IMG/VR virus record: IMGVR_UViG_3300046490_000096
Location: 1-64,000 of that record
Direction: 5' to 3' (one strand)
Origin: a virus
Lineage: Duplodnaviria; Caudoviricetes
Length of the DNA stretch: 64,000 bases
A program made the position numbers and the translations under genes. Below are positions 1 through 64,000 of this stretch, one piece after another (within the stretch, counting starts at the first letter, position 1; the number at the start of each line of letters is the position of its first letter). Under the pieces are notes generated by a model, which saw only the letters and a list, made by a program, of their open reading frames with translations, was not told where the DNA came from and made no database searches.

Positions 1-499
1 GCCACGGGAACGATGGACCCGGATCTTGGTGCGTCCCGCCCAGCTCGGGGAAGGCGTTCGTGAAATCGACATGCCCGGCGATTCCTCGCATGCCGCGCTT
101 GATGTCGTCCACGGACAGCTTGACCGGCGGAATGCCCCATTTCTGGCACATGGACGCGGCCAGAATGGCGCTCTGCTTAAGTTCGGCCTCGCTATCTTCG
201 TCCGCCCACTGTTCGGGCGTCTGTTCGGACAGGCCGCAGTGCTCGATGCCCAGACCGCGGCGGTTCGCGCCTGGACAGTGCCAGGCCACGTCCGTCTCGC
301 GCACACACTGGACAACCGTCGTGGGGTCGACGATGTAGTGCGCGCTGGCCTTGGGAGCGTCAGCGCCGATGCCTGCGAAGCGGTTTGCCGAGTTGATGGC
401 CTGCCCCGGGCGTTCCTGACCCTGGGTGGCGTGGATGACGATCCAGTCGCACGCCTCGCGATGGGCGATGGTGTAGTTCAGGGCTTGGATGAATTGCAT
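1..499 (-). CDS. Endolysin, N-acetylmuramoyl-L-alanine amidase (Amidase_2), truncated by window edge
   Basis: Not in the ORF track because it has no stop in the window. Manual translation from ATG at 499 (GGAGG RBS): MQFIQALNY..WIVIHATQG..SAHYIVD..VAWHCPG..GIEHCG..IAGHVD..HQDPGPSFPW, the Zn-amidase motif set. Confidence 0.9.
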   Translation of the reverse strand, partial: MQFIQALNYTIAHREACDWIVIHATQGQERPGQAINSANRFAGIGADAPKASAHYIVDPTTVVQCVRETDVAWHCPGANRRGLGIEHCGLSEQTPEQWADEDSEAELKQSAILAASMCQKWGIPPVKLSVDDIKRGMRGIAGHVDFTNAFPELGGTHQDPGPSFPW

Positions 500-1056
500 G
501 TTGCCTCCGGCAGTTTCTTCCACTGGCGGTAAAGCCCGACCAGTTCCCAGTGAAAACCCTGGGACAGCATCTCGTCGAAGGCATTGTCCTTGGGCCAGTG
601 GTCAATGATGACACGCACGTGTCCGATGGCCTCGTTCGTGCGGTCGTTCCCGTTCACGCAGTGAAAGAGCCAGACTTCCCTGCCATCATCGGCAGCGGGA
701 ATCTTTCGAATCTCGGAAACGACACCGGCCCAGGTCTGTTGGTCGGGGAGTTCGAAGACCTCTTCGGCCGCCTGGACGACGCCCTTGTAGTCGGTCCTGG
801 GGATGATGCCGAGCTCGTGGACGTCCCAGCCGAGCAGGCGGGCCTCGTCGTCGGGGCCTTCGCTGGCAAAGTTAAGCTTGATGACATGGACTGCCTTGCC
901 TTCGAAGCGCTTGGCCAGGGCGCGGAACCCGGACGGCGTAGGCTGGCCTGCCGCCCAGACGTTTGCGCGCACCTGCCGCAAGTGGGGGATGTCTTGGGCG
1001 GTAGTGGCGCAGGATGCGCTGAGGACGAGCACGAGAAATAAAAGCAACTTCCTCAT
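478..1056 (-). CDS. Lipoprotein cysteine phosphatase (PTP/DSP family)
   Basis: Signal peptide with lipobox LSASC; CX5R active-site loop HCVNGNDRT. Confidence 0.75.
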   Translation of the reverse strand: MRKLLLFLVLVLSASCATTAQDIPHLRQVRANVWAAGQPTPSGFRALAKRFEGKAVHVIKLNFASEGPDDEARLLGWDVHELGIIPRTDYKGVVQAAEEVFELPDQQTWAGVVSEIRKIPAADDGREVWLFHCVNGNDRTNEAIGHVRVIIDHWPKDNAFDEMLSQGFHWELVGLYRQWKKLPEATCNSSKP

Positions 1057-1355
1057 GGCGTTTTCTCCGGTATGGTTGGGTACGTGCCGGTATCGCCGAG
1101 CTTGATCCCGCCGTTCCCCACGCGCAGCTCACGGGCCAGGCTGTCCAGGGATTCGCTTCGCCTATCACTGGCTGCCGTTACCTCTCGACTGGCAGCGGTG
1201 GCGTCTCTTATGTCGTGGCTCAGCGACTGGTGGGTGCGCTCCATACGGGCAACAGCTTGCTCAAGGGCAGCTAGTCTCACCTGGCAGCTTGCCTGCACAT
1301 TGGCGGAGCACTCGGGAAGGCCAGTGAGCTTGCACGCGGCGACGGACGGGGTCAT
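1053..1355 (-). CDS. Hypothetical coiled-coil protein in lysis cassette
   Basis: Probable start MTPSVAACK at 1355; helical LAALEQAVARMERT segment; 4-nt overlap with the next gene. Confidence 0.5.
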   Translation of the reverse strand: MTPSVAACKLTGLPECSANVQASCQVRLAALEQAVARMERTHQSLSHDIRDATAASREVTAASDRRSESLDSLARELRVGNGGIKLGDTGTYPTIPEKTP

Positions 1356-1437
1356 CGTCGCCCCCGTTCCCAGGCGACGCCCAGACAGAACCCAGCTCCG
1401 AGAAGGCAGGCGCCGACGCCGGCAATGCACACGTAGG

Positions 1438-1992
1438 TCACTTGAGCACCGTCGCGAACTGGCAGGCGGGCGCCGATTCAAGCGCGCCGTGAATGCCCTT
1501 GGCTGCCGTCTCAACCGCCTTGAGCTGACGTGCGACCTCGGCGGCGATGTCGGCATTTTTCCGCACGGCATCATCACTGCGCTTGGCCGCTAAGTGGTTG
1601 AGCGTTAACCCGAGAACGGTCAACGCGACAGCGCCAAGTGCAGCGCGACCGATGGCCCACACGCGAGCGCTTCCCCGTTGCTCCGCCATGGTCGTGACCA
1701 CGGTCTTGACCTCAGCGGCGAGGCCCTTCACTTCGGTGGCTAGCTCGTAGATTGCGCCACCCGGCTTCTGGCAGGACTCGCACTTCTCCATGATGGCAAG
1801 TTTCAGATCGGTTGAGCTGATTGACGCTGGCGGCGGGGTGTGCCCGGTGCGTTCAGCTTCTCCGCGGGCCTTGTGCTCCGATGCTGACAATCGCGCCAGG
1901 CCCGACACAATCCCAGAAACCTCGTGCAATTCACCACGTACGGCTACCAGCTCCTTGCTGGTGTCGCTCAGGTCTTCGGGGTGATTGGGCAT
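1438..1992 (-). CDS. Membrane protein, holin/XhlA-like
   Basis: Coiled-coil N-terminal part followed by one hydrophobic segment (VWAIGRAALGAVALTVLGLTL); lies in the lysis cassette. Confidence 0.5.
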   Translation of the reverse strand: MPNHPEDLSDTSKELVAVRGELHEVSGIVSGLARLSASEHKARGEAERTGHTPPPASISSTDLKLAIMEKCESCQKPGGAIYELATEVKGLAAEVKTVVTTMAEQRGSARVWAIGRAALGAVALTVLGLTLNHLAAKRSDDAVRKNADIAAEVARQLKAVETAAKGIHGALESAPACQFATVLK

Positions 1993-2067
1993 TGGTTGCT
2001 ACTCCTTGTGGACGGCTGTCACTTGGGTTCGATGGGGAGTCGTGACGCTCCTACTGTAGACGCCCTA

Positions 2068-2277
2068 TCAGTTGGGACACGGGCAGCATCGCCGCTCAGC
2101 CGCTCGCCGGGTTTCCGCCAATAGCTTGTCCTTGGCCGCGAGCCGCGACGCTGTGTCACGCAAGGCAACCTCCAGCGACGACTGGGCCTTAAGCGCCCTC
2201 GCCAGCGCCGACGACTGATCGCCTCCGCAGCCGATAAACAATCCACCGAGAACCAAAACTGCAAATGCTTTCCGCAT
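2068..2277 (-). CDS. Small lipoprotein, possible spanin component
   Basis: Lipobox FIGC, helical body, Cys-rich end RRCCPCPN; GGAG RBS. Confidence 0.6.
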   Translation of the reverse strand: MRKAFAVLVLGGLFIGCGGDQSSALARALKAQSSLEVALRDTASRLAAKDKLLAETRRAAERRCCPCPN

Positions 2278-2291
2278 GTGATCTCCTTTCC

Positions 2292-4136
2292 TTAGAATCC
2301 GAATCCAAAACGGGGCAACCAGCCCCAGATGCCTGGCGCCGCTTGCGCGCTGGCCCCGCCCGTACCGGGAGCACCGCCCGTTCCAGAAACGCCACCGGTG
2401 CCAACGACACCACCCGTGCCCGAGGCTCCTCCTGTACCAGTCACGCCGCCATCGAGCCCGGTCTCTGTGCCCGTCCAGATTTCGGTTGCTCCCTCCTCGT
2501 AAGGTCCGATGTCGGGGTTGAGGTCACGTTTGAACCCTAGGATGTCCATAGGGGCGCTGTAGGATAGGCTTCCGTGGTCCACGGCGGGGGAACCAATGGG
2601 GATCGCAAGGTTGAGGTTAGGTGTTCCGGGAGAGATGAATAGAGGGTCCGCCTGGATAGAATTCGTGTCGAGTCCCGAGGCCGAGCGCCAAGCCGTCAGA
2701 GAACCCGCCGTCTTCTCCCACTTCCCCGTTGCCGCGTTCGGAAAGTCGCATAGGTTGTTGTTGAAGGACGTGAAAGCGGCGCTCGTCAGGCCCGTGGTGT
2801 CGAAGCATGAAAATACCGCGCTACCGTTGCCGAGGTAGTGGATTGCGTTGGACACTACCTTGTGAGTCGCGCCCACCGCACTGATTACAATTCCAGTTCC
2901 GCTGGTAACGACTGACGACATGTATATCGAATTGTTTCGAATGGTCACGTTGTCGTCGTGGAGATCGTCGCTCCCCCTTCCAATCGGGCTTATTATTCCC
3001 GTGAGCCCTAATCCAGTGTTTTCTTGAATAATGATGTTGTTTTCGATCACGCAGTTCGGACAGGCCCCAATCCCTATACCAGTATTGCCTGGGTTGATGA
3101 TGCGATTTCCCCTGATGATCGTGCCCGTGAAACCTTCAATGTGATTCTGCGCATTGGTATCACCAGGACCAATGCCGATACCCCAGCAACCATCTCCAGC
3201 GACGCCAATTTCTTCCTGAATCGTGTTGTTTTCGATTACCAGTCCTCTGGTTTGTCCGTGCCCCACCAGTGACACGCTGCCGCACTTTCCATTCACGACA
3301 TCGTTACGGGTTAAAGTATTGTTTCTAATTACATCGCCGGTTCCGTGCCACTGGTCTCCATTGATATAGACATTGTGATTGAGATTCGGTTCGGAAAAAC
3401 CGTTGTTATCAAAGACGTTGTTCTCAATTAGCGTGTAGTCACCTTGGCCAAGATACCCCATGGTCATATTGTCGTGAATCGTGCAATTTCTGACGGTGAT
3501 GTAGTCCTGGCTATTGAGAGTAGCTCCGTCCTGCGGCGGCCCGCCTGCGAGACCAACGCCTACCGAAAAACCACTGATGTCTAGATTCTCCATGAGAGCA
3601 TAGTCCGCATCGGCGAAAAAATTGACTCCAGTTGATGGGTGCCCGGCTCCGCGCAATATCAAATCGCGGACGACATATCCCTCATCATGCCAACTGGGAC
3701 CACCGTTCATGAAATTGAACATGGACAAGTTATCTGCCGCCAGGGTCAAAATTGGCAAAGACGTTGTGGAAGTTGCCCACGACGGTGTATAGGATCCAAA
3801 AAGCGTAGGATTGTTACGGCTACTCAAGCTAACGGCTATCCGCACGTCAGACGTTTTCAAGAACGAGCCACCACGCGCGAACAGATATTGATTCCCTGGA
3901 GGAGGGCTAGGATATTGAGCTGCGAAGTTTTGCGCCTTCTCGATTGTCTGCCATGGTGTGCTTGGACTCGTTCCATTGTTCGTATCGTCTCCGGCCACGC
4001 ACCCAGATATCGCCCCCGTCTGACAGTCAGAGATGTAATGGATGGTCCCGGTGCTCGGAGCGCCATAGTAGTACGGATCGGCATTTGCCGTTGCCGAGAA
4101 CATAATAAACGAAAAGATGGCTACAATTCTTTTCAC
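2292..4136 (-). CDS. Secreted right-handed beta-helix (pectate-lyase-like) protein with GTGG linker
   Basis: Signal peptide (ATANA-D); repeated IxNNxI/IENN beta-helix rungs; DP.F..L..GSPAVDxG and PDIGPYE tail; C-terminal GTGGASGTGG repeats. Confidence 0.8.
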   Translation of the reverse strand: MKRIVAIFSFIMFSATANADPYYYGAPSTGTIHYISDCQTGAISGCVAGDDTNNGTSPSTPWQTIEKAQNFAAQYPSPPPGNQYLFARGGSFLKTSDVRIAVSLSSRNNPTLFGSYTPSWATSTTSLPILTLAADNLSMFNFMNGGPSWHDEGYVVRDLILRGAGHPSTGVNFFADADYALMENLDISGFSVGVGLAGGPPQDGATLNSQDYITVRNCTIHDNMTMGYLGQGDYTLIENNVFDNNGFSEPNLNHNVYINGDQWHGTGDVIRNNTLTRNDVVNGKCGSVSLVGHGQTRGLVIENNTIQEEIGVAGDGCWGIGIGPGDTNAQNHIEGFTGTIIRGNRIINPGNTGIGIGACPNCVIENNIIIQENTGLGLTGIISPIGRGSDDLHDDNVTIRNNSIYMSSVVTSGTGIVISAVGATHKVVSNAIHYLGNGSAVFSCFDTTGLTSAAFTSFNNNLCDFPNAATGKWEKTAGSLTAWRSASGLDTNSIQADPLFISPGTPNLNLAIPIGSPAVDHGSLSYSAPMDILGFKRDLNPDIGPYEEGATEIWTGTETGLDGGVTGTGGASGTGGVVGTGGVSGTGGAPGTGGASAQAAPGIWGWLPRFGFGF

Positions 4137-5125
4137 AATTCACCTCCGACTGTCCAGAACGTGGCTTGATTATTTTGGTTGGCGAAATGGACAGCTGCCT
4201 CGGTCGCATTGAACTCGCGGTTGTAAATGCGTGTTTCGCATAGGGTTCCCACCCATAGATTGGCCGTGGCGGTAAGTCCCCCCATGTATCCAGTGGTTCC
4301 GCTGGCAGTTTTAAGCGTAGGCCCTCCTGCCCTGCTGTGTACGTTGACTCCAGAGATGTACCCGTTATAAGCGTTCGCTGCATCCTTTGTGGCAATGACG
4401 TGATACAGGGTATTTATTGTTATTACGGCAATATCATCATCATCGGCACTGTAGTGCGAATGCGAAACATTGTTCGAAGCTACCCGTGCTAGAGCATCCA
4501 ACTGGAGAGAAGCGGGGGTCCCCCATGCAAACATCTCCCTGTTGGCGCCGGTAAGAGTTGACCTGAACCACGTCATCATGGTCCTGGCACCGTTGCCGAC
4601 GGGGAACCCGACCGTCGACATCGGACCTGAATTGGTGTTGCCCGAACACTGGATGGCCTTTCCGATTTGTCCAGCTACAAAGGTCATCCCTGTCTGGGGG
4701 GTGAAGTTGTTACCGTGCGATGTTGCATCGGATCCGTCGACGAAATGGAAACACGCTGACATCGCGCTCTCATAGGCGGCGAATTGGCCATAGGCAGCGT
4801 TGGATGCTGGGGTTGCAATGCCCGTGCCGTAGGCAATATAAAACGACGTTGCGCCCGTCGCCGCGAAAACCACGATCCCAGTGTGTGCCGTGCGGTCGAA
4901 CAAAAAAACGTGACACGCTAGGCGCGTGGTTCTGTCCTGCGCGTAGACGTTGATGTCGCCGCCCGCCGAGACGTGCGTCCAGAAACCGGCTGGCGTGCTG
5001 GCGTTGGACAGGTCGTACATCAGGTCGGCGGTGCCGGTGGACGCCGGTGTGATTTGGAATTTGGGGAAGGCTGGCGTCGCCTTATTCGCCCCTGCCGCCA
5101 ACATCATCAAGGCCGCGCGGGACAT
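4133..5125 (-). CDS. DUF2341-like plus LamG/concanavalin-A domain protein (tail-associated lectin-like)
   Basis: N-terminal SFYIAYG segment; LamG-like GQIGKAI, TMMTWF, YHVIAT and ETRIYNR motifs. Confidence 0.65.
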   Translation of the reverse strand: MSRAALMMLAAGANKATPAFPKFQITPASTGTADLMYDLSNASTPAGFWTHVSAGGDINVYAQDRTTRLACHVFLFDRTAHTGIVVFAATGATSFYIAYGTGIATPASNAAYGQFAAYESAMSACFHFVDGSDATSHGNNFTPQTGMTFVAGQIGKAIQCSGNTNSGPMSTVGFPVGNGARTMMTWFRSTLTGANREMFAWGTPASLQLDALARVASNNVSHSHYSADDDDIAVITINTLYHVIATKDAANAYNGYISGVNVHSRAGGPTLKTASGTTGYMGGLTATANLWVGTLCETRIYNREFNATEAAVHFANQNNQATFWTVGGEL

Positions 5126-5126
5126 C

Positions 5127-6050
5127 CTACGACTCCACCGAGATCAGGAGTCCGCTGTATGCCCCAGTCCCGGTTCTAAGGAACCAATAGAAACCAACCT
5201 TGTTCGCAGCCGGCAGGGCTGGAGCGGCGCCCCCGGAAGTATTACGCCAAGTGATTCCAGAAAACCACGCTGTTACCGTGGACGCCACTGCACCTTGAAG
5301 CAGTCGCACGAAGAAGCACTGGTTGTTGGTGTCTCCAGTGAGCGTGAAGGTGATCGCGCCTCCATCCGCATGACAGTCGACGAAGTGCTCATCCTTTCCG
5401 GCGCAGTTTAGAGCGACGGTAGGCGTCCCGGATGTGGGGGTGTACGTCTTGGCGATTGGCGTCGTGGCGGCCACGAGTTCCCACGTGTTGGTAGCGGTCT
5501 TGGAGAGCGTGGCGCCCTGCCCAGACGGGATGATGACGCCGTCAGGAACGGAGTTCCCAGCGTACATCAGCGTTACCCCAGCGCCTGGAACGACAAGCAT
5601 TGCCCCCCTGCCGCCACTTGCGGACAACCCTATGTTGACGCCGACATCAAACGCAACGCCGCCCGTCCCCGAATTGGGCGGGATCGTCTCCGTGGTCAGC
5701 GCATTGTCGGTGGACTTGACGGCCTGCCAGGAGTCGTTGCCCACCAGCGTATCGGTCGTGCCGGTGATGGTGCGCGTGGTGCGGGGGACTAGGCCGGCCT
5801 TCTCGGCTGTGGTCAAGAGGTGATAGTTGGTTCCGTCGGGGAGGTTGTCGGCGTTGGCATCGACGCCACTGACAACCCGCCCAAGGGAATCGTATTGCAC
5901 GAGCTTGTACGTTGCGCCCGACGGAGTGATCGCCGCGTTCTTCGGAATGGCGTTGTCCGCCGTGAACTGTGCGTCAGCGGCGGTGGCGCGGGCGGTCTGG
6001 TCGATACCAGTCACGCTAATTGAGGCTCCGGATGGTGGATGTTCAGCCAT
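5127..6050 (-). CDS. Putative tail fibre/structural protein
   Basis: T/G/A-rich; ADNLPDGTNYHLLTTAEKAGL fibre-like motif; located in the fibre cluster. Confidence 0.55.
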   Translation of the reverse strand: MAEHPPSGASISVTGIDQTARATAADAQFTADNAIPKNAAITPSGATYKLVQYDSLGRVVSGVDANADNLPDGTNYHLLTTAEKAGLVPRTTRTITGTTDTLVGNDSWQAVKSTDNALTTETIPPNSGTGGVAFDVGVNIGLSASGGRGAMLVVPGAGVTLMYAGNSVPDGVIIPSGQGATLSKTATNTWELVAATTPIAKTYTPTSGTPTVALNCAGKDEHFVDCHADGGAITFTLTGDTNNQCFFVRLLQGAVASTVTAWFSGITWRNTSGGAAPALPAANKVGFYWFLRTGTGAYSGLLISVES

Positions 6051-6053
6051 GAC

Positions 6054-6557
6054 TTAGTTCTCCTGTGGTGAATACTGGACGCTGATGGCGATAGCCCACC
6101 CCGTTACCGCCGTTGGCCCCGTGGTGCCAGCCGTGTGCACAATGGCAATGCCCTTGTAGGCTCCGATGTGGAATATCTCTGACCACTCCTGCCCAGAACT
6201 GAGCGCAGGAATCTGGACAGGGGCCGCTGCTCCGATGGTGGCGGCGTTGCTCCCGTCCTTGATGTCCGTCTCGATCCAGGTCGCACCACCATCTAGGGTC
6301 TGGTACGCGCACAGCCCGTTCGCTGCGCTGGCGTGGTTGTGGAGCGCGTAGATGATGCGCACGGTCTCCATGGCCTCTGGAGCCACGGCGATAGCCCCGC
6401 CGCTTGGGGTAGCAAACCGCGAGACGTACGAAGCACCGCCAAGCGTACATGGGTGAGTTGCGAACAGCACCACCGACGCATTGGCCAGCGGCGCCGAGGG
6501 AACATTCGATACAAAGGCCCGCTCGACGCGGGTGATGACGCTTGGGTTGGTATTCAT
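6054..6557 (-). CDS. Hypothetical beta-rich structural protein
   Basis: 167-aa ORF with GGAG RBS, co-linear with the tail-fibre genes. Confidence 0.55.
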   Translation of the reverse strand: MNTNPSVITRVERAFVSNVPSAPLANASVVLFATHPCTLGGASYVSRFATPSGGAIAVAPEAMETVRIIYALHNHASAANGLCAYQTLDGGATWIETDIKDGSNAATIGAAAPVQIPALSSGQEWSEIFHIGAYKGIAIVHTAGTTGPTAVTGWAIAISVQYSPQEN

Positions 6558-6875
6558 TGGAGGAGTTCCTTCGCTATGGAATGTCGATGGTCGCTGGGTG
6601 CTCGCGAGGGGTGGCGCCGGGGGTAATGGTGGTGTGTCTGTCTCGCATGGCTTGTGCTGCTTTCTACGCTGGGGCTTCTACCCGCGATTTTCCTGTGATG
6701 TGGCCGCGACTTGCAAGCTCTTTCTTGCGCTTCTCGCTGAGCTGTCGTACGCTTTTGGAATGACCTGCCAGTCTAAATCCACTGTCCTAGCCGCATGCGC
6801 GCCGCCCATCGACTGGCAGGTTGATATAGGGCACATGGTGCGCGTGCGACTCGGGCGGTTGATTCGAGGGACACC

Positions 6876-7109
6876 ATGACGCTGACAAAACTCGCTCTCG
6901 CTCTGCTCCTGACCACGTCCGCCGTTGCGTGCGGCGAAGGTACGCTCGATGTCGCCACCCAGGTGGACGGCGGGGCGCCGGATACCGAAGCCGACTGCAC
7001 GCAGTGGGGCCGCATCAGCACGTGCCCAGACGGCACCATCGGATGCGACCGCGCAGTGTGCCTCAGCCACGATCCAAGCGTGTGTCCGGGTCCGTGGCCG
7101 TGCAAATGA
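6876..7109 (+). CDS. Small Cys-rich lipoprotein on the opposite strand (moron-like)
   Basis: Lipobox AVAC, VDGGAPD linker, six further Cys; GAGGG RBS. Confidence 0.7.
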   Translation: MTLTKLALALLLTTSAVACGEGTLDVATQVDGGAPDTEADCTQWGRISTCPDGTIGCDRAVCLSHDPSVCPGPWPCK

Positions 7110-7134
7110 TTTGACGTTAGCTTGCACGCCGACC

Positions 7135-8931
7135 TCAGAACGCAAAGGTGTGCACGATAAACGTCGCATGGTCGCCCGTTGTTCCTTCTACTCGGCAGGT
7201 ACTGCCGTTGATTGAAGCGATTTGCAAGGCAATGGTGTGCACGCCATAGCTAAGACTGGCAAACCCGATTGGGCTGAATGTAGCCCAGGCTGACGCCGGA
7301 ACATTTTGCGCAAGCCTGTTTACGGCGGCTGTGCCATCAACTGTTATGCGTGCAAAGGCTGCCGTAGGGCTGCTACCGCAACTCAAATACAGCGATCCCC
7401 ATGCATTCAGCTCCGCCCCAGAGCCTGCCACGGAAACCAACACGCTTACTACAGTGGTCCACGTCCCACCTATGTCAGATGTGACCGCGGTCGAGTTTTC
7501 AGCGGTGTAGCGCGATATGCCCAGGCCAGACGGGTTTGGTAGCCCCCCGTGCGCCCCGCCTGCCAGCGTGGTGCCTGTGTGCGTGTTGAGGTTGCTTTGG
7601 ACGGTAGCGGCGGCGCCGGCTTGGTCTGCGCCCGTGGTGTTCCACGTGGGGGCAGGAACACACGCTGCGTGATACGCGTCGTAGTACACCAGCCACTGAC
7701 CAGTTCCGCACGAACCGCTGTAGCCGATGCCGGAGCCGGTGCCGTTCGCCACCCATTGCGTATTGTTCGATGTTCCGTCGACAGTCTCAAGGACGTAGCC
7801 CGGAGTCCCATTGCTGCTAGGTTTCTGCACATCTTTAGCAGCGTGACCTACAGTATTTCCATCTATATCGATGTTCCCCGCTACAATTCGACCTTGCACC
7901 AATAGATTAAAAGACGTCTTGTAGATGTCACCTCCTATAACAGATGCCCAGACGTCTCCTGTAGACGGGTTAACGGAAATGCCATACCATTGTTGGGTTC
8001 CTGCGCTTTGCGCAGTAAACGTGCCCGTTCCTCCTGCGCTCTTGTAGATGTCGCGCCCCCCTGAATCGGCAGCCCAAACGTCTCCTGTAGTGGAGTTTAC
8101 TGAGACAGCATACCATTGTCGAGTTCCTGCGCTTTGCGCAGTAAACGTGCCCGTTCCTCCTGCGCTCTTGTAGATGTCACCTCCTATAACAGATGCCCAG
8201 ACGTCTCCTGTAGACGGGTTCACGGCAACGCCTACCCATGCTCTAGTTCCTGCGCTTTGCGCAGTGAACGTGCCGGTTCCTCCTGCGCTCTTGTAGATGT
8301 CTCCATTATAGACCACGGCCCAAACATCTCCGGTAGTGGAGTTTACCGAGACACCTCCCCATGCTCTAGTTCCTGCGCTTTGCGCAGTGAACGTGCCGGT
8401 TCCTCCTGCGCTCTTGTAGATGTCACCATTATAGACCACGGCCCAAACATCTCCGGTAGTGGAGTTTACCGAGACAGCATACCATTGTTGGGTTCCTGCG
8501 CTTTGCGCAGTAAACGTGCCCGTTCCTCCTGCGCTCTTGTAGATGTCGCGCCCCCCTGAATCGGCAGCCCAAACGTCTCCTGTAGTGGAGTTTACTGAGA
8601 CACCTACCCACGCGCGCGTTCCTGCACCGTAAGGCGTAAATAGCAACGTCTGCGATGCTATAGAGTCAGCAACCGTATTCGCTCCCGTTGCCACTGGAAT
8701 CTTTCCCGCCGTCAACGTCCCGCCAATCTTCCCCGCAACCGCATCCCCGGCCGCGACGGTGCCGGCCGTGGTGCCGATGGGAAGCTGCGCGCGCGGAACT
8801 TTGTGGTCATTGCTACACAGCGTTGGCGGACCCTCTGGTTTACCAGACGGGCAAATGGATGCCGCAACAGCACAGGCTGTCAGGGTGGCCAAGAAGACGA
8901 GAACGAAAGCACTCAAACGCAAATATCTCAT
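7135..8931 (-). CDS. Exported tail-fibre-like protein with six-bladed beta-propeller repeat
   Basis: Hydrophobic N-terminus with lipobox-like LTAC; KVPRAQLP fibre motif; six 41-42-aa repeats (GDVW..DIYKSAGGTG). Confidence 0.75.
   Translation of the reverse strand: MRYLRLSAFVLVFLATLTACAVAASICPSGKPEGPPTLCSNDHKVPRAQLPIGTTAGTVAAGDAVAGKIGGTLTAGKIPVATGANTVADSIASQTLLFTPYGAGTRAWVGVSVNSTTGDVWAADSGGRDIYKSAGGTGTFTAQSAGTQQWYAVSVNSTTGDVWAVVYNGDIYKSAGGTGTFTAQSAGTRAWGGVSVNSTTGDVWAVVYNGDIYKSAGGTGTFTAQSAGTRAWVGVAVNPSTGDVWASVIGGDIYKSAGGTGTFTAQSAGTRQWYAVSVNSTTGDVWAADSGGRDIYKSAGGTGTFTAQSAGTQQWYGISVNPSTGDVWASVIGGDIYKTSFNLLVQGRIVAGNIDIDGNTVGHAAKDVQKPSSNGTPGYVLETVDGTSNNTQWVANGTGSGIGYSGSCGTGQWLVYYDAYHAACVPAPTWNTTGADQAGAAATVQSNLNTHTGTTLAGGAHGGLPNPSGLGISRYTAENSTAVTSDIGGTWTTVVSVLVSVAGSGAELNAWGSLYLSCGSSPTAAFARITVDGTAAVNRLAQNVPASAWATFSPIGFASLSYGVHTIALQIASINGSTCRVEGTTGDHATFIVHTFAF
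7918..8632 (-). repeat. Six near-identical 123/126-bp coding tandem repeats
   Basis: The gtagatgtc anchor recurs at 7921, 8044, 8170, 8293, 8416 and 8539; spacings are all multiples of 3. Confidence 0.95.
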
Positions 8932-8938
8932 TGTGTCC

Positions 8939-11194
8939 TCAGTACGATGTGAAGCACTTCAGCCGCCATACGTTGGCGGATAGATCAAGCCGAAACCAAA
9001 GGTCAGTGGGGCGCGCGAATTCAAGGTCCTGGTCATCCCCGGAATTCCAGGGAAGGACGAGGGGAAGAAAGGCAGTTCCATCGGGCGGGGTGGCAGCGTT
9101 GTGAACAACGATTGGGCTACCCGAGGAAGCGTTGACGAGGTGGACGCACACCTCTTTGAAATTTGGGATGGCCGTGCCGTCTGACCAGGTCTTGTTGATG
9201 CCGTAGAAATGGCCGTCGGTGATTGTGAACTCAACACAGTCAGCGTTACCGTCGTTGGATCCATCACCCAACCACAACCAGCCTCCACCCGAGTCGGTGG
9301 ATACAGACGGGGCGCTTGCCGAGGTTGGGTGACAGATTCCGTCCTTTCCATCACGCCCACTCAGGTCGTTGTGACGCCCGGTGGAGGTTCCGGCGCCAGG
9401 CATAGAGAATGGCACCTGTATCCACGTCCCGCGCGAAGCGCTGGTGTAGCGCAGATGCATCGTAATCGGGTTGGTCGAGTTGGTGCGGATGTAATACGCA
9501 AGGCGTAGTCGCTTCGTCGGGGCTAATGCATAGGTTGTGGCCAACGTCGTCGAGAATGCCGTCGCAATATCCACAGTGCTCGTGATCGGAACGCTGTCTG
9601 CAACGAGAATCTCCATGCTCCCGGTGTCGACGTCAATAAGACGTGCGCGCAGATTCGTCAAGCTACCAGGGGACGGCGAGCCCGAGATACGGACGGCCTC
9701 GGCTGCAAACTTGTAGAGGCCGGCCGCCATGTCCACGCCGGGGGTCCCTGCCAGAGACAAAAAACTGTCAGGGGGAAACTCGACCTCGACGTATCTCCCA
9801 TCGTAGCTCGCCGTGGTGACGATGTTTTCGGCAGTCTCCGAACTCGCCTTTTGGCTGGTAAGCTGTGGTCCCGTTAGGCAAGCGTAGGTCGTGGCCCAAG
9901 GGTAGGTTGGACCTGCCGTGAACGTCCAACTTTGTGCATCTACGCCTAGGTTCAGGCTGGGATTGTTCAGGCGCAGGAATCCCGTTCCGTATATGTTCCC
10001 CGTCCGCACCTGGAAGGTCATGTTCTGGACGAATTGCGACGAATAGGAGTAGTCGGGAGCGCGGTGCATGCGCGCGTAGGTCGAGACGAGGCGAAGGACA
10101 CCTGGAGGGTCGGGGTCTACGTGCAGCCACTGCGCCCCCACGTCATCGATCACCCACGGTCCCTGTAGCGGTTCCTCGTCTCCGTGCTCAGAGGAGTCGC
10201 CCTGGTAGTAGACCAGCACGGTTTGGCCAACAATCGACGAGGGGCTCCCGTCGGTCGGAGGCGTCGGGTCGACACCGTCGAACCAGGACGCTGGTAGTAG
10301 GCCGGTAACCGTGTTTTGGCGAACACCATGCGCGATTTCCGCGAACTCAGCGAGCATCGGGGTGTTGGTTTCGCGATCGTGCGGGCCAAGAAAGCAGCAC
10401 AGAAGATCGCCGCGGTTGTTCGGGTCGTCAATCTTGGCCGGGTAGAGTTTCGACCGTACCTCGGCAGGGTCTTGGCCAGCGTGCGAATGGTCTCCGTGCG
10501 AGACGAGGGGGGAAACGCCGGGATTGCTGCTGCCTATGGGGGTGGTAGGGGCGTCCCAAAACGAAATACCTCCGCCCGTCGAGGTGATCTGAACCTTCCG
10601 GACCCCACCGTCAACGACCACCTCCAGCGAGACGTTCGCGCCCGCCTTGAGTTTCGTATCGAGAAACGCTGGGGCAGAATCTGAAGTGTCCGCCTTCACG
10701 TCGTGCGCATCTGGCGTGCCGCCGCCGCCTATCAGCCCGAGCCAACGATCGAGCATCTTCGTCGACTCGCCAGCTACTAGGGGCTCGTGAGTGTCCTCGT
10801 CGCGTTCGAAGTACCCAAGCCTACGCAGGGGCAGGCCGTTGTAGGAAAGCCCGGGAGCCAGCCGCGCGAGCCCCACCCTGATGATCGTGTCAGTGGGAGT
10901 CCCGCCGTTCAGGGTGCAGTGGATAACGTAGGTCCCGTCCCGAATCATCCCCGAATCGTTGTCGACCGTGAAGCTACAGGTTGCCCCGGTGCCGAGAAGG
11001 CAAGGCTCCGGGCCCGGGCCGCCGGCCGACGAGCCCTCTGGCCTCCCCACGAGTTCCCAGCGGTACGAGGAGACGCCGATGTCGCTCGACAGGGCCAGGG
11101 AAACCACGTCCCCGATGGCCAAGTCCTGGCGCCACCCCACAATCGGGGTTACCCCGTTGCGAGTGCTGACAATCTTGACGTTCCCGAAGGCCAT
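8939..11194 (-). CDS. Putative tail fibre protein
   Basis: 751 aa; VKADTSDSAPAFLDTKLKAGANVSL fibre motif; follows the baseplate genes. Confidence 0.65.
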   Translation of the reverse strand: MAFGNVKIVSTRNGVTPIVGWRQDLAIGDVVSLALSSDIGVSSYRWELVGRPEGSSAGGPGPEPCLLGTGATCSFTVDNDSGMIRDGTYVIHCTLNGGTPTDTIIRVGLARLAPGLSYNGLPLRRLGYFERDEDTHEPLVAGESTKMLDRWLGLIGGGGTPDAHDVKADTSDSAPAFLDTKLKAGANVSLEVVVDGGVRKVQITSTGGGISFWDAPTTPIGSSNPGVSPLVSHGDHSHAGQDPAEVRSKLYPAKIDDPNNRGDLLCCFLGPHDRETNTPMLAEFAEIAHGVRQNTVTGLLPASWFDGVDPTPPTDGSPSSIVGQTVLVYYQGDSSEHGDEEPLQGPWVIDDVGAQWLHVDPDPPGVLRLVSTYARMHRAPDYSYSSQFVQNMTFQVRTGNIYGTGFLRLNNPSLNLGVDAQSWTFTAGPTYPWATTYACLTGPQLTSQKASSETAENIVTTASYDGRYVEVEFPPDSFLSLAGTPGVDMAAGLYKFAAEAVRISGSPSPGSLTNLRARLIDVDTGSMEILVADSVPITSTVDIATAFSTTLATTYALAPTKRLRLAYYIRTNSTNPITMHLRYTSASRGTWIQVPFSMPGAGTSTGRHNDLSGRDGKDGICHPTSASAPSVSTDSGGGWLWLGDGSNDGNADCVEFTITDGHFYGINKTWSDGTAIPNFKEVCVHLVNASSGSPIVVHNAATPPDGTAFLPLVLPWNSGDDQDLEFARPTDLWFRLDLSANVWRLKCFTSY

Positions 11195-11196
11195 GG

Positions 11197-12675
11197 TTAC
11201 CTCGCGAGACGGGGGATGTTCATGTTGAAGCCCTCACACCGAATGATCAATTGGTCAGGTGATACCAGATCTTTGTAGTACAGATTTTCCTGTGCAACAG
11301 TATCGATCCACTGTTCACCCGAAGATCCAGTGCCGAGAGTCGTGATGTTTCCAGTATCTGCCGAGGCGTTGGATATGCGTAGGAGCGTCGAGGCCGACCC
11401 GGATACAAGCAAGCGCACGCGCATAGCCGAGGAGGACGCTGGGACCGTCGGCATTGGAATGGCGGTGTAGCTTGACGCTGCGACCGTGACGGCTGGCTGC
11501 ACGTAGTTGTGCATCGTGGCGACCCTGATCCAGTCACCGTCGTAGAAGGACGGCACCATTGTGGTCAGGCCGGCATTGCGGAAGTATAGACCGACGTAGC
11601 AGCATGCCGCGCGTGGGAAGGTCCTGGGGGGGGGCGCGATTGCCAAGCTGGCCGTCGGGTATCCCATGGCATCCGGTGGGGTCAGACTCGCAATGAATGT
11701 CACGGGCAGCGGCGTCGATCCGTTGCTAACCATCTTGTAGTTGAGATGGGGGAAGTTCCTACCACCGCAAAGGTACAGATAGGCGGGGGCGTCATTGCCG
11801 ACTGGCGCGGCGACTGGGGGCGCCGCGAGATCCGAGTCCACCGTGACCCAACTCGATGGAGTCACCGCAAAGGTCAGAAGCTCGCCGTCGATGACCAAGC
11901 GATGTGGCTGGTTTGCCACCGTCGGAAGAATCGGCCCAGTGAAACCGGCGCCGACGAATGGAACGCATCCCTTGACGATTCCGTGCTGGCTGGTGCCTGG
12001 GAATTCGATGCTCCGCCACGCGCGCCGGACCGGGAGAAAGGCCGTAGAGTCGGATGCCAAGGGGGGCAGGTAGATTTCGAACAGAGCCAGAGCACCAGCA
12101 GGGACCGCGGGAGCAACGGGAGCAGCAGCAGCCGTTCCCACTACCACGCTGATCGCGGACACTGGGTTAGAAGTCTTGTAGACCGTCTGGGGAATCAGAG
12201 CACGCGTGACCGGGTCCACGAGGATATTCCGGCTCACGGGGTCGTCTAGCTCGTCCGCGGGGGTCGCGACTATCAGGCAAATCCTCGGGTTGGTCGCGTC
12301 TGGCGTTCCCGCCAAGGGCCAGGTAACCGTCTGTGCGGGCCAGCGCAAGACTTGGTTTCCAGAGATGTCCGGGCTGCTGGGCGTAGAGGGCAGAGTGCCC
12401 TCGCCTGCGCCAAGAGCCATATCGAACACGTGGGCGATACCTTCCAGAGACGGGACATTGGTCAGGCCCGACATGGGGGTAGCTTGCGCGAGTTTTCCGG
12501 CCGCACTGAAGTCGTCGAACGTGTTAAGGCCGGGGGTGTAGAAGTCCGCGCGTACGCCACGCGACTGGGCCACGTCCATCAGCTCGCGCCCGGCCAGGTT
12601 CCCGACTCGGTTGACGTCCGCCGACTCCGCGATCTCGCGGCTCGTAAAATTCACTCGTGAGGGTATGCCTGCCAT
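11197..12675 (-). CDS. Putative tail fibre/baseplate-associated protein
   Basis: 492 aa; PDATNPRICLIVA motif typical of fibre N-terminal regions; position in the operon. Confidence 0.55.
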   Translation of the reverse strand: MAGIPSRVNFTSREIAESADVNRVGNLAGRELMDVAQSRGVRADFYTPGLNTFDDFSAAGKLAQATPMSGLTNVPSLEGIAHVFDMALGAGEGTLPSTPSSPDISGNQVLRWPAQTVTWPLAGTPDATNPRICLIVATPADELDDPVSRNILVDPVTRALIPQTVYKTSNPVSAISVVVGTAAAAPVAPAVPAGALALFEIYLPPLASDSTAFLPVRRAWRSIEFPGTSQHGIVKGCVPFVGAGFTGPILPTVANQPHRLVIDGELLTFAVTPSSWVTVDSDLAAPPVAAPVGNDAPAYLYLCGGRNFPHLNYKMVSNGSTPLPVTFIASLTPPDAMGYPTASLAIAPPPRTFPRAACCYVGLYFRNAGLTTMVPSFYDGDWIRVATMHNYVQPAVTVAASSYTAIPMPTVPASSSAMRVRLLVSGSASTLLRISNASADTGNITTLGTGSSGEQWIDTVAQENLYYKDLVSPDQLIIRCEGFNMNIPRLAR

Positions 12676-12702
12676 GATGATGTCAACCTTTCCCTAAGCG
12701 TA

Positions 12703-14178
12703 TCAGAGAGTAACCTCGGTGGTCCAAAAGGTTCCGACCGCCCGCAGTGTAGCCGAAACCGAGCTGCGCACGATACAGGCAATCCCGATCACGCGCTGGG
12801 AGCGGTAGCCTATGCGCTCAAGCTCGAAGAGGCGCAGGGGCATCCCGTCGGTGCTCCAGTCCGAAATCACGAACGTGGAGTCCTCGAGTTCTATCCCGAC
12901 CATGAAGTCGTCGGTGGCCGGGTCGAGCCCACTCACGGTCACGAGTCCTTCCCGAAGCATCCACACCTTGCCAACGTCGGGAGTGACGATCCAAGCCGGG
13001 ACTCCCGTCGGAGACGACACGACCTCGGCGTTCGCGTCCACCCGTGTGCTGCACTCCACGAAGGTATCGAATTGCACCCCGCCGGCCTTCTTCGTCCGGG
13101 CTTGGGACTGCACCCCGAGAAGGGCCGTTTCGAGCGCAGGATGAAGGGGAACATCCATGTAGCCCCACGATGGGTCATCGAAGTAGCCGACGTCCCAGTA
13201 GAACAGGGAACCGTCGGGTTCATGAAGGACGCCGTCTATTTCGATCCGAAAGTAGGCCCGGCCTTCGCGCAAGTCCTGCATCTCGCACGTGCGAAACGGC
13301 AGCTTCGCCGGGACATCCACACCGAGCGGATCGTCGTAGAAGCTGTCGTCGTAGGCGAACGAATCGAAAAAACCAAGAGAGTATTCTGCCAGCAACCCAG
13401 CGCTCACCAGCGGATTCACCGGCTCGAGCAGGTACACGTCCGGGAGCTTCGAGTTCCTGGCCGAGCCATGGATGGCCGTGGCGACCGCAATCGGGCTTAC
13501 TGCGTCCGGGAAGAGGCGGATGCGCGCCCGGTACTCCTCGACGTCCTCGCTCGGTTCCCTACGCTGCCCGCGCTCGTTCCCATGCACAGAGAGCCAGTCG
13601 CTCGCTGCCTTCGTGATGAGCGTCGAACTGGCATAGCGCAGGGCATAGGCGAAGCTGAGAGTTCCCGGACCGAGCACAAGATTGACGGGTGTACCAGGGA
13701 CCACATAGTCGTAGAGCGCCGGTGACGCCGGGTCGACCACCATGAGATCGTCCACCTTCAAAAGCGAATCGAAGGCAGGGACAAAAGTGTTCACGAGTTC
13801 CGTGCTGCGGGCCGTCTCAAGGGGAATGTCGAAAGCAACCTGCAGATCTGACACCGAGGTGGGCTGAGCCACCACCAGCACGATCCCCTCGGCCGTCCGG
13901 AAGGCATAGCCGCGAGGGATGTCGATGAAGGTCCCGCCCGACCTGCGAGTCACGGACAGAACGCACACTCCAGGCCTGCCACCCGGCGCAGTCGAGATCG
14001 CGCAAGCGTCGACTTGGTCTTGCAGGGCTTGGCTAGTAGACGCAGCGATAGCGGTCCGGGCATTGATGATGGCCGTTCCGTCGGGGCCGGAGAGTTCCGC
14101 GGAAAGCCAAGCAGAATCAGAAGTGCGTCGAAGCAAATCTAACCCTTGCGCCTGCGTAAGAGGACCGCTCTCACTCAT
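12703..14178 (-). CDS. Baseplate wedge protein (second baseplate-J-like subunit)
   Basis: IPRGYAFRT and HGNERGQRREPSEDVEEYRARI motifs; directly downstream of baseplate J. Confidence 0.6.
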   Translation of the reverse strand: MSESGPLTQAQGLDLLRRTSDSAWLSAELSGPDGTAIINARTAIAASTSQALQDQVDACAISTAPGGRPGVCVLSVTRRSGGTFIDIPRGYAFRTAEGIVLVVAQPTSVSDLQVAFDIPLETARSTELVNTFVPAFDSLLKVDDLMVVDPASPALYDYVVPGTPVNLVLGPGTLSFAYALRYASSTLITKAASDWLSVHGNERGQRREPSEDVEEYRARIRLFPDAVSPIAVATAIHGSARNSKLPDVYLLEPVNPLVSAGLLAEYSLGFFDSFAYDDSFYDDPLGVDVPAKLPFRTCEMQDLREGRAYFRIEIDGVLHEPDGSLFYWDVGYFDDPSWGYMDVPLHPALETALLGVQSQARTKKAGGVQFDTFVECSTRVDANAEVVSSPTGVPAWIVTPDVGKVWMLREGLVTVSGLDPATDDFMVGIELEDSTFVISDWSTDGMPLRLFELERIGYRSQRVIGIACIVRSSVSATLRAVGTFWTTEVTL

Positions 14179-14227
14179 CGAAGACCTCGGACGATAGGTT
14201 GTTTTGGCGCTTCGGATTCCATGGATT

Positions 14228-14251
14228 GATCGTCACAAGTTGTGACTATCG
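14228..14251. promoter_or_regulatory. Palindromic operator-like site, copy 1 (gtcacaa-g-ttgtgac core)
   Basis: Intergenic; exact 24-bp reverse complement of 45747-45770. Confidence 0.6.
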
Positions 14252-14300
14252 TCTCGATGTGTAATTGAACAAAATCGACACGTTGCGAGTGAGTCATGTG

Positions 14301-15443
14301 TCAAGAGAAGGTGATCGAGGCAGGTTTAATACGGAGCATTTCAGTCGGACTTGAAGGAACGACGTCGGTCACGGGGAAGGCCAGGGAATTGTCGCGCACC
14401 ACCACGCCGGGCACGGACTTGGCGACAGCGATCAGCCCAGAGCGGTAGAGCGTTCCGGTGTTCGGTCCGGGAGGTAGGAAAGAGGCAAAGGCCACCGTGA
14501 CCGCCCGCACGCGCGCGACGGCCAGGGACTCGTCGAAGCCCGTGAGAACTCCTATGCTCCACGACACGGGCACGAAGGTGACTGTGCCACCCACGACCTG
14601 GACAGGGATGCCAGCGGCGCGGAATTCGATCAGCTTGTCGATGACGGACTGGATCATCACAGAGCTTGCGTTGCCGTTCCGATCTCCGATGACGAGCTGG
14701 ATGTAGGCCGCCGGGAAGCCGTTGTTCGGGTTGAGTACCTCGCTTGCCGTGGCCACCGCCACGCCTTCGACCTGTAGAGCTCCAAACTCGATGGCCCCGA
14801 TGACCCCCCTGCGTAGGGTGGGGAAGAAACCTCGAGTGCGTCCGATGAACTGGATGTCCGACTCGTCTTCGGTGCCACCGGCCGCGCCCACCGGGGTGCC
14901 GGTCAGATCTAGCGCGGGAGACACGATCAAGGTGGTGTCGGCCGGCTGGTCTACGAACGCGAGCAGCGTGTTGCCTGGAAGGTTTCCCGCCTCCCCCGGC
15001 TGCAGGGCGGTCACGGATACGGTCACGGTCGTGTCGAAATCACCCAGGACGGCATCGGCGTTGGTCCCGAACTGCGTGCCATCCGGAGCTGTGATGCGCG
15101 ATCCAGCGTCGTAGGTGAGGGAAAATGCCACCCCTGGAAGGGGGCGCGAGAGGGACACGTCCCACGTCGCAGGGGTGGCCGAGAAGCGTAGAAGTCCAGT
15201 CCGATCGAAACATACTCTATCGAGAGCGCTGCCCCGGGCGCTGTCAATAAAAGCGCCTCTCATCGCATTTGCGCCCCTGGCGATGATTTCCTGGCCAAGG
15301 ATGGCGGACGTGCCAATGGCGATGTTGATATTCGAACCTGGAACATCCGCGGTGGCGGGATTGAGCTTCGTATTCGGGGTGGTCACCACGGCACGACGCC
15401 CGACGCTAAAAAGTTCGGACGCAGTGGGGTACATGCTGCTCAT
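14301..15443 (-). CDS. Baseplate J-like protein
   Basis: ARGSALDR, VTALQPGEAGNL, GGTEDESD and ALQVEGV motifs. Confidence 0.9.
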   Translation of the reverse strand: MSSMYPTASELFSVGRRAVVTTPNTKLNPATADVPGSNINIAIGTSAILGQEIIARGANAMRGAFIDSARGSALDRVCFDRTGLLRFSATPATWDVSLSRPLPGVAFSLTYDAGSRITAPDGTQFGTNADAVLGDFDTTVTVSVTALQPGEAGNLPGNTLLAFVDQPADTTLIVSPALDLTGTPVGAAGGTEDESDIQFIGRTRGFFPTLRRGVIGAIEFGALQVEGVAVATASEVLNPNNGFPAAYIQLVIGDRNGNASSVMIQSVIDKLIEFRAAGIPVQVVGGTVTFVPVSWSIGVLTGFDESLAVARVRAVTVAFASFLPPGPNTGTLYRSGLIAVAKSVPGVVVRDNSLAFPVTDVVPSSPTEMLRIKPASITFS

Positions 15444-15455
15444 TGGGCGATCCTA

Positions 15456-16205
15456 TCAGGAAGTGCTGCCGTTTACCGTCAAGCTGAACGTCTGCTCTGC
15501 CTTGGTGCGCACGCGAAGCTCGACGGTCACCAACCCGCGCGCATCCAAGGACACTTTGGTGGCAGCGTCCCGCACGTCCGGCTCGGACTTGAGCTGTTGG
15601 GCCAGGTCGTTCTTGAGCGCGCCCACCCGGTTGGTGGTCATGGGAATCTTGGGCTGAAACCCCGTGCCGTACCCTGGCAGGTGGGCGAAGGCGTTTTTCA
15701 TGGTCGTGGTCCGCCGGAGGCAGCGGAGCTTCGTGCTCGGGATGCCGGTCACGTTCTCGATGTCCCCGTTGGAAACGGTGAGCCCGGTGGAACCGCTGTT
15801 GAAGTCCGTGACCCCCTGATTGGACTGCGCCTGCCTTCGCCTCTGTGCCCTGGCCGCCCCGATGAACGTCACCGAGTAGGGTGGAGCCAGCAGGTCGCCA
15901 TCGAAGGCCACGATGCGCGCGGCCACGAGGAGGCTGTAGGACAGTCCGATCACGAGAGAGCGGTCGGTCTGAATGTCGACGCCGACCTCGCCAGGGTTCA
16001 GGACCCCGTAGGCTGGATAGGCGACCTTGCCAAGAGTGCCGACGCAGAGGGGAGTCTTCCCCGTGCCCACGGTGATCGCCAGGGTGTAGTTGGCCCCGTT
16101 CAGTCCGTCATCGTTGGCAGCCGCCGAGCGAGTCTTTGGCGCCTTGTCAAAGACGGCTCGGACCACTTGCCCGCCGACCGCGATGGCTCTGACGATTCGG
16201 ATCAC
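15456..16205 (-). CDS. Baseplate wedge protein with C-terminal gp25/gpW-like domain
   Basis: GTG start overlapping the upstream stop; LPGYGTG..QQLKSEPDV..VELRVRT motif. Confidence 0.7.
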   Translation of the reverse strand: MIRIVRAIAVGGQVVRAVFDKAPKTRSAAANDDGLNGANYTLAITVGTGKTPLCVGTLGKVAYPAYGVLNPGEVGVDIQTDRSLVIGLSYSLLVAARIVAFDGDLLAPPYSVTFIGAARAQRRRQAQSNQGVTDFNSGSTGLTVSNGDIENVTGIPSTKLRCLRRTTTMKNAFAHLPGYGTGFQPKIPMTTNRVGALKNDLAQQLKSEPDVRDAATKVSLDARGLVTVELRVRTKAEQTFSLTVNGSTS

Positions 16206-17686
16206 GGCAGACACCCCATCCCGGTAACATTGCCGAGAGAGGTGACCGCGGTAGTGGTGGCGGTGGCAGTGCCAGTGCCGGTCACAAAGTAGAACTTGCC
16301 CACCGCTGCGATTGGCTGTGACTTGGGGATGGGAGTTGTCCACGTCCCTTGCCCGCCGCCGCTCGGATAGACGATAGCTTGGCCCTCCGCAGGGGCGGTC
16401 GCGGGGTCAAGCATCGAGTAACTGGCGGTCGCGGCAGCTACGCCGTGGGTGACGGTGCCGGAGGTGGCGCCGTTGAGTGAAAATGTTAAACCTGTGTATA
16501 AAGGCGCGTAGATTGGAGCATCGGATACCACGGACGGTCCCAATTTTCGGTAGATGCCCGAGTAGTTGGTTGCGCATGCCCAGACTGTTCCTGTCAGGTA
16601 ATCGACGGCGATCCCTGTCCAGGAGAGCGAGGGTGCGCCTTGCCCATCCGCTGGCCATGTCGTTCCTCCTGCGCTCTTGTAGATGTTCCCGGAGTAGGCG
16701 ACAAACCACACGTCGCCAGTTGCTGGATCCACAGCGATGCCGTCACATATTCCACTAATAGATCCCTTCGCTGAAAAGGTTCCCGATCCGCCAGTGAGCT
16801 TGTAGATGATACCGGAATACGAGCATATCCAGACGTCGCCATTTGACCAATTGACCGAGACACCTGTCAAGGATATCCCGAGTGATGCCTTCAGTGTCCA
16901 CGCTCCAGTCCCGCCTGCGCTCTTGTAGATGTCGCCATCTGCGGTGACTGCCCATACGTCCCCGTTGGACGGATTGATGTTGAGGTCGTTCCAGGTCAGG
17001 GCGGGCGCGCCCTGGTCGTCAAAAGGACCCGTTCCACCCGCGCTTTTGAAGATGCCCACCCCTGAGACGACCGTCCACCTGTCGCCATTTGACCAATTGA
17101 CCGACACGCCTTTTCCACTGTGGGAAGCCGACGTCGGTCTCAATGGATTGGTTCCGCCTACGCTCTCGAAAATGTCTAGCCCGCTCGCCGCAAGTAGCAG
17201 GGTCTTGGTCACGGGGTCAACCGCGATGCTGTCCCACAGGTACGCCCCCACGCTCCAAGCCTCCCACGAGCCGGGAAGTGTTTGGTGCAGCTTCGAGGGT
17301 GTTAGCTTCGATTCCGACGCCCAGCGCGCTAAATAATTCGTAGTTCCTGTGCCGGTCTGAACGCTCGTTGGCAGCACCGAAACGTCCACCTTCGTGTCGC
17401 TGTCCAGGCACGGAATCCCGTTGGCCGTGTTGCTGCAAATGTCAGAGGGAACGATGGTCGATGTCGAGCAGGCGGCAATTGTGGCGCCGCTTGTGTTGGG
17501 AAGGTTGAGCGTGAATCCGGGCGTCTGCGAGCAAAGCAGCTTCTTCGTCGTCGCTCCTACGAACGCGCGCGCGCCGCCGGCCGCATCGTCGGTTTCCGGA
17601 GTAGTCGAGAATCCCCATGCGCCTGGGCCCAAGATCGCGAGTCCAAGGGCGAGGCCGAGGAGAAGGCTAAGAACGCGACTGTGCAT
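16202..17686 (-). CDS. Exported tail-fibre-like beta-propeller protein (diverged paralogue of 7135-8931)
   Basis: Signal peptide (GAWG-F); CLDSDTKVDVSVLP fibre motif; diverged GDVW..IYKSAGG blades. Confidence 0.7.
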   Translation of the reverse strand: MHSRVLSLLLGLALGLAILGPGAWGFSTTPETDDAAGGARAFVGATTKKLLCSQTPGFTLNLPNTSGATIAACSTSTIVPSDICSNTANGIPCLDSDTKVDVSVLPTSVQTGTGTTNYLARWASESKLTPSKLHQTLPGSWEAWSVGAYLWDSIAVDPVTKTLLLAASGLDIFESVGGTNPLRPTSASHSGKGVSVNWSNGDRWTVVSGVGIFKSAGGTGPFDDQGAPALTWNDLNINPSNGDVWAVTADGDIYKSAGGTGAWTLKASLGISLTGVSVNWSNGDVWICSYSGIIYKLTGGSGTFSAKGSISGICDGIAVDPATGDVWFVAYSGNIYKSAGGTTWPADGQGAPSLSWTGIAVDYLTGTVWACATNYSGIYRKLGPSVVSDAPIYAPLYTGLTFSLNGATSGTVTHGVAAATASYSMLDPATAPAEGQAIVYPSGGGQGTWTTPIPKSQPIAAVGKFYFVTGTGTATATTTAVTSLGNVTGMGCLP

Positions 17687-17693
17687 GGTTGTC

Positions 17694-18410
17694 CTATTGG
17701 GTAATGGTGAGAATTTGGAAGGCGAGCTTGGCCAGATCGTAGAAGCCGTCTATCGTCGCCGGCTCCGTGAGCGTCACGCTCTGGTCGGAGCCAGGGCGCG
17801 CCGGGGTGATGAAGGGGCGGGCCGTTCCCGGCAAAACCGCCATGCTCTCTATCGTGACGAGGTTGGTGGGCGAGCTGTCCACCAGAATGCGGAAGGGTGC
17901 GCCGTCCCCAAAGTTGGTCGAGTCGATGCCGGCCAATACTCCGCCGGTCACTACCACGCGGACAACATCGAACCCCGGAGGGAACACGACCACACCTGCG
18001 CCGGTGACCGCGCCGACGCCGATGTGCGCCGGGATGATGGGAGGCGGCGAAGGTGGAGTGGGGGCGGGCCCGACGTGAATCCTCGGCGACACCCTGGCCA
18101 CTCCGTTCTCAAGGCGGTAGACGCGAGTGGCGTCCGCAGGATCGTAGAGCTCGACGAGGTATTCGTAGCTTTCCAGCTCCGCGGCAGTTCTGCCACAAGC
18201 CGGGATGGCCAAGGTCTGGGCCGGGGTGAGGGTCAGGGCGATCTTCTCGCCAAGGCGGGCCGGGACCGTCACCGTGGGGGCCGCGAACACGTAGTCGCAC
18301 TTGCTGATGAAGGCTCGCCCGAGCAGGCTCGTGTAGTCCAGGTCGGTGGCAATGCTGCGCGACCAGGCGGCGCCTTGCTCGATGTAGGGATTGTAGGACG
18401 TGGCTGCCAT
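17694..18410 (-). CDS. Tail/baseplate adaptor (BppU/LtfC-like beta-sandwich)
   Basis: EQGAAW..LTLTPAQT..YEYLVEL..RLENGVARVSP pattern. Confidence 0.6.
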   Translation of the reverse strand: MAATSYNPYIEQGAAWSRSIATDLDYTSLLGRAFISKCDYVFAAPTVTVPARLGEKIALTLTPAQTLAIPACGRTAAELESYEYLVELYDPADATRVYRLENGVARVSPRIHVGPAPTPPSPPPIIPAHIGVGAVTGAGVVVFPPGFDVVRVVVTGGVLAGIDSTNFGDGAPFRILVDSSPTNLVTIESMAVLPGTARPFITPARPGSDQSVTLTEPATIDGFYDLAKLAFQILTITQ

Positions 18411-18422
18411 GGGTCGATCCTA

Positions 18423-19181
18423 TCATTTCTTCAGGTAGAGCGTATTGGACAGGAACCTGTTGGCAGCGGCGGACGACAGTTGAAACGCCGCCAGAGCCTT
18501 TCCGAAATCCGCGAATCCCGGAGCCAGGGGTGCCAAGGGGCCAGTGCACGCGGCCACGAGGGCAGCAACGGCGGTCGTCATGTCTTGCAGCATCGTGTCT
18601 TCGGCTTGCCGATAGCCCGTGCCCAGAACCCCCTGTTCGGAAGCGCTGCCGTCTCCCTGGAGAATCTTCGAGGCCACCGTGGTCACGGTCCCGGCCTGCT
18701 CGATCAGGACTTGAGCACCTCCGGCCGTCCGAATGTCAATGTCCCCCTTGCGCGCGTAGATGAGCCGACGCTTGTTGTCGAAAATCGGGACTCCCGAGGT
18801 CATCGGCTGCTTGTTCGAACGGCTGTGCACAATCGCGATGATGACCGGGGTCATGAGGTCGCCGTCCGGACACTCCACCACCACCTGATCGCCGGGGTGA
18901 ATCGGCGAGATGTCTGCCACCTCCCCACCTTGCCCCCAAACAGCGGTTACTTTCTGGCCGAGAGGTTCAAGGATGACGTCGCATTCTACTCCCTCCGGAC
19001 CTATCCAAACCGCGTGCGGGTCGGTGTAGTCGATCTCCCCGGAGTCGTCGACAGTGGCCACAGTGCCGCGACTAATCCAGTAGCGGGTGTCGAGACCTGG
19101 CGAGGCGAGGCCTTCCCGCATGGAAGCCGGGTCGAGCCCCCCGGTGGTGCGCGTGCCGAACCTGTGCGAAGAAGACTTCAC
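18423..19181 (-). CDS. Baseplate spike (gpV/gp138-like)
   Basis: OB-fold-like PIHPGDQVVVECPDGD; beta-helical IDIRTAGGAQVLIEQAG; position after the hub. Confidence 0.75.
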   Translation of the reverse strand: MKSSSHRFGTRTTGGLDPASMREGLASPGLDTRYWISRGTVATVDDSGEIDYTDPHAVWIGPEGVECDVILEPLGQKVTAVWGQGGEVADISPIHPGDQVVVECPDGDLMTPVIIAIVHSRSNKQPMTSGVPIFDNKRRLIYARKGDIDIRTAGGAQVLIEQAGTVTTVASKILQGDGSASEQGVLGTGYRQAEDTMLQDMTTAVAALVAACTGPLAPLAPGFADFGKALAAFQLSSAAANRFLSNTLYLKK

Positions 19182-21400
19182 GGTTGGCCCTTCTGCGCCG
19201 CTGCGCCTGCGTCCTCTTTGAGCTGGGCACTCTTCTTGGCGTCCGCCGAGGTCTTTGCCGCCTTCTTCCCTGGCTTCTTGAGCTTACGCCGGTCGTTCAT
19301 GTCCCGGCTTTCCTGGTTCATTCCGGACGGGTCGTTGTCGCTCATGAAGTTGACCAGCTCCATGGTAGCCGAGAATCCGCCGCTGGAGCCGTCTTCGGCC
19401 GAGCACTTCACCTTGATACTGCGAACGTAGAAGATGTCCGGAATCTTGGCCGCATTGTAGGCTCGCTGGATTCGCTGTACCACCAAGTCGATGGGAGCCG
19501 ATGACGTGGCGGACATCGTGGACAGCCAGTTGCCCCAGCGTGATTGCTGCTGGCGAATCAGTGCCCCGATGTTGTTTCCCTTGGAACCGTAGAAGTCCGA
19601 CAGCGTCGAGATGATGAGGTTGCCATCCTTCTGGCTGGCTACGGTCACGCGCACGGGAGTGCCCGCGCACAGGCGCATGATGTCGGGGTCGGCGTTCTCG
19701 TTCACCACTAGGTTCTGTCGCTCCAAGCTCGCCACCGGATCCATGTAGCTGGACAGGTCGTCGGTTTCGAGCTCGATGGAAAGCTCGGCCCGTGTGAGCT
19801 GGTGGTAGATGGCAACCGCCGCGTCCTCGAGCTGCTTGATCGTCCTCACCCCCTGAAGCACGAACGTCCGGACGATGTCGACCTTGCCCCCACCCTTGCC
19901 GGTTTGCTTTCGCGCTTTTCCCGTGGGCTTCTTGGCGCCCTTGGCTGCGGAGTGGATGTCCTTGCCCGTCACCGGGAACCGCGCCTTCATCACACGCAAC
20001 GCTGCGGAGGCGTCTGGGTTGTAGGCCCGCACCTCGACGGCGGTCGGCCGCGTGCGCCCCATCTTGCGGGAGAGCTTCATCGACTTGATGTTGTGCCCCC
20101 ACACCATGAAGCGGACATCGGATGTCCAGGCAGGGGCGTCGCCATCCTTGAACGAGCGATTGAAGCGATCTCGCGAGCCGCCCTTCACGCGAATGTGGTC
20201 GTCCGTGATGTCGTCCAGAAACCCCTGTGGCGGAGTCAGCAAGTAGTAATTGCCAATGTCGTTCTTCGGGCCGAACGTGACCACGGTCTTCCCGCCGTCC
20301 ATGGAGCCGGTGAGCGGTGGATCTTTGTCGGTGGTTACCGCCGACAGGGCCGGCTGGTAGAGCGGCATGCACCCGCACAGTTCGCACGCCTGCACGATGA
20401 GATCCAAGATGCTCATTCCGTCGGGCGTAACAGACTTCGGAGGCATTGAAGACTGGCCGTTCTGGGCGCTGTCTCCGATCCCCTCGGCGTCGACCTGAGT
20501 GCCTGGCTCCTCGGTTTGCGGAGGGGGCTCTTGCCCCGGCTGCGCGCCGTTGGACTGGTTGCGGCTCTTGGCGCTCTGGAGCGAGCGGAGCAGGTCTTTC
20601 CGTCCGAGCTTAGGCTCTGTCGCTGGGTCGGCGGCGAACCACACAGCCTTGAACGGATCCCCTCCAGCATCCCCCGAGGTGGGAGGGTACTGCGACAGGA
20701 TGCGGTTGACGTAGGTCGTGAGGAACTCCTCGCTGCCCTTGGGCGAGTAGGCCGGCGCATGCGGATTGATCTTCCCGTCGATGAGCGTCGCCTCATAGCT
20801 CCTGGCCTTGATATGGATCGAGGCTTCGTTGTCCGAGTGGCTCATCTCGGGCATGTCGACGTAGCCGTTGAACCGGCGAATGCAGGTCTTCGATGGGTTG
20901 GGCTTCAGGTGCCAGTTGTCCGGCGTGCCGAACTCCTCTGCGCTCACCGTTCCAAGCCAACCCTCAACCCGGCACTCTCGAATGATACGCGGGTCCAGAG
21001 GCATGTCGACGAAGGGGAAGGTTGCCGTGAGCACGTCCGCCTCTCGAAATCCGCGGTCTTCGATTTCGATCTCGCTGGGCACGGTGATGAACTGGATCGA
21101 AAACTCGTCGCCCTTCTTGCCGTCCACCGCTGCGCCTCTTGGCAGCCTGGCCTTCTGGGCCACGAGGTTGCGATTCGTCGCTCGGAGCTTCGCCGCGTAC
21201 CCCATGGACGAAGTGAAGGCCGCTTCTTCCTCGGTGATCTGGTGTTCGTTCTTGGCGATCTGGGCGTCGATTTCTTTCGCCTTGGTGGCGTAGGGTTTGT
21301 CCCCGGTGTTTTCCGTGGAATCGTCGGCTGCACCGAAGTCCTCAAGTCGAACGTACAACTGCAAGAACCACGCGGGTCGGTAGTGTCTAGCCTCCGGCAT
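19178..21400 (-). CDS. Baseplate hub / late-control D-like protein
   Basis: 740 aa between the LysM-like gene and the spike; RFNGYVD and FYVRSIKVKCS motifs. Confidence 0.7.
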   Translation of the reverse strand: MPEARHYRPAWFLQLYVRLEDFGAADDSTENTGDKPYATKAKEIDAQIAKNEHQITEEEAAFTSSMGYAAKLRATNRNLVAQKARLPRGAAVDGKKGDEFSIQFITVPSEIEIEDRGFREADVLTATFPFVDMPLDPRIIRECRVEGWLGTVSAEEFGTPDNWHLKPNPSKTCIRRFNGYVDMPEMSHSDNEASIHIKARSYEATLIDGKINPHAPAYSPKGSEEFLTTYVNRILSQYPPTSGDAGGDPFKAVWFAADPATEPKLGRKDLLRSLQSAKSRNQSNGAQPGQEPPPQTEEPGTQVDAEGIGDSAQNGQSSMPPKSVTPDGMSILDLIVQACELCGCMPLYQPALSAVTTDKDPPLTGSMDGGKTVVTFGPKNDIGNYYLLTPPQGFLDDITDDHIRVKGGSRDRFNRSFKDGDAPAWTSDVRFMVWGHNIKSMKLSRKMGRTRPTAVEVRAYNPDASAALRVMKARFPVTGKDIHSAAKGAKKPTGKARKQTGKGGGKVDIVRTFVLQGVRTIKQLEDAAVAIYHQLTRAELSIELETDDLSSYMDPVASLERQNLVVNENADPDIMRLCAGTPVRVTVASQKDGNLIISTLSDFYGSKGNNIGALIRQQQSRWGNWLSTMSATSSAPIDLVVQRIQRAYNAAKIPDIFYVRSIKVKCSAEDGSSGGFSATMELVNFMSDNDPSGMNQESRDMNDRRKLKKPGKKAAKTSADAKKSAQLKEDAGAAAQKGQP

Positions 21401-22667
21401 TGACCTGCTCCGCGCCCCATAAACTTGCCATCATGGCAGCGTAGGCCGTTGGGTCCGGGATCAGGATGGGCGGGGCTCCTGTGTCGCTCGGACCCGTGGG
21501 CGCGGCTTGGACCTCGCTTGTATCCATGTCGTTCATGTCAGCGATAAGCACCCACATGTCAGGATCGCCCCATCGCCGGAACGCTTCGTCGCGCAGGTCG
21601 CTCCCCGCCGGCGGCCGAATTTCCGCAACCACAAGCGGGTGAATCTGGGCCGCCAGCGCCGCGGCCTGTCTGACGCAAGCCTCGGCCTGGGCGTCGGTGG
21701 TCTGCATGATGCCGAACTGCTGGTTCATGCCGTCCATCTGCGCCAGCGGGTCGTCGGTAGGGAATAGGGCTAGCTTCGCTTCCTTGGCTTGCTGGCCGGC
21801 GAACATGGAGGCTTTGATCCATTCCTGGCCCGTGAGTCCCTCGGCAACCGGCCAAAGCCCTGCGACAGCATCGTATGCGGCCCGGACGTTCATGCAAGTC
21901 CCCACCACCCGAGCGCACGCCCCGCGCACGCGCTCCATGACACTGGCAGGAAGCTCGGCGCCGTCTTGGATGACTCCGGCCGCATAGTCCAGCTCGGTCA
22001 TGGCATTGGCAAAGGCGCTCTGAGCATCGTCGAGGGTGCCGTTGACGAACGCCATGGCTCCGGTGCCGGTCGAGATGAAGCGCTCAATCGACTCCTGCCA
22101 GCTCGCAATCTCGCCGGACGTTTCCTCGAGCGAGCTTGCCAGAAACCCGAATTCGTCGATCTTGGTGGCCATGGCCGACGGTCCGGCCGCAAAGGTTGGC
22201 GTCTGGGTCTGGAGTGCCTCGCCCTTCCATTCGAACGTGATGGACCACTCGACGATCTGGGCGATCTCCCACTTGGGATCGATGCTCTTGATGATCCCCC
22301 GGCGAGTGATCCCGACGTCGTTGAAGTCACCCGTGGCGCCTCCGCCCCAGCGAACCTCGACGGGGAACCCATGCTCGACCACGTACTCGATTTGCCGCAC
22401 GAGAGCCCGCGCGTTTCCGGGCCCAAGGGCGGCGTCGTACCAGACACCGTTGATCGTGGTGTCGTCCTTCGTCGAACCAAAGACCTGCTGCGTTCCCACG
22501 GGGTTTCCAGGGTAATAGGTGGTCTTTGAGCGCATCTTGGTGGGGAATCTCGCCCCCTTGAACGGAAGCATGGTCCCCACGAGCTCAAGCGTGGTGGTCT
22601 TGTCCGCGTCCCCGAGGTTGCCTTCGAGAATCTGAATCGCAAAGCTCGTGGCCTGGGAGTCAGCCAT
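21387..22667 (-). CDS. Tail tube initiator with C-terminal LysM-like domain
   Basis: Follows the tape measure; SDLRDEAFRRWGDPDMWVLIADMN is LysM-like. Confidence 0.7.
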   Translation of the reverse strand: MADSQATSFAIQILEGNLGDADKTTTLELVGTMLPFKGARFPTKMRSKTTYYPGNPVGTQQVFGSTKDDTTINGVWYDAALGPGNARALVRQIEYVVEHGFPVEVRWGGGATGDFNDVGITRRGIIKSIDPKWEIAQIVEWSITFEWKGEALQTQTPTFAAGPSAMATKIDEFGFLASSLEETSGEIASWQESIERFISTGTGAMAFVNGTLDDAQSAFANAMTELDYAAGVIQDGAELPASVMERVRGACARVVGTCMNVRAAYDAVAGLWPVAEGLTGQEWIKASMFAGQQAKEAKLALFPTDDPLAQMDGMNQQFGIMQTTDAQAEACVRQAAALAAQIHPLVVAEIRPPAGSDLRDEAFRRWGDPDMWVLIADMNDMDTSEVQAAPTGPSDTGAPPILIPDPTAYAAMMASLWGAEQVNAGG

Positions 22668-24502
22668 CAGACGCCTCCCCTCACGTGCAGTCGGCTCGTC
22701 CCGGGACTGTTCGCCAGCCCGGAGATCTCATTCGTGACCTTGTGGAAGACGCGGTCGGGGTCGGCCTCTTTGAAGTCCTGGGTGATGGTCAGGTTCTGGA
22801 TGTTGACGTTTCCAGAGCCGGGATGCTTTCGCTTATTAGGATCGAATTCCTTCTCCCCGGCGAAGAGGGCCGCCGAATATTCGTTCATAGCTGCCGCGAT
22901 TTCGCGCCCGATTTCCGTGGGCGCGGCAGCCAGTCCTCCAGCCGTGGTCTTGTGGACCATCTGCGGCATGAGATAGTTCATCTGGCGCACCATGGCCATG
23001 GCCGTTTCGGAGGGAAGAGCCGCTAGCATCCCGCCCACTCCCTCGGCAGTGAACTTCTGTCCCTGCTTCATGCCCATGGCAGCAAAGGCAGACTTCATGC
23101 TCGCCGTCGCGACCTCACGCGACTCCGCCCCGCGCCCGCCCTGAAGGGCCTTTACCGAGCGTTCGAAGTTATGGGTTGCCGTCAGAAACGCTCCGGCGTT
23201 TCGCCCCTTCTGCAGTCCCTCGGTTTGCTTCGAGTCGATCCACTTGGCCAGCCCATCGGCTGCCACGTAGAGTCCTCCGAGCGCCTCGGTCACCATGAGC
23301 GCCTTCCCAGCGAGGCCAGCCAGCTTGCCGATAGTGTCGCTCATGCCGGGGCGAAGTGTCGCAGCCATCTCGGCGCCGACCTTGCCGGCAATCCCCGATC
23401 CGTTCACGTTCACCACGGAGGCCGTAACATTCATCGCCCCCACCGCGCCGAGTGCTCCGGCCACCCCGCCCGCCGATCCACCTTTGGACGCCATTCCGGC
23501 GAGGGCGCCGGACAGCTTTGAGGCGGCGAACATTCCCAGCAGGATCTTCCAATGGCTGGCGATGAACACTGTCGCGGACTTGATCGTATTGAAGGCCGAC
23601 GCCACCTTCTCTCCGTAGATGGTCACGAGGCTCTTTCCGTCCTCTTTGACCGTGCGAATTTTCTGCACCCATTCGCTCAAGCTCTTGGACTGCTCCCGAA
23701 AAATAGGGCCTCCCAAGTCTTCGAGCATCTTGTTGACCAAGGCGTGGGCTTCGAACATGGAGCCTGCCATATTGTCGCCGACCTTCTGCGCGACAGGGAC
23801 CATGCCCTTGAGCCCCTTCTCAAGCTTTTTGAACATCTCCTCTGTGTTGACCGCACCCTTCATCTTCTTGCCCGCCGAGCTGATGTCGAGAGCTTCCTTC
23901 ATGGCCATTTGGAACGGCCCGAATCCGCGAATCCTCCCGGTCATCATGGCGCGGGTTACAGTCGAAACCGCTTCGCTTCCAGAGATGCCGTAGACCTTGG
24001 CCGCAGCGGTCATCTCCTCGGTCAGCTCGACGACCTGCTTTTGGTTCATTCCTAGCTTGCTGTAGCCGAGAGCTGCAACCTGGCTGAACGTCTGGCCCAG
24101 TTCTTCCAACGGCGTGCGGAGTTTGACCTCCATTCCCTCAAGCTCTTCCGTAATGTCGGAGGCTTGCTTCATGGAGTGGGTCATCTTGTCGATTTGCGAG
24201 ATGCCAGGCCTCCACCCCTGGAAACCGAACTGAGCACCCGCCACGCTCTTGCGGACTCGGTCCATTTCGAGGTTGGCTTCCTTGGCCTTCTCATAGACAG
24301 AGTGCAGACCAAAACCCAGCCCCATGGCGGCGAGAGAGCCCATCGCGAACTCTCGCACCGTCTCCCCGACCTTCTCCCTGGCGCCCTCCGCCGCGTGCTT
24401 GACCCGCTCGAAAGCGTGTCCGATCTTCTCGCCGACAGACGACGCGTTGACATCGGTGGCCCGGAATTCGAGGCCTTCTACGTGGGTGGAATTCTCGCTC
24501 AT
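22667..24502 (-). CDS. Tape measure protein
   Basis: 611 aa, A/G-rich helical with hydrophobic segments; directly after the tail chaperone. Confidence 0.85.
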   Translation of the reverse strand: MSENSTHVEGLEFRATDVNASSVGEKIGHAFERVKHAAEGAREKVGETVREFAMGSLAAMGLGFGLHSVYEKAKEANLEMDRVRKSVAGAQFGFQGWRPGISQIDKMTHSMKQASDITEELEGMEVKLRTPLEELGQTFSQVAALGYSKLGMNQKQVVELTEEMTAAAKVYGISGSEAVSTVTRAMMTGRIRGFGPFQMAMKEALDISSAGKKMKGAVNTEEMFKKLEKGLKGMVPVAQKVGDNMAGSMFEAHALVNKMLEDLGGPIFREQSKSLSEWVQKIRTVKEDGKSLVTIYGEKVASAFNTIKSATVFIASHWKILLGMFAASKLSGALAGMASKGGSAGGVAGALGAVGAMNVTASVVNVNGSGIAGKVGAEMAATLRPGMSDTIGKLAGLAGKALMVTEALGGLYVAADGLAKWIDSKQTEGLQKGRNAGAFLTATHNFERSVKALQGGRGAESREVATASMKSAFAAMGMKQGQKFTAEGVGGMLAALPSETAMAMVRQMNYLMPQMVHKTTAGGLAAAPTEIGREIAAAMNEYSAALFAGEKEFDPNKRKHPGSGNVNIQNLTITQDFKEADPDRVFHKVTNEISGLANSPGTSRLHVRGGV

Positions 24503-24696
24503 CCGGATCTGCCTGCCTTGTTTTCCTGTTCAATGCACCATTCGAGTGCTTTTGCGAATTCCTCCGCCTGCGCCGATGTCAGCCTAGCTATCTCTGATAG
24601 TGGTTGGTGTCCGTTCCTTGCTACAAAAGCGATGTTGCGCCAGAGCGTCTGCCTGTGCTTCTCTAGTCGACGGTCACTTTCTCGCTGGCTAAAAAA
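24499..24696 (-). CDS. Tail assembly chaperone -1 frameshift extension (gpGT-like)
   Basis: Slippery T-TTT-TTA at 24690-24696; the -1 frame is open (SQRESDRR..LWRNIAFVAR..GRSG) to a TGA overlapping the tape-measure ATG. Confidence 0.75.
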   Translation of the reverse strand, partial: FFSQRESDRRLEKHRQTLWRNIAFVARNGHQPLSEIARLTSAQAEEFAKALEWCIEQENKAGRSG

Positions 24697-25091
24697 GCGG
24701 TCGTTGCCCCAACGGTCGGCAGCGAAATGGCGGAGAACCCGCGAAGGATCAGCTCACGACATGCCTGGCTGAGCCCAGCAAAGAAGGTTTCCTTCTCGTT
24801 GTTCGTCCAGGTGATGTTCTTGCCATCCGCCGACACGAGGGCACGCAGAGCCCCTTCGTATTGGTAGGGAGTCTTGCGAGTCTCGGACGCCTGCAGCGCC
24901 TGCAGCTCTTCCGCGTAGGTCAACTGGCGCATCGTCACAGTCACAGGATCGGTGGCCAGCTCGCGCACGCCCTTCTGAAGGAGGTTGCCCTTGTCATCCC
25001 GGATGTCGTCCGGAATCGTGAAGGTGTGCTTCGGAATCTTTCCCAGGAGCGTCTGCTCGATGCTCCCCGGATTCGCAAGGTTCTCGGCCAT
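24663..25091 (-). CDS. Tail assembly chaperone
   Basis: Between tube and tape measure; VTMRQLTYAEEL motif. Confidence 0.8.
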   Translation of the reverse strand: MAENLANPGSIEQTLLGKIPKHTFTIPDDIRDDKGNLLQKGVRELATDPVTVTMRQLTYAEELQALQASETRKTPYQYEGALRALVSADGKNITWTNNEKETFFAGLSQACRELILRGFSAISLPTVGATTAFLASEKVTVD

Positions 25092-25118
25092 GATGTTCTC
25101 TCCCTCTGTTGGCCCAGC

Positions 25119-25559
25119 TTAGAAGCTGGGAATGTAGCTGGTAGCCTTCCAAGAAAACGCCATGGTCGCGAAGCTGTCGCGGCCAGAGGCGTTGAAGTCG
25201 CCCACGGTTTCGTAGTGGGTGTCCGGGAATGTGATGCGGAACAGGTTCCCGCTGGGAAACTGCAACCGAATCCCGAGATTGATCTGGACGTCCCGCGGCC
25301 CGGCCTGGCGCGCACGCTGGTAAATCTGATTCTGCAGCGTGAAGGGCGCGACGTTCTCCGGGACGATGTTGAACGAGCCCGAGCACTCCTCGAAGATTTC
25401 CCGCTGACGGTTCCCGGGCTCTCCCAGGTAGCCCTCGGAGATGAGCTTCACGCCCAGTTTCCAGGTCAAGTCCTTGATCGTGGTGATCTCACTGAGCAGA
25501 ACACCGCTACTCGTCACCCGGAGGGTAATTTCGTTGCCAAGAATTCGGAAATCGGCCAT
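25119..25559 (-). CDS. Tail tube protein
   Basis: 146 aa, beta-rich, immediately after the sheath. Confidence 0.8.
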   Translation of the reverse strand: MADFRILGNEITLRVTSSGVLLSEITTIKDLTWKLGVKLISEGYLGEPGNRQREIFEECSGSFNIVPENVAPFTLQNQIYQRARQAGPRDVQINLGIRLQFPSGNLFRITFPDTHYETVGDFNASGRDSFATMAFSWKATSYIPSF

Positions 25560-25571
25560 GGGAGAGTCTCC

Positions 25572-27431
25572 TTATGCGATCTGGGTGATCACGACGTTAG
25601 GCCCGATGGCCGACTTGATGACGATAGCCTTCATCGATCCGAACATCACGATCGAGAGCTGGAAGAAGAAGATTCCCTGGGCGTTGATCTTCTGGGTGTT
25701 GCCCGCCGCCGCCCCGTCAAGGACCTGGTAGTCGGACGCGCGAGCGGCGATGCCAGGCGCCGGGTTCACGAGCTGGTCGCAGTATGCCTTCATGTCGCCC
25801 GTGAAGGCGTCCTGCCTCTCGGTGATGCCTGGGAGCTTGGAATAGGCCGCGGCTAGTCCGGCGATCACATCCTGAACCTCGTCCGCAAAAGAGCGGCGAT
25901 TGTCGTCGATGCGGTTGGCGTAGATACTCGTCGGGTCTGCCCCGGTCAGACCAGAGTAGAACCACCATCCCGCGGCCCGGTCCTTGACGAGCCACGAGAT
26001 ACGCGCCGCCTTCATAGTTACGTAGTCCGCCTCAAGAAGTGGCGTCGCGGCGAAGGCTGGCTCTTGGGCGTCGATGTTTTGGATAGTGGAGTTGTAGGGG
26101 GTTCCGACCGAGGTCAGGAATTCCGAACGCCCATCGTTGAAGAGGTTGACCTTCATGGCCGCGCGAGTGCCGCACGAGCTGATGGTGATGTCCCGGTTGA
26201 GTTCCGTCGAAAACACCTGCACGTAGGGGCCCGACGCCCAGTATCGATCAGCGTCCGCCCCGACAACGGAGTCGGACGACATGAGGCCAAGGTAGACCGC
26301 CTTCTCGGCGATCTGTTCGGTCGCAGTGGCGGACTTGGCGGCCAGTCCGGTCACGCAAGCTACTCGGCCGCGTCCGATGGCGCTGGAGTCCTTGGCGTTC
26401 GTCCACAGGCTCGTCCGCATGTGCGACGGGGTGACACTGGACATCTTGTAGTTTCTGGCCGACCAAATCGCGACGATGTCGTTCGTCGAGTCGATCCCGG
26501 GCTGCATCGACACGATGGCCGCTGCGTAGGTGGAAGCGTTGCAATCCGCGAGAGTGGAAGGCGTGGCGCCTCCACCCGATGCCGCGTAAACGTCCGCCGC
26601 CGCCGCCGATAGGTTGATCGTTGACACGGTACCAGAAAGCACCGTTCCGCCATTCACTCCGGGCAGAGGATTCGAGACCGCCACCCCGTCGATCAGCGTG
26701 TCGATGAGGTTGGACTGCGCCGATATCGCGCCGATGGTGGTAATGGTCACGCTCTTTACGACCTTCACAAAAAATGCCGTCACGCCCATGGTGGCGCCCG
26801 TGGTGACGTAGGTCAGAATCCCGGTTGCAGGGTCTTGCGTGAAGTTGATTCCCAAGGCCAGTGTGCCAGTGCACGGAGTCCCAGCCGGAATGCGAACGGA
26901 CTGAGATGTGGCAATGATGGTCGTCGCGGTAGAGAGGGCCTGGTCGGCGAACCGAGTGCCGGCAGGAATGATGATGTCCTTGTTGGTGGCTGTTGCTCCG
27001 GTATTCAAGTCCAGAGCGTTGACCGTAAGAGAGAACGAAACGAACGCCTTGGTCACGTGGTCGATCAGGACCATGTCGGTGTCGACTCGGCGAATGCAGA
27101 GGCCGGAGAAGGTCTTGCCCTTGAGTTCCGCCCAACCGTTGCCATCGAAGGCAACGCCCGAGCCGTTCTGGTCATCCACCGCAGGATCGAAGCTGCCCTG
27201 GCTGATGAGGGTGAACTTCGTGGGGTCGTTCATGTAAAGCGTCGAGATGTCCCCCGGCGTTTCCACTACGGTCGGGAGGAACGGCCCCTGGACGAACTCG
27301 GCCACGAGCCCGGCCTTGCCCGGCTTGGAACCGGCGGGGACTGCGTTGCCTGCGCTGTCCACCGTGACGATGCGCTCTAGCTCCAGGAGCTTCTGAACGC
27401 TTGGCATGTCGGTTACGCGTAGCTGAAACAT
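25572..27431 (-). CDS. Tail sheath protein
   Basis: 619 aa; C-terminal RRSFADEVQD..YCDQL..DYQV..IVIKSAIG sheath-like motifs. Confidence 0.85.
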   Translation of the reverse strand: MFQLRVTDMPSVQKLLELERIVTVDSAGNAVPAGSKPGKAGLVAEFVQGPFLPTVVETPGDISTLYMNDPTKFTLISQGSFDPAVDDQNGSGVAFDGNGWAELKGKTFSGLCIRRVDTDMVLIDHVTKAFVSFSLTVNALDLNTGATATNKDIIIPAGTRFADQALSTATTIIATSQSVRIPAGTPCTGTLALGINFTQDPATGILTYVTTGATMGVTAFFVKVVKSVTITTIGAISAQSNLIDTLIDGVAVSNPLPGVNGGTVLSGTVSTINLSAAAADVYAASGGGATPSTLADCNASTYAAAIVSMQPGIDSTNDIVAIWSARNYKMSSVTPSHMRTSLWTNAKDSSAIGRGRVACVTGLAAKSATATEQIAEKAVYLGLMSSDSVVGADADRYWASGPYVQVFSTELNRDITISSCGTRAAMKVNLFNDGRSEFLTSVGTPYNSTIQNIDAQEPAFAATPLLEADYVTMKAARISWLVKDRAAGWWFYSGLTGADPTSIYANRIDDNRRSFADEVQDVIAGLAAAYSKLPGITERQDAFTGDMKAYCDQLVNPAPGIAARASDYQVLDGAAAGNTQKINAQGIFFFQLSIVMFGSMKAIVIKSAIGPNVVITQIA

Positions 27432-27440
27432 GGATAGCTC

Positions 27441-28079
27441 CTATGTGATGGGCGTCTCGTCGACGGACAACTTGCGAATGGTGATGGACATTGGATGCAC
27501 CGGCCCGACTTTCACCTTGGGGGCCTGGGCCGAAATCGTGAGTACCGCGTCTCGCTGTTCGCGCATCGCTTGCTCTTCAGAGTCTATCGTTCTTCCGCTC
27601 AATAGGGAATAGCGAGCCGAGAGTCCGTAGTAGGTTGGCAGGGGGAGGACGATTCGGTTCGCGGCGCCCCGCTGGCTCATGAGCACGTCCGGATCTTGGA
27701 AGGAATCCTCGAGGCCCTGGATAAGCTGGTCGCGCTCTTCCGACGTGGTGGCCCTGAGCGACAGCTCCAGCTCCACCTCGGCCTCGGAAGTTTGGTAGAG
27801 TCCCCATCCGTCTCCACCCTTGGGCTCCCAGGTGTTCTCGAGCAGGGTTGGGGTCAGCAAGGCGTCGCCGTACTTCCACGAGCCCGGAAGAACGCAGGCC
27901 GACGGATCGACCGTCCGCTGTAGGTAGTGTGGCCAGCGGTCGAAGACCTGGGCGAACTTCACCGTGGTGCCGTCGTCCAGATCCCAAGACAGCCCCGCCA
28001 CGTAGGCAGCCAGCGCCGAGGCCATGGCGCCGCGGATGCTTTGGGTAGCCTTGAGGGAGAAGTCTTCCCTGGCGAGCAT
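27441..28079 (-). CDS. Tail terminator/completion protein
   Basis: Real start MLAREDF at 28079 (the track over-extends it); position before the sheath. Confidence 0.65.
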   Translation of the reverse strand: MLAREDFSLKATQSIRGAMASALAAYVAGLSWDLDDGTTVKFAQVFDRWPHYLQRTVDPSACVLPGSWKYGDALLTPTLLENTWEPKGGDGWGLYQTSEAEVELELSLRATTSEERDQLIQGLEDSFQDPDVLMSQRGAANRIVLPLPTYYGLSARYSLLSGRTIDSEEQAMREQRDAVLTISAQAPKVKVGPVHPMSITIRKLSVDETPIT

Positions 28080-28555
28080 CAGCCACCCATCGCTCGGTTG
28101 ACGTTCTTGAACACGAGAGGAACGAGGCGATTCTTGGTCCGCTTGAGCACAAACATGCCCGGCGTGCCCTCGAAGAGAATCTTCAAGGCAACCGCCCAGG
28201 CGATGCCCATTGCAGAGTGCTCGTCGGCTCCGAACTTGCGCCCGGCCCACCGAGCCAGCGCCGTGACGGGCGGCATGGTGCCAGGGCGACGGCCGCGCTC
28301 GATGACCGATGCCTTTGGGTCGGCGTTGTAGAGTCGAGCTCCATCGGGCAGTTCTGCGTACTTCCATCCCCTCCGGTAGTCGCCGCGGTCGACGGGCTTG
28401 TGAGGCTGGGTGTTGTCGATTTCTTCCTGAACGATCTGCTGCCCGGCCACGTAGACCGTGCGCCGAATCGCCGAGATGACAGCGTCCTTGCGCCCGCCCA
28501 CGAGCTTCCCGGCCCACTCGGGGAGGCTGGCAATGTTGACCTTGTAGGTGCCCAT
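28079..28555 (-). CDS. Tail completion protein (HK97 gp10-like)
   Basis: PVDRGDYRRGW and VIERGRRPGTMPP..LARW motifs; start MGTYK at 28555. Confidence 0.8.
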   Translation of the reverse strand: MGTYKVNIASLPEWAGKLVGGRKDAVISAIRRTVYVAGQQIVQEEIDNTQPHKPVDRGDYRRGWKYAELPDGARLYNADPKASVIERGRRPGTMPPVTALARWAGRKFGADEHSAMGIAWAVALKILFEGTPGMFVLKRTKNRLVPLVFKNVNRAMGG

Positions 28556-29160
28556 CAAGACACCGTCCGGTTGAACGTCTGTCCCCTCGACCTGTCTCCG
28601 GCTTGCTTGGTGAGGTTGACCGTCCAATGCACGGTCTTGCGCGTGGGTACGCCCTCGACCGTGTACCGGCGAGGGACGGGCGGCGGGTAGGCGTTGGTAA
28701 CCTGGACCACTTCCCAGAAGAACTGCCCGTTCGCAATCCCCGTGCGGGTCATCGTCGGCTCCACGAGGTCAGGGGTCTTCCCGGTCAGGTCGTCCTCGGT
28801 GAAGCTGGTCGAAATCTCATCGACGGTGATCCCGCCCTCTTCCGTGAGGCCGAACGAGCGCAGCACGCCGAGGGTACTGGACATGTCTCGAATCTTCGGA
28901 GTGGGCAGAATCTCGCGCCGGCTAATTTCGCTGGGATGCCCCGAGCCGACCACGGGCCCGGACCAAACCACGTGCACCAGGAACACGCGATACCGGCGCA
29001 CTCCAAGCTTGGTGTTGAGCTGGCGGATCCGGTCGGCCATGGGGGCCAGCCTATCCGCCAGGGTGTTCCCTACCTCGTGCGCACGAAGCGGACGCACCTG
29101 GCCCGTCTGCACCGGCCTATCGGCCGCAGGCGTTCCAGATCGCGTCCGGTCGTTGGGCAT
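28555..29160 (-). CDS. Head-tail adaptor/closure protein
   Basis: 201 aa in the neck region, beta-rich. Confidence 0.6.
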   Translation of the reverse strand: MPNDRTRSGTPAADRPVQTGQVRPLRAHEVGNTLADRLAPMADRIRQLNTKLGVRRYRVFLVHVVWSGPVVGSGHPSEISRREILPTPKIRDMSSTLGVLRSFGLTEEGGITVDEISTSFTEDDLTGKTPDLVEPTMTRTGIANGQFFWEVVQVTNAYPPPVPRRYTVEGVPTRKTVHWTVNLTKQAGDRSRGQTFNRTVS

Positions 29161-29171
29161 TCCTCACCGGG

Positions 29172-29411
29172 TTAGGTGATTACGCCCAGCGCGTTGTACC
29201 ACACACCAAGGTCCCCTCCGCTGTAGTTATACGCCGCATCATCGGTGTTCCAAATCCCGAAGCCAGCCGGGAAGGTTTTCTCGGTCGGAGTCGGGCGGGT
29301 GGCATCGGTGAAAACGTACCGCTGCCACACCACCATTTCGTTGCGCTCGCGGGTGCGGAACTGCCCCTGGCCGAGGCTCTCGATGATGAAGGTCGTCGTT
29401 TTGATGGCCAT
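29172..29411 (-). CDS. Small hypothetical virion protein
   Basis: 79 aa with GGAG RBS, co-linear in the late operon. Confidence 0.55.
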   Translation of the reverse strand: MAIKTTTFIIESLGQGQFRTRERNEMVVWQRYVFTDATRPTPTEKTFPAGFGIWNTDDAAYNYSGGDLGVWYNALGVIT

Positions 29412-29423
29412 GGTGGATCTCCG

Positions 29424-30263
29424 TTAGGCGAGGGTGTGAGTGTGGGCCGGGGATGTCGGCGTCACGGTGAAGTTGTACCAAAATGCGAAGGAGTGCGAGG
29501 CGTCCGGAGCCGTAGTCGGGATGATGGTCGTGGCTGTGGTGTCCTGGGTCCCAACAGCCTCGTTCAACCCGTTGACCTGCGCCTTGTAGACGTTGAACGC
29601 CGTGGCTGCCGGGGTCTTGTTCGTCGGAATCCCGAGAGCCGCGCCAAGGCCGATCCCGACGGTCCCGGCGAATCCGCTGCCGCCCGAGATCGTCGCGCTG
29701 GTCACGGTGGCGTATGCCTTGTCCGTGATGACTGTTCCGGCCGTCGCAATGTTGAAGGTCTGCGTGGCCGCGTTGCCGTTCTGGTCGACGCCCACGAGCA
29801 CCAACGATCCAGCCGTGCTGCCGGTGACGATGTTGACCTGCAGCTTGCGAGCCACGTCAGGTTGAAGCGCCAAGGTCAGCGCCACGTTGGAAGGCAGGAC
29901 AGCGTTCACCACACTGACCAAGTCCGCCGCCTTGGTAGTCGAGGGAAATTCGACCTTGCTGGACTGCACGAGAGCCGACACCGTGGTGGTGGTCGACTGG
30001 GGGGTCAGGGTCACGCCAGGCGCGGCCACGGTCATGCCCACGCACGCGTACTCAGGATCGCCCGTCCACGCGAGCTGGATCGTGGTAGCCACGCGCAGAG
30101 CCTCGATGGCCTGGTACTGAGCCAGGGTGAGCCCCTTGAACTCGCTGGTGACGTCCACCGGGACGCCGCGGGTGCCTCCGGAGGCGCTGGCGGGGAGAGT
30201 GACCGTGCGATTGCCGATCACGTTCACGGCGCTGGTGGTCATGTTGAATGCGTATAATGCCAT
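29424..30263 (-). CDS. Putative head decoration/fibre protein
   Basis: 279 aa, T/A/G/V-rich beta protein between capsid and neck genes. Confidence 0.55.
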   Translation of the reverse strand: MALYAFNMTTSAVNVIGNRTVTLPASASGGTRGVPVDVTSEFKGLTLAQYQAIEALRVATTIQLAWTGDPEYACVGMTVAAPGVTLTPQSTTTTVSALVQSSKVEFPSTTKAADLVSVVNAVLPSNVALTLALQPDVARKLQVNIVTGSTAGSLVLVGVDQNGNAATQTFNIATAGTVITDKAYATVTSATISGGSGFAGTVGIGLGAALGIPTNKTPAATAFNVYKAQVNGLNEAVGTQDTTATTIIPTTAPDASHSFAFWYNFTVTPTSPAHTHTLA

Positions 30264-30333
30264 GTGTCAGTTTCTCCATTCTTGGGGTGGGTTTGCGCGC
30301 TGCTACCGCCCAGTGCGCGCACCTATCTTGTCC

Positions 30334-30591
30334 TTATTTGCGCGCCTGTACGGGCTTTGCCGACCCACACCTCACGCACGCCCTCATCACTTCAACCCTG
30401 GCGGCCGGATGCTCAATTTTTCTGTTCTTCAATGCCCAAGCCCTCTGCCTTGCCCTCGTTCTGTCCTTGTTCGCAACGGCATACGCTCGGAAGCAAGCCT
30501 TACAGCGCGGCTGCAGCCCGTCCCTGCGAGTTCGATCCAGTCCAAACTCGGACTTTGGCTTAGCTGTCTTGCAATCCCAACACGTTTTCAT
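30334..30591 (-). pseudogene. Truncated Zn-finger of a homing-endonuclease-type protein
   Basis: MKTCWDCKTAKPKSEF..DGLQPRCKAC N-terminus, with no nuclease domain before the stop. Confidence 0.45.
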
Positions 30592-30593
30592 GG

Positions 30594-31013
30594 CTACACG
30601 GGCGCCACTGATAGGTTCATCGGGTGGACACTCCCGGAATTCATCCTGGTGCTGTAGGTGTTGACCGGGGCTCCCAAAAGCTCGGCGAGTTTGAGAATCC
30701 ATTTTCTCGACTCTTCGTCCAATTTCTCCGCATGCCGGTCATTGACGCTGATGTTGTCCACCCGCGTGGCCGCGAAGTACCCTTGCGCCTCCACGAGCTG
30801 AGCCTCGATGCCGTCGAGTACGGCCACGCAGTTGCGGACCAGCCCCACGGCGCCTTCGGGAATCTTGTTCATCTGCCCTTCGAGAATGAAGAGCGTCTGC
30901 GCTACCGCTGGAATGCCGAGAGTGAAGGTGGTCACGTCGACAGCGACCGGGTATCCGAGGTAGTAACGGATCCGTGACTTCTCCTCCTCGGAGAGTATTG
31001 CGTTTACAGTCAC
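30594..31013 (-). CDS. Head-tail connector protein
   Basis: LSEEEKSRIRYYLGYP helical start; downstream of the capsid gene. Confidence 0.65.
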   Translation of the reverse strand: MTVNAILSEEEKSRIRYYLGYPVAVDVTTFTLGIPAVAQTLFILEGQMNKIPEGAVGLVRNCVAVLDGIEAQLVEAQGYFAATRVDNISVNDRHAEKLDEESRKWILKLAELLGAPVNTYSTRMNSGSVHPMNLSVAPV

Positions 31014-31033
31014 GGCATCGCGCCCAGCTTAGG

Positions 31034-31321
31034 CTAGGCGACCTCCTCAAGCTGAACCTTGGAACGCTTTAGAGCCTCGATGTCGTACCCAAGCGACGAG
31101 ACGATGTGCCCCTGCTTGAGCGTGTAGTGCGCGCCACCGCGAGACACCTTGGCATCGGCCAGGACTCGGAACTTCTTCTCGGATGGAAGAGGTGGCGGTA
31201 GAGGCGCCTCGGGCGAGGCCTCGATCACGGGAGCAGCTTGCTCCTCCACCTTCGCGGACTCCGGTACTGGATCCGCCTTCCCGACTGAGATTGGTTCGTC
31301 TGTGATCCTGAATTTTGCCAT
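31034..31321 (-). CDS. Small capsid-associated protein
   Basis: 95 aa, Pro/Glu linker plus small C-terminal domain; GAGGGGG RBS. Confidence 0.6.
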   Translation of the reverse strand: MAKFRITDEPISVGKADPVPESAKVEEQAAPVIEASPEAPLPPPLPSEKKFRVLADAKVSRGGAHYTLKQGHIVSSLGYDIEALKRSKVQLEEVA

Positions 31322-31336
31322 CTGCGTTTCCCCCTC

Positions 31337-31667
31337 AAAAAAAAACTGAAAGGCTGAAGTCCAGAAATTGACTACACAGACGAATCTGATAGTCGGACCA
31401 GGCGATTATCGCACGCCGGAGCGAGTATCTGGACTTCAGTTTTCAGCCCCACGAACACGACCGGAAAGGTCCGAAGTCCCCCGGTACAGTTTGCGGGTAA
31501 ACGGTCAACACAAGGTCGACCGGCTTTCACACGCCACGAATGGGTGTGAACCAAACGGGACGAATCCCGATGGAATCTTTGCGTCGCCACGGCGCTCCCA
31601 GCACTGTAAGTGCCGGGAATCTTTCGATTACGCGCCGTGGCGATCGTCACAACTTGTGTCTTTCGAT
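31337..31667 (-). ncRNA. Candidate structured RNA element ending in a long stem plus U9
   Basis: At least seven hairpins, four UUCG loops, one GAAA loop, 13-bp and ~19-bp long-range stems, U9 at 31337-31345. Confidence 0.6.
31641..31665. promoter_or_regulatory. Palindromic operator-like site, copy 2
   Basis: cgatcgtcacaacttgtgtc matches 45747-45766 at 18 of 20 positions. Confidence 0.45.
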
Positions 31668-33035
31668 TTACGCCGAGCCGTGGCAGATCACGACCGCGCG
31701 CTTGTAGGCCGCGGCGCTGGACGTGGTGACGGAGTCGGTCGGGATCGGCCAGTCACCGGAGAACGACCAGGCCGCGCCCGTGGTCTGCTGGAGGCGGTCC
31801 AGAGGCGCACGGAGCACCAGGCGGATCCGCTCGGTCATGACCTGCACGCCGCCGTTGACGACTGCGAACTCGCCGATCTTGCCTTGGATGCCGGCTTCCG
31901 AGATGTACCGGGACTCGTCGAGGTACTTCTCTTCGATGGCTCCCTGGCCAGTGATGATCGAGCGGTGGATGTTCACGCTGAGAGGATTCGAGAGCTCGAA
32001 GCCCGTGGTGTAGCCGTTGGCCGGATTCTCCGAAACCGTGGCGCTGTTGGGGGCCTCGGTATTGCGGTAGAAGGTGACGCCCAAAAGGTACGCCATCGCA
32101 AACCGGCGATAGTGGATGTAGTCCGGCATGGAGCGGTTGAGGTTCTGGAACTCGGTGTCCGAGAACATCTGCGACTCGCTGATGGGGTCGCCGTGCCAGT
32201 GGTACGACCCATCCTCGTGCGGGGGAATGTTGTCGAAGCGCATCTGGGCAACCGCGGTACGGATGTCGGCCAGGGTCTGCTGGGTCGTGGCCGTCACGTC
32301 ATCGACGCGAGTGCCACCGCCCGAGAAGACGATGCGAGAACGGTTGGCCGCAAGAACAGCGGTGCGAGCCACAACGGCACCGACAGCAGTCCCGAGGGTC
32401 AGCGTACCGCCGTGGATTTCGTCGCCGGGAATCGTCGAGGTGAACCCGACAACCGTATTGGCCACGCCGCCGATGGTGATGGCCAGCGGGTTGGACGCGC
32501 TCACGGGCTGAGGGCGACCGTTGAAGATTTGCTTGGTGAATCCGCAGAGATTCACGACCGGGAGGGCCGAGCCGCCGCCGTACACCGTCGCCACCGTGTT
32601 GCCAGCCACGTAGCTGTTGAACAGCTTGTCGCGGACAACGCGATTGAGGGACTGACCAGCGTGTAGGCCGAGCTGGTGCATGTTCCGCAGGTAGGCCGAC
32701 GCCAGCGTGACGTAGCTGGTGGGCATGTGGGTATCGATGGCCTTGCCCCACTGTTGAGCCGTGGCTTCCCACTGCTCGACCGCGTAGCTGGCGGGAGTCG
32801 GATCCACGCCGGGCTGCAGGGGCCGCGTCGAGGGCTCGATGAGCCCTGCGCGGGTGAACGTCTGGTTGGCGCCGAGGTTGACCGGCCACAACTCGCCGAT
32901 CGCTTCCATGCGATACAGGAGGCGCGGGAAGGCCGCATCACGGAACACGCGCTGCAAAGTGCGGTCTTGCGCAATCGCAACGACCGAGGGATTGAACCCC
33001 GTCACGGTCAGGGAAGAATTAGGGAAGTTTGGCAT
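31668..33035 (-). CDS. Major capsid protein
   Basis: 455 aa from MPNFPNSS (GGAG RBS); follows the scaffold; TLADIRTAVAQMRFDNIPP and YLLGVTF are HK97-fold-like segments. Confidence 0.85.
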   Translation of the reverse strand: MPNFPNSSLTVTGFNPSVVAIAQDRTLQRVFRDAAFPRLLYRMEAIGELWPVNLGANQTFTRAGLIEPSTRPLQPGVDPTPASYAVEQWEATAQQWGKAIDTHMPTSYVTLASAYLRNMHQLGLHAGQSLNRVVRDKLFNSYVAGNTVATVYGGGSALPVVNLCGFTKQIFNGRPQPVSASNPLAITIGGVANTVVGFTSTIPGDEIHGGTLTLGTAVGAVVARTAVLAANRSRIVFSGGGTRVDDVTATTQQTLADIRTAVAQMRFDNIPPHEDGSYHWHGDPISESQMFSDTEFQNLNRSMPDYIHYRRFAMAYLLGVTFYRNTEAPNSATVSENPANGYTTGFELSNPLSVNIHRSIITGQGAIEEKYLDESRYISEAGIQGKIGEFAVVNGGVQVMTERIRLVLRAPLDRLQQTTGAAWSFSGDWPIPTDSVTTSSAAAYKRAVVICHGSA

Positions 33036-33128
33036 GGGTCGTTTCTCCAATTGTGGATGAGGGGCGATGGATCAAATCTATCAAGGTTTCTCGTCGGTGA
33101 GTTTGGTTTTGAATCGCCCCGTCATTCT

Positions 33129-33899
33129 CTAGCTTCCGGGCTGCCATCCGGAGCGGCGGAGTCGGGCATTGAACTCCTCCGGCGTATCGTCATCGGCAGT
33201 CTTCTGTGGCGGAGTCGCACCCGGAACACTGGGCTTCGGGGTTTCCTCGCCGGGGGCTGCGGATTCTTTCGGAGCCGTTGTAGGGGGGACGACTACAGGA
33301 GGAACGACCGTGGTCGTCGCGGCGACGGTTGTCGTAGCGCCGAACAGGTGTGGTTTCGTCTCCTTGAGTCCGGCGAAGAATACGTCGGGATCCACTTCAC
33401 CCGTGCCCTTGGCAACCTCGCGTGCAAAAAGCGTCACGGCGTAGTCGGTGTCGACGATGCCGGCTTTGGAGGCTGCGGCCGAGAGCTGGGCTTCGAACTG
33501 CTTGTTCTTGAGCCGCTTGACTTCCTTCTCGTGCTTCTTCTTCAGCGACTCGTTCTGGCCCTTGAGCTGGACGGCTTCCTCGCGAGCTTCCCTCACTTCC
33601 CTCTTGGCCTCTTCGAGCGCCTTGTCGACGGTCTTCTGTTCCGCCGACTTGTCTCCGCTCGCCGGTTGCGCTCCGCTCTTCTGGACGAGCGCCTTGGCTT
33701 CCTCGATGGTGCAGCCGAGCTGACGCTTGACCTCCATCGCGGCTTCTCGCTTCACCCTGTTCACGAACGCTTGGTGAGGCGGCTCGCGGAATTCCCCCTT
33801 GACCTTTGCGGGCTGCTGGGCCTGCACAGGCGGCACCACCGGGGGCGCGACTACTGGGGGTGTGACTTGGGTTTGCACTGTCGTGTTCTCGTCGGCCAT
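33129..33899 (-). CDS. Capsid scaffolding protein
   Basis: Pro-rich ends, central coiled coil, TPEEFNARL C-terminus; directly upstream of the capsid gene. Confidence 0.8.
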   Translation of the reverse strand: MADENTTVQTQVTPPVVAPPVVPPVQAQQPAKVKGEFREPPHQAFVNRVKREAAMEVKRQLGCTIEEAKALVQKSGAQPASGDKSAEQKTVDKALEEAKREVREAREEAVQLKGQNESLKKKHEKEVKRLKNKQFEAQLSAAASKAGIVDTDYAVTLFAREVAKGTGEVDPDVFFAGLKETKPHLFGATTTVAATTTVVPPVVVPPTTAPKESAAPGEETPKPSVPGATPPQKTADDDTPEEFNARLRRSGWQPGS

Positions 33900-33986
33900 T
33901 TTCTGTCTCCCTACTCTTCCGATTTACCGCTCGGTGGTGGCGTGTGGGCGCCCGGATAAGCCTCCGGGCCAGGCTTGAAACTGCTG

Positions 33987-34409
33987 TTACTGTCCGAGTG
34001 CCTTCTTCGTGATCGACGCCTCATCGGTCGACACGGCGTAGGTGAAGGACGCCGTGAGGGCCAGGTCGGTCGCGCAAAAGAGAACGTGGAGACCGCCGTC
34101 CCACACGCACTCACCGGACGCGGGTACGATGGCTCCGACTCCCGAGACGGGGCCCTTCAGGAGCTTCTTCACGCCAGTTGCCGAACCGCCAGAGACGGAC
34201 GCGACCACGCACTGAAAGAGGCCCTGAGAGGTGGGCTGATTGGCCAAGGTCGACACGTTCGTCGTGACGGCGATTCCGGTCTCGGTGTAGCCCATCTTCG
34301 AAATGGCGTAGGAGAGGATTTCTCCCAGGCCCATCGAGGCGCACAGGTCGGGCAGGTTGTTGGCGGTTTCGACGCCGTTCAGTTGGTCGCGGACGGATGC
34401 AGTGGACAT
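33987..34409 (-). CDS. Putative head decoration protein
   Basis: 140 aa in the head module; GGAG RBS. Confidence 0.5.
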   Translation of the reverse strand: MSTASVRDQLNGVETANNLPDLCASMGLGEILSYAISKMGYTETGIAVTTNVSTLANQPTSQGLFQCVVASVSGGSATGVKKLLKGPVSGVGAIVPASGECVWDGGLHVLFCATDLALTASFTYAVSTDEASITKKALGQ

Positions 34410-34418
34410 GGTGATCTC

Positions 34419-34811
34419 CTAGGACAAGTCGCCAGCGATCAGGATCTCAAGGTCGGCCGTGCCGACAAACTTGATCGCCGTGAACTCGCTGCCTGAGTTG
34501 GGGGAATGAAGAAGGAATGCGGTTGCGCTGAATGCCTGGTCTGTACCGGCCGCTGACGTGAGGACGATCTTGATTGTGGCGCCGGCCTGCGCCTTCACCG
34601 AGATGGCCCGCACCTTGACGATGCCATCCAGCGAGAGAACGAAGGGGAGCAAGTCGGTCGCGCCCACCACACCGATGCGCGCCGTCTTCGAGGCCTGGTA
34701 GGTCCCCTGGAAAGACGTGTCGGCAACGTCGAGCAGGGAGCCATTCGAGCTTCCGCAGAACGGACGCTCGGTCAAGGCCCCTTGGTGACTGATCGTGGTA
34801 GGCTGCGCCAT
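34419..34811 (-). CDS. Hypothetical head-module protein
   Basis: 130 aa, beta-rich; ATG abuts the upstream TAG. Confidence 0.55.
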   Translation of the reverse strand: MAQPTTISHQGALTERPFCGSSNGSLLDVADTSFQGTYQASKTARIGVVGATDLLPFVLSLDGIVKVRAISVKAQAGATIKIVLTSAAGTDQAFSATAFLLHSPNSGSEFTAIKFVGTADLEILIAGDLS

Positions 34812-34973
34812 CTAGACTTTGTTGAGACCCTTGGCCGCACTCGGTGTCTCTCTAACCGGGTTTAACGCGGAGCCCCATTGCTCTTCCTCGGGAACGCTCG
34901 GAGTCCCACCGTTGGGCGCGCCGTGCTTGGAGTCGTATGCTTCTTGCGGGTCTTTCGGCTCTTCGGTTGCCAT
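34812..34973 (-). CDS. Small peptide A (53 aa)
   Basis: Manual translation MATEEPKDPQEAYDSKHG..NPVRETPSAAKGLNKV; GGAG RBS; not in the ORF track. Confidence 0.7.
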   Translation of the reverse strand: MATEEPKDPQEAYDSKHGAPNGGTPSVPEEEQWGSALNPVRETPSAAKGLNKV

Positions 34974-34981
34974 GGTGGCTC

Positions 34982-35134
34982 CTACTTTGTCGACAGGTTC
35001 TTGAACGCGACTTCCTGCACCGGAGGCTTGTTACTCGCCTCGGTCAAGCCGCTCGGGCGCTGCTCTTCGGCATCCGACCGGGTGCCGTGCTTCGAGTCGT
35101 ACTGCTCGGAAGGATCCTTGGGTTCGTCACTCAT
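34982..35134 (-). CDS. Small peptide B (50 aa), paralogue of A
   Basis: MSDEPKDPSEQYDSKHG..PVQEVAFKNLSTK; shares EPKDPxExYDSKHG with A. Confidence 0.7.
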   Translation of the reverse strand: MSDEPKDPSEQYDSKHGTRSDAEEQRPSGLTEASNKPPVQEVAFKNLSTK

Positions 35135-35444
35135 TGGTGTCGATCTCCTCGCTGCTCGTTTCGTCGTCCTGCTCTTCTTCGGGCTGCGCGCCAAGCTCTT
35201 TGGCCTTCGCGTCGAGGCGGTCCCGAATGGACTGGCAGTCGTTCCGAATCTCGATGATCGACTCATCCGGGTCCGGCAGCTCGTCGAGCGCCTCGACCAC
35301 GTCCCCGACGGCGTGCGATTGCTCCGTCAGAATCACGTGTACGTCGCTCGAATCGCCTTCCATCGGCGCATCGGGAACGACCTCGGCCCCTCCGCCGTGG
35401 GTGCGGCGAGCGGCCCAATCCTTCAAGCCAGCCTGGTCAGCCAT
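35127..35444 (-). CDS. Small acidic protein
   Basis: 105 aa, D/E-rich, helical hairpin-like. Confidence 0.6.
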   Translation of the reverse strand: MADQAGLKDWAARRTHGGGAEVVPDAPMEGDSSDVHVILTEQSHAVGDVVEALDELPDPDESIIEIRNDCQSIRDRLDAKAKELGAQPEEEQDDETSSEEIDTNE

Positions 35445-35639
35445 CTACTTCCCGCCCTTCATCGGCGCCGGCTTCTCGACCGGGTTCGTCGGATTGGCAG
35501 CGTAGTCCCGCTCGGTGCCCTGGGGACACACGCCAGCCGGGCAACCCGCGACGGCATCGAAGCTCTCGGAGCTTTCGAAGCCACCCTTGCGGTTCCTCTC
35601 CTCGGCGATCATGCGACTGTTGCGATGAGTCTCGGGCAT
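35445..35639 (-). CDS. Small peptide (64 aa)
   Basis: Abuts both neighbours; ends NPVEKPAPMKGGK. Confidence 0.6.
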   Translation of the reverse strand: MPETHRNSRMIAEERNRKGGFESSESFDAVAGCPAGVCPQGTERDYAANPTNPVEKPAPMKGGK

Positions 35640-35867
35640 CTAGCGACCTCCGGTGAGATTCCTGAACGACTTGCGATTCTTCACGGGCGAGCCGCTCTCG
35701 GTCGGGTCATCGGACAGGCCACCAGACGCTGCCCGCTGCTGGGCAAGGGACGCGTCGTCGGCCCCGAGTCCCGTTCGGTCATCGTCGATGACGTTGGGAT
35801 GCGGGGCGTTGACAGCCGGATGGTTTACCCACTTCGGTTCCGGGCCTGGGTAGAGCGGTTTCGCCAT
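35640..35867 (-). CDS. Small peptide (75 aa)
   Basis: MAKPLYPGP..SPVKNRKSFRNLTGGR. Confidence 0.55.
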   Translation of the reverse strand: MAKPLYPGPEPKWVNHPAVNAPHPNVIDDDRTGLGADDASLAQQRAASGGLSDDPTESGSPVKNRKSFRNLTGGR

Positions 35868-35916
35868 GCCACCTAAGCGTTTCAAGGTTTCCCCGTGTCG
35901 TCAACGAATTTGTGAC

Positions 35917-35946
35917 GCCGTTTCGGGAGAGGAGCATATACAGGGG
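35917..35946 (+). promoter_or_regulatory. Repeated promoter motif class 2 (GCCGTTTCG-N8-GCATATACAGGGG), copy 1
   Basis: The same motif occurs at 55776-55805 and 60114-60143, each time upstream of and co-oriented with a gene run. Confidence 0.7.
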
Positions 35947-35961
35947 CATGGAGACAAGCAC

Positions 35962-36504
35962 ATGAGCACCGTCCGATTGAACCAAGGCATGCGCGACACC
36001 ATCATGGGTCGGCTGATGAAACACGCCTTCGAGAAGCGGGAACTGGACTTGCGAAAGGAAGATACAAAGCTCGCGGACGACGTCTATGACGACATCTACC
36101 CCAAGGACATCAAGAAGAAGATGGCCGATCTGCCGGCGGAATTCTTCCTATCCGTCCAGCACCTGAAGGTTTCCTTCGCCGGGCAATTCGAGCAAGTCGT
36201 GATGAGCGCAGCGAGGCCGGCGTCGAAACGCCACGACTACAACGCAGCCAAAGTGTACGACGCCAAGGATCCGCTGAGCGTCCGCTACTTCGAGATCGGA
36301 AAGACGCGCACAAAGCTCCGAGAAGATCGGGCGCGGGCAAAGAGCGCCGCACGCGCCGCCCTCGACAGTTGCTCGACGATCAAGCAACTCCTAGAAGTGT
36401 GGCCCGAGGCCGGCGCCTTCGTTGCAGACTTCACGGCTCCGCCAAAAACTCGCGCGCTCACGCTGTCTATCAAGGATCTGAACAAGACGCTGGGGCTCCC
36501 GTAG
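35962..36504 (+). CDS. Nmad5-like (nucleotide-modification-associated domain 5) protein
   Basis: MSTVRLN..RDTI start and STIKQLLEVWPEAGAF..LNKTLGLP end; start at 35962. Confidence 0.7.
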   Translation: MSTVRLNQGMRDTIMGRLMKHAFEKRELDLRKEDTKLADDVYDDIYPKDIKKKMADLPAEFFLSVQHLKVSFAGQFEQVVMSAARPASKRHDYNAAKVYDAKDPLSVRYFEIGKTRTKLREDRARAKSAARAALDSCSTIKQLLEVWPEAGAFVADFTAPPKTRALTLSIKDLNKTLGLP

Positions 36505-36506
36505 CC

Positions 36507-36779
36507 ATGGTATGCGCGCACTGTGATGTAACCATGGACGACTCGTGGAGGTTCTGCCCCACGTGCGGAAAGCCCAACGAGATCAACGATGCTATCGCTG
36601 GCACCGTTGAGAGGTGGAGGCGCAGGGTGGGTAAAAGCAAGAACGAGCACACAATGGCCGAGCTGGTTACCGAATTGCAGACCGAAGTATCCGCGCGCAT
36701 TCATCAGCTACGAGAGGATCTGGCAGAGGCAAAGAGGAAGCTGGCTACTCCTCTTCCGACTCCTCCACCTGAATCCTAG
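36507..36779 (+). CDS. Zinc-ribbon plus coiled-coil protein
   Basis: CAHC..FCPTCG; second gene of the plus-strand cassette. Confidence 0.65.
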   Translation: MVCAHCDVTMDDSWRFCPTCGKPNEINDAIAGTVERWRRRVGKSKNEHTMAELVTELQTEVSARIHQLREDLAEAKRKLATPLPTPPPES

Positions 36780-37671
36780 CCGGCTCCACCTCTCCCTGCT
36801 CTCCGATCTTCCCCGCCCCCCAAGCCTCTGACCATGGGATGACGACCTCACGATCATTCGGTCGATTCGGGGGCGCCATGTACTCGACTACCTCGGTCCC
36901 GTGCTTCGTCTCGCGCTCCCAAACAAAGGGTTCGTCGACCGGCACAGTCTGTCCGTCCAGCTCCTCGGAATCCTCGCCCGTGCGCGAGTCGAACGTGGCC
37001 ACGAGGCGTTTCATCAGCTCCGGCATGTCCCTGTCTCGCATGGTTTCCATCGTGGCCTGCGAGGTCACTCCGTAGCTGTAGGCAAGCTCCGTACGCGCAA
37101 TCCGATCTGCCCGCCACCGCTGCCCATCGAACACGCCGCCGCTCGCCGCGATTCGAGTCACCACGCCGTCCACGGTCTCGCCCTGAATGAGCGACTCGGC
37201 CATGGCGTCCTTGACCTGCGTGATGGTCTGCGCGCCGTAGAACCCTTTGCTCGCCTCGTATCGGTCCAGCAGCGAAGGCAGGACATCGTCCCGCACTCCA
37301 CGCAGAATCGCCGCCCGGTCGGTCTCGAGGACTGGCATGTGCCCCGTGAACTGCCGCTCTGCCACCTCGACCGTCTTGATCAGGTGCCGCTGGGCCAGCA
37401 CGCTCGCGAGTTTCCCCTCTTTCGTCAGGTGCTCCCCCATCGCCTCTTGGAACGCGTGGATGCCTTCGTTCACCTGCACCAGCACCATGCGCATGTGCTG
37501 GGCTGAGAAGGTGTCTCCCTTGCCCTGCCTTCGCAGCTTCGCCAGCTTGGCTTCGAGCTCGGCCCGTGACCGCTCATAGATTCCGCGCAGCTTCCCCACG
37601 CCGCGGAGTTCGATCACTCCCTGAATCTGGGCGCGGTGAAGGCGGATGACTTCGGCGATGGCGCTTGCCAT
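36745..37671 (-). CDS. Head morphogenesis protein (SPP1 gp7/Mu gpF-like)
   Basis: RADRIARTELAYSY, KRLVATFDSRT and PPNRPNDR motifs. Confidence 0.9.
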   Translation of the reverse strand: MASAIAEVIRLHRAQIQGVIELRGVGKLRGIYERSRAELEAKLAKLRRQGKGDTFSAQHMRMVLVQVNEGIHAFQEAMGEHLTKEGKLASVLAQRHLIKTVEVAERQFTGHMPVLETDRAAILRGVRDDVLPSLLDRYEASKGFYGAQTITQVKDAMAESLIQGETVDGVVTRIAASGGVFDGQRWRADRIARTELAYSYGVTSQATMETMRDRDMPELMKRLVATFDSRTGEDSEELDGQTVPVDEPFVWERETKHGTEVVEYMAPPNRPNDREVVIPWSEAWGAGKIGEQGEVEPARIQVEESEEE

Positions 37672-37675
37672 CGGT

Positions 37676-38119
37676 TCACTTCTTCATCGGAGCCGGCTTC
37701 TTGCCATCCTCGATTGCCCGCTCTCGCTGGTGCACCAGATCGTGGTGCCGAGCGCAGATCGCGTGGAGACCGTCTTCGTTGTTCTGCTTCCCCTTCTCGG
37801 CCTGCTCTTTGAGCCACGCCGACGCCTTAGGATCGTCCGCGATTTCCTCTGCATGCCCGCCGAGGTGATCGAGATCAAGGTCCACCTGGGCCGTCTTACA
37901 GCCAGGCACCGCGCACTTCCAGCCATCCCGGCGGAACACCTTGAGCGCAAGCCTCGGATCAAGCCCGCCCTTGCCGTCGCTCTTCAGAGTGGTCCCATGC
38001 GCCTTGGCCTCGGCTTGAATTCGCTTCACGACGGACGCAGCAGCGCCGGCCCCTCCGCGCTTCTTGAGGTCGGACTTCTGGCGACTCTTCGCCCACTGTT
38101 CTGTTTTTCCGCAGGGCAT
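37676..38119 (-). CDS. HNH endonuclease
   Basis: VFRRDGWKCAVPGC..LDLDH..ICARHH; start MPCGK at 38119. Confidence 0.85.
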   Translation of the reverse strand: MPCGKTEQWAKSRQKSDLKKRGGAGAAASVVKRIQAEAKAHGTTLKSDGKGGLDPRLALKVFRRDGWKCAVPGCKTAQVDLDLDHLGGHAEEIADDPKASAWLKEQAEKGKQNNEDGLHAICARHHDLVHQRERAIEDGKKPAPMKK

Positions 38120-38121
38120 GG

Positions 38122-38490
38122 CTATTTCTTCCTTTTCTTTGCAGTCAGTGGCGCCCGCTGGAGCACCTTGATTCTTTGAATCCACTTCAGCGGGATAGCT
38201 TCCTGGGCATTCGACGAGTGTTCGTTGGATAGCCCAGTGGCGAGAGTGAGATGGTCTCTCTTTCGGTGAAGCAGGAATCCGACCGATGTGCACTTGACCA
38301 GCCCACAATCATCACTGATGTCTTTCCATCCGTGCGAGCCGGCCGCGTCGGTCCAGTCCACCTGCACAATCGAACTACGACGGATGTCTTTCTCGTGCGC
38401 GCCTGCCCGCGGCCACAGGAATCTCACCTCCTGGCGCTTCTGTCTCGCCGTCCGCAGCTTTCGTTCCACCCTGAGCCCTTGTCGTTTCAT
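38122..38490 (-). CDS. Conserved phage hypothetical protein (WxDA..GW..C.SVG family)
   Basis: VDWTDAAGSHGW..CTSVGFLL..IPLKWI pattern common in phages. Confidence 0.6.
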   Translation of the reverse strand: MKRQGLRVERKLRTARQKRQEVRFLWPRAGAHEKDIRRSSIVQVDWTDAAGSHGWKDISDDCGLVKCTSVGFLLHRKRDHLTLATGLSNEHSSNAQEAIPLKWIQRIKVLQRAPLTAKKRKK

Positions 38491-38507
38491 GAAACGTGGC
38501 TTTCGTC

Positions 38508-39020
38508 TCACTTGAGTGGGATGGCAGTCTTGAGCGGCACACCTTGCCCGCTCGTTGGATAGGGATTCGTCGCGTCCGGGTCCACCACTGGGCCTCGGTC
38601 GTGGAACTCGGGCAGGTTGCGCACCTCTGCCCCGTTGGGATTCGGCCGGCCTTTCGTGGCGTCGTAGCCTTGCTCGGGCACCAGCGAGGGCACCTGGGCC
38701 AAGAGGTCGCCGTAGGGGTCGCGTCCGTCCGGCTTCATGAGCACGCACGTCTCAACTTCGGGGCCCGGATTCGGCGGGCGCATGTGGTTCGTCGGCAAGA
38801 ACGATACGCTCGGATGCGGCTGTATCGGCGGAGGCAATGCCTGCTGTGGAATCGGGATGCACGCCAGGCCCACGCCGGGAATCTGCGCCCACATGAACCC
38901 GGGCGGGGGCGGGGCGAGCTGCGGCTGCACGAAGGCGGGAGGCGCAACGGCGGCCGGCGGGTTTGAAGACACGTGTCCGGCGCGACCGCGGGCCCAGTTT
39001 GCAACGTCGTTTGGGTTCAT
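38508..39020 (-). CDS. Proline-rich hypothetical protein
   Basis: 170 aa; ATGA overlap with the upstream gene. Confidence 0.6.
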   Translation of the reverse strand: MNPNDVANWARGRAGHVSSNPPAAVAPPAFVQPQLAPPPPGFMWAQIPGVGLACIPIPQQALPPPIQPHPSVSFLPTNHMRPPNPGPEVETCVLMKPDGRDPYGDLLAQVPSLVPEQGYDATKGRPNPNGAEVRNLPEFHDRGPVVDPDATNPYPTSGQGVPLKTAIPLK

Positions 39021-39412
39021 TGAATCCCTCCGAATTCAGCGGCCACTCTCGGCCAGTTTGGTTCCTCGTTCTTGTCGTCCACAAATGCGTCCGCTTCCGG
39101 TTTCCCCGGATGCTGCCAGACCTCGTCGAACATCTCCCACAGCCCGAGCGCCCGCAGAAAATACCGCATCTCGGCGAAGCGCTCCCACTGGTCTGTAATG
39201 CGCGGTGACACTTCCCCGGTCTGATACCAACGCGCCGCTTCCTCTTCCAGTTGCGGCGCTGGGTCTAAAGGCGTGCACCTGCAGGAGTGAAGCACGAGGT
39301 GATGCCCGGCCCTTTTGAGCGCTGCAAGGGCCTCAGCAGCGCCAAGGCGAAGCGCAAGGGGCCTACCGTGGGCCAGTGACCCATCGAAATCGAAGGCCAG
39401 TCGTAGGCTCAA
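39017..39412 (-). CDS. HAD-superfamily hydrolase
   Basis: LAFDFDGSL (DxD), VLHSCR, KPEADAFVDDK. Confidence 0.8.
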   Translation of the reverse strand: MSLRLAFDFDGSLAHGRPLALRLGAAEALAALKRAGHHLVLHSCRCTPLDPAPQLEEEAARWYQTGEVSPRITDQWERFAEMRYFLRALGLWEMFDEVWQHPGKPEADAFVDDKNEEPNWPRVAAEFGGIQ

Positions 39413-41118
39413 GGCTTGCCCCCATTGCCAGCTTGCGGCGTGGCAGGCTCTTTAGGCTTTGGCGCAACGGGTTGACCGGGTAGCTTTGGCTTGCCGGGTA
39501 GCTCGCCGTAACCCATCATGTCAAGCTCGTCTTTCTTCTGGGCGCGGATGGTTTCCAGAAGCTTCTTGGTGTCCTTGATTCCGAACAGTTGAGCGCCCCG
39601 GTTGACGGCGGTCTCCTCGTCGATGATGCCGCCTTCCTTCGCGGTGACGATGTTCGTGATTTCGATCTGGCGGTCGGTCTCGGTCGGGGCGAAGTACGGG
39701 CCCCATGTGATCTTGATGTGCCCGCCCGGTCCCAGCTTGCGAGGCGTGCCGTCGGGACGAGGCGGAAGGTTGAGCTGGAAGACCGCGTCCACCTCTTTGC
39801 CCTTCTCGTTCAGGGCCTTGGTGGGCTTGCCGTCGAAGGCGCGAGCCATGAAGTCGATCAGCTCCAGAAGTCCGACCACGAGAATGTCCCCGTACTGCGC
39901 TCGCAAGTCGTCGGCAGCTTCGAGCATCGGAGCGTACAGGAACTCCATCGCCTTCGCCGACTGCGCGGCGCCTGACATCTGCTCCGGGTCCAGCATCACG
40001 CAGCGAACGACCTTGAGAGCTTGTGCGATCTTCTTGTCCGCGTACACGCTGGCCGCCTGGATTCCGGCCGCGCTGATTTCCATGTAGTGCGCGTCGCCCG
40101 TGGCCCCGACGTAGAGCGCATTCTCGGAGCCCTTGCGCACGCTTCCGCCCATCTGCGCGACCTCTTTCGGGTCGGTGCGAATGACGGTGGTGGGGTCGCT
40201 GTTGCAGAGCAGGCCCTTGTTCGCCTGGGAATCCAGCCGGTCCACGGTATCGAAGATTTGCCAGACCCCGTGGCAGTCAGGGTCGCCGTCTTCGCTGTCG
40301 AGCACCTCGGAATTCTGGCACCAGATGCCAGGGAACCGCCCGAGCCCATGCACCCCCTGGGATTCAACTTCCCACTTCATGTCCACGTTGGGGCTGATTT
40401 TCACCGGCTTGAACACGGTATCGTCGTCTTCGGTGATGATCCGCCGGTAGAGGTACTCGACCACACGCGTGCCCCGCTGGTTGCCCTTGTCGTCGATCTC
40501 GACCTCTTCCACCGGGTAGCGGTACAGCTTCAGAACCGCGAGCGGAGTCTGGGTCCGCTTGTCCTTCCAGAGCACCTGGCAGTGCTTGGTGTTGTGCACC
40601 TCAAGCGAAAACTTGCCATCCCGCAGGTGACACGTCACCAGCACGGTCCCCGTCCCGCCGCCCATGTTCCGGGCCGCGGTCATCTTAGAAAAGAAGCGCA
40701 TCTGCTGCATGCATGCCTGCAGGTAGTCCTGCGTGTCCTCGTCGCCCTCGACCTCGACCACCGGCCGGCGAGCCTGGGAGAACAGCAGTCCCGTGAAGCG
40801 CTTGTTGATGGCCATGCCGAGATTGAAGGGCGCCGTCGGCCGCTTCATGCGCACGGACATGTTGATCGCCGGCTGCTCGAATCCCGCAGGAACCTGGACC
40901 GATGGGCTGATGGTCTCCATCTGGTCGGCGGTCATCCCCCACCAATCTTGCTTCAAATGAAGATAATGGGTGGTTCGCCAGACGGCCTCGTACCTGTCGA
41001 GCCGGCGGAAGCGCTCAGTCTCTCCGGTGATCGCGTTGGTGTAGAACCACTGCTTGACTTCCTCGCTGCGAGGAATCTGCATCTGCGGAGCGGGTCCGCC
41101 CGTGAGGGTGTCAGCCAT
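39409..41118 (-). CDS. Portal protein
   Basis: 569 aa, first large gene of the head module, upstream of head morphogenesis; AQSAKAMEFLYAPML and ITWGPYF motifs. Confidence 0.8.
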   Translation of the reverse strand: MADTLTGGPAPQMQIPRSEEVKQWFYTNAITGETERFRRLDRYEAVWRTTHYLHLKQDWWGMTADQMETISPSVQVPAGFEQPAINMSVRMKRPTAPFNLGMAINKRFTGLLFSQARRPVVEVEGDEDTQDYLQACMQQMRFFSKMTAARNMGGGTGTVLVTCHLRDGKFSLEVHNTKHCQVLWKDKRTQTPLAVLKLYRYPVEEVEIDDKGNQRGTRVVEYLYRRIITEDDDTVFKPVKISPNVDMKWEVESQGVHGLGRFPGIWCQNSEVLDSEDGDPDCHGVWQIFDTVDRLDSQANKGLLCNSDPTTVIRTDPKEVAQMGGSVRKGSENALYVGATGDAHYMEISAAGIQAASVYADKKIAQALKVVRCVMLDPEQMSGAAQSAKAMEFLYAPMLEAADDLRAQYGDILVVGLLELIDFMARAFDGKPTKALNEKGKEVDAVFQLNLPPRPDGTPRKLGPGGHIKITWGPYFAPTETDRQIEITNIVTAKEGGIIDEETAVNRGAQLFGIKDTKKLLETIRAQKKDELDMMGYGELPGKPKLPGQPVAPKPKEPATPQAGNGGKP

Positions 41119-41284
41119 CCCGCGATCCTATCACTGCCTTGCCGAGCGCCCTAGCCCAGAGGCGATCCCACCAGGTCATCGGCTGCAGCTCGGTGACCGG
41201 GGGAGAATAGGCGCCGCCGTCTGTGGTGGTGATCGGTTCGCTGGGGACGGTGGTGGGAAAGACCACCTGGGGGCGAAGCTTCAC
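41111..41284 (-). CDS. Small hypothetical protein
   Basis: GTGA overlap start; MKLRPQVVF..WWDRLWARALG. Confidence 0.4.
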   Translation of the reverse strand: MKLRPQVVFPTTVPSEPITTTDGGAYSPPVTELQPMTWWDRLWARALGKAVIGSRDG

Positions 41285-41694
41285 CGGGGGACTTGGGAAG
41301 CCGCCCTTGTCCTCGCCTCCCGCTCCGCCACGATCTTCTCCGCGTTGATCTGTTTTTCCATCCATCGCCAAAGCTCCTCTGGTCCCGAGAACCACGAACA
41401 AATGTCGTCTTCCGTCATCGCCAGCCGCAGGTCTCCCCGCCGGTAGCGCCACTCCCCCTGCGACTTGGGCAGGCCGTCCGCCCAGGGGGGCAAGTGCTCT
41501 TTCGGCAGGAACACAAATCCCAGCTTCTCCAGGCACTGCTTGTAGTCCTCGATTTTCCGCCCGTGCCGGCAGTCGTCCACGTGCTCTAGGTGCAGGCGCG
41601 GGTCGAAGGCCGGGGTTTCGTTCGGGGCCGGCTCCCCGTCTGCGATGCGCTGGAGGGTGGAGTCGAATTCCTTGTCTTCGGCCTCGGTGCTCAT
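41281..41694 (-). CDS. Hypothetical protein
   Basis: 137 aa; overlapping start and stop with neighbours. Confidence 0.55.
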   Translation of the reverse strand: MSTEAEDKEFDSTLQRIADGEPAPNETPAFDPRLHLEHVDDCRHGRKIEDYKQCLEKLGFVFLPKEHLPPWADGLPKSQGEWRYRRGDLRLAMTEDDICSWFSGPEELWRWMEKQINAEKIVAEREARTRAASQVPR

Positions 41695-41831
41695 GGCTTC
41701 GGACCGATGGGCTCCTTGCGCTCCGCTACCTCGTGGGCCGGCTGCGCCTCGTCGCCTTCATCTTCCTTGCCCCTCTTGGGCGGGTTGACCTTCTCGGCTT
41801 CGTCGCTCCACTGCTGTTCGTTGGTTGGCAT
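41691..41831 (-). CDS. Small acidic hypothetical protein (46 aa)
   Basis: Manual translation MPTNEQQWSDEAEK..IGPKP; TGATG and ATGA coupling on the two sides. Confidence 0.45.
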   Translation of the reverse strand: MPTNEQQWSDEAEKVNPPKRGKEDEGDEAQPAHEVAERKEPIGPKP

Positions 41832-42115
41832 CAGATTTTGCTCCTGTCGATGGGCGTGCCTTCGAGGCTACGCTGTCGCGCCAGCACCTCGGGCCCGGTG
41901 AGAACGCCCGGCTGCGCGGAGTACAACACGCTGTAGCCCTCGGCCGCAACCTTGGCCACCTCGTCGCACATGATGGCTTGCAACGGCCCGGTCGATACCA
42001 CGGGGACGCGGCGGAAGTCCTCGGGGGCTGCGCTCAGTTCGGTCTTGCCGTTCTTCAGCAGCACGACTTCGAGGTTTTCGGTCTGGGGCTTGTCGTTGGT
42101 GATCAGGTCTCTCAT
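41831..42115 (-). CDS. Hypothetical protein
   Basis: 94 aa, coupled to the XRE gene. Confidence 0.55.
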   Translation of the reverse strand: MRDLITNDKPQTENLEVVLLKNGKTELSAAPEDFRRVPVVSTGPLQAIMCDEVAKVAAEGYSVLYSAQPGVLTGPEVLARQRSLEGTPIDRSKI

Positions 42116-42315
42116 GGCTTCTCCTCAGTGGATTGTATCAGGCGCTGGCGAATGATGCCGTCGAGCGCGTCGTCAAGGGCCTCGGCCGTCGCCGGGTGCG
42201 GGTGAACCTTCCCCTCTTCGATTCGGTACAGCTCTCGCCGGGAAAGTCCGCACGCATCGGCCAGCTCGCTCGGCTTGATGCCGAGAACCCGCCGAAGCCT
42301 GCCGAGCGCTCTCAT
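42112..42315 (-). CDS. XRE-family helix-turn-helix regulator
   Basis: LRRVLGIKPSELADACGLSRRELYRIEEGKVHP; probable leaderless start at 42315. Confidence 0.85.
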   Translation of the reverse strand: MRALGRLRRVLGIKPSELADACGLSRRELYRIEEGKVHPHPATAEALDDALDGIIRQRLIQSTEEKP

Positions 42316-42352
42316 TTGTCCCATAATGGACATGTAGACTTCTTGGTGTCAA
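42309..42352 (-). promoter_or_regulatory. Sigma70-like promoter for the XRE gene with overlapping near-palindrome
   Basis: TTGACA-18 bp-CATTAT-7 nt-ATG; GTCCATTATGGGAC is a near-palindrome over the -10. Confidence 0.5.
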
Positions 42353-42416
42353 TGCCTGATAGAGTGGAACAGCAAAGACGGTCCCGGTCTTCAGGGACAG
42401 ACACAAGGAGATTTCG

Positions 42417-42647
42417 ATGGCAAAGAAAATGAGTAAGGCAGCGGCCAAGGCGCGGACCGAAACGCGCAAGGTCTACGACAAGAACCTCGCGACCAAGGTC
42501 GGCGTTCGCGGCGGCGCCGCTGGTGCGACCAATGCCTCGGGCAAGACCGAGCGCGCGGTGGCCCGTGACTACCGCAAGGCGACCGGCGCTGGCCTGACTG
42601 GCGCCGAGCGTTCCTCCGCCGCGATGTCCTCGGGCAAGAGCGGCTAA
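42417..42647 (+). CDS. Small basic K/R/A/G-rich peptide
   Basis: 76 aa, low complexity, first gene of the PAPS-reductase/ParB operon; GGAG RBS. Confidence 0.75.
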   Translation: MAKKMSKAAAKARTETRKVYDKNLATKVGVRGGAAGATNASGKTERAVARDYRKATGAGLTGAERSSAAMSSGKSG

Positions 42648-42649
42648 CC

Positions 42650-43399
42650 ATGTCCGTCCTTGCCACGGCACTGGCCCGCGTAAAACGCGCCCGCGAAATC
42701 TGCGGCGATGCGGTTCTCGTGTCTCTGTCGGGCAAGGACTCCATGGTTTCTCTCGACCTTTGCTGCCAGGTCTTCTCTCGGGTCGAGGCTTATCACATGT
42801 ACTTCGTTCGGGGGCTCCGTTGCGTCGAGGACCATGTCGATGCGGCAGCAAGACGCCACGGTGTCCCCGTCCACTACGTTCCCCACTGGGACCTGGCCCG
42901 TCACATGAAGTACGGAATCCTCCGCAATCCCGTCAACGGTGCCGAGAAAATCCGCATCATGGCCCAGCGGGATGTCGACCGAGCGATGACCAAGAAGACG
43001 GGCATCTACCTGTTCGCTACCGGCGAGCGAGCCTCCGACTCCTTCATTCGCCGCTTCTACACGCGCGAGAATGACGGCCTCCGAATCCGGGAGCACCGAA
43101 GCAAGGTCTACCCGATTTGGGACTGGCGCGATGCCGATGTCTACGCCTACATGAAGGCCAAAAAGATTCCCAGCCCGCCCAAGTTCGGCGTCGAGGGCAG
43201 GAAGACGAGCGGCATCTGTCTCGCCCCGTACACCTGCCGATGGCTCCACGACAAGCACCCCAAGGATTGGGCAAAGGTGCTCGAAGTTTTTCCGTTTGCG
43301 ATTGTCCAACTCACAGCCCCGGAGGGCGTCGATGCCAGTTACCAAGCACCAGAAGTTCCAGATGAAGAAGGTCAACCGCTCGGACATCTCGGGGAGTAA
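42650..43399 (+). CDS. PAPS-reductase-family (PP-loop) protein
   Basis: VLVSLSGKDS, TGERASDSFIRR, VYPIWDWRDADVYAY. Confidence 0.9.
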   Translation: MSVLATALARVKRAREICGDAVLVSLSGKDSMVSLDLCCQVFSRVEAYHMYFVRGLRCVEDHVDAAARRHGVPVHYVPHWDLARHMKYGILRNPVNGAEKIRIMAQRDVDRAMTKKTGIYLFATGERASDSFIRRFYTRENDGLRIREHRSKVYPIWDWRDADVYAYMKAKKIPSPPKFGVEGRKTSGICLAPYTCRWLHDKHPKDWAKVLEVFPFAIVQLTAPEGVDASYQAPEVPDEEGQPLGHLGE

Positions 43400-44099
43400 G
43401 TGGAATCCCAGGACGATCAGCGACGGCGCAAAGAAGAAGCTCCAAGCCAACCTCAAGCGCATTGGCCTCCTCGCTCCGATCACGGTGAACGAGAAGACGA
43501 TGGAGCTGGTCGGCGGACACCAGCGTCTGGCCTGCATTGACGCTCTCGAAGGCTCCCCCGATTATCAGTTGGACGTGGCCATGGTGAAGCTCACCGACAA
43601 GCAGGCGAAGGAAGCCGCCATCTTCCTGAACAACCTCGATGCTACCGGCGAGTGGGACCTTCCAATGCTCGCGGCCATTCTCCCAGAACTCGACCTCGAA
43701 CACACCGGCTTTGAGCCCATCTCGCTCGACATCATCTTCGCCGATACAGAATTCTCCTCGATGTTCAGCGAGAAGGCCCAAGCCCCTGCAGCACAGGAGA
43801 CCTTCGGAGAGCTCGCGGCCATGTCCGCCATGCGCGACCAGCCCGAAGACGTTCCGGGGGCGGGTCCGACCTCGGGCGGCGACGAGGAGCAGGTCAAGCG
43901 CACGGCGTCCGCTCAAGCGGTGGCCGAGATGCGCAAGACCAGCAAGGGCATGACCGTGGCCGAAGACACAGAGCGCTACTCGATCATCATCTTCAATTCC
44001 AGAAAAGAGCGCGAGCTGTTCAACGAGCGCATAGGCGTGGATAAACCCACGCGCTACGTGCCGTTTGCGCTGCTGGAGCCGAGCCTCAAGACGGGCTAG
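43332..44099 (+). CDS. ParB/Srx N-terminal domain protein
   Basis: WNPRTIS..GLLAPITVN..LVGGHQRL..FLNN..GEWD; start at 43332 after GGAGGG. Confidence 0.9.
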   Translation: MPVTKHQKFQMKKVNRSDISGSKWNPRTISDGAKKKLQANLKRIGLLAPITVNEKTMELVGGHQRLACIDALEGSPDYQLDVAMVKLTDKQAKEAAIFLNNLDATGEWDLPMLAAILPELDLEHTGFEPISLDIIFADTEFSSMFSEKAQAPAAQETFGELAAMSAMRDQPEDVPGAGPTSGGDEEQVKRTASAQAVAEMRKTSKGMTVAEDTERYSIIIFNSRKERELFNERIGVDKPTRYVPFALLEPSLKTG

Positions 44100-44437
44100 C
44101 CCGTCCTGAAGGCGGGGCACCCCTGAAGGCAGTGACATTTATTGGGGTGTTCTTCGTGGCGAGCAGTCAGGTCTAGGCCGCAAGCGAAGCATAGATAGTG
44201 ACTAATCTTCTTGTCCTCGAAGAAGGCATCGTACTCGTCATCGCCCTGTGCTTCGTTGCAGTTGTTAAGCTCGCTGTCGACGTGGCATGGAGCCACATAC
44301 CACACATAGCCGTGCTCTGTGATGCCGCCGGGGCCAGTGAAATCGGCGCCGCATGCCGGGTTCGGACATTGGTCGGGAATTTCAAACGTGGATTCCTCGG
44401 TGGCGACGACTCGCGAAACTTGAATCTTAATGGGCAT
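44096..44437 (-). CDS. Cys-rich hypothetical protein
   Basis: CPNPAC, CFAC and CHC motifs; GGAGG RBS. Confidence 0.55.
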   Translation of the reverse strand: MPIKIQVSRVVATEESTFEIPDQCPNPACGADFTGPGGITEHGYVWYVAPCHVDSELNNCNEAQGDDEYDAFFEDKKISHYLCFACGLDLTARHEEHPNKCHCLQGCPAFRTG

Positions 44438-44459
44438 GGTGTCCTCCGTGGTGGTTGAG

Positions 44460-44858
44460 CTACGTCTCCTCAAAAGCGACCTTGAAAAGGCACCCCGGCC
44501 AGCCCCGGACCTTCACGGGCTTCTTGGCTGGCCGCGGGTCCTTCAGGTGCCAGTGGAAGCCGCCCGGGTTCAGCCCACCCCACCCCTTGCCATTGTCGGC
44601 CGGCGTGCAGTCTGTGATCTCGACGGTGCCGATGATCTCCCCGCGCGCAAGCTCCTCGGGCGGCGGTGGGTCCTTGCCGGTCAGCTTGCGAATGAGGTAG
44701 GCCGCGTCCTCGTACTCCTCGTCCGTGCACGCCTTGCCCGCATGAATCGCGATACGCCCGCGATACTTTGTTGACCAGTTGCGATTCTCGATGTCCTTGG
44801 TTGCGTGGATGATGGCCCAGGCCCATGGCTGGCGCACACTCAGGCATTTTTCGATCAT
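44460..44858 (-). CDS. ASCH-domain protein
   Basis: LSVRQPWAWAII..KDIENRNW..RGRIAIHAGK..GEIIGTVEITDC. Confidence 0.9.
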   Translation of the reverse strand: MIEKCLSVRQPWAWAIIHATKDIENRNWSTKYRGRIAIHAGKACTDEEYEDAAYLIRKLTGKDPPPPEELARGEIIGTVEITDCTPADNGKGWGGLNPGGFHWHLKDPRPAKKPVKVRGWPGCLFKVAFEET

Positions 44859-44970
44859 GATCTAGTTCCCCGTCGGCTGATAGTCCAAACGCTATCCGTC
44901 GCATGACCGTACTCTGCCAGGGTATCGAAGGAAACCCAGTCTCCCGCGAGTTTTGAGCGGACCGTGACGA

Positions 44971-45210
44971 TCATGACCGCACCTTGCCTTGTGCCGCGTC
45001 CGAGACGTAAAGCATGCGCTCCGCGTAGGTTGCCTTGCCGCCCGTGCTGGTTTCCGCTTCCCGCATCGCCGCGCCAGCGGTGGCCACCATGGTGCTGTAA
45101 TACGTGTGATCGTGCTGGCCCAAGCGGACAGTCACCTGATAGGAGTGTCGCGCGGGCGCATCCTTGCTGCAATCGCGAGACGGGGCGGACAGTGGGTATG
45201 AGAGAGACAT
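44971..45210 (-). CDS. Hypothetical protein
   Basis: 79 aa in the small-gene run. Confidence 0.45.
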   Translation of the reverse strand: MSLSYPLSAPSRDCSKDAPARHSYQVTVRLGQHDHTYYSTMVATAGAAMREAETSTGGKATYAERMLYVSDAAQGKVRS

Positions 45211-45212
45211 AG

Positions 45213-45566
45213 CTAGCGAGCCTCCATGCTGTTGAGTACGCCCGTCGCAACCACGCGATCCTTCATGGCGACCATGACTGAATTGTCTTTCAAGTCAGGG
45301 TAGCCAGTGCACACCTTGGCCTTTTCGCGGCAGTCACGCACGAATTGCCAGGCCAGCGTGTGAGACGTGAAAGCAAACTTCACGTTGTCAGGCTGGCATT
45401 CGCGCAAGGTGTCGGCTCGCAACCTAGATCCTGCATTCTTGGCTTGCTTCTTACAAAGCCGGAAAGCCTCGTCCAAGTCTTGGGCCTGGCACCATACCGT
45501 GGAGCCGTCGGCCAGCTTGCAGGAGTAGCCTTGATAACCTGGAGAGAAGCACTGTGTGTTTGACAT
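45213..45566 (-). CDS. Hypothetical protein (leaderless start)
   Basis: MSNTQCF start lies 6 nt after the -10 box of the class 1 promoter. Confidence 0.6.
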   Translation of the reverse strand: MSNTQCFSPGYQGYSCKLADGSTVWCQAQDLDEAFRLCKKQAKNAGSRLRADTLRECQPDNVKFAFTSHTLAWQFVRDCREKAKVCTGYPDLKDNSVMVAMKDRVVATGVLNSMEAR

Positions 45567-45570
45567 GATT

Positions 45571-45644
45571 TCAAGATACTGCCGGACCACTCCCCGGTCA
45601 ACAGTATTTTTGAAGTACCACAAAAGAAAAATGCAGCGGGTCAA
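45571..45644 (-). promoter_or_regulatory. Repeated promoter element class 1, copy A
   Basis: TTGACC-17-TATCTT; near-identical to 48769-48841; upstream second TTGAC; imperfect inverted repeat spans the promoter. Confidence 0.8.
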
Positions 45645-45711
45645 CTAACGGGATCCCTAGACTTGACTCGTCGCTCAACCTGTTTTGAGCGTTTTGATGC
45701 GCCGCTCTCGC

Positions 45712-45948
45712 CTATGTGCCTGGATTCGTTGCGTTTTGCAGTGCGGCGATAGTCACAACTTGTGACGATCGATTTTCCAGGAACAGGCCCAGCACATCGA
45801 GCCGGAAGTCCAGGTCGGAACGGGCGATGCGCGCCAGCTCTTCGCGCGTGAAGTCCGGCGCTCGAGGGCGGTGAACCTCGCGGCGCCTGGCCTGGCGGAG
45901 CTCGCGCAGGAAGCGGCGTTCTGTGCGGCGCTCGCCTCGGGTGGTCAT
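45712..45948 (-). CDS. Arg-rich hypothetical protein
   Basis: MTTRGERR start with ATGA overlap. Confidence 0.45.
   Translation of the reverse strand: MTTRGERRTERRFLRELRQARRREVHRPRAPDFTREELARIARSDLDFRLDVLGLFLENRSSQVVTIAALQNATNPGT
45747..45771. promoter_or_regulatory. Palindromic operator-like site, copy 3
   Basis: cgatagtcacaa-c-ttgtgacgatcg, arms matching at 11 of 12; about 100 bp upstream of class 1 promoter A. Confidence 0.6.
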
Positions 45949-46124
45949 GCGCGCACCGGAGGCAGTGATTTTCGGAGCCGTCGCATCAGTTCGTCCGCCA
46001 GTTCGTTCTCCTCTTCGGGTGTCCCTGCCAGAATTTTCAGCGAAGTCATCTTGCCCTGCGCCTCGTTCACCCGCACCTGATCGGCCAACGCGCGCAACAT
46101 GGCCTCGGTCTTGCCGGACCTCAC
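45945..46124 (-). CDS. Small hypothetical protein (59 aa)
   Basis: Manual translation MRSGKTEAMLRALADQ..; GTGA and ATGA coupling. Confidence 0.5.
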   Translation of the reverse strand: MRSGKTEAMLRALADQVRVNEAQGKMTSLKILAGTPEEENELADELMRRLRKSLPPVRA

Positions 46125-46324
46125 GGCTCATCTCCCACGTAGCACCGGCACTCGGTGAATTGTAGGCGACATCCGGTGCAGAGCGGGCCCTGGCGTTCGG
46201 CGAAGGCGTCAGCAATCGCCCTCCGCTCGCGTTCGTCCTGCGCCAGCTCTTCCTTGCGCCTCTCGGCCCGCATGTAGTCGGCTACCCTGTCGGCTAGGTC
46301 GCGGTCGCCTTCGTCGCGCTTCAC
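46121..46324 (-). CDS. Small protein with C-terminal CxxC..CxC
   Basis: 67 aa, coupled overlaps. Confidence 0.5.
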   Translation of the reverse strand: MKRDEGDRDLADRVADYMRAERRKEELAQDERERRAIADAFAERQGPLCTGCRLQFTECRCYVGDEP

Positions 46325-46692
46325 CGTTCACCTCCCGCCATGTCTACGCACCCCACGCGTTTCCCCTGGTCGTAGACCATCATGGCCGCCTCCCATAGGC
46401 ACCGGAAGCACAGGCACAGGGACTGTTCATCGTAGTCGTCGGCGCCGTCCGAAATTCTCACCACAGCTTCCGGGGTCTCGCCGCACTGAGAGCATGCCTC
46501 GACACGCGTCCCTGAGCGGTTGCCGATGACCCTGTCCACGTCGTCAGGGCTCGGGGTGGGCCCAAGCTCGGCCAGGGCTGCCCCTATGATCGCTTGCGGA
46601 AGCGGTCCTTCCGGATATTTCTTGCGCCAAGCTCCCGCCGCCCCATTGGCCAGCGACTGCCTGGTGATGCGTACCATCGACGGCGCGCTCAC
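46321..46692 (-). CDS. Zn-finger hypothetical protein
   Basis: CSQC..CLCFRC; GTG start at 46692. Confidence 0.55.
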   Translation of the reverse strand: MSAPSMVRITRQSLANGAAGAWRKKYPEGPLPQAIIGAALAELGPTPSPDDVDRVIGNRSGTRVEACSQCGETPEAVVRISDGADDYDEQSLCLCFRCLWEAAMMVYDQGKRVGCVDMAGGER

Positions 46693-46796
46693 TGTTCCAC
46701 CTTGGCCGGACGGTCCACGGGCCACAGGTCGGGCATCCGCTCGAATGCTCGTCCGCCGTCGCTCCAGTTCGTGAGTTGGTCGTACATGGTCAGCTC

Positions 46797-47012
46797 CTAG
46801 GGTTGCAGGGTCCAGGTGTCGAGTAGTTCGTTGATCCGATAGCTCGCCTCTGCCTCGCGCTGTTCGGTGGCAGCGTTGGCGATTCGAGTCGCCGCCAGGT
46901 GCGCGTCTTCCAAGGCTTCCGCCTCGTCGAAGCCGCGGAATTCCCCCGGCATGGGCTTCGCCGGCAAGGGAGGGCACAGGTACAGCAGGACGCAAAGCAA
47001 ATGGGCGGTCAT
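46797..47012 (-). CDS. Small hypothetical protein with hydrophobic N-terminus
   Basis: MTAHLLCVLLYLCPP; ATGA overlap. Confidence 0.45.
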   Translation of the reverse strand: MTAHLLCVLLYLCPPLPAKPMPGEFRGFDEAEALEDAHLAATRIANAATEQREAEASYRINELLDTWTLQP

Positions 47013-47185
47013 GACTTTGTTCCTTTCAGCTTCTCGCACCTCTCGGCTATCGCGTTGGTGCAGTCGACTCGGCAGGATTCGCACGCATCCTCGGCCGGCG
47101 TGGCATCGCGGCTCACTTGCCTCCGCCACCACGCCCGGGCCGCGTCGGTCAGGTCCAGCCAGGCCACCGCGAGCCGACCGATCAC
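47009..47185 (-). CDS. Small Cys-containing hypothetical protein
   Basis: GTGA overlap; CESCRVDC..C. Confidence 0.4.
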   Translation of the reverse strand: MIGRLAVAWLDLTDAARAWWRRQVSRDATPAEDACESCRVDCTNAIAERCEKLKGTKS

Positions 47186-47394
47186 CGCGTCCTCTCGGAC
47201 AGCAGGCCCATGACGTTGTCCCAAAGGTCCCGCAATCCGCCCCGCTTCTCGGCCTTGGCTACGATGGCCTCGGCGATGGCTTTCGAATCGACGCGTCCGA
47301 GCGTCTTGTGGTAGCAGCGGCTAGGGTCGCGAGCTACCAGATCCGCCATTGTCTTGACGGCGGGCAGGGGCTGCGTTTGGGTGAGCTTGCTCAC
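47182..47394 (-). CDS. Small hypothetical protein
   Basis: GTGA overlap with the 47391 gene; MSKLTQTQP.. Confidence 0.45.
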   Translation of the reverse strand: MSKLTQTQPLPAVKTMADLVARDPSRCYHKTLGRVDSKAIAEAIVAKAEKRGGLRDLWDNVMGLLSERTR

Positions 47395-48449
47395 AGCGCA
47401 CCTCTCGCCGCCAGCAGATCGCGAGCCGCGGCCTCTATCGCCCGTTGCGCCCGCGCGTCCCGAGTCGCACGCAGCACACCGGACGGCGCCCCCTCCTCGA
47501 CGGACAGACCATGGGCCGCGCAATACTGGCGAATTCCTTGATCGCAGAGTCCAGCGGCGCGGGCGTGCTGATAAGTCACGCGGATGTTTGGGCACATGAC
47601 CGTCACCAGGTGTAGCCGGCGTGCCTGGCGATGGGTCTGGCGCTTCTCCGCGTTCTCCCGCTCCACCACGGCGCGCTTGGCCGCAATCTCGGCTTTGCAC
47701 GCTGCCACGGTGGCTCCGTGCTCCCATTTCCCAAATCGCCCCTGGAGATCTGTCGGCATCGCGATGGCCACGCCAGTGCGACGGAAGCTTGAATTGTAGC
47801 GGTCCACCCGAGTGCCCCGGTCGACTGCCAGGATCTCCCCGTCGAGCAGCGCACCTTGCTTGCGCTTGCGCCAGCCGTTCGGCAGGCCCTTGAGCGAGAT
47901 GGTGGCTGCCACCTTATCCAGGTGAGTGCGTAGCTCGACCGACAGAGCGGCGACGCCTCCCGCGGGCAGAGCTGGCGTCACGGTCGCGTGGACGCATCGG
48001 CGAGCAAGCCCGACGATCTGCGCGCCTGCGTTTCTCCACTTTTTCGGCCCGTAGGAGTTGTGCCACGACTTGCTGTAGTAGTCCCGACTCGAATCCTCTT
48101 GCCCACCGCGGCCGTAACTCACCACCGCCTCGGACGATGCCGCCAGAGGCTTGACGTGCTTGTGCCACGCATACCCAAGTGCCAAGGCCAGCGCCTTGAG
48201 CCCCATCCGCTCGGTGACGTCGACCGCCCGCGTGGCCCATGCCCGATATTCGCGCGACGTTTTGACCTTGCCTGCCGCCAAAGCACCGCGGTCGTCGTAG
48301 ATTCGCTCCGGTGGCATTGCGCGACGGCGCGCGAGAATAGCGCCCGCTCGCTCGCGACGGATGCGCGGACTACGGCGGGCGGCGATGCGCTCGGCCTCGA
48401 CCAGGTTTTGCTCGACGGTGCGGGTAGCGCAAAGTGGTAATCGCTTCAT
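47391..48449 (-). CDS. Arg/Ala-rich hypothetical protein with C-terminal ARAAGLC..GI..HGL domain
   Basis: 352 aa; the C-terminal motif is seen in other phage proteins. Confidence 0.6.
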   Translation of the reverse strand: MKRLPLCATRTVEQNLVEAERIAARRSPRIRRERAGAILARRRAMPPERIYDDRGALAAGKVKTSREYRAWATRAVDVTERMGLKALALALGYAWHKHVKPLAASSEAVVSYGRGGQEDSSRDYYSKSWHNSYGPKKWRNAGAQIVGLARRCVHATVTPALPAGGVAALSVELRTHLDKVAATISLKGLPNGWRKRKQGALLDGEILAVDRGTRVDRYNSSFRRTGVAIAMPTDLQGRFGKWEHGATVAACKAEIAAKRAVVERENAEKRQTHRQARRLHLVTVMCPNIRVTYQHARAAGLCDQGIRQYCAAHGLSVEEGAPSGVLRATRDARAQRAIEAAARDLLAARGAL

Positions 48450-48476
48450 GGTCTTGCTCCGTTCTTGGGTTGGCTG

Positions 48477-48764
48477 CTAGAGGCTGGTGGTGGTGAAGTT
48501 GGTGTTGAGGCGCTTGGTGGTGTCCATGTGCATGAGCACCGCCGCTGCAATGTCGTACTCGGTCACCCGATGCGCCTTGGTCATGGCCAAGACAATGGCT
48601 TCCCGCTTGCCCTGGACCGCATAGCGCTCTTCCTGCGTCGCGATCTCGGTGTCGTACTCGTGGGTCAGATTGAGCGCTTCTTCTAGAAGCTTGCCGACGG
48701 TGGCCAGCTTGCGGTTGATTGCGCGCTCCATCTTGGCCATCTCGGTCTGTGTTTTCGTTGACAT
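48477..48764 (-). CDS. Helical hypothetical protein (leaderless start)
   Basis: MSTKTQTEM start lies 6 nt after the -10 box of class 1 promoter B. Confidence 0.6.
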   Translation of the reverse strand: MSTKTQTEMAKMERAINRKLATVGKLLEEALNLTHEYDTEIATQEERYAVQGKREAIVLAMTKAHRVTEYDIAAAVLMHMDTTKRLNTNFTTTSL

Positions 48765-48768
48765 ACCC

Positions 48769-48841
48769 TCAAGATACAGCCGGACCGATTCCCGGTCAAT
48801 GGTATTTTTCAAGTACCGTGAAATAAAATGCAGCGAGTCAA
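48769..48841 (-). promoter_or_regulatory. Repeated promoter element class 1, copy B
   Basis: TTGACC-17-TATCTT; GACCG-N5-CGGTC inverted repeat in the spacer; direct repeat of 45571-45644. Confidence 0.8.
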
Positions 48842-48863
48842 GCGGCCGCGCAATTCCCTAGGA

Positions 48864-49637
48864 TTATCGGCTAGTTACGTCGCCAGCTGTGCCAGCGCCG
48901 CGCCCGAGAATCGCCGCCCCCCACCTGCTTATTGCTTCGCGACAGAAGAATTGACTCATTACGGTGTCTGTCCCCTTCCCCATCGGGTAGTCCCGCATTT
49001 CCTCGTCCCATACGCACCACGAACAGCGGCACTGAGGCGGATGCCCCTCGTACTCGTCTCGCGGGATGACCCACGCCTGGTTCTTGAACTCGACCTCGAG
49101 GGAAGGGAGCCCGTAGGTCGGGTCGACCTTCGATGCGAACCCGGTCGTGTAGCTTTCGATCTTGTACCAGATGGAGCTCGAACTCGGGTCGCTCTGAATC
49201 CAGTCCACGAGGCTCTGCTGGTAGCCGTTGTTCTCGACCATGATGATCGACAGCGTGGGGTGCCGCTCGTTTACCCCGGCGATGTGGGCCGCGGTCTCGG
49301 GCGACTTCCAGCCTCCCCGGAGTATCTCGAGCGGATACCGGCGAAGGGTGGCCGGGTCGATTGCCGCCACGAAGATGACGTTGCCCGGCCTGGCCTTGCC
49401 CGCCAGGTCGACTCCGGCGAACACGGGCCATCCCCTGCGCGCGACCTCGCCCAGGACGACGCCGTGGGAGTAGCACGTGGTGAAGCTCGGGAACATCCGC
49501 TCCTCGTCCGAGAAAGCGCGCATCTGGAAGCCGCGGGAGAAGGCGCGAGGGTTGTCGGCCTGCTCCTGGCGTAGGCGCTCGGTGTTCCAGTGGGCCTGCC
49601 AGACGGGGACGGAGCGGATGCGGCGCTCGCTGTTCAC
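48864..49637 (-). CDS. Terminase large subunit, stand-alone nuclease (RNase H-like) half
   Basis: VW..HWNTERL..NPRAFSRGFQ linker; FAGVDLA; IMVENNGYQ; YPMGKGTDTVMS; own GTG start coupled to the upstream gene. Confidence 0.85.
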   Translation of the reverse strand: MNSERRIRSVPVWQAHWNTERLRQEQADNPRAFSRGFQMRAFSDEERMFPSFTTCYSHGVVLGEVARRGWPVFAGVDLAGKARPGNVIFVAAIDPATLRRYPLEILRGGWKSPETAAHIAGVNERHPTLSIIMVENNGYQQSLVDWIQSDPSSSSIWYKIESYTTGFASKVDPTYGLPSLEVEFKNQAWVIPRDEYEGHPPQCRCSWCVWDEEMRDYPMGKGTDTVMSQFFCREAISRWGAAILGRGAGTAGDVTSR

Positions 49638-49837
49638 GTCGCAGACCCCTCGTCGTCGACTTCCACCAGGAGGACGACTTCAAGCTCTCCGAGGTAGCGC
49701 GGTATCCACTCCATCTTGAGCCGGTGGGCCTCGGGCATCGCGGCCTCCTCGCTTGGGAACAGCATCTTGCTCTGGATGAAGGGTTCGGTGTCCCCAATCT
49801 TGCGCACGGCTGGCCTGTAGAGCGCGCGAGCCATCAC
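49634..49837 (-). CDS. Small hypothetical protein
   Basis: 67 aa; GTGA-coupled to the terminase nuclease gene. Confidence 0.5.
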   Translation of the reverse strand: MMARALYRPAVRKIGDTEPFIQSKMLFPSEEAAMPEAHRLKMEWIPRYLGELEVVLLVEVDDEGSAT

Positions 49838-50058
49838 GCCCGGCCCCGATCGCGCACCGATGCCACCACGTCCATCAACTCGACCAGCCTAGCCCTTCTC
49901 TCGCGGTCCTCTTTGGCAGACGCGTAGAAGTAGCGGACCACGCACCACTGCTTCCTGTCACAGTCCGCTGCTGGGTAGACCGTGCGCACCTGCTCGTTCA
50001 GGAAGTGCGTCCGCTTCAAGTGCTGGCGGCGGGCTCCGAAGCGGTAGTAGGAGATCAT
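49834..50058 (-). CDS. Small hypothetical protein
   Basis: 74 aa, overlapping neighbours. Confidence 0.45.
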   Translation of the reverse strand: MISYYRFGARRQHLKRTHFLNEQVRTVYPAADCDRKQWCVVRYFYASAKEDRERRARLVELMDVVASVRDRGRA

Positions 50059-50240
50059 GCCGGACTCGCTCCCTCGCCTGCCTTCACGGTCACGCGTCCG
50101 CAGCGGTAGCAGAATAGGTCATGCGTCTTTAGGTCATCCAACGTGAGATTGCGATCCATCGGCGTCAGATCGCCTAGTTCATCATCGCCGCACACCGGGC
50201 AAATCGGCCAGCCGTCTTCGCGCCAGGATTCTGGCTTCAC
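50055..50240 (-). CDS. Small Zn-ribbon protein
   Basis: CPVC..CYRC. Confidence 0.55.
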   Translation of the reverse strand: MKPESWREDGWPICPVCGDDELGDLTPMDRNLTLDDLKTHDLFCYRCGRVTVKAGEGASPA

Positions 50241-50476
50241 GCCCGGCCTCGATTCACATGCCCGTGCATGATCCCCATGTCGGTCATCGTCTCGGCGGAC
50301 ACCTCACCTTGAACCCGCGGGGAGTCCTCCGGGTCGTCGAAGATTTCCGCCTCGTCCTCGGCCTTGCCGTCGAGGTAGCCTTCGACGAAGTCCTGCATGT
50401 CGGCGATGGCTTCCTTGCGCTCCTCGGGCAGGAGCTTCTCAAACTCCCGGTAGAACGCCTTGGTCAGGGGGTGCAT
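50237..50476 (-). CDS. Small acidic hypothetical protein
   Basis: MHPLTKAFY start, TGATG-coupled. Confidence 0.55.
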   Translation of the reverse strand: MHPLTKAFYREFEKLLPEERKEAIADMQDFVEGYLDGKAEDEAEIFDDPEDSPRVQGEVSAETMTDMGIMHGHVNRGRA

Positions 50477-51837
50477 CACCCCGCCGCCTCCACCTCTACT
50501 GGATCTTCTTCCCTCACCCACACAGCTAGCCTCGCCCGCACCACATTCCAGTCCAGGTTCCTGAACGCCGCCGCCATGCCCACGTCCTTCCGCGCGCCGT
50601 AGTCCATCATGTACGCGTCCGGGCTTGCGTCGATGGCCAGCAGGACCGGGCAGCCAGCCGGCACGCCTTCGTAGCCTCCGCCCACCAGCGCGTTTCGCAC
50701 GGCGTTTCGGCGCGGGTCCCAGACCGTGAGCGCCCAGCCTTGCTCGACGCTTCCCAGAATTGCCCGCAGGTCCAGCAGGTAGCTTGTCATCGAGCCCCAG
50801 GTCTTCGTCACCTCGCGGAGCAGAACGCCCGTGGGCATCTTCGCGAAGTCCGGCACCTCGCCGATGTAGTCCTTGTTCCGCGTGAGGGCCTCGAAGTACA
50901 GCTCATGCAACCGGACCGCGTTGTAGGCGGCCGGCTCCTGGCGTAGCAGCTCCGAATGCTCGGACCAGCCTTCGAAGCTCTTGAACGGCCTCGCCCCTTG
51001 CCCCGTGCCAAGAGCTTCTCCCACGGTGCCCTTGAGCTTGCGATACGAGACGGGCCGGCCTGGGTAGAGGTTCGTCGGCGCCGCGTTCAGGATACCAGCC
51101 TTGGCCAGGCCTTCCATGTAGCGGAGCTTGTCCAGCGCCTTGGGCCAGTCCGCGTATTCCTGCTCCCACTGTGATGTCGGGTCCAGCCAGCAGGCGAACG
51201 TCTCGGCCCAGTCCTCGTCCGGATGCTTCTGGCCGTAGTGGTCGCTCACGTCCGTGAGGTACTCCACGAAATCCTCGCTCCGCGCGTCCGAAGGGAACTC
51301 GTCGCGATACGGAATCCGGAAGTCACCGAAGAGCGCTTCCCAGTCCGGTCGGCGCCACAGCTCGTGCGTGTAGTTGACCGCGTGGCCTATCTCGTGGCGT
51401 AGGCACTTGAGCACCTCGTCTTGCGAGTAAGCCGTCCCTTCCTGCCTGTTCGCCAGTCGCCAAAGCGTAGGGTTGGCCAGGTACCACGGGATGTTGATGC
51501 TCAGCCCGCGGTCAGTCGTCCACCAGTCGTCATCGCCCAGGTAAAAGTTGGGCGACACGTTCACGCCGGCCGCGACCAGCTCCTTCTTCACCTGGTAGAT
51601 GGCCGCCGCCAGCGCACCCTGAATCTTGAGCTCCAGGGAAGCCACAGGAGCCGCCAGTATCGCCGCGACCTTGGGCGGAGGAGACTCGCCCCAGTCCGTG
51701 AGCGGGTAGGCCGCCTCGATCGCGTTCAGGCGCTTCACCGCCTCCGCGTATCCGCCCAGGTGCGCGGCCAGCATGCGGTCGCTGATCCCGACCAAGTGGC
51801 CGCGAAGGTAGGAGAAGTCTCGGGCGATGATGGGCAT
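50476..51837 (-). CDS. Degenerate Fe/Mn-SOD-fold protein with inserted HExxH zinc metallopeptidase (Peptidase_Mx-like) domain
   Basis: SOD helix 1 (DFSYL..GISDRMLAAH); insert with HEIGH and YGQKHPDEDWAETFACWL; SOD remainder NAVRLHELYF..WGS..GWA..IDASPDAYMMDYG..FRNLDWNVV. Start at 51837. Confidence 0.8.
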   Translation of the reverse strand: MPIIARDFSYLRGHLVGISDRMLAAHLGGYAEAVKRLNAIEAAYPLTDWGESPPPKVAAILAAPVASLELKIQGALAAAIYQVKKELVAAGVNVSPNFYLGDDDWWTTDRGLSINIPWYLANPTLWRLANRQEGTAYSQDEVLKCLRHEIGHAVNYTHELWRRPDWEALFGDFRIPYRDEFPSDARSEDFVEYLTDVSDHYGQKHPDEDWAETFACWLDPTSQWEQEYADWPKALDKLRYMEGLAKAGILNAAPTNLYPGRPVSYRKLKGTVGEALGTGQGARPFKSFEGWSEHSELLRQEPAAYNAVRLHELYFEALTRNKDYIGEVPDFAKMPTGVLLREVTKTWGSMTSYLLDLRAILGSVEQGWALTVWDPRRNAVRNALVGGGYEGVPAGCPVLLAIDASPDAYMMDYGARKDVGMAAAFRNLDWNVVRARLAVWVREEDPVEVEAAG

Positions 51838-51842
51838 GGGTT

Positions 51843-52232
51843 CTATCCTACCACCGGCACGACCGTGACCCATACGCCGGGCTTGGTCCCCTGCATGTGA
51901 TTGTGAGTGCTTCCCAGGTAGTAATCCGGGCTGTCGTCCAGAATGAGCTTGGCCGTCTTGAGCCCATCGTTGACAAACTTCGTTCCAGCTTCGCGATTGT
52001 CCCGATCCATCTCGGACTTGTTGCCGTTGATGGGAGCCACCCACAGGAGTTCCAGCCGGTATGCTCCGGCCACCTTGGTGACCTGCGCAGCCTTTGCCAT
52101 CCAAGCGACGTTCTCGGTCCACAGCTTCTTCAGACGAGCGTACTTGAATCCACGCCCGCCGCATCCCTTGCACGCTTCGATGACCTCGTTTAGGCCGGGC
52201 ATCTGGCCGTTGACCCAAAAGCGCGTTGCCAC
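51843..52232 (-). CDS. rusA: RusA-like Holliday junction resolvase
   Basis: PGLNE..KK..DRDNREAGTKFVNDGL..ILDDS; GTG start at 52232. Confidence 0.75.
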   Translation of the reverse strand: MATRFWVNGQMPGLNEVIEACKGCGGRGFKYARLKKLWTENVAWMAKAAQVTKVAGAYRLELLWVAPINGNKSEMDRDNREAGTKFVNDGLKTAKLILDDSPDYYLGSTHNHMQGTKPGVWVTVVPVVG

Positions 52233-52233
52233 C

Positions 52234-52419
52234 CTATCCTCCCATGAAGGATCGTCCCGTGGCCGTCTCGCACGCCTCCGACCAGCCGCCGCGCTCCGGA
52301 CGTGCATTGCCGCACGCCTCGCAAAACACGCCGTCGTCGTCTTCCCGCTCGACGTGTCCACGAGTAGTTCCATCCGGGTTGGGGACGAAACGCACGTCCG
52401 GGAACGGCTCCGGACTCAT
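52234..52419 (-). CDS. Small Zn-binding hypothetical protein
   Basis: MSPEPFPD..CEAC; ATGA-type overlap. Confidence 0.45.
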   Translation of the reverse strand: MSPEPFPDVRFVPNPDGTTRGHVEREDDDGVFCEACGNARPERGGWSEACETATGRSFMGG

Positions 52420-52670
52420 TGACAGGTGCTCGCCGCGGTCAGTGCCTTCACGTCCCAGGGCACCGTTTGGGCCGCGTTGGTGCAGACCTCGGCGCAGGTG
52501 TGGCCCATGGGTGTTGGCTTCGCCCAGGTGCATCCCAGCTTCGTTCCTTGCGCGCACGCAGAGGTGCATGTCGCGGCCGGCGCGGGACAGGGCTTGGTGG
52601 CCTCGGTCGGGCAAGGCGTGGTAGCGCAGGCCGAAAACAACGCGATCACCATGATGAATATGATTTTCAT
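52416..52670 (-). CDS. Cys-rich lipoprotein
   Basis: Lipobox FSAC and eight further Cys. Confidence 0.75.
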   Translation of the reverse strand: MKIIFIMVIALFSACATTPCPTEATKPCPAPAATCTSACAQGTKLGCTWAKPTPMGHTCAEVCTNAAQTVPWDVKALTAASTCQ

Positions 52671-53488
52671 TGTCGAACTCCAGCGGGGACGAGCAGGTTG
52701 ATCCAGAGGTCAGAAGCCCCGTAGTTAGGGCTGGTCAAATAGTCATATCCGAACCTGCAGCAACCATCTGGAAGTCCAGGCTCATGCCCGCCTTCCTTGC
52801 CCCAGGAGCCCTTGATGAGGACCCACTCCTCGGCATGGTTGAACCCGGCAATCGTGAGACAGTGGCCTCCCGCGATGGTGTCGCGCGATGTCGGCGCGTG
52901 AATGATTCCGGTCGGGGTTGAGCTGCAGAACTCTTCAGTGACGAGACAGCCGAAGGGGATGCCGTGCTTTGCGGTTGAGGCCGTTTCGATGTCACCAATC
53001 AGTGTCGCACCTTGCGAGCTGATGGGATGATAGTTGATTCCAATGGTCCCCCGCGAATCAAAGGCCGCCCTGTCCACGTCAGGACCTGGAAGCTGTTTGA
53101 ACTTCGAGATGTCGTACGGGTACACGCTCTCATTCGGCACACCCTTGGCAGCCAAGATGGTGTAGGCGTCCCCGATGTTTCCGCCTGCGTCCTGGTTTAC
53201 TTTGCCCTCCAGATACCGGATACCGAAATAGAGCCAAAGGCGCGCCAGCACGAATGCGGGAACGCCAGCCTTCTTCATGGCCATGTACATGGCCTGCGCC
53301 GGTCCGTTGCTCTGGCAGCTTCCCAGCTGGCCCTGGTCGAGGTCGCAGGTAAGCGAGGAGTTGTCGGCCGACTTTGCCTTCGCAAGCCCAGCCAGCACAC
53401 TATCGCCGGCCTCTGGGTGCGCCTTCAGCAGCGTCCTGATTCGTTGCTCTGGAGTTGGGGCTACCCAACCGAGTGCTCTTGTGTTCAT
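52667..53488 (-). CDS. Papain-family (C1A) cysteine peptidase
   Basis: DQGQLGSC, LWLY..R, GGHC, IKGSWG; start MNTRALG at 53488. Confidence 0.85.
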   Translation of the reverse strand: MNTRALGWVAPTPEQRIRTLLKAHPEAGDSVLAGLAKAKSADNSSLTCDLDQGQLGSCQSNGPAQAMYMAMKKAGVPAFVLARLWLYFGIRYLEGKVNQDAGGNIGDAYTILAAKGVPNESVYPYDISKFKQLPGPDVDRAAFDSRGTIGINYHPISSQGATLIGDIETASTAKHGIPFGCLVTEEFCSSTPTGIIHAPTSRDTIAGGHCLTIAGFNHAEEWVLIKGSWGKEGGHEPGLPDGCCRFGYDYLTSPNYGASDLWINLLVPAGVRQ

Positions 53489-53808
53489 TGATTTTCCTTT
53501 CGTTTGCATGCTGGCCAGTACGGTTCGCCACAGCTCCCCGCGGCCACTTTTGCTTGAGCTTCCCCGCGGCACGGCTCCTCGATGCCACAAGCGTTCCACG
53601 CGCAAGCCGACCACACCATTCCCTGGTCGTCCACGCAGGAGGCTGGGACAGCGTAGTGGGGCGTGCAGCGCGGCTTCGCGTGAGCCTGCTCGAGGCGGGC
53701 CGCGAGTTCGGTTCCTGGCGTCGGATCGTGCGGCGCTGTCGCGCAGCTAGCGAGCGTCCCGATGATGAGGCCAGCCAGCCAGAGCCAGAGCAGGTGGATT
53801 GGCTTCAC
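53485..53808 (-). CDS. Cys-rich lipoprotein
   Basis: GTG start; LWLWLAGLIIGTLASC lipobox; seven further Cys. Confidence 0.7.
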   Translation of the reverse strand: MKPIHLLWLWLAGLIIGTLASCATAPHDPTPGTELAARLEQAHAKPRCTPHYAVPASCVDDQGMVWSACAWNACGIEEPCRGEAQAKVAAGSCGEPYWPACKRKENQ

Positions 53809-54314
53809 TTCCCCATCCTCGCCGCCTGCATCCGTTCCCCCTCCTCGCGCCCCAACATCGCCGCCTTGTGGACGTACGCCGGGCTGCCACCGAACGACGT
53901 CCCGAGCCCGAAGAGTAGCCGCCACTGGACTTGCGCCGGGCCGCTGGGCTGCTCGATGATCTCCGGCCCCGCGCCGATCTGGATGTAGTTGGCGATGGAC
54001 AAGATGAGCGACGGCGCGAGCTGATTCGGCTGCCCCTGTCCCACGAGGAACGAAGCATAGAGAGCAGCGCCGAGGGCAACCGGACCAGAGTAGGTCACAC
54101 CGTAACCAACACCGGGGACGATGCCGCCCGAGAACTTCGAGGTGTTCAGGTTGAATTCCCCGACTGTGATTGCGACCGCTGGGCCGACGCATGTCTTCTG
54201 GTCGACGCCGAAGCACGTCCCAAATTGCGGGGTCTGCGCGTGCGCCTGCGTAGCCCCTGGAATTGCGTAGGTGGCCACAAAGGCGAGCAAGAATGCAAAG
54301 AGAAGTCGTTTCAT
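53805..54314 (-). CDS. Exported protein, possible small outer-membrane beta-barrel
   Basis: Signal peptide (AHA-Q); amphipathic strands GVGYGVTY, LGAALYASF, IQIGAG, WRLLFGLG. Confidence 0.55.
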   Translation of the reverse strand: MKRLLFAFLLAFVATYAIPGATQAHAQTPQFGTCFGVDQKTCVGPAVAITVGEFNLNTSKFSGGIVPGVGYGVTYSGPVALGAALYASFLVGQGQPNQLAPSLILSIANYIQIGAGPEIIEQPSGPAQVQWRLLFGLGTSFGGSPAYVHKAAMLGREEGERMQAARMGK

Positions 54315-54715
54315 GTGGTGGGTCCTTTCTTGAACGGAACGGTGATGGGTGTCTTGTCATCCTGCAACGGCACGGCCTGTTGCTTGGCCGGAGTGTTGAC
54401 CGAATCTGGGTCAGCAGAGCGCGGGGCTTGCACCATGGGCACCACGTTGTCCTTGGCCGGGTTCCACGGCGCAACCGCACCGGGGGGCGTGGCGAGTCCC
54501 GCCTTGGCCATAGTCTGCCTGAGCCACGGCAAGGCCAGCGCCAGACCTCCGCAGGCCAGCACCAAGATCCCGAGGATATGCACGATGCCCGTCACGTGGG
54601 GAATTCCGCTGGCGGTAAGCCAGTTCGCAGCGGCTTGGATGTCCGGTCCTGATACCGCCAGAATGCCCAGAAAAATCAGGACGGTGTTTCGATTCAGAGC
54701 TACGGGTAGCTTCAT
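54311..54715 (-). CDS. Membrane protein, holin-like
   Basis: Two to three hydrophobic segments followed by a Pro-rich soluble tail. Confidence 0.55.
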   Translation of the reverse strand: MKLPVALNRNTVLIFLGILAVSGPDIQAAANWLTASGIPHVTGIVHILGILVLACGGLALALPWLRQTMAKAGLATPPGAVAPWNPAKDNVVPMVQAPRSADPDSVNTPAKQQAVPLQDDKTPITVPFKKGPTT

Positions 54716-55110
54716 GGTGTCACGTTCCCTTCTCGGTCGATGGTATCACGGCGGCGGACCTCCAAATTCCACAAAGCCTGCCAGCGCGCGACCTGCCCGG
54801 TCTGCCACTCGCGAAGCCGCTCCTTCTTCCACCCCTTGAACACTCCCGCGTTGGCGTGGAAGTCCATGTGGCACTTGTGGGCCATTGGCACACCCTGATC
54901 GTGCCCAGACTTCTTGCCCATGGCTCGGTTCTGTGTGTTGTGGTGCACCTCGACGGGACCGCACCCTCCCACGCGTGGGCAGCAACAGCGCTGCTTGTGC
55001 AGCCACTCAAGACGGAGCTTGTCTTCCGGCGCGATTGGCTTGGCCTTGCGCACCCGTCGCATCGGCTTACGCCGGATTGGAGTCTTGCGTTTGAGTGGTG
55101 TTCGCTTCAT
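54712..55110 (-). CDS. Basic HNH-like nuclease (Ref/DUF968-like)
   Basis: MKRTPLKRKTP start; WLHKQRCCC..VEVHH..VPMAHKCHMDFH. Confidence 0.65.
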   Translation of the reverse strand: MKRTPLKRKTPIRRKPMRRVRKAKPIAPEDKLRLEWLHKQRCCCPRVGGCGPVEVHHNTQNRAMGKKSGHDQGVPMAHKCHMDFHANAGVFKGWKKERLREWQTGQVARWQALWNLEVRRRDTIDREGNVTP

Positions 55111-55123
55111 GTGATCCCCATTG

Positions 55124-55423
55124 TTAGCCCTCGCCCCAGCCCGCGCCACCGCCCTCGCCAGCGCCCCAGCCCGCGCCCTCGCCCTCGCCAGCGCCCTCGC
55201 CCGCGCCCTCGCCCTCGCCCGCGCCCTCGCCCGCGCCCGCGCCACCGCCCTCGCCAGCGCCCCAGCCCGCGCCAGCGCCCTCGCCAGCGCCCCAGCCCGC
55301 GCCCGCGCCACCGCCCCAGCCCGCGCCCTCGCCAGCGCCCCAGCCCGCGCCCGCGCCACCGCCCCAGCCCGCGCCCGCGCCACCGCCCTCGCCAGCGCCC
55401 GCGCCCGCGCCCCAGCCCGTCAC
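55124..55423 (-). CDS. Glycine-rich repeat protein (GAG/GWG/GEG)
   Basis: GTGA-coupled to the DUF6948-like gene; 99 aa of Gx repeats. Confidence 0.6.
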   Translation of the reverse strand: MTGWGAGAGAGEGGGAGAGWGGGAGAGWGAGEGAGWGGGAGAGWGAGEGAGAGWGAGEGGGAGAGEGAGEGEGAGEGAGEGEGAGWGAGEGGGAGWGEG

Positions 55424-55743
55424 TGCGTCACGAAACGAGCGAACGATTCCACAGCCTCCGCCGAGCACTCATGGATCGCCGCCACGTCCAGTAGGAGAGT
55501 CGACGCGATGGTGGCGCCGATCCTGGACTCCGCCATCCTCGGGCCACAGAGTCCGAAGGCTGCCAAACTCGTCACGCCGCCGGTCTTCCCGTGCCAATAG
55601 CGAATGTTCCGCGCCTCGTACAGACGCACGCTCTTGTTCTTGACCACCTCCGCATCGGTAGACTTGATGTGACCAAACCACAGCCCATAGCTCCCGTTAC
55701 CTACGATGACCCACCTCTTCGCGATCTTCTTTGCCTTACTCAT
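55420..55743 (-). CDS. DUF6948-like protein
   Basis: WVIV..YGLWFG..VRLYEARNIRYW..TSLAAFG..IHECSAEA. Confidence 0.7.
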   Translation of the reverse strand: MSKAKKIAKRWVIVGNGSYGLWFGHIKSTDAEVVKNKSVRLYEARNIRYWHGKTGGVTSLAAFGLCGPRMAESRIGATIASTLLLDVAAIHECSAEAVESFARFVTQ

Positions 55744-55775
55744 GTTGTCCCTCTCAGTTGGATTTCGTTCCTTCT

Positions 55776-55815
55776 CCCCTGTATATGCGTCTCGCTCGAA
55801 ACGGCTTCGATCAAA
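55776..55815 (-). promoter_or_regulatory. Repeated promoter motif class 2, copy 2
   Basis: 40-bp stretch nearly identical to 60114-60153; overlaps the ssb stop. Confidence 0.7.
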
Positions 55816-56245
55816 ATGGAACGTTTTCGTCCCCTGCTGGCGGCGCCTGCGACGACGTGTCGAAGTCGTTCCGAGGCACCTGGCTGCCGGTGTCGCGGTC
55901 TTTGCCGTTGCCGTTGGGCTTCCCCAGGAATACGACGCGTTCTGCGACCACGTCTGTCACGTAGCGCTTGATGCCTTCCTTGTCCTCGTAGTTCCGGGTC
56001 TGCAATCGGCCCTCGACGTAGACCTGCTGCCCCTTCGTGAGATACTTGCCGCAGTTCTCGGCCGACTGGCCCCACACAGTTACGCGGATCCACTCCGTGC
56101 GCTCCTGCTTGGCTCCAGCCTTGTCCTTCCACTGTTCGTTGCAGGCCAGGCTAAGGTTGCACACGGGCTGATTGCTTGCTGTGAACTTCAGCTCGGGGTC
56201 GGCTCCCAAATTCCCAATGCCGAGCCATTTATTGACGCTGCCCAT
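55811..56245 (-). CDS. ssb: Single-stranded DNA-binding protein
   Basis: VNKWLGIGNLGADPEL..RTEWIRVTVWG..KGQQVYVEGRLQTR..acidic tail ENVPF. Confidence 0.97.
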   Translation of the reverse strand: MGSVNKWLGIGNLGADPELKFTASNQPVCNLSLACNEQWKDKAGAKQERTEWIRVTVWGQSAENCGKYLTKGQQVYVEGRLQTRNYEDKEGIKRYVTDVVAERVVFLGKPNGNGKDRDTGSQVPRNDFDTSSQAPPAGDENVPF

Positions 56246-56246
56246 C

Positions 56247-56603
56247 CTACGCCAGTGCCTCGGCCATCGCCTTGACCGTGGCCAAGAACAGATGATCCTT
56301 CTGCTGCTGTGCAGGCGGTAGCTCGGCGTATGACACAAAGCGCGGGTGCTCCTTCTTCTCCGGATCCTTGACCGGGCCGTACTTCCATCCCGTTGCGTAC
56401 TTTTCGGCAAGCCACGACTCGTGCGACTGCTCTGGCGTGTTCCCAGCGAGCGCACCAGCAACGCCATTGATGGCTGACGAGCGCTGCCAGTCGGGAGCGT
56501 CCTTCCATGCTGGCTGCGACAGGTCGCCGTGGGCTTCGCAGTAGATGCGGTTCATTTCGTGGGCAGCTTCTGCACATTTTTCGATTTTCTGTTGTGTATC
56601 CAT
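56247..56603 (-). CDS. RyR-domain protein
   Basis: AEAAHEMNR..PEQSHESWLAEK..GWKYGPVKD..KKEHP..Y.ELP..QQ.KD. Confidence 0.85.
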   Translation of the reverse strand: MDTQQKIEKCAEAAHEMNRIYCEAHGDLSQPAWKDAPDWQRSSAINGVAGALAGNTPEQSHESWLAEKYATGWKYGPVKDPEKKEHPRFVSYAELPPAQQQKDHLFLATVKAMAEALA

Positions 56604-56866
56604 CAGACCCTCTCCTTCTTTCGTTCCGGTTCCTTGGGCGACCTGCTCACCATGAAGGCATCCTTCTGGACGATCTTCAGGGCCGCCCTCTTGATCTTCA
56701 ATCGAGCTGGGAACTGCGCGCAGCACTCCGGGCAAAGACAGGGGAGAGCTCGGCGGGATTCCCGGCTGCTGCTCACGATGTCGGCCTCGCTGGTTGTGGC
56801 GCCCATAGGTACAGCTTCCCGCGCACAACCCGATCCTTCGTCCAGCCGGCTTTCTTGTAGCAGCAC
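56603..56866 (-). CDS. Small hypothetical protein
   Basis: 87 aa with CLCPECC; TGATG coupling. Confidence 0.4.
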   Translation of the reverse strand: MLLQESRLDEGSGCAREAVPMGATTSEADIVSSSRESRRALPCLCPECCAQFPARLKIKRAALKIVQKDAFMVSRSPKEPERKKERV

Positions 56867-57303
56867 CCTGGATTGGTCGAACGCACGTTCTTAATTCCGA
56901 TCTCGGTGCGCAGTCTCTCGACGGGAAGTTCACCGTAGCGTTTGAGCCACTCCGCATAGGTCATTTCGAGGGCCGCGCGCACTAGATCCGACGATCGCTC
57001 CTCGCCGAGGTTTCGGAAGACCATGTTGCGCCAGATGTACCGCGGCGCCGAGTCGGTTGCTCCTGTGCGCCCTCGGCTTGCCCCGGTCCCGCGTGCACTC
57101 GGTGTCCGCTGCCGAACCACCGCCCACACGGCGTCGCCGTCGTCGGTAACGAGTACAATCTCTTGGCCTACGCCGGTGAACGTCTTACTCCCTGGCGTGC
57201 GGCGAGAATAGTGCGGCCCCTTTCCTGCGTGCTTGCCGGTGCCATCGACAACGTCCAGGGCGCGCCGGTCACTGGACGATGACAATGTCCAGCGAGCGAT
57301 CAC
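56773..57303 (-). CDS. Mom-like GNAT-fold DNA-modification protein
   Basis: HYSRRTPG..F.GVG..IVL; W.N.VFRN..RSSDLV; STNPGCCYKKAGW. Confidence 0.7.
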   Translation of the reverse strand: MIARWTLSSSSDRRALDVVDGTGKHAGKGPHYSRRTPGSKTFTGVGQEIVLVTDDGDAVWAVVRQRTPSARGTGASRGRTGATDSAPRYIWRNMVFRNLGEERSSDLVRAALEMTYAEWLKRYGELPVERLRTEIGIKNVRSTNPGCCYKKAGWTKDRVVRGKLYLWAPQPARPTS

Positions 57304-57599
57304 GACGGCCGATTCTCCGTCGCCTGAAACGCCTTCGAGAATGCCGACACGACCGCCGCCACCTTGGCCATGGCTTCGTCGCCTGCGTTGTAGAGCTTCA
57401 TCCGCTCCACGAACAGCACCACGGCTGCGGTCTTGGATACGCTCGGAGCCTCGGCCTCGAATAGCTCGACTAGCTTTCCCAGGAAGGTCAGCGTCTCGAT
57501 CACGACCGGGGCGATTTCGCGATCTGGGATGAGGCGAGTCGCCCGGATGTGATCGGCGGCTTCGAGGGCGAGGACTTCTTCGGCGGTCTTGTCGTTCAC
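57300..57599 (-). CDS. Hypothetical protein
   Basis: 99 aa, helical, coupled overlaps. Confidence 0.55.
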   Translation of the reverse strand: MNDKTAEEVLALEAADHIRATRLIPDREIAPVVIETLTFLGKLVELFEAEAPSVSKTAAVVLFVERMKLYNAGDEAMAKVAAVVSAFSKAFQATENRPS

Positions 57600-57603
57600 G
57601 TTT

Positions 57604-57933
57604 TCACCTTGTGTTGATCCAGTAGCTCGTCAGCGCCCGCTCGCCCAATTCCCGGCACTCGGGGCACGTCGCAAAGTCGTATTCCTGCGTCCACTTTTCC
57701 CGGATGCTCGCCCCGCAGATAGGATAGCCACCCACTCCAAAGTGCATGATCGCCGGCTCTGGGAAGAGCAATGAAGGCAGTGCGGAACGCTTCTGTAAAG
57801 GCTCCGGAAGAGACCCGACTCGCCACCATGCCCGCCACCAAATCCGCCTCCATCCCCCGATAGCTTCGAAGCGACTCCGGGCCCACGCCAGTCTCCCGAC
57901 CTGCACTAGCCAGATGTTCGGCGCTTCCTGCAT
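57604..57933 (-). CDS. Hypothetical protein (reading frame ambiguous with 57596-57943)
   Basis: C-terminal PICG..CPEC looks real, but the alternative frame has the better overlap. Confidence 0.3.
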   Translation of the reverse strand: MQEAPNIWLVQVGRLAWARSRFEAIGGWRRIWWRAWWRVGSLPEPLQKRSALPSLLFPEPAIMHFGVGGYPICGASIREKWTQEYDFATCPECRELGERALTSYWINTR

Positions 57934-58184
57934 CGCTTGTCACGACGTGAGCCTACTGCCACCTTGGCCGCGGTAGCAAGGAATCCCGCCTCGACGGATC
58001 GGTGGTACTGCTCCAGCTTCCACTGATGCATGAACCCTAGAACAGTTCCCCTCCTCTTGTAGCGCCAGAGCTTCGGGTCCTCGTGGTTGTCCTTGAGCAT
58101 CTCGAAGGCTTGCTGATAGCTCAGCCCGCACCGGAACGAGTCGTAGCCGGGAAGGCCGCGCTTCGCGCCCCACTTCGAGGCCAT
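57906..58184 (-). CDS. Hypothetical protein
   Basis: 92 aa, protein-like composition, adjacent to the upstream stop. Confidence 0.5.
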   Translation of the reverse strand: MASKWGAKRGLPGYDSFRCGLSYQQAFEMLKDNHEDPKLWRYKRRGTVLGFMHQWKLEQYHRSVEAGFLATAAKVAVGSRRDKRCRKRRTSG

Positions 58185-58457
58185 TCACCGGATTTCCCTC
58201 GCGTCCGGCAACGCGCCCATGTGCCGTTTCCTAGCCGCGTCTTCCTTCTGCACCCGCGTCTGCCAGGCCCTGTATTCCAAAGCGTTCATCCTTCGCCTGG
58301 TCGGGTACTGCGACGGCTCCGGCTCCAATCCCGTGCGCAGACCGGCCGCCTTCTTCGCCCTACATCCTGCGCAGCGCTCGGTGTAGGTCGGAGTCTCCCC
58401 TGCCTCCTTGCCCTTGCGGCACTGGGAACAGGTGTAGGGCTTCGCGGATTTGCTCAC
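58185..58457 (-). CDS. Zn-finger hypothetical protein
   Basis: CSQC..CAGC; GTG start. Confidence 0.5.
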   Translation of the reverse strand: MSKSAKPYTCSQCRKGKEAGETPTYTERCAGCRAKKAAGLRTGLEPEPSQYPTRRRMNALEYRAWQTRVQKEDAARKRHMGALPDAREIR

Positions 58458-58750
58458 CACACACCTGCCTTGTGCGCTTCGTAGGCATCCTTGTAGAGCA
58501 TGATTGCCTTTCCGACCCTTCTCAGCACAGTCGGATGCAGCGGCCTCCCGCGCTTTCCCTTGGGCGTTATCACGAGTCCGCCGTCCTTGTTCACGGACAG
58601 TGCAACCTGGCTCGCCCCGTTGACCTTGCACACCTCGCGTATCCCCTGCTCCGTGAAGGTCAGTCCCGTGGCGTGACAAATCTTCTCGATGTCCCGCAAG
58701 AACTGCCTCTGCGTGTGGACCGTCGAAGTCTTGTAGGTGCGGTCGCGCAT
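58454..58750 (-). CDS. Hypothetical protein
   Basis: MRDRTYK start, or an in-frame GTG at 58828. Confidence 0.5.
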   Translation of the reverse strand: MRDRTYKTSTVHTQRQFLRDIEKICHATGLTFTEQGIREVCKVNGASQVALSVNKDGGLVITPKGKRGRPLHPTVLRRVGKAIMLYKDAYEAHKAGVW

Positions 58751-58824
58751 GGTGATTCGCTCCTGCCGGCGGCGGCGTTCGGTCGTCGGGTTGGCGTGGC
58801 CGAGTCGGCAGCGGGTGCGCTTAC

Positions 58825-59196
58825 TCACGACCTCGCCACCCTTCCCAAGTCTTCCATCATGCCCTTCACCGGAAAGCCCTTCGGATTGCCACTGATGACC
58901 GTGAACCCCGTCCCCACTGAATGCACGACGGACCGGCGAGGAGACGTTGCCTTGTAGCCGGAAGGGGTCCGCTCGAAACTGCACACCTTCTCGGCGCCTT
59001 CGATGTCGAAGCCGAGAGCGCAGACTTCAGAGAGAGCAGCGGAGGCCCACTGGGTGAACCAACTCGTAATGTCTCCCATCTGCCCAACGCGGTCGACGAT
59101 GTCCGCCTCGTCCCCAACTAGATCCATCTTCGATGTGCCGTTCTCCCAATTCACCTCCGCGCGAAGAAGAGCGTCCGCCCTTTGCGCCCGAGTCAC
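58825..59196 (-). CDS. Hypothetical protein
   Basis: 123 aa, coupled overlaps. Confidence 0.55.
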   Translation of the reverse strand: MTRAQRADALLRAEVNWENGTSKMDLVGDEADIVDRVGQMGDITSWFTQWASAALSEVCALGFDIEGAEKVCSFERTPSGYKATSPRRSVVHSVGTGFTVISGNPKGFPVKGMMEDLGRVARS

Positions 59197-59924
59197 TGCC
59201 CACCTCCCAGCACGTCCGCGTGCTTCTGCCGGTGCAGAGCAATCCGGTCCCGCAGGCGTTCGATGCGGTGGCGAGTCCCGGCGCTGGCGGCGAGGATGCG
59301 GGCGGAATCACCCTGCACCTTTGCGACCTCGTCAGCCGCCGACGCGCTCGCCTTCAGTGCCGCCTCGCGGACACCTACCGCCTGCATGACCTCGGCGCAC
59401 TTCACGTCGGCCAGTGCCTTCAGTTCGTCGATTTGCCCAAGCAACTCGCTGTAGTCCATGCGCGCGGCATCCTCTGCGCGCCTCGCAACGTCCGCCTCAG
59501 TCGACGCCACCGCCGACTTCACTTGCGCATCCGCAATCCCCGCATCGTGGCCCTTGATTCGCTCCGCCAGCTCGGCCTCGGCCTTGTCCAGCTCGATCTG
59601 CAGCCGGTCCAGCTTCGCCTGCACCAGCTTGCGCTCGGCCTCCGGGTCTTTCACCACCCGGCCAATCAACTCCACCGGAGCGTCGCCTTTAAGCTTTCTG
59701 TTCATCGCCCGCACCGCGCAGCCACAGATGCGGCTCTCGGTCTTGCCCTCGCGCTGGTAGTCCTGGAATCCCTTCCCATTGCACCATCGGCACTGCGGGT
59801 TGGCCATCGAGAGAACCTCCGACAGGGGCGCTTGGCCCAAGTCGAGTTTCACCATCGGGTCGGCGGAGCGCGGCGGCTGACCCGGAGGTACGAGCGGAGC
59901 TTCTTGGGACTGTTCGGTGTTCAT
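59193..59924 (-). CDS. Zn-finger plus long coiled-coil protein
   Basis: CRWCNGKG..ICGC followed by an Ala/Glu-rich coiled coil. Confidence 0.65.
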   Translation of the reverse strand: MNTEQSQEAPLVPPGQPPRSADPMVKLDLGQAPLSEVLSMANPQCRWCNGKGFQDYQREGKTESRICGCAVRAMNRKLKGDAPVELIGRVVKDPEAERKLVQAKLDRLQIELDKAEAELAERIKGHDAGIADAQVKSAVASTEADVARRAEDAARMDYSELLGQIDELKALADVKCAEVMQAVGVREAALKASASAADEVAKVQGDSARILAASAGTRHRIERLRDRIALHRQKHADVLGGGQ

Positions 59925-60097
59925 CGTGTTTCCTTCACCGCTGCCATGCATTCAGCGGGTCCGCCGCCCTTGCTCAGACAATCCGCAAAGGCTTCGTTGC
60001 TTTGCCTCTGACCCATGATTCTCATAACCGTCAGAGCCACGACAATGGCAACAAGTGCCAGCGCCACAATCCAAAGTTGCTTCGAGTCTTCGTTCAT
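59921..60097 (-). CDS. Small single-pass membrane protein (58 aa)
   Basis: Manual translation MNEDSKQLWIVALALVAIVVALTVM..CLSKGGGPAEC; first gene after a class 2 promoter. Confidence 0.6.
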   Translation of the reverse strand: MNEDSKQLWIVALALVAIVVALTVMRIMGQRQSNEAFADCLSKGGGPAECMAAVKETR

Positions 60098-60113
60098 TGC
60101 CTCTTTCCCCTCT

Positions 60114-60153
60114 CCCCTGTATATGCGTCTAGGCCGAAACGGCTTCGATCAAA
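60114..60153 (-). promoter_or_regulatory. Repeated promoter motif class 2, copy 3
   Basis: Overlaps the last codons of the terminase ATPase gene. Confidence 0.7.
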
Positions 60154-60929
60154 TCTGGGTAATCGTCTCCACCCCCGACCACGGTCTGTTCCACCTCCGT
60201 GCAGTCGTCGGAAATGCTCTGCCGCAAAGTGCACCACCGGGGCCGCTGCATGAGATGGTGAAGGGCGTCGTCTTGGTGCCACGTTGTGCCAATAGCAAGC
60301 ATGTTCCCGTCCGGCTCCAAGCGGGAAAACCACGTCTCTTCCAGCAGCGAGAGCACCCTGCGCCGCTGGATTGGGTCCATGCTGTTCTTTTGGTCCACCA
60401 CGTCATCTAGCAACTCGATATCTGCGCGTCCACCAATGCCCGTCGTGAAGATTCCGCGGGCCTGCACCGTTGGGTCGACCGCATGCCCCACGCGCTTCAC
60501 GTAGAGTTCGTGCCCCGTCCACGCTCCGCCGCTCACCACGCCTGGGAACACCTGCCGATAGACCACGGACTCGAGAATGCGCTTCACAGCCCCCACCCGC
60601 TTGCTCGCCGAGTCGTCGTCGTTGGTGATGATCTTGATGCGCAGGTTCGGGTCTTGACCGATCATGTAGGCGCATAGAGGTACAAGTAGGGAACTTGACT
60701 TCCCATGGCCGAAGGGCGCCAGCGTCATACATCTTAACTCACGAGTCCAACAGTAGTTCAGGTGCCGAATCCAGGACATGTGAATCGGGGCCAGCTTGAT
60801 GCCGACGCCGTGATCGTCCTTCACGGCGAGCGCGATGAAGTTGGCCAAACTCGTGCGGGCCCGCGCCACCTTCGCGTTCCACAGGGCAGCGAGAGCGCGC
60901 GCGGGCGATGGCTTATGCTGTGGGGGCAT
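60129..60929 (-). CDS. Terminase large subunit, stand-alone ATPase half
   Basis: Walker A APFGHGKS, GIGGRAD, Walker B IELLDDVVD, coupling motif IGTTWHQDD; stops before any nuclease domain. Confidence 0.9.
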   Translation of the reverse strand: MPPQHKPSPARALAALWNAKVARARTSLANFIALAVKDDHGVGIKLAPIHMSWIRHLNYCWTRELRCMTLAPFGHGKSSSLLVPLCAYMIGQDPNLRIKIITNDDDSASKRVGAVKRILESVVYRQVFPGVVSGGAWTGHELYVKRVGHAVDPTVQARGIFTTGIGGRADIELLDDVVDQKNSMDPIQRRRVLSLLEETWFSRLEPDGNMLAIGTTWHQDDALHHLMQRPRWCTLRQSISDDCTEVEQTVVGGGDDYPDLIEAVSA

Positions 60930-61332
60930 CGTCCTTCCGTCCAAACTTCGCCAGCAGCCACTTCGCGACGAAGTCCAAGGGACTCGATACGATGGGAAAC
61001 GCCGGGTCCCCGGTCATGCCCATCGGCTCGAAACGCATGCCCATAAGCTTCCTGACGCTTGGTTCGAACGGGACGCCGTACTGCCAAGCCATACTCAAAC
61101 TCATCGCTACCGCGTCGAGGGCGCCCCTGGCCATGGAGCCTTCCTGATCAGCCTTGATAAACACCTCGCCGGGCCGTCCGTCTTCGTACAGCCCAACGTG
61201 GACGTACATTTTGAGCGGTCCGCGCTTGATTTCCTTTCCGCAGTGCTCGCACTTCTTCGGCTGGCGTGGGATGCGGAACGCCTTGCAGACGCTCTTGCGC
61301 TCGTCCGGCAGGCGCATTCGCTCTGGCGTCAC
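60913..61332 (-). CDS. Stand-alone TSCPD-domain protein (class II ribonucleotide reductase C-terminal-like)
   Basis: RLPDERKS..MYVHVGLYEDGRPGEVFIK..SMAWQYGVP..FEPMG..SSPLDFV. Confidence 0.85.
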   Translation of the reverse strand: MTPERMRLPDERKSVCKAFRIPRQPKKCEHCGKEIKRGPLKMYVHVGLYEDGRPGEVFIKADQEGSMARGALDAVAMSLSMAWQYGVPFEPSVRKLMGMRFEPMGMTGDPAFPIVSSPLDFVAKWLLAKFGRKDDAPTA

Positions 61333-61772
61333 GGCGTCCCCGCCTTCTTCCGCCGCGCCTCTTCGAGCATGCGCATTAATTGCTGGATGAATGTCTCACC
61401 GCCCGGCGCTTGGGTCACACACCACTCTTTGTGGACCCTATTGAATTCGGCCTCGGTAAGCTCCGTGCGTGGGCGGACTTTCGCACGCTGGGCCTCGGCT
61501 GCCCTGATGACCAAATCCGCGTGACCACTCGCGGAGTTTCCAGCCTGCCCCCATGCGGTTTCCCACAGCGCGTACACATTTACAATCTCGACCTCCGTCA
61601 GCGGCTCGACCTCGACGCCGGTCTTGAGGCGGGAGACCTCGGCTTCGAGTTCGGAGCACTTGGCGACCAAGGCGGCCACGGCGTCAGGCAGCGTCGTCTG
61701 TTCCGCTTCCAGTACCGATTCTGGTAGCAGTTTCACCGTGGCCGCGGACGCCCTGCACGCTTCGACGCTCAC
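61329..61772 (-). CDS. Hypothetical protein
   Basis: 147 aa, helical. Confidence 0.55.
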   Translation of the reverse strand: MSVEACRASAATVKLLPESVLEAEQTTLPDAVAALVAKCSELEAEVSRLKTGVEVEPLTEVEIVNVYALWETAWGQAGNSASGHADLVIRAAEAQRAKVRPRTELTEAEFNRVHKEWCVTQAPGGETFIQQLMRMLEEARRKKAGTP

Positions 61773-61774
61773 GG

Positions 61775-62017
61775 CTAGTCCTGACCCGGTTCATTCGGGA
61801 CAACGATGTCGGTCCAGTGGGTGACGTAGTCCGGGAAATCATCGTCACCAGGCGAACCAGAGTATGGAGGCTCGACGACTGGGAACTTCCACCACAGCTT
61901 CGGCCCCTTGTCTTCGTGCCACTCGCTCATCGGCCTAGCTGGGAACATCGCGCGGGATGGCTCTTCCCTCCCCTCGGTGGTAGCCTTCAGCCGTTCCCGC
62001 ATTGATGGGTCGCTCAT
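61775..62017 (-). CDS. Hypothetical protein (DUF551-like WxE..THW pattern)
   Basis: PMSEWHED..LWW..VTHWT. Confidence 0.5.
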   Translation of the reverse strand: MSDPSMRERLKATTEGREEPSRAMFPARPMSEWHEDKGPKLWWKFPVVEPPYSGSPGDDDFPDYVTHWTDIVVPNEPGQD

Positions 62018-62196
62018 GGCTGTGCCTTTCGCAGTTCCGCCCGAATCTCCATCCACACCAAATCCGAGACGAACACGTAGCACTCAAAAACGGCGTTGGA
62101 GTAGCGGCAACAAGCGTCTCGGCCATTGCCGTTCTGCCAGTGCTTCGCCGCACACAACAGCGCATCAGCCTCGCGGAGTCGCTGGGCGCGGGTCAT
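62014..62196 (-). CDS. Small hypothetical protein
   Basis: 60 aa, ATGA overlaps. Confidence 0.4.
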   Translation of the reverse strand: MTRAQRLREADALLCAAKHWQNGNGRDACCRYSNAVFECYVFVSDLVWMEIRAELRKAQP

Positions 62197-62546
62197 GGGA
62201 TAAGCTCCACCGTGCGTCCGCCGTGTTCATAGATGCTCCCACCGTCACCGATGGACACAATAGCGTCGCTGTTCAGATGCTTGGCTAAAGCCCGCTTGAT
62301 TGCCGTCTCAGCGTTTTCCACGTAACGGTCGAAACTAGCCTGCAGCTTACTCAGCGCCTTGTCCGCATCTCTGCGGATGTCGGCTTCGCGGTCCCCAGCG
62401 GGCGGAGAGTAAAACGCCATGCCGTAGTTTTCGTGTGCACCTTCGACGGCCCCGGCCAGGTGCTCAGCGCTTTCCGGCGTTAGCTCTAGGCCACATTCAT
62501 CGGCCGCCTGCGAGATGCACTCGCGCCAATATTCGGAGGGGGTCAT
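62193..62546 (-). CDS. Conserved phage hypothetical protein
   Basis: MTPSEYWRECISQAADECGL..HENYGMAFY. Confidence 0.6.
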   Translation of the reverse strand: MTPSEYWRECISQAADECGLELTPESAEHLAGAVEGAHENYGMAFYSPPAGDREADIRRDADKALSKLQASFDRYVENAETAIKRALAKHLNSDAIVSIGDGGSIYEHGGRTVELIP

Positions 62547-62881
62547 CGTACCGCCCTCTCGGTGAGGAGCTTGCGCACGCATTCCAGCAGTATCGGATTG
62601 TTGCAGTTCTCTTTGTGCAACTCGATGCAATGGTCGATGTACTCCAGCGCAGGCGCCACGGCCTCGTCGATGCAGGCGCGGGCGTAGGCGTCGATGGCAG
62701 CCTTGGATTCTAGCGTCGCCAAGTTCACCGCGGCCACGTCGCGCCTCACGTAGTCCTCGCCGAACTCCATCATCTTCGACATGCCCAACAGCGTACGTGC
62801 GCGCCCTTCTTCGGTGAGGGCTTTGTCAAGTACCTCGCGCGCTTCCGCCTTCCGCTGGGCGGGGTTCATGGGGTCGCTCAT
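62543..62881 (-). CDS. Hypothetical protein
   Basis: 112 aa with AAGG RBS. Confidence 0.55.
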   Translation of the reverse strand: MSDPMNPAQRKAEAREVLDKALTEEGRARTLLGMSKMMEFGEDYVRRDVAAVNLATLESKAAIDAYARACIDEAVAPALEYIDHCIELHKENCNNPILLECVRKLLTERAVR

Positions 62882-62920
62882 GATTTTCCTTTCCTCACCG
62901 ACTGTGCGGCGGCTCGCTGT

Positions 62921-63280
62921 TCACTCATCGGCTTTCACCCTGCGTCCATTGCAAACGAATGCTCTGCACCGCGTGCACTGCGCTTCCCAGTAGTAGCAAT
63001 GGCGATACCAGCGATTTGGCGTTCGGTGCAACCCAAGCCAGCACAGCAACCTCCCAATCATTACCGTCTCCCTGGCCTGTTCGTGCGCCTGGGCTTGGCG
63101 GGCGAGGTTGGCGCGGATGTCCTTGGCCGCCGCGCGCTCCGCGAGTGCCCGCATGTCGGCGGCGACGGCGTCTCGCAATCCCTGCGACGTGATGAATGGC
63201 CACACCAGGTCGTGCCCGCGTAGCCACTTGTCCACCGCTGGCGTCTCGCTGCCCGCCTTGGGCGCAGGCTGCGCGCTCAC
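62921..63280 (-). CDS. Hypothetical protein with C-terminal LLCWLGLH..CTRC motif
   Basis: GTGA-coupled start; the end resembles small prophage DUF1660-like peptides. Confidence 0.45.
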   Translation of the reverse strand: MSAQPAPKAGSETPAVDKWLRGHDLVWPFITSQGLRDAVAADMRALAERAAAKDIRANLARQAQAHEQARETVMIGRLLCWLGLHRTPNRWYRHCYYWEAQCTRCRAFVCNGRRVKADE

Positions 63281-63633
63281 CTCAACACCAGCATCATGTC
63301 CTGTGCCGTGGGCCCGAGCGCCCGCATTTTGCGCGCCATCTCGTCCGACGACTTCGCGCCCTTGGCCAGGATCTTGTTCAGCGCGCGTGGTGGAAGTTTC
63401 GAGAATGGCTTGCGGGGTAGCTTGGGCGTGCGTTGCATTGGTATCTCCTTGGGGCTCGGGCGCGGCGGGTGGCTGCGACGAAGCATTTCTCCATTCAGCA
63501 ACACTGCCCACGGCAAACGTGACCCGGGGAAGGCTTGTAGGACCTTGTGATTGCCTCTGTGCCACGAGTCGAGAATGCGGCACCATCGTCCGGGGTCCGA
63601 TGGGTCCACCTTCCATCTCACTATTTTGCCCAT
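63277..63633 (-). CDS. Basic hypothetical protein (possible internal start at MQRTP)
   Basis: GGAG RBS upstream; strong internal AAGGAG RBS. Confidence 0.45.
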   Translation of the reverse strand: MGKIVRWKVDPSDPGRWCRILDSWHRGNHKVLQAFPGSRLPWAVLLNGEMLRRSHPPRPSPKEIPMQRTPKLPRKPFSKLPPRALNKILAKGAKSSDEMARKMRALGPTAQDMMLVLR

Positions 63634-63658
63634 CAGCCTTGCTCCTTTGCTGGCGCCA

Positions 63659-63796
63659 TCACGGCGTCACCGATTCCGCCGGGATGATCCAGTTGTTCGG
63701 GCAATCGTGCAGGTACGTCGGCGGATACAGCCTCTCTCCACACGCAGCGCAATGATGTTTTTGATGGTCGCATTTTAGGCATCCTCCCGTCGTCAT
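63659..63796 (-). CDS. Small Cys/His-rich protein
   Basis: MTTGGCLKCDH..CAACG..HDC. Confidence 0.4.
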   Translation of the reverse strand: MTTGGCLKCDHQKHHCAACGERLYPPTYLHDCPNNWIIPAESVTP

Positions 63797-64000
63797 TTCG
63801 GCGCCACATCCGAGGCAGTGACCTAGACAGTCCGAGGTTGCCATTACGCCACCACCGTCCAGACAATCGCGCCCTCTACGTGCCGGTACGCCCGACGCGC
63901 GCAGAGCCAGTACGTGACCAGCCCGGCGAGAAGCAGCGGCGGGAGGGCGATGAATTGGAGGTAGGCGCGCATTAGCTCACCCTCCCGCTCTGTCTAGCCA

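Follow-up and report, generated by a model that had tools for sequence, protein, structure and literature searches.

Phage late genes specify many capsids and few copies of other parts, a stoichiometry that is usually credited to simple terminators and translational efficiency. In T7, the terminator T-phi follows gene 10, and its GC-rich helix and U-run are expected to lower the downstream virion genes relative to the capsid. In lambda, the promoter PR' is followed by an untranslated leader of about 200 nt, the 6S RNA, then by the terminator tR' and the late genes, which are reached by read-through under Q antitermination. Two structured RNAs, put of HK022 and EAR of Bacillus, act in cis on the polymerase transcribing them, EAR from inside an operon. 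Precedents for autoregulation are the P22 scaffold and T4 gp32. Rfam also holds a conserved RNA located downstream of a phage major head gene, the Mu-gpT-DE motif, while the ROOL and GOLLD RNAs are longer than 500 nt, have several domains and occur in varied prophage contexts, often near tRNAs. The function of these ornate phage-associated RNAs is unknown (PMC12286853). A 2023 catalogue gives about 8,500 candidate structured RNAs from IMG/VR and cites gp32 as a pseudoknotted operator in phage autoregulation (PMC10690425).

The RNA described here comes from a window of 64,000 nucleotides (64 kb), the whole stretch of DNA that was analysed, which is part of an 81-kb IMG/VR phage record. It lies on the minus strand at 31337-31667, in the 346-nt spacer between the stop codon of the capsid gene and the next ATG. 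The ORF preceding that of the major head protein encodes a scaffold protein, and the tail and baseplate genes presumably lie further downstream on the same strand. The nearest cultured capsid is the major capsid protein of Streptomyces phage Kromp, with 36% identity to the product of 31668-33050(-). A blastn search of 50,697 phage records found no DNA match, and a search with the capsid gave no match in 185,579 prokaryote genomes. The features of the locus are as follows.

31668-33050, minus strand: gene of the major capsid (head) protein, the upstream neighbour (phrog_1357 major head protein, E 1e-10)
31639-31667, minus strand: H0, a short hairpin or palindrome motif of ~30 nt that begins at the capsid stop codon and recurs at two further sites in the genome
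45745-45773, minus strand: further copy of the H0 sequence repeat
G000 79447-79482 (= L016:1501-1536), plus strand: further copy of the H0 sequence repeat
31582-31646, minus strand: clade-specific 5' domain, folding as a stem of 12-13 bp (31583-31595/31632-31644) that encloses an AAUC-GAAA-GAUU hairpin and a UCCCGGCAC/GUGCUGGGA hairpin
31572-31581, minus strand: CAAAGAUUCC, the local form of a conserved CAAGUUC motif seen in the alignments, preceding P1
31551-31573, minus strand: P1 hairpin, CCA-U-CGGGA UUCG UCCCG-UU-UGG (fold and alignment)
31526-31550, minus strand: P2 hairpin, UUCACAC-CCA UUCG UGG-C-GUGUGAA (fold and alignment)
31502-31522, minus strand: P3 hairpin, CGGUCGAC CUUGU GUUGACCG (fold, with consensus pairs in RNAalifold)
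31448-31497, minus strand: P4, a bulged hairpin of three stacked helices with a cUUCGg apex, the first half of the core (helices 1-3 of the 17-member alignment)
31346-31446, minus strand: P5, a three-way-junction domain (helices 4-9)
31428-31446/31346-31365, minus strand: closing helix of P5, ~19 bp (fold and covariation)
31409-31424, minus strand: probable H-type pseudoknot, UCGC (31421-31424) with GCGA (31409-31412) in the P5a loop (lineage-specific complementarity)
31398-31419, minus strand: P5a, a hairpin with a constant bulged U (fold and covariation)
31370-31394, minus strand: P5b, a hairpin with a cUUCGg loop, GACUA-(CAGA-UUCG-UCUG)-UAGUC (fold and covariation)
31337-31345, minus strand: U9 tract, a terminator-like tail directly 3' of the P5 closing helix (sequence)
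31330-31336, minus strand: Shine-Dalgarno sequence GAGGGGG (sequence)
31034-31321, minus strand: nxt, 95 aa, ATG at 31321, the gene that the RNA, when present, always precedes
30334-30702, minus strand: ORF of 122 aa, two genes past the RNA, with matches to HNH/endonuclease VII/Lar-like PHROGs (E 1e-10)

A promoter-like box or read-through from the capsid gene, followed by a structured leader, a helix with a U-tract, and a ribosome-binding site with its gene, is a layout that appears to be that of an attenuator, a riboswitch-like leader or lambda PR'-6S-tR'. Read from the sequence, the order of promoter-like box, leader, helix with U-tract and genes is shared with lambda, put and EAR. Unlike in lambda, however, the present unit sits in the middle of the morphogenesis region; EAR gives no Rfam 15 match here, and in our RNA the terminator helix doubles as the helix that closes the conserved fold. 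The resemblance to T-phi lies in the GC-rich helix and U-run after the capsid gene, but here there is instead a branched, pseudoknotted insert of ~100 nt, a 50-nt P4 and a hairpin array, and the RNA is kept with its own promoter-like box where a separate capsid terminator exists. With riboswitch-like and protein-binding leaders such as those of T4 gene 32 and the P22 scaffold, it shares a covarying junction-pseudoknot core before a gene and a terminator-like 3' side, whereas the known riboswitch classes are unmatched, the loops are mostly UUCG rather than tertiary-contact loops, and the distribution is restricted to one phage clade. Mu-gpT-DE has a similar location near the head gene, but the element does not match it in Rfam. 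It is also far smaller than ROOL or GOLLD (core of 160 nt), occurs in a single context and is not near tRNA genes.

The element is a conserved, strand-specific, non-coding structured RNA family that is uncatalogued in Rfam 15. An earlier note, made from the sequence of this stretch, had listed a series of helices for the minus strand, and all of them are present there and reproduced by the MFE fold, including CGGGA-UUCG-UCCCG, UUCACAC/GUGUGAA capped by CCA-UUCG-UGG, CGGUCGAC/GUUGACCG and a C-UUCG-G apex. The note had made the fold depend on a comparison with shuffled controls. The MFE of 31337-31667 is -146.8 kcal/mol, compared with -107.4 +/- 5.7 kcal/mol for 100 dinucleotide shuffles (z = -6.86), none of which folds as well; the full 346-nt spacer gives z = -8.5.

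The assignment to the minus strand, which the note based on UUCG loops and G-U pairs, agrees with three observations. The sense strand folds better than the antisense strand by 11 kcal/mol (-146.8 vs -135.9), the cells of the family alignment contain 33 G-U against 14 A-C combinations, and the near-invariant cUUCGg loops, two of them in the core, are meaningful on the capsid strand alone. In every match the orientation of the RNA is that of the flanking genes. A 92-aa ORF with a GTG start is called at 31372-31650(-). It was rejected as a hidden gene: 31337-31667 has stops in all three sense frames, every sense frame is interrupted in 16 of 17 members, the exception being L062 with one open frame (L numbers denote loci of related phages), and neither strand has a frame that stays open across the 17 members.

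The novelty that the note had claimed is consistent with the Rfam search. Rfam 15 (4227 models, including Mu-gpT-DE, EAR, ROOL, GOLLD, xrRNAs, ribozymes and riboswitches) gave no match to the element in 30800-32200 at E <= 10; the sole match in that interval is a chance one of 13.7 bits on the other strand, outside the element. Eight diverse members of the family likewise gave no Rfam 15 matches at E <= 1, and two 2026 preprints on the discovery of intergenic elements do not mention the element.

Relatives were collected by capsid-based searches, which yielded 14 and then 24 viral contigs and 41 metagenome contigs, amounting to ~50 distinct loci after de-duplication. The order of capsid gene, spacer, nxt (95 aa in this phage) and a 139-aa gene is kept in relatives. 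Many of them have an ORF-free spacer of 250-370 nt that is rich in cUUCGg hairpins, with a strongly diverged primary sequence, and five of these spacers fold with z of about -6 to -8 against shuffles (L010 and L011 are identical).

Covariation across relatives was another check named by the note, and it is extensive. When 12 loci are aligned over P4-P5 with MAFFT, without fitting to any structure, RNAalifold finds 36 consensus pairs, and compensatory double changes occur at 29 of them. An alignment of 17 members based on a covariance model (CM) has both sides changed at 33 of the 36 pairs and standard pairs in 89.4% of cells vs 63.9% after shuffling; being fitted to the CM, it leans to the structure, and the unfitted result agrees with it. 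The covariation score is 0.718, compared with 0.243 for shuffled alignments (reached in 0/500), and drops to 0.08-0.12 when the partners are slid by 1-3 columns. Double changes are seen at 9 of the 10 pairs in P4, where 94-97% of cells are paired in helices 1-3, and at 24 of the 26 pairs in P5. The element is thus a conserved, covarying, structured RNA and, as the note had said, more than a simple terminator.

Model R1, built from the 12-locus alignment, matches this phage at 31339-31499 (E 2e-34). Its matches outside the seed are L046 (7e-24), L062 (3e-10), L058 (8e-7), L035 (1e-6) and L057 (0.01), all of them on the capsid strand and 3' of the capsid gene. The rebuilt model R2 adds L061 (7.5e-9) and, weakly, L048, where the match lies exactly upstream of nxt and has the family signature. 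Together, the core has been found in 19 related phage loci, with capsids down to ~57% identical.

Two features of this family were absent from the description in the note: the wide conservation is restricted to the 3' half, and P5 contains a pseudoknot. The partners of the latter are the 3-4 nt directly preceding the 'UCC' at the start of P5a and the 5' part of the P5a loop. Their sequences differ from one lineage to another and the pairing is retained, as ACGC/GCGU, UCGC/GCGA, CGCG/CGCG, CACG/CGUG, CGUG/CACG, CCC/GGG or CGCU/AGCG. The number of contiguous Watson-Crick pairs averages 3.92 for matched and 2.75 for mismatched lineages, and the observed sum is reached in 0 of 20,000 permutations. 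The strands run in the order a-b-a'-b', as in a classical H-type pseudoknot, and the loop lengths appear sterically possible. Because the lineages are not independent, this is strong support for an H-type pseudoknot in P5 rather than proof.

The whole element, about 250-330 nt long, consists of two layers. The first is made up of a clade-specific hairpin domain following the capsid gene and a variable array of UUCG hairpins (P1-P3); the second is the conserved core of ~160 nt, P4 and P5, at 31346-31497(-). The 5' three-way junction described in the note belongs to the first layer. Its helices are present, but they occur and covary only in this phage, L001 and L002; in group B another hairpin occupies this position, and ordinary U-tract terminators take its place in L003, L009, L057 and L058. 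The array is equally changeable, with an additional hairpin (P3b) in group B, three different hairpins in L062 and hardly any array in L003 and L035. In the latter two loci the implied transcription start is only ~30-40 nt before P4, which indicates that the hairpin array is dispensable and that P4-P5 is the essential unit. Within the array, the outer pairs of P1 covary (CCA/UGG, CCAG/CUGG, CCGA/UCGG, CUGUCC/GGACUG). The CAAGUU motif was considered as a -10 box and rejected, since transcripts from the implied start would lack P1, which covaries, and L007 and L046 do not have the right spacing. An RNase III site was also rejected, as internal loops break the helices in most members.

At the border with the capsid gene, the H0 motif has the consensus (A)UCGA..G.C.CAAGUUGUGAC.AUC.CC, ~30 nt long, and in this phage contains the palindrome CACAA-G-UUGUG. 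There are three copies in this genome. The stem is built on a common GAUC...UAUC scaffold and is specific to each phage: CACAA/UUGUG here, CGCAA/UUGCG in L001 and GUACC/GGUAC in L002. H0 is the same within a genome and varies from phage to phage, which suggests that a phage-specific factor recognises it, as a nut- or boxB-like RNA hairpin, an operator or a site of processing. H0 was rejected as a sigma-70 promoter because its -10 region varies among the three copies.

The note had placed the RNA immediately downstream of the capsid gene. The family as a whole argues against a tie to the 3' end of that gene. The distance from the end of P5 to the AUG of nxt is 3-42 nt (16 members measured), whereas the capsid stop and P4 are 81 to 1106 nt apart, and in eight relatives the RNA is separated from the capsid gene. 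The separators are a canonical terminator in L003, L057 and L058, a terminator and an HNH endonuclease gene in L009 and L048, a small, putative Zn-finger ORF in L008 (at about 2190-2380 (+)) and longer inserts in L035 and L061. Canonical capsid terminators thus lie ahead of the RNA in L003, L009, L048, L057 and L058.

A match to TTGACN-N17/18-nAnnnT, 65-200 nt upstream of P4 and on the same strand, is present in all eight separated loci; this whole pattern has a background of 0.10 per kb there, or ~0.02 expected per search window. The hexamer AGATGG follows 6-7 nt after the box in five of the eight. These boxes, which are sigma-70-like, and the terminators are both matches to consensus sequences only. 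The retention of a promoter-like box and of the proximity to nxt in the separated loci suggests that the RNA is the 5' leader of the downstream unit and not a 3' UTR of the capsid gene. This phage has no such box at its own element and no U-tract terminator after its capsid gene; capsid gene and RNA are presumably transcribed together here.

The two HNH inserts that were checked (Pfam HNH/HNH_5; L009:4424-5302 (+) and L048:1668-2435 (+)) make the capsid/RNA junction look like a hotspot for homing-endonuclease insertion. In L009, L048 and L008, the promoter-like TTGAC box overlaps the 3' end of the insert.

On the other side of the RNA, the closing helices of P5 are GC-rich at their base, with arms that alone contribute -12 to -25 kcal/mol. 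The first 9 nt after the helix contain 4-7 U in 15 of 17 distinct members, so that the GC-rich helix and U-tract of a terminator are both present. Examples are U9 here and U7 in L035, L007 and L062; in L035 a helix of -25 kcal/mol and its U7 stand 14 nt before the AUG. L004 has two U there, and L048 is U-poor as well. A simple terminator has a short loop of 3-8 nt, whereas this helix encloses a pseudoknotted three-way junction of ~100 nt, and a terminator scan did not call the closing helix with its U-tract. The gap between P5 and nxt is too short for a promoter, and nxt must therefore be transcribed through the terminator-like signal.

The note had offered an attenuator as one of its options. 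The GC-rich closing helix and U-tract fit this option, but no conserved alternative (antiterminator) helix was found when folds and alignments were inspected by eye. Sequestration of the Shine-Dalgarno sequence was not found either, this sequence being unpaired in the MFE folds. These two negative results leave the expression platform expected of a switch hypothetical. In group B the U-tract is weak (UCUACUUUUCC) and partly used by an additional hairpin. This hairpin, P6 (L010:4695-4731 (+) and L046:3390-3425 (+), for example), lies between the U-rich tract and the Shine-Dalgarno sequence, its 5' strand taking up part of the former. It covaries between UUCCAC-UCG-GUGGAA in L010 and UCCCUG-CC-CAGGGA in L046, and could compete with terminator function in this group.

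The product of nxt has a disordered N-terminal half rich in Pro, Ala, Glu and Gln and a conserved 45-aa domain with a beta4-alpha-beta fold (AlphaFold, pLDDT ~90). It belongs to no Pfam or PHROG family, has no PDB match below E 0.1 and resembles SH3-like or GINS-B-like folds at most. The Atlas leads, DUF7210 and lambda FI, are weak; FI is the gene directly after the capsid gene in lambda. A role of nxt as an RNA-binding protein was rejected, as the fold is confident and the structural searches give no hint of it. L012, L042 and L054 keep nxt without the RNA, which implies that the RNA is not essential for nxt expression.

A conserved, covarying, structured core thus lies upstream of the nxt AUG, the location of an attenuating or riboswitch-like leader. 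We tentatively favour, at somewhat less than an even chance, the view that the RNA is a cis-acting leader governing how much transcription enters nxt and the late virion genes behind it. Its core is the bulged P4 hairpin and the P5 junction, the latter locked by the small H-type pseudoknot. As a 5' leader, it would control in cis the passage of RNA polymerase from the capsid unit into nxt and the late virion genes: the closing helix of P5 would form beside the U-tract, a fraction of transcripts would end there, and the junction-pseudoknot core would serve as a platform where a factor sets the level of read-through. A protein of the phage or host, or RNA polymerase itself, would be likelier in this role than a metabolite. 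The P1-P3 array and the clade-specific 5' domain would be accessory, providing stability, insulation or the 3' end of the capsid mRNA. Termination, control of read-through and the bound factor are the parts of this model that we infer. A branched domain of ~100 nt inside the 'hairpin', atypical for intrinsic terminators, counts against it, and so does the dominance of UUCG loops, which suggests rigidity and stability rather than ligand sensing.

Much of the same evidence could be explained by a passive element, which we regard as possible if rather doubtful. An oversized branched terminator with an array of nuclease-resistant hairpins would end and stabilise the capsid mRNA, shield the gap from Rho and RNases, and allow a fixed leak downstream, without any sensing. 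The position after the most highly expressed late gene, the GC helix with its U-tract, the ultra-stable cUUCGg loops throughout and the variable number of hairpins are all as expected for such an element, and a simple terminator occupies this position in the more distant relatives L013, L014, L056, L059 and L080. However, the five loci that already have a capsid terminator keep the core behind a promoter-like box, and a passive barrier needs no three-way junction, bulged U or covarying 4-bp pseudoknot kept to ~57% capsid identity. The presence of a promoter-like box on one side and a terminator-like end on the other in eight loci could mark a stand-alone, stable RNA of ~200-300 nt that ends at the U-tract and acts in trans (as a scaffold, a decoy or sponge, an anti-defence RNA or a self-assembling ornate RNA), with nxt expressed by incidental read-through. 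Such an RNA would be abundant late in infection, and its compact pseudoknotted core is like that of other orphan phage RNAs. We consider this unlikely: the RNA is always found within a few tens of nucleotides of nxt, for which there is no other promoter, and would thus be part of the nxt mRNA. Moreover, it is single-copy and was found in one capsid clade and, in the pattern scans, in no other context, while the mobile ROOL and GOLLD RNAs change contexts.

The closeness of the core to the ribosome-binding site of nxt raises the question of translational control. A phage protein (unassembled nxt product, scaffold or capsid) might bind the core and repress or activate nxt translation, coupling it to assembly; pseudoknotted operators are typical of phage autoregulation, as with gp32, and in L007 and L004, which lack a Shine-Dalgarno sequence, a U/A-rich tract abuts the AUG. 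This is quite improbable, since the conserved structure includes neither the Shine-Dalgarno sequence nor the AUG, both of which are unpaired in MFE folds, the core stands at a variable distance from the AUG, and the fold of nxt carries no hint of RNA binding. Function at the level of DNA, as a packaging site, replication origin or recombination site, or as a hidden small gene, is hardly credible. The palindromic H0 motif with its three genome copies and the 92-aa ORF would fit such readings, but the G-U excess is on one strand, cUUCGg loops are meaningful only as RNA, the orientation always follows the flanking genes, and the sense frames are interrupted as described above.

Although it is improbable, an extension of the leader model deserves mention, in which P4-P5 would represent a new class of phage RNA that senses or acts on polymerase. 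This could be an attenuator that responds to a factor or to the state of assembly and couples head assembly to the late virion genes, or a put-like, protein-free reprogrammer of RNA polymerase. In a variant of this idea, the junction and pseudoknot would shield the late mRNA from 5'-to-3' decay, as the counterpart in bacterial viruses of an exonuclease-resistant RNA. In any case, the clade retains a pseudoknotted three-way-junction RNA before the first gene after the capsid despite the divergence of the capsids, and in some lineages the RNA has a promoter-like box of its own; together this points to RNA-based control inside a morphogenesis operon. The family, known from uncultured phages, adds an uncatalogued member to the structured RNAs of phages, and its compact, covarying core is well suited to structure determination and in vitro transcription assays.

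The distribution of the RNA was examined on a capsid tree (quick IQ-TREE). All 20 RNA-positive rows, this phage included, fall within one clade of 31 rows, and the tree requires 3 gains or losses compared with 15.7 when the labels are shuffled. This fits one origin and vertical inheritance with few losses. The RNA is single-copy in this genome, its context is the same in 19 of 19 loci, and the clade comes from soil, peat and groundwater.

Two pattern scans independent of the capsid found no member in another context, nor any in the 185,579 prokaryote genomes, with patterns that cover part of the sequence diversity of the family. A scan of prokaryote genome contigs with the P5a/pseudoknot signature gave 25 matches, all rejected by the CM, and hence no clue to the host. 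A two-anchor scan of IMG/VR gave 21 matches, four of which are known members. The other 17 are not members; among them are hairpins resembling simple terminators, a tRNA cluster and another UUCG-rich region whose end is T-arm-like; five weak CM matches from the IMG/VR scan extend into coding sequence and were rejected.

Further downstream in this phage, five ORFs (27441-30279) have no PHROG function. The 3' end of the 139-aa gene (30594-31013) lies inside the nuclease-like ORF at 30334-30702 as called; this ORF may be another small, mobile nuclease among the head-completion genes.

A sister capsid clade has ORF-free spacers of 400-550 nt packed with cUUCGg before nxt (L032:1665-2220, L036:3851-4400, L037:3863-4430 and L034:3863-4380, all +). 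The spacer of L032 contains 11 UUCG and a P3-type loop, GGACUCGUUCC, that is shared with group B. Models R1 and R2 give no match in these four spacers; what they contain may be a diverged relative of the RNA, a second RNA family in the same place, or a 3' domain that is divergent or different. In IMG/VR contigs unrelated to this clade, L111:2740-3010 (+), identical in L113, L120 and L127 and detected by the pattern scan alone, is a UUCG-rich structured stretch of ~280 nt with a T-arm-like end, GCGUUCGAUCC, and could be a tRNA- or tmRNA-like phage RNA.

What the first reader, a model, noticed from the sequence alone, without database searches (positions are those of the whole stretch)
48864..60929. 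Terminase large subunit split into separate ATPase and nuclease genes about 10.5 kb apart
Seen: 60129-60929 encodes only the TerL ATPase (PFGHGKS, LLDDVVD, IGTTWHQDD) and stops at the inter-domain linker. 48864-49637 begins with the matching linker (VW..HWNTERL..RAF) and encodes the RNase H-like nuclease (GVDLA, VENNGYQ, YP.G..D). About two dozen unrelated middle genes lie between them. Each half has its own start: the nuclease GTG overlaps the upstream stop, and a promoter motif is embedded in the ATPase stop region. I see no intein motifs and no direct repeat at the junctions. Both halves are also far from the portal. Known: TerL is normally one polypeptide; ATPase/nuclease splits I am aware of (some actinophages) are adjacent genes. 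Inference: a two-component packaging motor that could permit separate stoichiometry or timing of cutting and translocation, or evasion of terminase-sensing defences such as Avs/STAND ATPases. No small terminase subunit was recognised.
Basis: partly seen in the sequence, partly recalled or inferred. Interest (0 to 1): 0.85.

Follow-up and report, generated by a model that had tools for sequence, protein, structure and literature searches.

The report
Two-gene phage terminase, halves far apart
This uncultured 81-kb phage, like all its close relatives examined, encodes its DNA-packaging enzyme (large terminase) as two separate conserved genes that here lie 10.5 kb apart, so the motor is probably built from two protein chains rather than one.

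Summary
Gene 60129-60929(-) is a complete TerL ATPase. Gene 48864-49637(-) is the TerL linker plus RNase H-like nuclease. Together they tile one T7-type TerL chain: PhiV-1 TerL residues 2-250 and 247-537, and fused relatives with about 3 residues between the halves. They are the only TerL-like sequences in the circularly closing 81-kb genome. There is no intein, intron, junction repeat or misassembly, and independent assemblies show the same layout. Catalytic residues are invariant, and dN/dS is 0.07 for the ATPase gene (A) and 0.01-0.04 for the nuclease gene (N).

All 14 members of the phage's own starred clade are split. The genes are adjacent with a 4-nt overlap, 1.7-5.5 kb apart, 7-18 kb apart, or in the order N - terS-like gene - A. 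A and N divergences co-vary (Mantel r 0.82-0.91). A conserved 268-aa HTH/coiled-coil gene, a candidate small terminase just outside the window, always travels with A, while N stays with the portal module. Small gaps in relatives hold mobile or accessory cargo.

Best reading: a functional two-chain terminase, and the junction has become a cargo and rearrangement site. The adaptive ideas (timing, Avs evasion) are untested.

This scan has reported two-gene terminases before on other DNA. What is new here is the very wide, variable separation and the terS-A versus N-portal modularity.

The parts
60129..60929 (-). terL-A: stand-alone large-terminase ATPase gene (266 aa from the ATG at 60929; the open frame reaches a TTG at 60944)
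   Evidence: phrog_38 positions 266-470, E 4e-32. AF2 pLDDT 93.7, and 8dgc_E residues 2-250 at Z 22.5. K82, D180, D181, D184 and T220 are invariant in 43 homologues. dN/dS is 0.067 against L036.
48864..49637 (-). terL-N: stand-alone gene for the TerL lid/linker helices (residues ~10-43) plus the RNase H-like nuclease (residues ~44-240)
   Evidence: phrog_38 positions 485-627, E 1e-8. AF2 pLDDT 89.2. G20c nuclease at Z 15.9; T4 gp17 residues 318-562 and 8dgc_E residues 247-537. D77, E135 and D224 are invariant in 49 homologues. dN/dS is 0.014-0.036.
49638..60128 (-). 10.5-kb intervening block of about 20 co-oriented genes, unrelated to packaging
   Evidence: ORF maps. SSB at 55811-56467, Sod_Fe_C + Peptidase_Mx fusion at 50476-52218, papain-like protein at 52667-53614; the rest have no family. 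The content is mosaic between close relatives.
49634..49837 (-). 67-aa ORF whose stop overlaps the terL-N start (GTGA), implying translational coupling
   Evidence: Sequence read. No PHROG family.
60114..60146 (-). 33-nt repeated promoter-like motif overlapping the terL-A stop codon
   Evidence: Copies on the - strand start at 68917, 64536, 60146 and 55808, and one on the + strand at 35914. It is not found in relatives. Function is inferred.
55776..55808 (-). second exact copy of the 33-nt motif, downstream of the SSB gene and inside the intervening block
60913..61332 (-). TSCPD-domain gene immediately upstream of terL-A and overlapping its start
   Evidence: Pfam PF12637, E 3e-10. The same neighbour sits upstream of terL-A in L036.
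39409..41118 (-). portal gene, the start of the conserved head/tail module that stays downstream of terL-N in relatives
   Evidence: phrog_64, E 7e-13. Synteny with G003, G006 and G011.

Best explanation
The large terminase of this phage is made as two polypeptides from two independently translated genes.

What is shown:
- terL-A supplies the RecA-like ATPase core. terL-N supplies the last helices of the ATPase small (lid) subdomain, the linker and the RNase H-like nuclease.
- Both genes are intact, unique in the genome, under purifying selection and co-diverging.
- The split is fixed in the whole clade.

What is inferred:
- The N-terminal helical segment of N (the conserved 'PLW...W..L...F.RGF.Q' region) probably docks onto A. 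That would rebuild the lid subdomain and tether the nuclease to the motor without a covalent link.
- The likely history starts from a fused gene. A stop/restart at the linker then gave adjacent genes with overlapping stop and start codons.
- The new intergenic junction then accepted mobile and accessory genes and rearrangements. In this lineage a terS-candidate + terL-A cassette now sits among replication/middle genes, while terL-N stays in front of the portal/head module.
For: Identity of the halves:
- The two ORFs match consecutive parts of phrog_38.
- They tile PhiV-1 TerL at residues 2-250 and 247-537.
- They tile fused relatives, for example P0098, where A covers 10-243 and N covers 247-484.
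- T4 gp17 aligns to A up to residue ~315 and to N from residue 318, so the cut precedes the hinge.

Functionality:
- Walker A, Walker B and motif III residues are invariant, as is the D-E-D nuclease triad.
- dN/dS is 0.067 for A and 0.014-0.036 for N.
- Each domain has a single copy in the genome.

Conservation of the split:
- 88 clusters of ATPase-only proteins go down to 37% identity, and every longer relative at 57% identity or more is ATPase plus intein, not ATPase plus nuclease.
- A starred 14-member clade in the A tree has 0 fused members: 9 far apart, 2 adjacent, 2 with gaps and 1 reversed.
- Adjacent forms are in different frames with 4- to 38-nt overlaps.

Independent assemblies: L036 has the halves 7.4 kb apart, G005 15 kb, G006 13.6 kb, G004 18 kb and G012 14 kb.

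Co-divergence: Mantel r is 0.82 over 39 pairs and 0.91 within the clade, with 0 of 2000 and 0 of 5000 permutations as high.

The terS candidate lies 0-3.6 kb upstream of A in 8 records wherever N is, with an Atlas lead to small-terminase clusters.

Small gaps in relatives hold a TnpB-like gene plus Phd, an HNH/NUMOD3 gene plus a methylase, and an Acb2/Tad1-like gene.
Against: - There is no direct evidence that the two proteins bind each other or package DNA.
- Co-divergence is also expected from shared descent alone.
- The terS assignment has no Pfam, PHROG or PDB support.
- The repeated motif is absent from relatives, so common regulation of A and N is unproven.
- In G011-type genomes the linker segment of N lies in another frame with a TAG. 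If the linker is the tether, that variant needs a separate explanation.
- All relatives are metagenomic. No cultured phage with this split was found.
Confidence: 0.8

Rival explanations
1. The halves are rejoined before or after translation, by excision of the 10.5-kb block, RNA splicing, ribosomal bypass or frameshift, or protein trans-splicing by a split intein. The working enzyme would then still be one chain.
For: Interrupted terL genes that are restored are well known. Group I introns and inteins do this in Jug phages (PMC12880540). Ten-nucleotide UUA inserts in Hau3 terL are a candidate for bypassing (PMC10732093). Relatives of this very gene carry a true intein in the P-loop. Adjacent forms overlap in different frames, so a frameshift fusion is conceivable there.
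Against: - No intron or other Rfam family lies at the junctions.
- No repeats flank the block.
- There is no Hint/intein match, and there is no room for one: A ends about 8 residues after its last conserved motif, and N starts about 8 residues before its first.
- The block holds about 20 genes with their own starts.
- In G011 the order is N, then terS, then A, which no splicing or frameshift can restore.
- Each half has its own start codon, and N has an RBS-like GAGGGG.
Confidence: 0.04
2. The arrangement is an assembly misjoin, or a chimera of two phages.
For: It is a single metagenomic contig that IMG/VR classes as linear, with 86% CheckV completeness.
Against: - The ends overlap by 332 bp, so the contig closes into a circle.
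- An ENA contig from another sample has A (94%) and N (99%) in the same order, with the SSB and SOD/peptidase genes between them.
- G001 is collinear through the block into N.
- G005 and G006 share the layout.
- GC content and strand bias are uniform.
Confidence: 0.02
3. The two genes no longer work together. A alone would be the packaging ATPase, like phi29 gp16. N would have been recruited as an independent nuclease, for example a resolvase/debranching or end-processing enzyme, perhaps with another nuclease doing the terminal cut.
For: - The genes are physically and possibly transcriptionally uncoupled.
- RuvC-type resolvases share the fold (Z about 9).
- G011-type N genes have a disrupted linker segment.
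- phi29-like motors work without an active nuclease (own knowledge).
Against: - N keeps the conserved lid/linker segment that has no role in a free nuclease.
- TerL nucleases match far better than resolvases do, Z 15-16 against about 9.
- A and N co-diverge tightly.
- Both complete relatives (G006, G011) keep exactly one of each.
- Split and fused forms interleave on the tree, implying interchangeable function.
Confidence: 0.1
4. The split is a recent, slightly deleterious accident, a gene broken by an insertion, in a decaying or defective element.
Against: The split is shared across relatives down to 37-41% identity. dN/dS is far below 1. The genomes have full structural modules. Two relatives are 96-100% complete and have the same feature.
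Confidence: 0.02

Closest known systems
One-chain T7-type large terminase (T7 gp19; PhiV-1 TerL, PDB 8dgc chain E)
   Same: It is the best structural and sequence match for both halves, which together cover the chain end to end. The ATPase motifs and the D-E-D nuclease centre are the same.
   Different: Here there are two genes and two chains, cut about 40 residues before the ATPase/nuclease hinge. The genes lie 10.5 kb apart and are not next to the portal.
terL genes interrupted by group I introns or inteins (Jug phages, PMC12880540; inteins in actinophage TerL)
   Same: The coding sequence is discontinuous. Relatives of this terL-A do carry a P-loop intein with a LAGLIDADG endonuclease.
   Different: In those cases splicing restores one chain. 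Here there is no intron or intein at the A|N junction, the gap holds about 20 genes, and one relative has the halves in permuted order.
Streptomyces phage Hau3 terL broken by 10-nt UUA inserts (PMC10732093)
   Same: terL is annotated as several ORFs in a cultured phage.
   Different: That case is proposed to be read through by translational bypassing into one protein. The breaks are 10 nt long and not at this position.
Genes-in-pieces made by free-standing homing endonucleases (Aeromonas phage Aeh1 nrdA split by mobE; own knowledge, not checked in a paper here)
   Same: An essential phage enzyme is cut into two separately translated chains that still assemble. Mobile genes sit in the gap in some relatives here: HNH/NUMOD3 in L068 and TnpB in L060.
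   Different: No homing endonuclease was recognised in this phage's own gap. The gap has grown to 7-18 kb and the pieces have moved relative to each other.
phi29-type packaging ATPase gp16 (own knowledge)
   Same: It is a packaging ATPase that is not covalently joined to an active nuclease.
   Different: phi29 needs no cutting, because it has protein-primed unit-length genomes. This phage keeps an intact, conserved TerL nuclease as a separate gene.
Two-gene terminases reported earlier by this scan on other DNA (e1-3297453, e1-3540540, e1-3286506, e1-4443250, e1-5799030)
   Same: Separate conserved ATPase and nuclease genes, variable cargo in the gap, a cut inside the ATPase domain, and in some cases the permuted N-terS-A order.
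   Different: Those gaps are 2.4-3.4 kb. Here the halves are 7-18 kb apart, in different genome modules, and the position changes among close relatives. None of those notes was re-checked here.

Membership tests
Large terminase TerL (T7 gp19 / PhiV-1 type; phrog_38) | N-terminal ASCE P-loop ATPase fold with Walker A Lys, Walker B acidic residues and motif III | tested here: met
   phrog_38 E 4e-32. 8dgc_E Z 22.5, T4 gp17 Z 18.4, P74-26 Z 16.7. K82, D180/D181/D184 and T220 invariant.
Large terminase TerL (T7 gp19 / PhiV-1 type; phrog_38) | C-terminal RNase H-like nuclease with an acidic metal-binding triad | tested here: met
   G20c, RB49, D6E, SPP1 and P22 TerL nucleases at Z 14-16. D77, E135 and D224 invariant.
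Large terminase TerL (T7 gp19 / PhiV-1 type; phrog_38) | Both domains on one polypeptide | tested here: not met
   Two ORFs 10.5 kb apart, each with its own start and stop. No fused copy in the genome.
Large terminase TerL (T7 gp19 / PhiV-1 type; phrog_38) | ATP-driven DNA translocation and genome cutting | not testable with these tools
   Needs biochemistry or genetics.
Intein- or intron-interrupted terL | Hint/intein domain, or a split-intein pair, at the break | tested here: not met
   No Pfam hit in either half. The termini leave only about 8 non-conserved residues on each side.
Intein- or intron-interrupted terL | Self-splicing intron at the break | tested here: not met
   An Rfam E-value scan of 47500-62500 finds no intron family. 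The gap holds about 20 genes, and one relative has the permuted order.
Genes-in-pieces by mobile-gene insertion | Both pieces kept as separately translated, conserved ORFs | tested here: met
Genes-in-pieces by mobile-gene insertion | Homing endonuclease or transposon gene in the gap | tested here: inconclusive
   None was recognised among the ten largest or flanking ORFs of this gap. It is present in relatives: HNH/NUMOD3 in L068 and TnpB-like in L060.
Small terminase TerS (for the 268-aa gene at genome 64535-65341, P0261) | Encoded just upstream of the TerL ATPase gene | tested here: met
   Homologues lie 0-3.6 kb upstream of terL-A in G000, G002, G004, G005, G006, G011, L034 and L036.
Small terminase TerS (for the 268-aa gene at genome 64535-65341, P0261) | Similarity to a known TerS family or fold | tested here: inconclusive
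   No PHROG, Pfam or PDB-sequence match. The Atlas nearest clusters include 'terminase small subunit' (0.94) and Terminase_5 (0.93), which are leads only. The alignment shows an HTH-like block, a coiled coil and a conserved C-terminal block.

The most novel reading that the evidence does not exclude
The separation is adaptive rather than neutral. Placing terS and terL-A with the replication/middle genes and terL-N with the head genes would give the phage separate control of motor assembly and DNA cutting. Alternatively, the two-chain form escapes Avs-type sensors that recognise an intact TerL. Notably, the best structural match of both halves is the TerL bound by Avs3 in 8dgc. The A|N junction would then serve as a dedicated cargo slot for anti-defence and mobile genes.
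Probability: 0.15. Interest if true: 0.85.

Novelty: new variant of a known kind. Interest (0 to 1): 0.62.

Why it matters
Models of the tailed-phage packaging motor disagree on whether the nuclease domain takes part in translocation through its covalent hinge to the ATPase (the T4 inchworm model) or is a passenger. A whole clade of about 80-kb phages appears to package DNA with the two parts on separate chains, cut inside the ATPase domain just before the hinge. That is a natural experiment on this question and gives ready-made constructs for biochemistry.

It also matters for annotation. Neither half hits any Pfam terminase model. TerL-based phylogeny, completeness checks and 'terminase next to portal' heuristics will therefore miss or mis-score these phages.

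Finally, it shows how an essential gene, once split, can become a hotspot for cargo insertion and module shuffling.

Tried and rejected
- Nucleotide search of the region against cultured phages: no match.
- tblastn of the nuclease half against cultured phages: no match.
- The ATPase half finds only intact TerLs at 33% identity or less. Two were checked: ICBM1 and RosePharie.
- Pfam on both halves: nothing.
- PDB by sequence: weak for A, nothing for N.
- Junction repeats, att-like sites and inverted repeats: none at both junctions.
- Rfam: no intron.
- Terminator and sigma-70 promoter scans: at or below chance, so uninformative.
- The 33-nt motif is not conserved in relatives (one search used a mis-spaced pattern and is void).
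- TerS searches by PHROG, Pfam and PDB profile on the ORFs next to A and N and on P0261: nothing.
- TerS-like ORFs of distant relatives have no homologue in this genome.
- Genome contigs gave only distant MAG hits at 38% identity or less, mostly fused, so no host was identified.
- Literature searches found no description of a natural two-chain TerL. The P2 names 'ATPase subunit' and 'endonuclease subunit' refer to TerL and TerS and are a naming coincidence.


Full report
GENOME AND SETTING
The window is the first 64 kb of an 81,160-bp IMG/VR viral contig. The contig's ends overlap by 332 bp at 330/332 identity, so it closes into a circle of about 80.8 kb. GC content is about 62%, and almost all genes are on the minus strand. 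It has a myovirus-like structural module:
- portal at 39409-41118
- scaffold protein at 33129-33899
- major head protein at 31668-33050
- baseplate wedge protein at 14301-15443

The genes beyond 64 kb encode a helicase, an Erf-like annealing protein, a methyltransferase and a ParB-like protein.

THE OBSERVATION
The likely start of the first ORF is the ATG at 60929.

Pfam finds nothing in either. PHROG phrog_38 (terminase large subunit) matches them at consecutive profile positions, 266-470 (E 4e-32) and 485-627 (E 1e-8). These are the only two phrog_38 matches in the genome.

Pfam Terminase_6N, TerL_ATPase, Terminase_3 and Terminase_6C find nothing in six frames. My own HMMs of the two halves each find exactly one place.

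STRUCTURE
AF2 models were built on family alignments.
- The ATPase half (pLDDT 93.7) matches PhiV-1 TerL 8dgc_E residues 2-250 (Z 22.5), T4 gp17 residues 100-315 (Z 18.4), HK97 TerL and the P74-26 ATPase.
- The nuclease half (pLDDT 89.2) matches TerL nucleases of G20c, RB49, D6E, SPP1, P22 and herpesviruses at Z 14-16. RuvC-type resolvases score only about 9.

With full-length chains, the nuclease half aligns from its residue 6-10 to 8dgc_E residues 247-537 and to T4 gp17 residues 318-562. In T4 the ATPase domain runs to about residue 360 (own knowledge; the ATPase crystal construct 2o0j has 360 residues). So the cut lies about 40 residues before the hinge, and N carries the last helices of the ATPase small subdomain.

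Fused relatives confirm that nothing is missing. In P0098 (496 aa) the A half covers residues 10-243 and the N half residues 247-484.

FUNCTIONALITY
In 43 ATPase-only homologues, K82, D180, D181, D184, T220 and three arginines are invariant. In 49 nuclease-only homologues, D77, E135, D224 and K170 are invariant, and the N-terminal linker motif is conserved.

dN/dS was measured against close relatives that also have the separated layout:
- 0.067 for A against L036
- 0.036 for N against L036
- 0.014 for N against G001

NOT REJOINED AND NOT AN ARTEFACT
- No repeat flanks the block.
- No intron family is found in 47.5-62.5 kb.
- There is no intein signal and no room for one.
- N has its own GTG, which overlaps the upstream stop and follows a GAGGGG.
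- An ENA contig from another sample (L036) has A at 94% and N at 99% identity, 7.4 kb apart, with the SSB and SOD/peptidase genes between them.
- G001 is collinear with this genome from 59.9 kb through N to 38.5 kb. The place where A sits here holds a different gene there.

RELATIVES
Positions of A and N in IMG/VR and other contigs:
- G002, G003, G014 and L035: adjacent, with 4- to 38-nt overlaps in different frames
- G013 and L052: 1.7 kb and 5.5 kb apart
- L036, G006, G012, G005 and G004: 7.4, 13.6, 14, 15 and 18 kb apart
- L048, L072 and L077: no N within 10 kb
- G011: the order is N, a 265-aa gene, then A

Of 44 viral loci found with the A profile, 20 are fused and 24 are split: 8 adjacent, 8 with 0.5-5.5-kb gaps, 7 far apart and 1 reversed.

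On the A tree, a starred clade of 14 holds this phage and all far-separated forms and contains no fused member. The two adjacent forms are sister to this phage and nested among far-separated ones.

The ATPase-only family has at least 88 clusters. Every longer relative at 57% identity or more is an ATPase plus a P-loop intein.

An exhaustive search with N gave 817 hits. Of the best 150 clusters, 78 are fused, 58 are nuclease-only and 14 are fragments. The two states are interleaved on a tree, with 25 changes by parsimony and at least 9 forced by well-supported branches.

A and N distances co-vary: Mantel r is 0.82 over 39 pairs and 0.91 within the clade.

MODULES
Synteny shows that N stays in front of a conserved portal/head/tail module in G000, G003, G006 and G011.

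The 265-aa gene between N and A in G011 has homologues 0-3.6 kb upstream of A in eight records. In this genome the homologue is at 64535-65341, just outside the window (P0261).

It has an HTH-like block, a coiled coil and a conserved C-terminal block. It matches no Pfam, PHROG or PDB family, but its nearest Atlas clusters include small-terminase clusters. I read it as the probable small terminase, with confidence about 0.6.

So a terS-A cassette moves relative to an N-portal module.

Short gaps in relatives hold a TnpB-like gene with Phd, an HNH/NUMOD3 gene with a methylase, and an Acb2/Tad1-like gene. This suggests that the junction, once intergenic, became a cargo site.

REGULATION
A 33-nt motif overlaps the A stop codon. 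It recurs at 55.8, 64.5 and 68.9 kb on the same strand, and once on the + strand in front of an Nmad5 gene. The 64.5-kb copy sits at the end of the terS candidate.

If these are promoters, terS, A and N all lie in units of one class. The motif is absent from relatives, so this remains an inference.

COMPARISON WITH WHAT IS KNOWN
The held literature describes two kinds of interrupted terL:
- terL interrupted by introns or inteins (PMC12880540)
- terL interrupted by 10-nt inserts that may be bypassed (PMC10732093)

Searches found no natural two-chain TerL.

This scan, however, has already reported two-gene terminases on other DNA, with 2.4-3.4-kb gaps and in some cases a permuted order. What is new here is the scale and variability of the separation and the terS-A versus N-portal modularity.

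VERDICT
This is a new variant of a known kind. The adaptive explanations remain speculative.

Noticed in passing
window 52342-52404 (+): Sub-threshold Rfam hit to the type I hammerhead ribozyme (31 bits against a gathering score of 34, E 2.6e-4, full model length). It lies on the strand opposite to the genes, inside the block between the terminase halves.
   Followed up: no
L003 8549-10567 (G004); L077 8615-10579; proteins P0091-P0097: Relatives of terL-A carry an insertion of about 410 aa at the Walker A/P-loop position within one open frame. It has Intein_splicing and LAGLIDADG_3 Pfam domains, so it is a true intein in an already split terminase.
   Followed up: partly
L015 10007-12535 (G011); also G008, G009, G010: The order is permuted: nuclease gene, terS-like 265-aa gene, then ATPase gene. 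The nuclease ORF starts at about residue 60 of the family. Residues 5-38 of the linker are encoded in another frame with a TAG, and this is seen in four contigs. The cause could be a frameshift, recoding or loss of the tether; it is unresolved.
   Followed up: partly
genome 64535-65341 (-), 535 bases beyond the window end (L047:535-1341:-): A 268-aa HTH/coiled-coil protein (P0261) that is always encoded just upstream of terL-A in relatives. It is a probable small terminase of an unclassified family.
   Followed up: partly
L060 1094-2765; L068 1223-2622; L017 1656-2360: Cargo between the terminase halves in relatives: a TnpB-like gene (Cas12f1-like TNB, OrfB_IS605) with a Phd antitoxin; an HNH/NUMOD3 endonuclease with an N6/N4 methylase; and an Acb2/Tad1-hairpin anti-defence-like protein.
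   Followed up: partly
window 35914-35946 (+), 55776-55808 (-), 60114-60146 (-); genome 64504-64536 (-), 68885-68917 (-): Five copies of a 33-nt motif (GAAGCCGTTTCG-N4-AG-N2-GCATATACAGGGG). The + strand copy sits at the start of an Nmad5 (nucleotide-modification) gene at 35866-36504. The motif is not found in relatives.
   Followed up: partly
window 50476-52218 (-): A 580-aa protein combining Peptidase_Mx (residues 271-346) and Sod_Fe_C (residues 462-563). It is conserved between the terminase halves in G005, G006, G011 and L036.
   Followed up: no
window 55079-55485: A long array of 12/18-nt GC-rich periodic repeats inside ORF 54712-55383, so the protein is low-complexity (Ala/Gly-rich on the coding strand).
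   Followed up: no
genome 1-332 and 80829-81160: The contig ends overlap by 332 bp with 2 mismatches. IMG/VR therefore calls it linear and 86% complete, though it most likely closes into a complete circle.
   Followed up: yes

Follow-up and report, generated by a model that had tools for sequence, protein, structure and literature searches.

The window analysed here, a 64,000-nucleotide stretch that forms part of an 81-kb virus record, encodes a 453-amino acid protein in which a domain of the zincin metallopeptidase type is nested within the fold of an iron/manganese superoxide dismutase (SOD), placing two different metal sites in one polypeptide. The architecture is common to more than 90 sequence clusters, all from viral or metagenomic contigs. 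We give somewhat better than even chances to the view that the protein is an active peptidase on a SOD-fold platform, that this unit is the constant module of a phage effector family of the polyvalent type, and that the peptidase was captured once from a bacterial Peptidase_Mx protein into the SOD hairpin loop. Both domains come from known families, and the nested arrangement was not found in the literature searched, which covered Peptidase_Mx (PF15887), phage and viral SODs, and surveys of polyvalent proteins and the SodFM family. A reading of the sequence alone (the sequence-only reading) had likewise known of no described protein with this architecture.

The gene starts at an ATG, with an AGGA positioned 9 nt upstream, and its stop codon occupies positions 50476-50478 (Table 1). 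A longer open reading frame of 580 amino acids with a TTG start was rejected as the gene, since homologues align from residue 1 of the 453-amino acid form. Translation confirms the HEIGH, YGQKHPDEDWAE and DASPDAY motifs. A scan around the gene found no promoter-like or terminator-like sites, in keeping with transcription as part of an operon.

Table 1. Positions in the window of the SOD-peptidase gene, its parts and its neighbours.
Feature	Position	Strand	Description	Basis
Terminase large subunit nuclease-half gene	48864..49637	-	0.8 kb downstream of SOD-peptidase gene	PHROG 38
Acidic protein, 79 aa	50237..50476	-	Downstream; ATG overlaps SOD-peptidase stop (TGATG)	Sequence
SOD-peptidase gene (P0001)	50476..51837	-	453 aa; SOD fold with inserted zincin peptidase	Translation, Pfam, model, fold matches
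SOD helix 2 and alpha/beta C-terminal domain	50518..50961	-	Residues 293-440; ligand His311 (50905-50907) in LHELYF	Sod_Fe_C, 1coj, Foldseek
DASPDAY (altered D-x-x-E-H-A-Y)	50611..50631	-	Asp403 kept, Glu406 to Pro, ligand His407 to Asp	
Return linker	50962..51066	-	Residues 258-292, partly disordered, back into SOD hairpin	pLDDT, P0140
Inserted zincin metallopeptidase domain	51067..51669	-	Residues 57-257, Peptidase_Mx type	PF15887, insert model, structural matches
YGQKHPDEDWAE	51202..51237	-	Tyr201 and Glu208/Glu212, second active-site helix; presumed third zinc ligand and catalytic Tyr	
HEIGH, zinc-binding/catalytic HExxH	51382..51396	-	His148, Glu149, His152	Invariant in 70/70
SOD N-terminal segment	51700..51837	-	Residues 1-46; hairpin helix 1, ligand His26 (51760-51762), conserved Tyr30	1coj alignment from residue 1, P0140 45% identity
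RusA-like resolvase	51843..52373	-	Upstream neighbour; ends 5 nt before SOD-peptidase start codon	PHROG 1682, E 1.4e-11

The AF2 model of the whole protein (pLDDT 90.3) contains a two-helix N-terminal hairpin packed on an alpha/beta C-terminal domain, as seen when it is superposed on the Fe-SOD of Aquifex pyrophilus (PDB 1coj; Z 23.3, rmsd 2.0, 194 of 211 residues). This alignment runs over model residues 1-442, meaning that the SOD fold is complete, and because helix 1 (residues 20-46) lies within the fold, the peptidase is a true insertion of ∼240 residues that interrupts the loop between the two hairpin helices. Foldseek returns SOD matches at E 3e-8, and a search with the family profile recovers 1coj at E 1.3e-29. 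Two domains pass their Pfam cut-offs, namely Sod_Fe_C (residues 335-436, E 7.8e-7, 29.5 bits against 20.9) and Peptidase_Mx (residues 143-219, E 6e-7, 29.6 bits against 27), the latter match spanning only profile positions 87-165, or 79 of 236. Sod_Fe_N gave no match in Pfam at E up to 10, and helix 1 is recognised solely by structure and by similarity to P0140, an uninserted protein of 209 amino acids. P0140 aligns with residues 1-40 of the window protein at 45% identity and with residues 280-436 at 35%, and from the break in this alignment the insertion spans roughly residues 41-279; the model falls below pLDDT 50 at residues 280-288, where the alignment restarts. Domain search and predicted structure therefore both uphold the original proposal of SOD-type flanks with a metallopeptidase between helices 1 and 2.

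The insert is predicted to be a catalytically equipped zincin metallopeptidase, the word "peptidase" following from its active-site pattern. HEIGH and YGQKHPDEDWAE had been recognised at the outset as a Peptidase_Mx signature, in agreement with the PF15887 match. His148, Glu149, His152, Tyr201, Glu208, and Glu212 are conserved without exception in the 70 relatives, and Tyr201, Gln203, Lys204, His205, Asp207, Glu208, Ala211, and Glu212 are invariant in the relatives and in the stand-alone bacterial homologues alike. In a model of the insert by itself (pLDDT 88.9, pTM 0.88), all 50 of the best matches listed are zincins or lethal factor-like domains, with middling Z values of 7-9. The closest are the catalytic domain of anthrax lethal factor (Z 9.2, 142 residues aligned, rmsd 3.5) and a Pro-Pro endopeptidase, PPEP-3 (Z 7.8), both of MEROPS family M34, followed by the stand-alone protein 4l7a (Z 7.2). 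The M34 resemblance is structural, without a match at the sequence level: a search of the insert sequence against solved chains gave nothing meaningful and no M34 peptidase. Lethal factor and the Pro-Pro endopeptidases combine HExxH with a tyrosine seven residues before the third-ligand glutamate in an E-x-x-A-E-x-F helix, which resembles the insert. Stand-alone bacterial Peptidase_Mx proteins (PF15887; BACCAC_01431, PDB 4l7a) share 45-51% identity with the insert and have identical active-site motifs, whereas they are about 350 amino acids long, carry a helical C-terminal extension of their own, and are in no case embedded in another domain. The literature search found no characterised PF15887 member.

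The nearest relatives of the SOD part are the P0140-type SOD-like proteins, metagenomic proteins of about 190-300 amino acids that form a sister or surrounding group in the tree. They share 45% identity over helix 1, 35% over helix 2 and the C-terminal domain, and the motifs RDFSYL..ISDR..H..LY and GWALTVWDP, but they lack the insert, and both DAWEHAY and the Tyr34 equivalent are intact in them. One P0140-type gene adjoins a tRNA methyltransferase gene. Among characterised enzymes, the phage protein resembles the Aquifex Fe-SOD and the archaeal tetrameric Fe/Mn SODs, the latter corresponding to SodFM3/4 (Sendra et al., 2023; PMC10172142), in its whole fold and its LHELYF and GW motifs, and half of the phage family also shares their C-terminal second-sphere histidine. 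Identity to these enzymes is only ∼20-26%, and unlike them the phage protein has its ∼240 inserted residues and lacks the helix-1 HxxxHH motif, while the window protein in addition has Asp407 and Pro406 and is without the second-sphere histidine and Tyr34.

A closer look at the metal site shows the ligands His26, His311, Asp403, and Asp407 in the window protein, compared to the canonical His, His, Asp, and His. This agrees with the sequence-only reading, which had noted three retained ligands and a DASPDAY motif with histidine changed to aspartate and the glutamate lost. The four canonical ligands are kept in 61 of 70 relatives; His26 is present in 69, and position 407 is histidine in 65, with aspartate confined to the four-member clade of the window. 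DASPDAY recurs in all four members (84-94% identical), which excludes a sequencing error as the source of the substitution. The clade also has Pro406, Gly388 at the second-sphere His/Gln position, and Ala33 in place of the Tyr34 equivalent, the equivalences at 388, 33, and 406 being taken from sequence alignment rather than coordinates. Taken together, a His, His, Asp, Asp site and the loss of three further active-site residues suggest that canonical dismutase activity has probably been lost in this clade, although a His2Asp2 site could still bind iron or manganese and keep some activity. Across the family the picture differs, as 32 of 70 relatives combine the four ligands with Glu406 and a second-sphere histidine or glutamine, to which 18 of the 70 add an aromatic residue at position 33. 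The earlier suggestion of a lost or altered dismutase thus fits the clade of the window but not the whole family, and with ligands so widely retained, the companion suggestion that the SOD fold is a mere scaffold does not extend to the family at large.

The family is phage-restricted and confined to a single group of uncultured phages. There are 14 full-length copies in IMG/VR, and the 57 members of an ESM Atlas cluster are all (100%) viral. Collections of cultured or named phages do not contain the family: tblastn against 50,697 named phage records gave no match, nor did the protein match PHROGs. Of 590 matches in bacterial genomes, the best 80 cover the insert only, and none of these 80 has the nested architecture. 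In the tree, the 40 sampled fusions all group as a single clade (SH-aLRT 99) that lies among or next to the uninserted P0140-type proteins, which indicates that the peptidase was probably inserted once. Averaged over pairs of members, the peptidase is 52% identical and the SOD parts are 44-45% identical, which points to selection on both domains. The gene is missing from some related phages (L129, L131-L133) and is thus accessory; its persistence while diverging to about 33% identity points to a use for these phages.

Synteny between the SOD-peptidase gene and the gene for the nuclease half of the terminase large subunit (TerL) is seen at loci L081-L093, L107, L123-L128, L130, and L135. The 79-amino acid gene keeps its downstream place in L081-L084 and also occurs in L102 and L104; its acidic product has no significant Pfam match and is a possible partner of the SOD-peptidase protein. 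Long forms of the family have Tad2-like, methyltransferase, and DNA-hypermodification genes in their vicinity, an anti-defence context that comes from two loci only.

These long forms carry C-terminal tails, which include ADPrib_exo_Tox (1e-26), DRAT-like (1.8e-8), and PI3_PI4_kinase-like (37.6 bits) domains. Other tails were read by eye, showing a second HExxH, a JAB-like motif, or a Cys-rich segment; the JAB-like tail (P0022, P0051) and a HAD-like N-terminus in a sister phage group are eye-read motifs for which Pfam gave no significant match. This multi-domain make-up is similar to that of the polyvalent proteins of phages and conjugative elements, in which a zincin hub domain is accompanied by ADP-ribosyltransferase, JAB/RadC, and further effector domains (Iyer, Burroughs, Anand, de Souza and Aravind, 2017; PMC5512222). 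That paper contains no mention of a dismutase domain, and here the peptidase is nested in another domain instead of being strung in series. Polyvalent metallopeptidases fall into twelve clades; the insert has its closest relatives among the chromosomal Peptidase_Mx proteins of bacteria. The window protein consists of the SOD and the peptidase only, so the analogy rests on its relatives, and the ADP-ribosyltransferase PF03496 was not detected in the 81-kb record. The sequence-only reading had noticed neither the phage restriction and monophyly of the family, nor its linkage to the terminase nuclease gene, nor the variable effector-type tails of the longer members.

How the SOD fold is used could be explained in other ways. 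It is possible, though unlikely, that the protein is bifunctional, with the SOD domain of the window working as a dismutase through an Asp407 ligand, superoxide removal as the main benefit in the infected cell, and the peptidase as an independent second activity. Three of four ligands are kept and the fourth is exchanged for another metal-binding residue, conservation within the clade is as high in the SOD part as in the peptidase (82-95% identity), and most relatives retain all four ligands, 32 of 70 with Glu406 and a second-sphere histidine or glutamine besides; against this, positions 407, 406, 388, and 33 have changed together in the clade of the window, and Sod_Fe_N is not detected. At the other extreme, the SOD part would be a pseudoenzyme serving solely for oligomerisation, or for heteromerisation with the host SOD, and would thereby bring the protease to the host enzyme or poison it. 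Structural reuse of the fold has precedent, as the model also matches the mitoribosomal protein mS43 and the plastid PEP-associated SOD-like subunits FSD2 and FSD3 (Z 18-20), which are put to non-dismutase use, although these belong to eukaryotic organelles and carry no enzyme domain as an insert. The degenerate metal site of the window's clade speaks for such a decoy, while four ligands in 61 of 70 members are unexpected for a metal-free scaffold, and we regard this proposal too as improbable.

The conserved place beside the terminase nuclease gene, with portal and head genes nearby, might instead indicate a morphogenetic protease that processes virion or packaging proteins. This we consider quite unlikely: the gene is not part of the portal-scaffold-capsid block, some related phages do without it, its product matched none of the known prohead protease families in PHROGs, and the effector-type tails of relatives misfit head maturation. 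A prohead protease was rejected on gene position and on the fusion partners of relatives. As for a frameshift, which the sequence-only reading had raised against itself, or an assembly chimera, either of which would have joined unrelated genes, there is next to no chance of such an artefact, given that the gene is a single open frame, that the SOD halves flank the insert in the correct order and fold together in the model, and that the architecture recurs at 33-94% identity in those independent clusters from different metagenomes; this recurrence rules out the artefact.

In the reading that we prefer, an active peptidase on a SOD-fold platform, a complete zincin domain (HExxH, Tyr, and Glu) would have been captured from a bacterial stand-alone Peptidase_Mx protein and inserted once between the hairpin helices of an Aquifex/archaeal-type Fe/Mn-SOD-like protein. 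The peptidase would be the constant enzymatic activity of the family, held on flexible linkers at the hairpin tip, and the SOD fold is probably a metal-binding, self-associating platform. In most relatives this platform may remain a dismutase; in the clade of the window the canonical site appears dismantled, leaving most likely a pseudo-SOD or an altered metal site. The SOD-peptidase unit would then be a constant N-terminal module, of which the window holds the minimal, tail-less form. The protein would be made from an operon running into the packaging genes, and its peptidase may act in the cytoplasm, cutting proteins of the host or the phage as part of takeover or counter-defence; in the long forms it may also set the attached effector free. 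A bolder version, which we hold to be rather doubtful, envisages a new effector chassis, in which a metal- or superoxide-responsive SOD platform controls a nested zincin that processes and frees swappable C-terminal effectors (ADP-ribosyltransferase, kinase-like, JAB-like) or else cuts defence proteins of the host. The protein would be packaged and delivered with the DNA, and the tail-less, ligand-altered form in the window would be a derived, protease-only one.

If the peptidase does target host proteins, or frees ADP-ribosyltransferase or kinase-like domains, the family would represent a new host-takeover or counter-defence device. It also extends the repertoire of polyvalent-type phage proteins by a SOD-fold domain. 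The relatives form a natural series, from a canonical site through Asp or Cys substitutions to a degenerate one, for asking why a SOD fold persists where dismutation is not needed. In addition, the insert offers a handle on the uncharacterised Peptidase_Mx family, which is widespread in bacteria. The stand-alone peptidase genes are chromosomal and lie beside SpoIID and Rce1-like genes, a setting with no usable functional clue. The best matches to the insert are found in metagenome-assembled genomes (MAGs) of Myxococcota and Polyangia, a tentative link to Myxococcota.

The architecture of P0001, the protein encoded by the SOD-peptidase gene, is secure: a superoxide dismutase (SOD) fold carries a peptidase within its helical hairpin. 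Pfam places Peptidase_Mx at residues 143-219 (E = 6e-7) and Sod_Fe_C at residues 335-436 (E = 7.8e-7), both over the curated cut-offs, while the SOD hit in NCBIfam is weak and a PHROGs search returns nothing. The top sequence match among solved structures is the Aquifex pyrophilus Fe-SOD (PDB 1coj; query residues 272-438, E = 3.7e-8), which also ranks first of 48,161 chains against the AlphaFold2 model built from an alignment of 70 relatives (mean pLDDT 90.3; Z = 23.3, rmsd 2.0, 194 of 211 residues). Since this superposition spans model residues 1-442, the N-terminal helix 20-46 forms an ordinary SOD hairpin with helix 293-317, which makes the stretch between them an insertion. The sequence-only reading had described such a SOD scaffold with an inserted zinc metallopeptidase; translation reproduces every motif it quoted, and the domain and structure searches bear the arrangement out, with both flanks placed in the SOD fold. 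An AGGA motif precedes the start Met, where homologue alignments also begin; the longest open reading frame, from a TTG at 52218, was rejected on this ground and because it overlaps the upstream RusA-like gene.

The insert is modelled as a zincin. Residues 47-292, modelled alone with stand-alone homologues (pLDDT 88.9, pTM 0.88), match only zincin metallopeptidases or lethal-factor-like domains among the 50 structural matches listed, and the nearest shapes are the anthrax lethal factor catalytic domain (Z = 9.2, 142 residues aligned) and PPEP-3 (Z = 7.8), followed by the Peptidase_Mx structure 4l7a (Z = 7.2). Z values of this size are middling, and no solved chain matches the insert at the sequence level, so we limit the call to zincin and do not claim M34 membership. 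Residues His148, Glu149, His152, Tyr201, Glu208, and Glu212 are unchanged in all 70 relatives examined, and are invariant in the bacterial stand-alone proteins as well. In lethal factor and PPEP-1 a tyrosine lies seven residues ahead of the third-ligand glutamate, as in the P0001 family. We predict that the peptidase is active on proteins in the infected cell.

While the peptidase site does not vary among the 70 relatives, the SOD site does (residue equivalences are taken from sequence alignments). The ligands His, His, Asp, and His are kept in 61 members, 52 of which add the bridging Glu, 32 also His or Gln at second-sphere position 388, and 18 an aromatic residue at position 33, the equivalent of Tyr34, as well. 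Cys replaces the Asp ligand in four (P0060, P0068, P0082, and P0090), a set that is not known from characterised Fe/Mn SODs, and one site is fully degenerate. The remaining four, P0001 and its three clade-mates, have His, His, Asp, and Asp together with Pro406 and Gly388; P0001 also has Ala33. Loss or alteration of dismutase activity, as first proposed, thus probably holds for this clade, where canonical dismutation appears lost and the fold, still 82-95% identical in its SOD part, would be kept for another reason. The proposal does not extend to the family, whose ancestor was probably a metal-binding and possibly active SOD, as many members still would be. The two domains are under similar constraint, as mean pairwise identity is 52% in the peptidase and 44-45% in the SOD parts.

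The fusion can be put down neither to an assembly artefact nor to a widespread bacterial architecture. The former is rejected, as the full architecture is shared, at 35-94% identity, by more than 90 metagenome protein clusters (90% identity clustering), many on contigs of 80-93 kb, and by 14 full-length IMG/VR copies. A one-genome-per-species scan of bacteria and archaea does return 590 relatives; however, the best 80 cover only residues ~51-277, that is, the insert, and the closest, from Myxococcota and Polyangia MAGs, are 45-51% identical to it. The apparently longer match at bacterial locus L005 is a 359-residue stand-alone peptidase with C-terminal helices of its own, and was likewise rejected. 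Stand-alone bacterial genes occupy ordinary chromosomal settings, adjoining SpoIID and Rce1-like genes. The full fusion comes from viral or metagenomic contigs and from none of these best 80 bacterial hits, and the family is restricted to phages. All 57 members of the matching ESM Atlas cluster are viral and named only "hypothetical protein"; elsewhere members are called "superoxide dismutase" or unnamed, and named phage records hold no relative.

The nearest relative of the SOD part is the uninserted, 209-residue P0140, which shares family-specific motifs with P0001; identity is 45% across residues 1-40 and 35% across 280-436. This alignment puts the insertion at about residues 41-279, in place of ~4 hairpin-loop residues. 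P0140-type proteins number 693 representatives at E ≤ 1e-10. In a quick IQ-TREE search on helix 2 and the C-domain (106 rows, 151 columns), all 40 sampled insertion-bearing proteins form one clade (SH-aLRT 99) within a group (SH-aLRT 100) otherwise made up of uninserted P0140-type proteins, a tree consistent with a single insertion event.

The gene lies between two separate terminase large subunit (TerL) genes ~10.5 kb apart, in an 81,160 bp IMG/VR virus record (CheckV completeness estimate 86%), of which the window covers 64 kb.

Features around the SOD-peptidase gene, in minus-strand order
Feature	Position	Strand	Remarks
TerL ATPase half	60129-60944	minus	PHROG 38 positions 266-470, E 4e-32
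RyR-domain protein	56247-56957	minus	Pfam E 2.5e-10; PHROGs of unknown function E 1e-39
Papain-like protein	52667-53614	minus	Peptidase_C1 E 0.0017, below cut-off
84-aa protein	52416-52670	minus	lipobox-like N-terminus (LFSAC)
RusA-like resolvase	51843-52373	minus	upstream of SOD-peptidase gene
SOD-peptidase (P0001)	50476-51837	minus	Met at 51837, stop codon 50476-50478; 453 residues
79-aa acidic protein	50237-50476	minus	ATG overlaps SOD-peptidase stop (TGATG); no family match
61-aa protein	50055-50240	minus	two CxxC pairs, weak zinc-ribbon matches
TerL nuclease half	48864-49637	minus	PHROG 38 positions 485-627, E 1e-8
Portal	39409-41118		then Mu F-like head protein, major capsid protein

After the ATPase half come ~10 kb of assorted genes, including lipoproteins; four small genes separate the SOD-peptidase gene from the nuclease half, and no promoter-like or terminator-like sites were seen around it. 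In relatives with a 33-94% identical SOD-peptidase, the TerL nuclease homologue likewise follows downstream of the gene after 0.1-4 kb, or after 8 kb in one case (L123). The SOD-peptidase gene is absent from phage contig L129 and three more distant phages, and so represents a conserved accessory gene. Homologues of the 79-residue protein come after it in L081-L084 and are present in sister phages L102 and L104 too. The papain-like and 84-residue genes, directly upstream of the RusA-like gene, are both conserved in L081, and the RyR-domain protein is kept in L081, L086, and L132. In L083, L084, and L127-L130, the TerL nuclease match is split into two adjacent pieces in different frames.

In long forms, the SOD-peptidase unit is N-terminal and a tail follows a common linker (AGREGL..V.R.V.RG..T..Q..WVRP, read by eye). 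Tails include ADPrib_exo_Tox (P0019, E = 1e-26), a DRAT-like ADP-ribosyltransferase (P0295, E = 1.8e-8; P0035 weaker), and a PI3_PI4_kinase-like domain (P0363, 37.6 bits with the cut-off at 27.1; P0259 and P0391 weaker); by motif only, there are a second HExxH domain, a JAB-like domain (HxHP..S..D), and Cys-rich tails. Long forms are dispersed across the fusion clade, so tails have been added or lost more than once. The tailed family resembles the polyvalent proteins of phages and plasmids, whose hub domain is a zincin peptidase proposed to process its own polypeptide or attack host proteins, in a paper that does not mention a dismutase domain (PMC5512222). Sendra et al., in their SodFM survey, stripped fusion domains from expressed sequences, and a term search of that paper finds neither phage nor peptidase mentioned (PMC10172142). 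We propose that P0001 is an active zincin on a SOD-fold platform, cutting proteins within the infected cell, and that the unit is the constant module of a phage family with variable effectors.

Two long-form neighbourhoods were read. The surroundings of P0035 (L135, 7019-7300) include a Tad2-like gene as well as a DNA methyltransferase of the N6/N4 type; P0295 neighbours an ADP-ribosylglycohydrolase and a gene cluster (Tet/JBP, ADDT, acetyltransferase, FAD oxidoreductase, P-loop kinase) of the kind typical for thymidine hypermodification. In sister phages (L094-L114), the same Peptidase_Mx-type domain is instead fused to a ~150-residue N-terminal domain that contains DFDGT and looks HAD-like by eye (Pfam E = 0.11); the gene is 2-4 kb downstream of the TerL nuclease homologue (e.g., L100, 5575-6750). 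An uncultured Caudovirales phage "superoxide dismutase" of 501 residues (BFVD A0A6J5L953) aligns with the model's SOD part (E = 1e-4, 14% identity) and is possibly a further phage SOD-fold protein of enlarged size.
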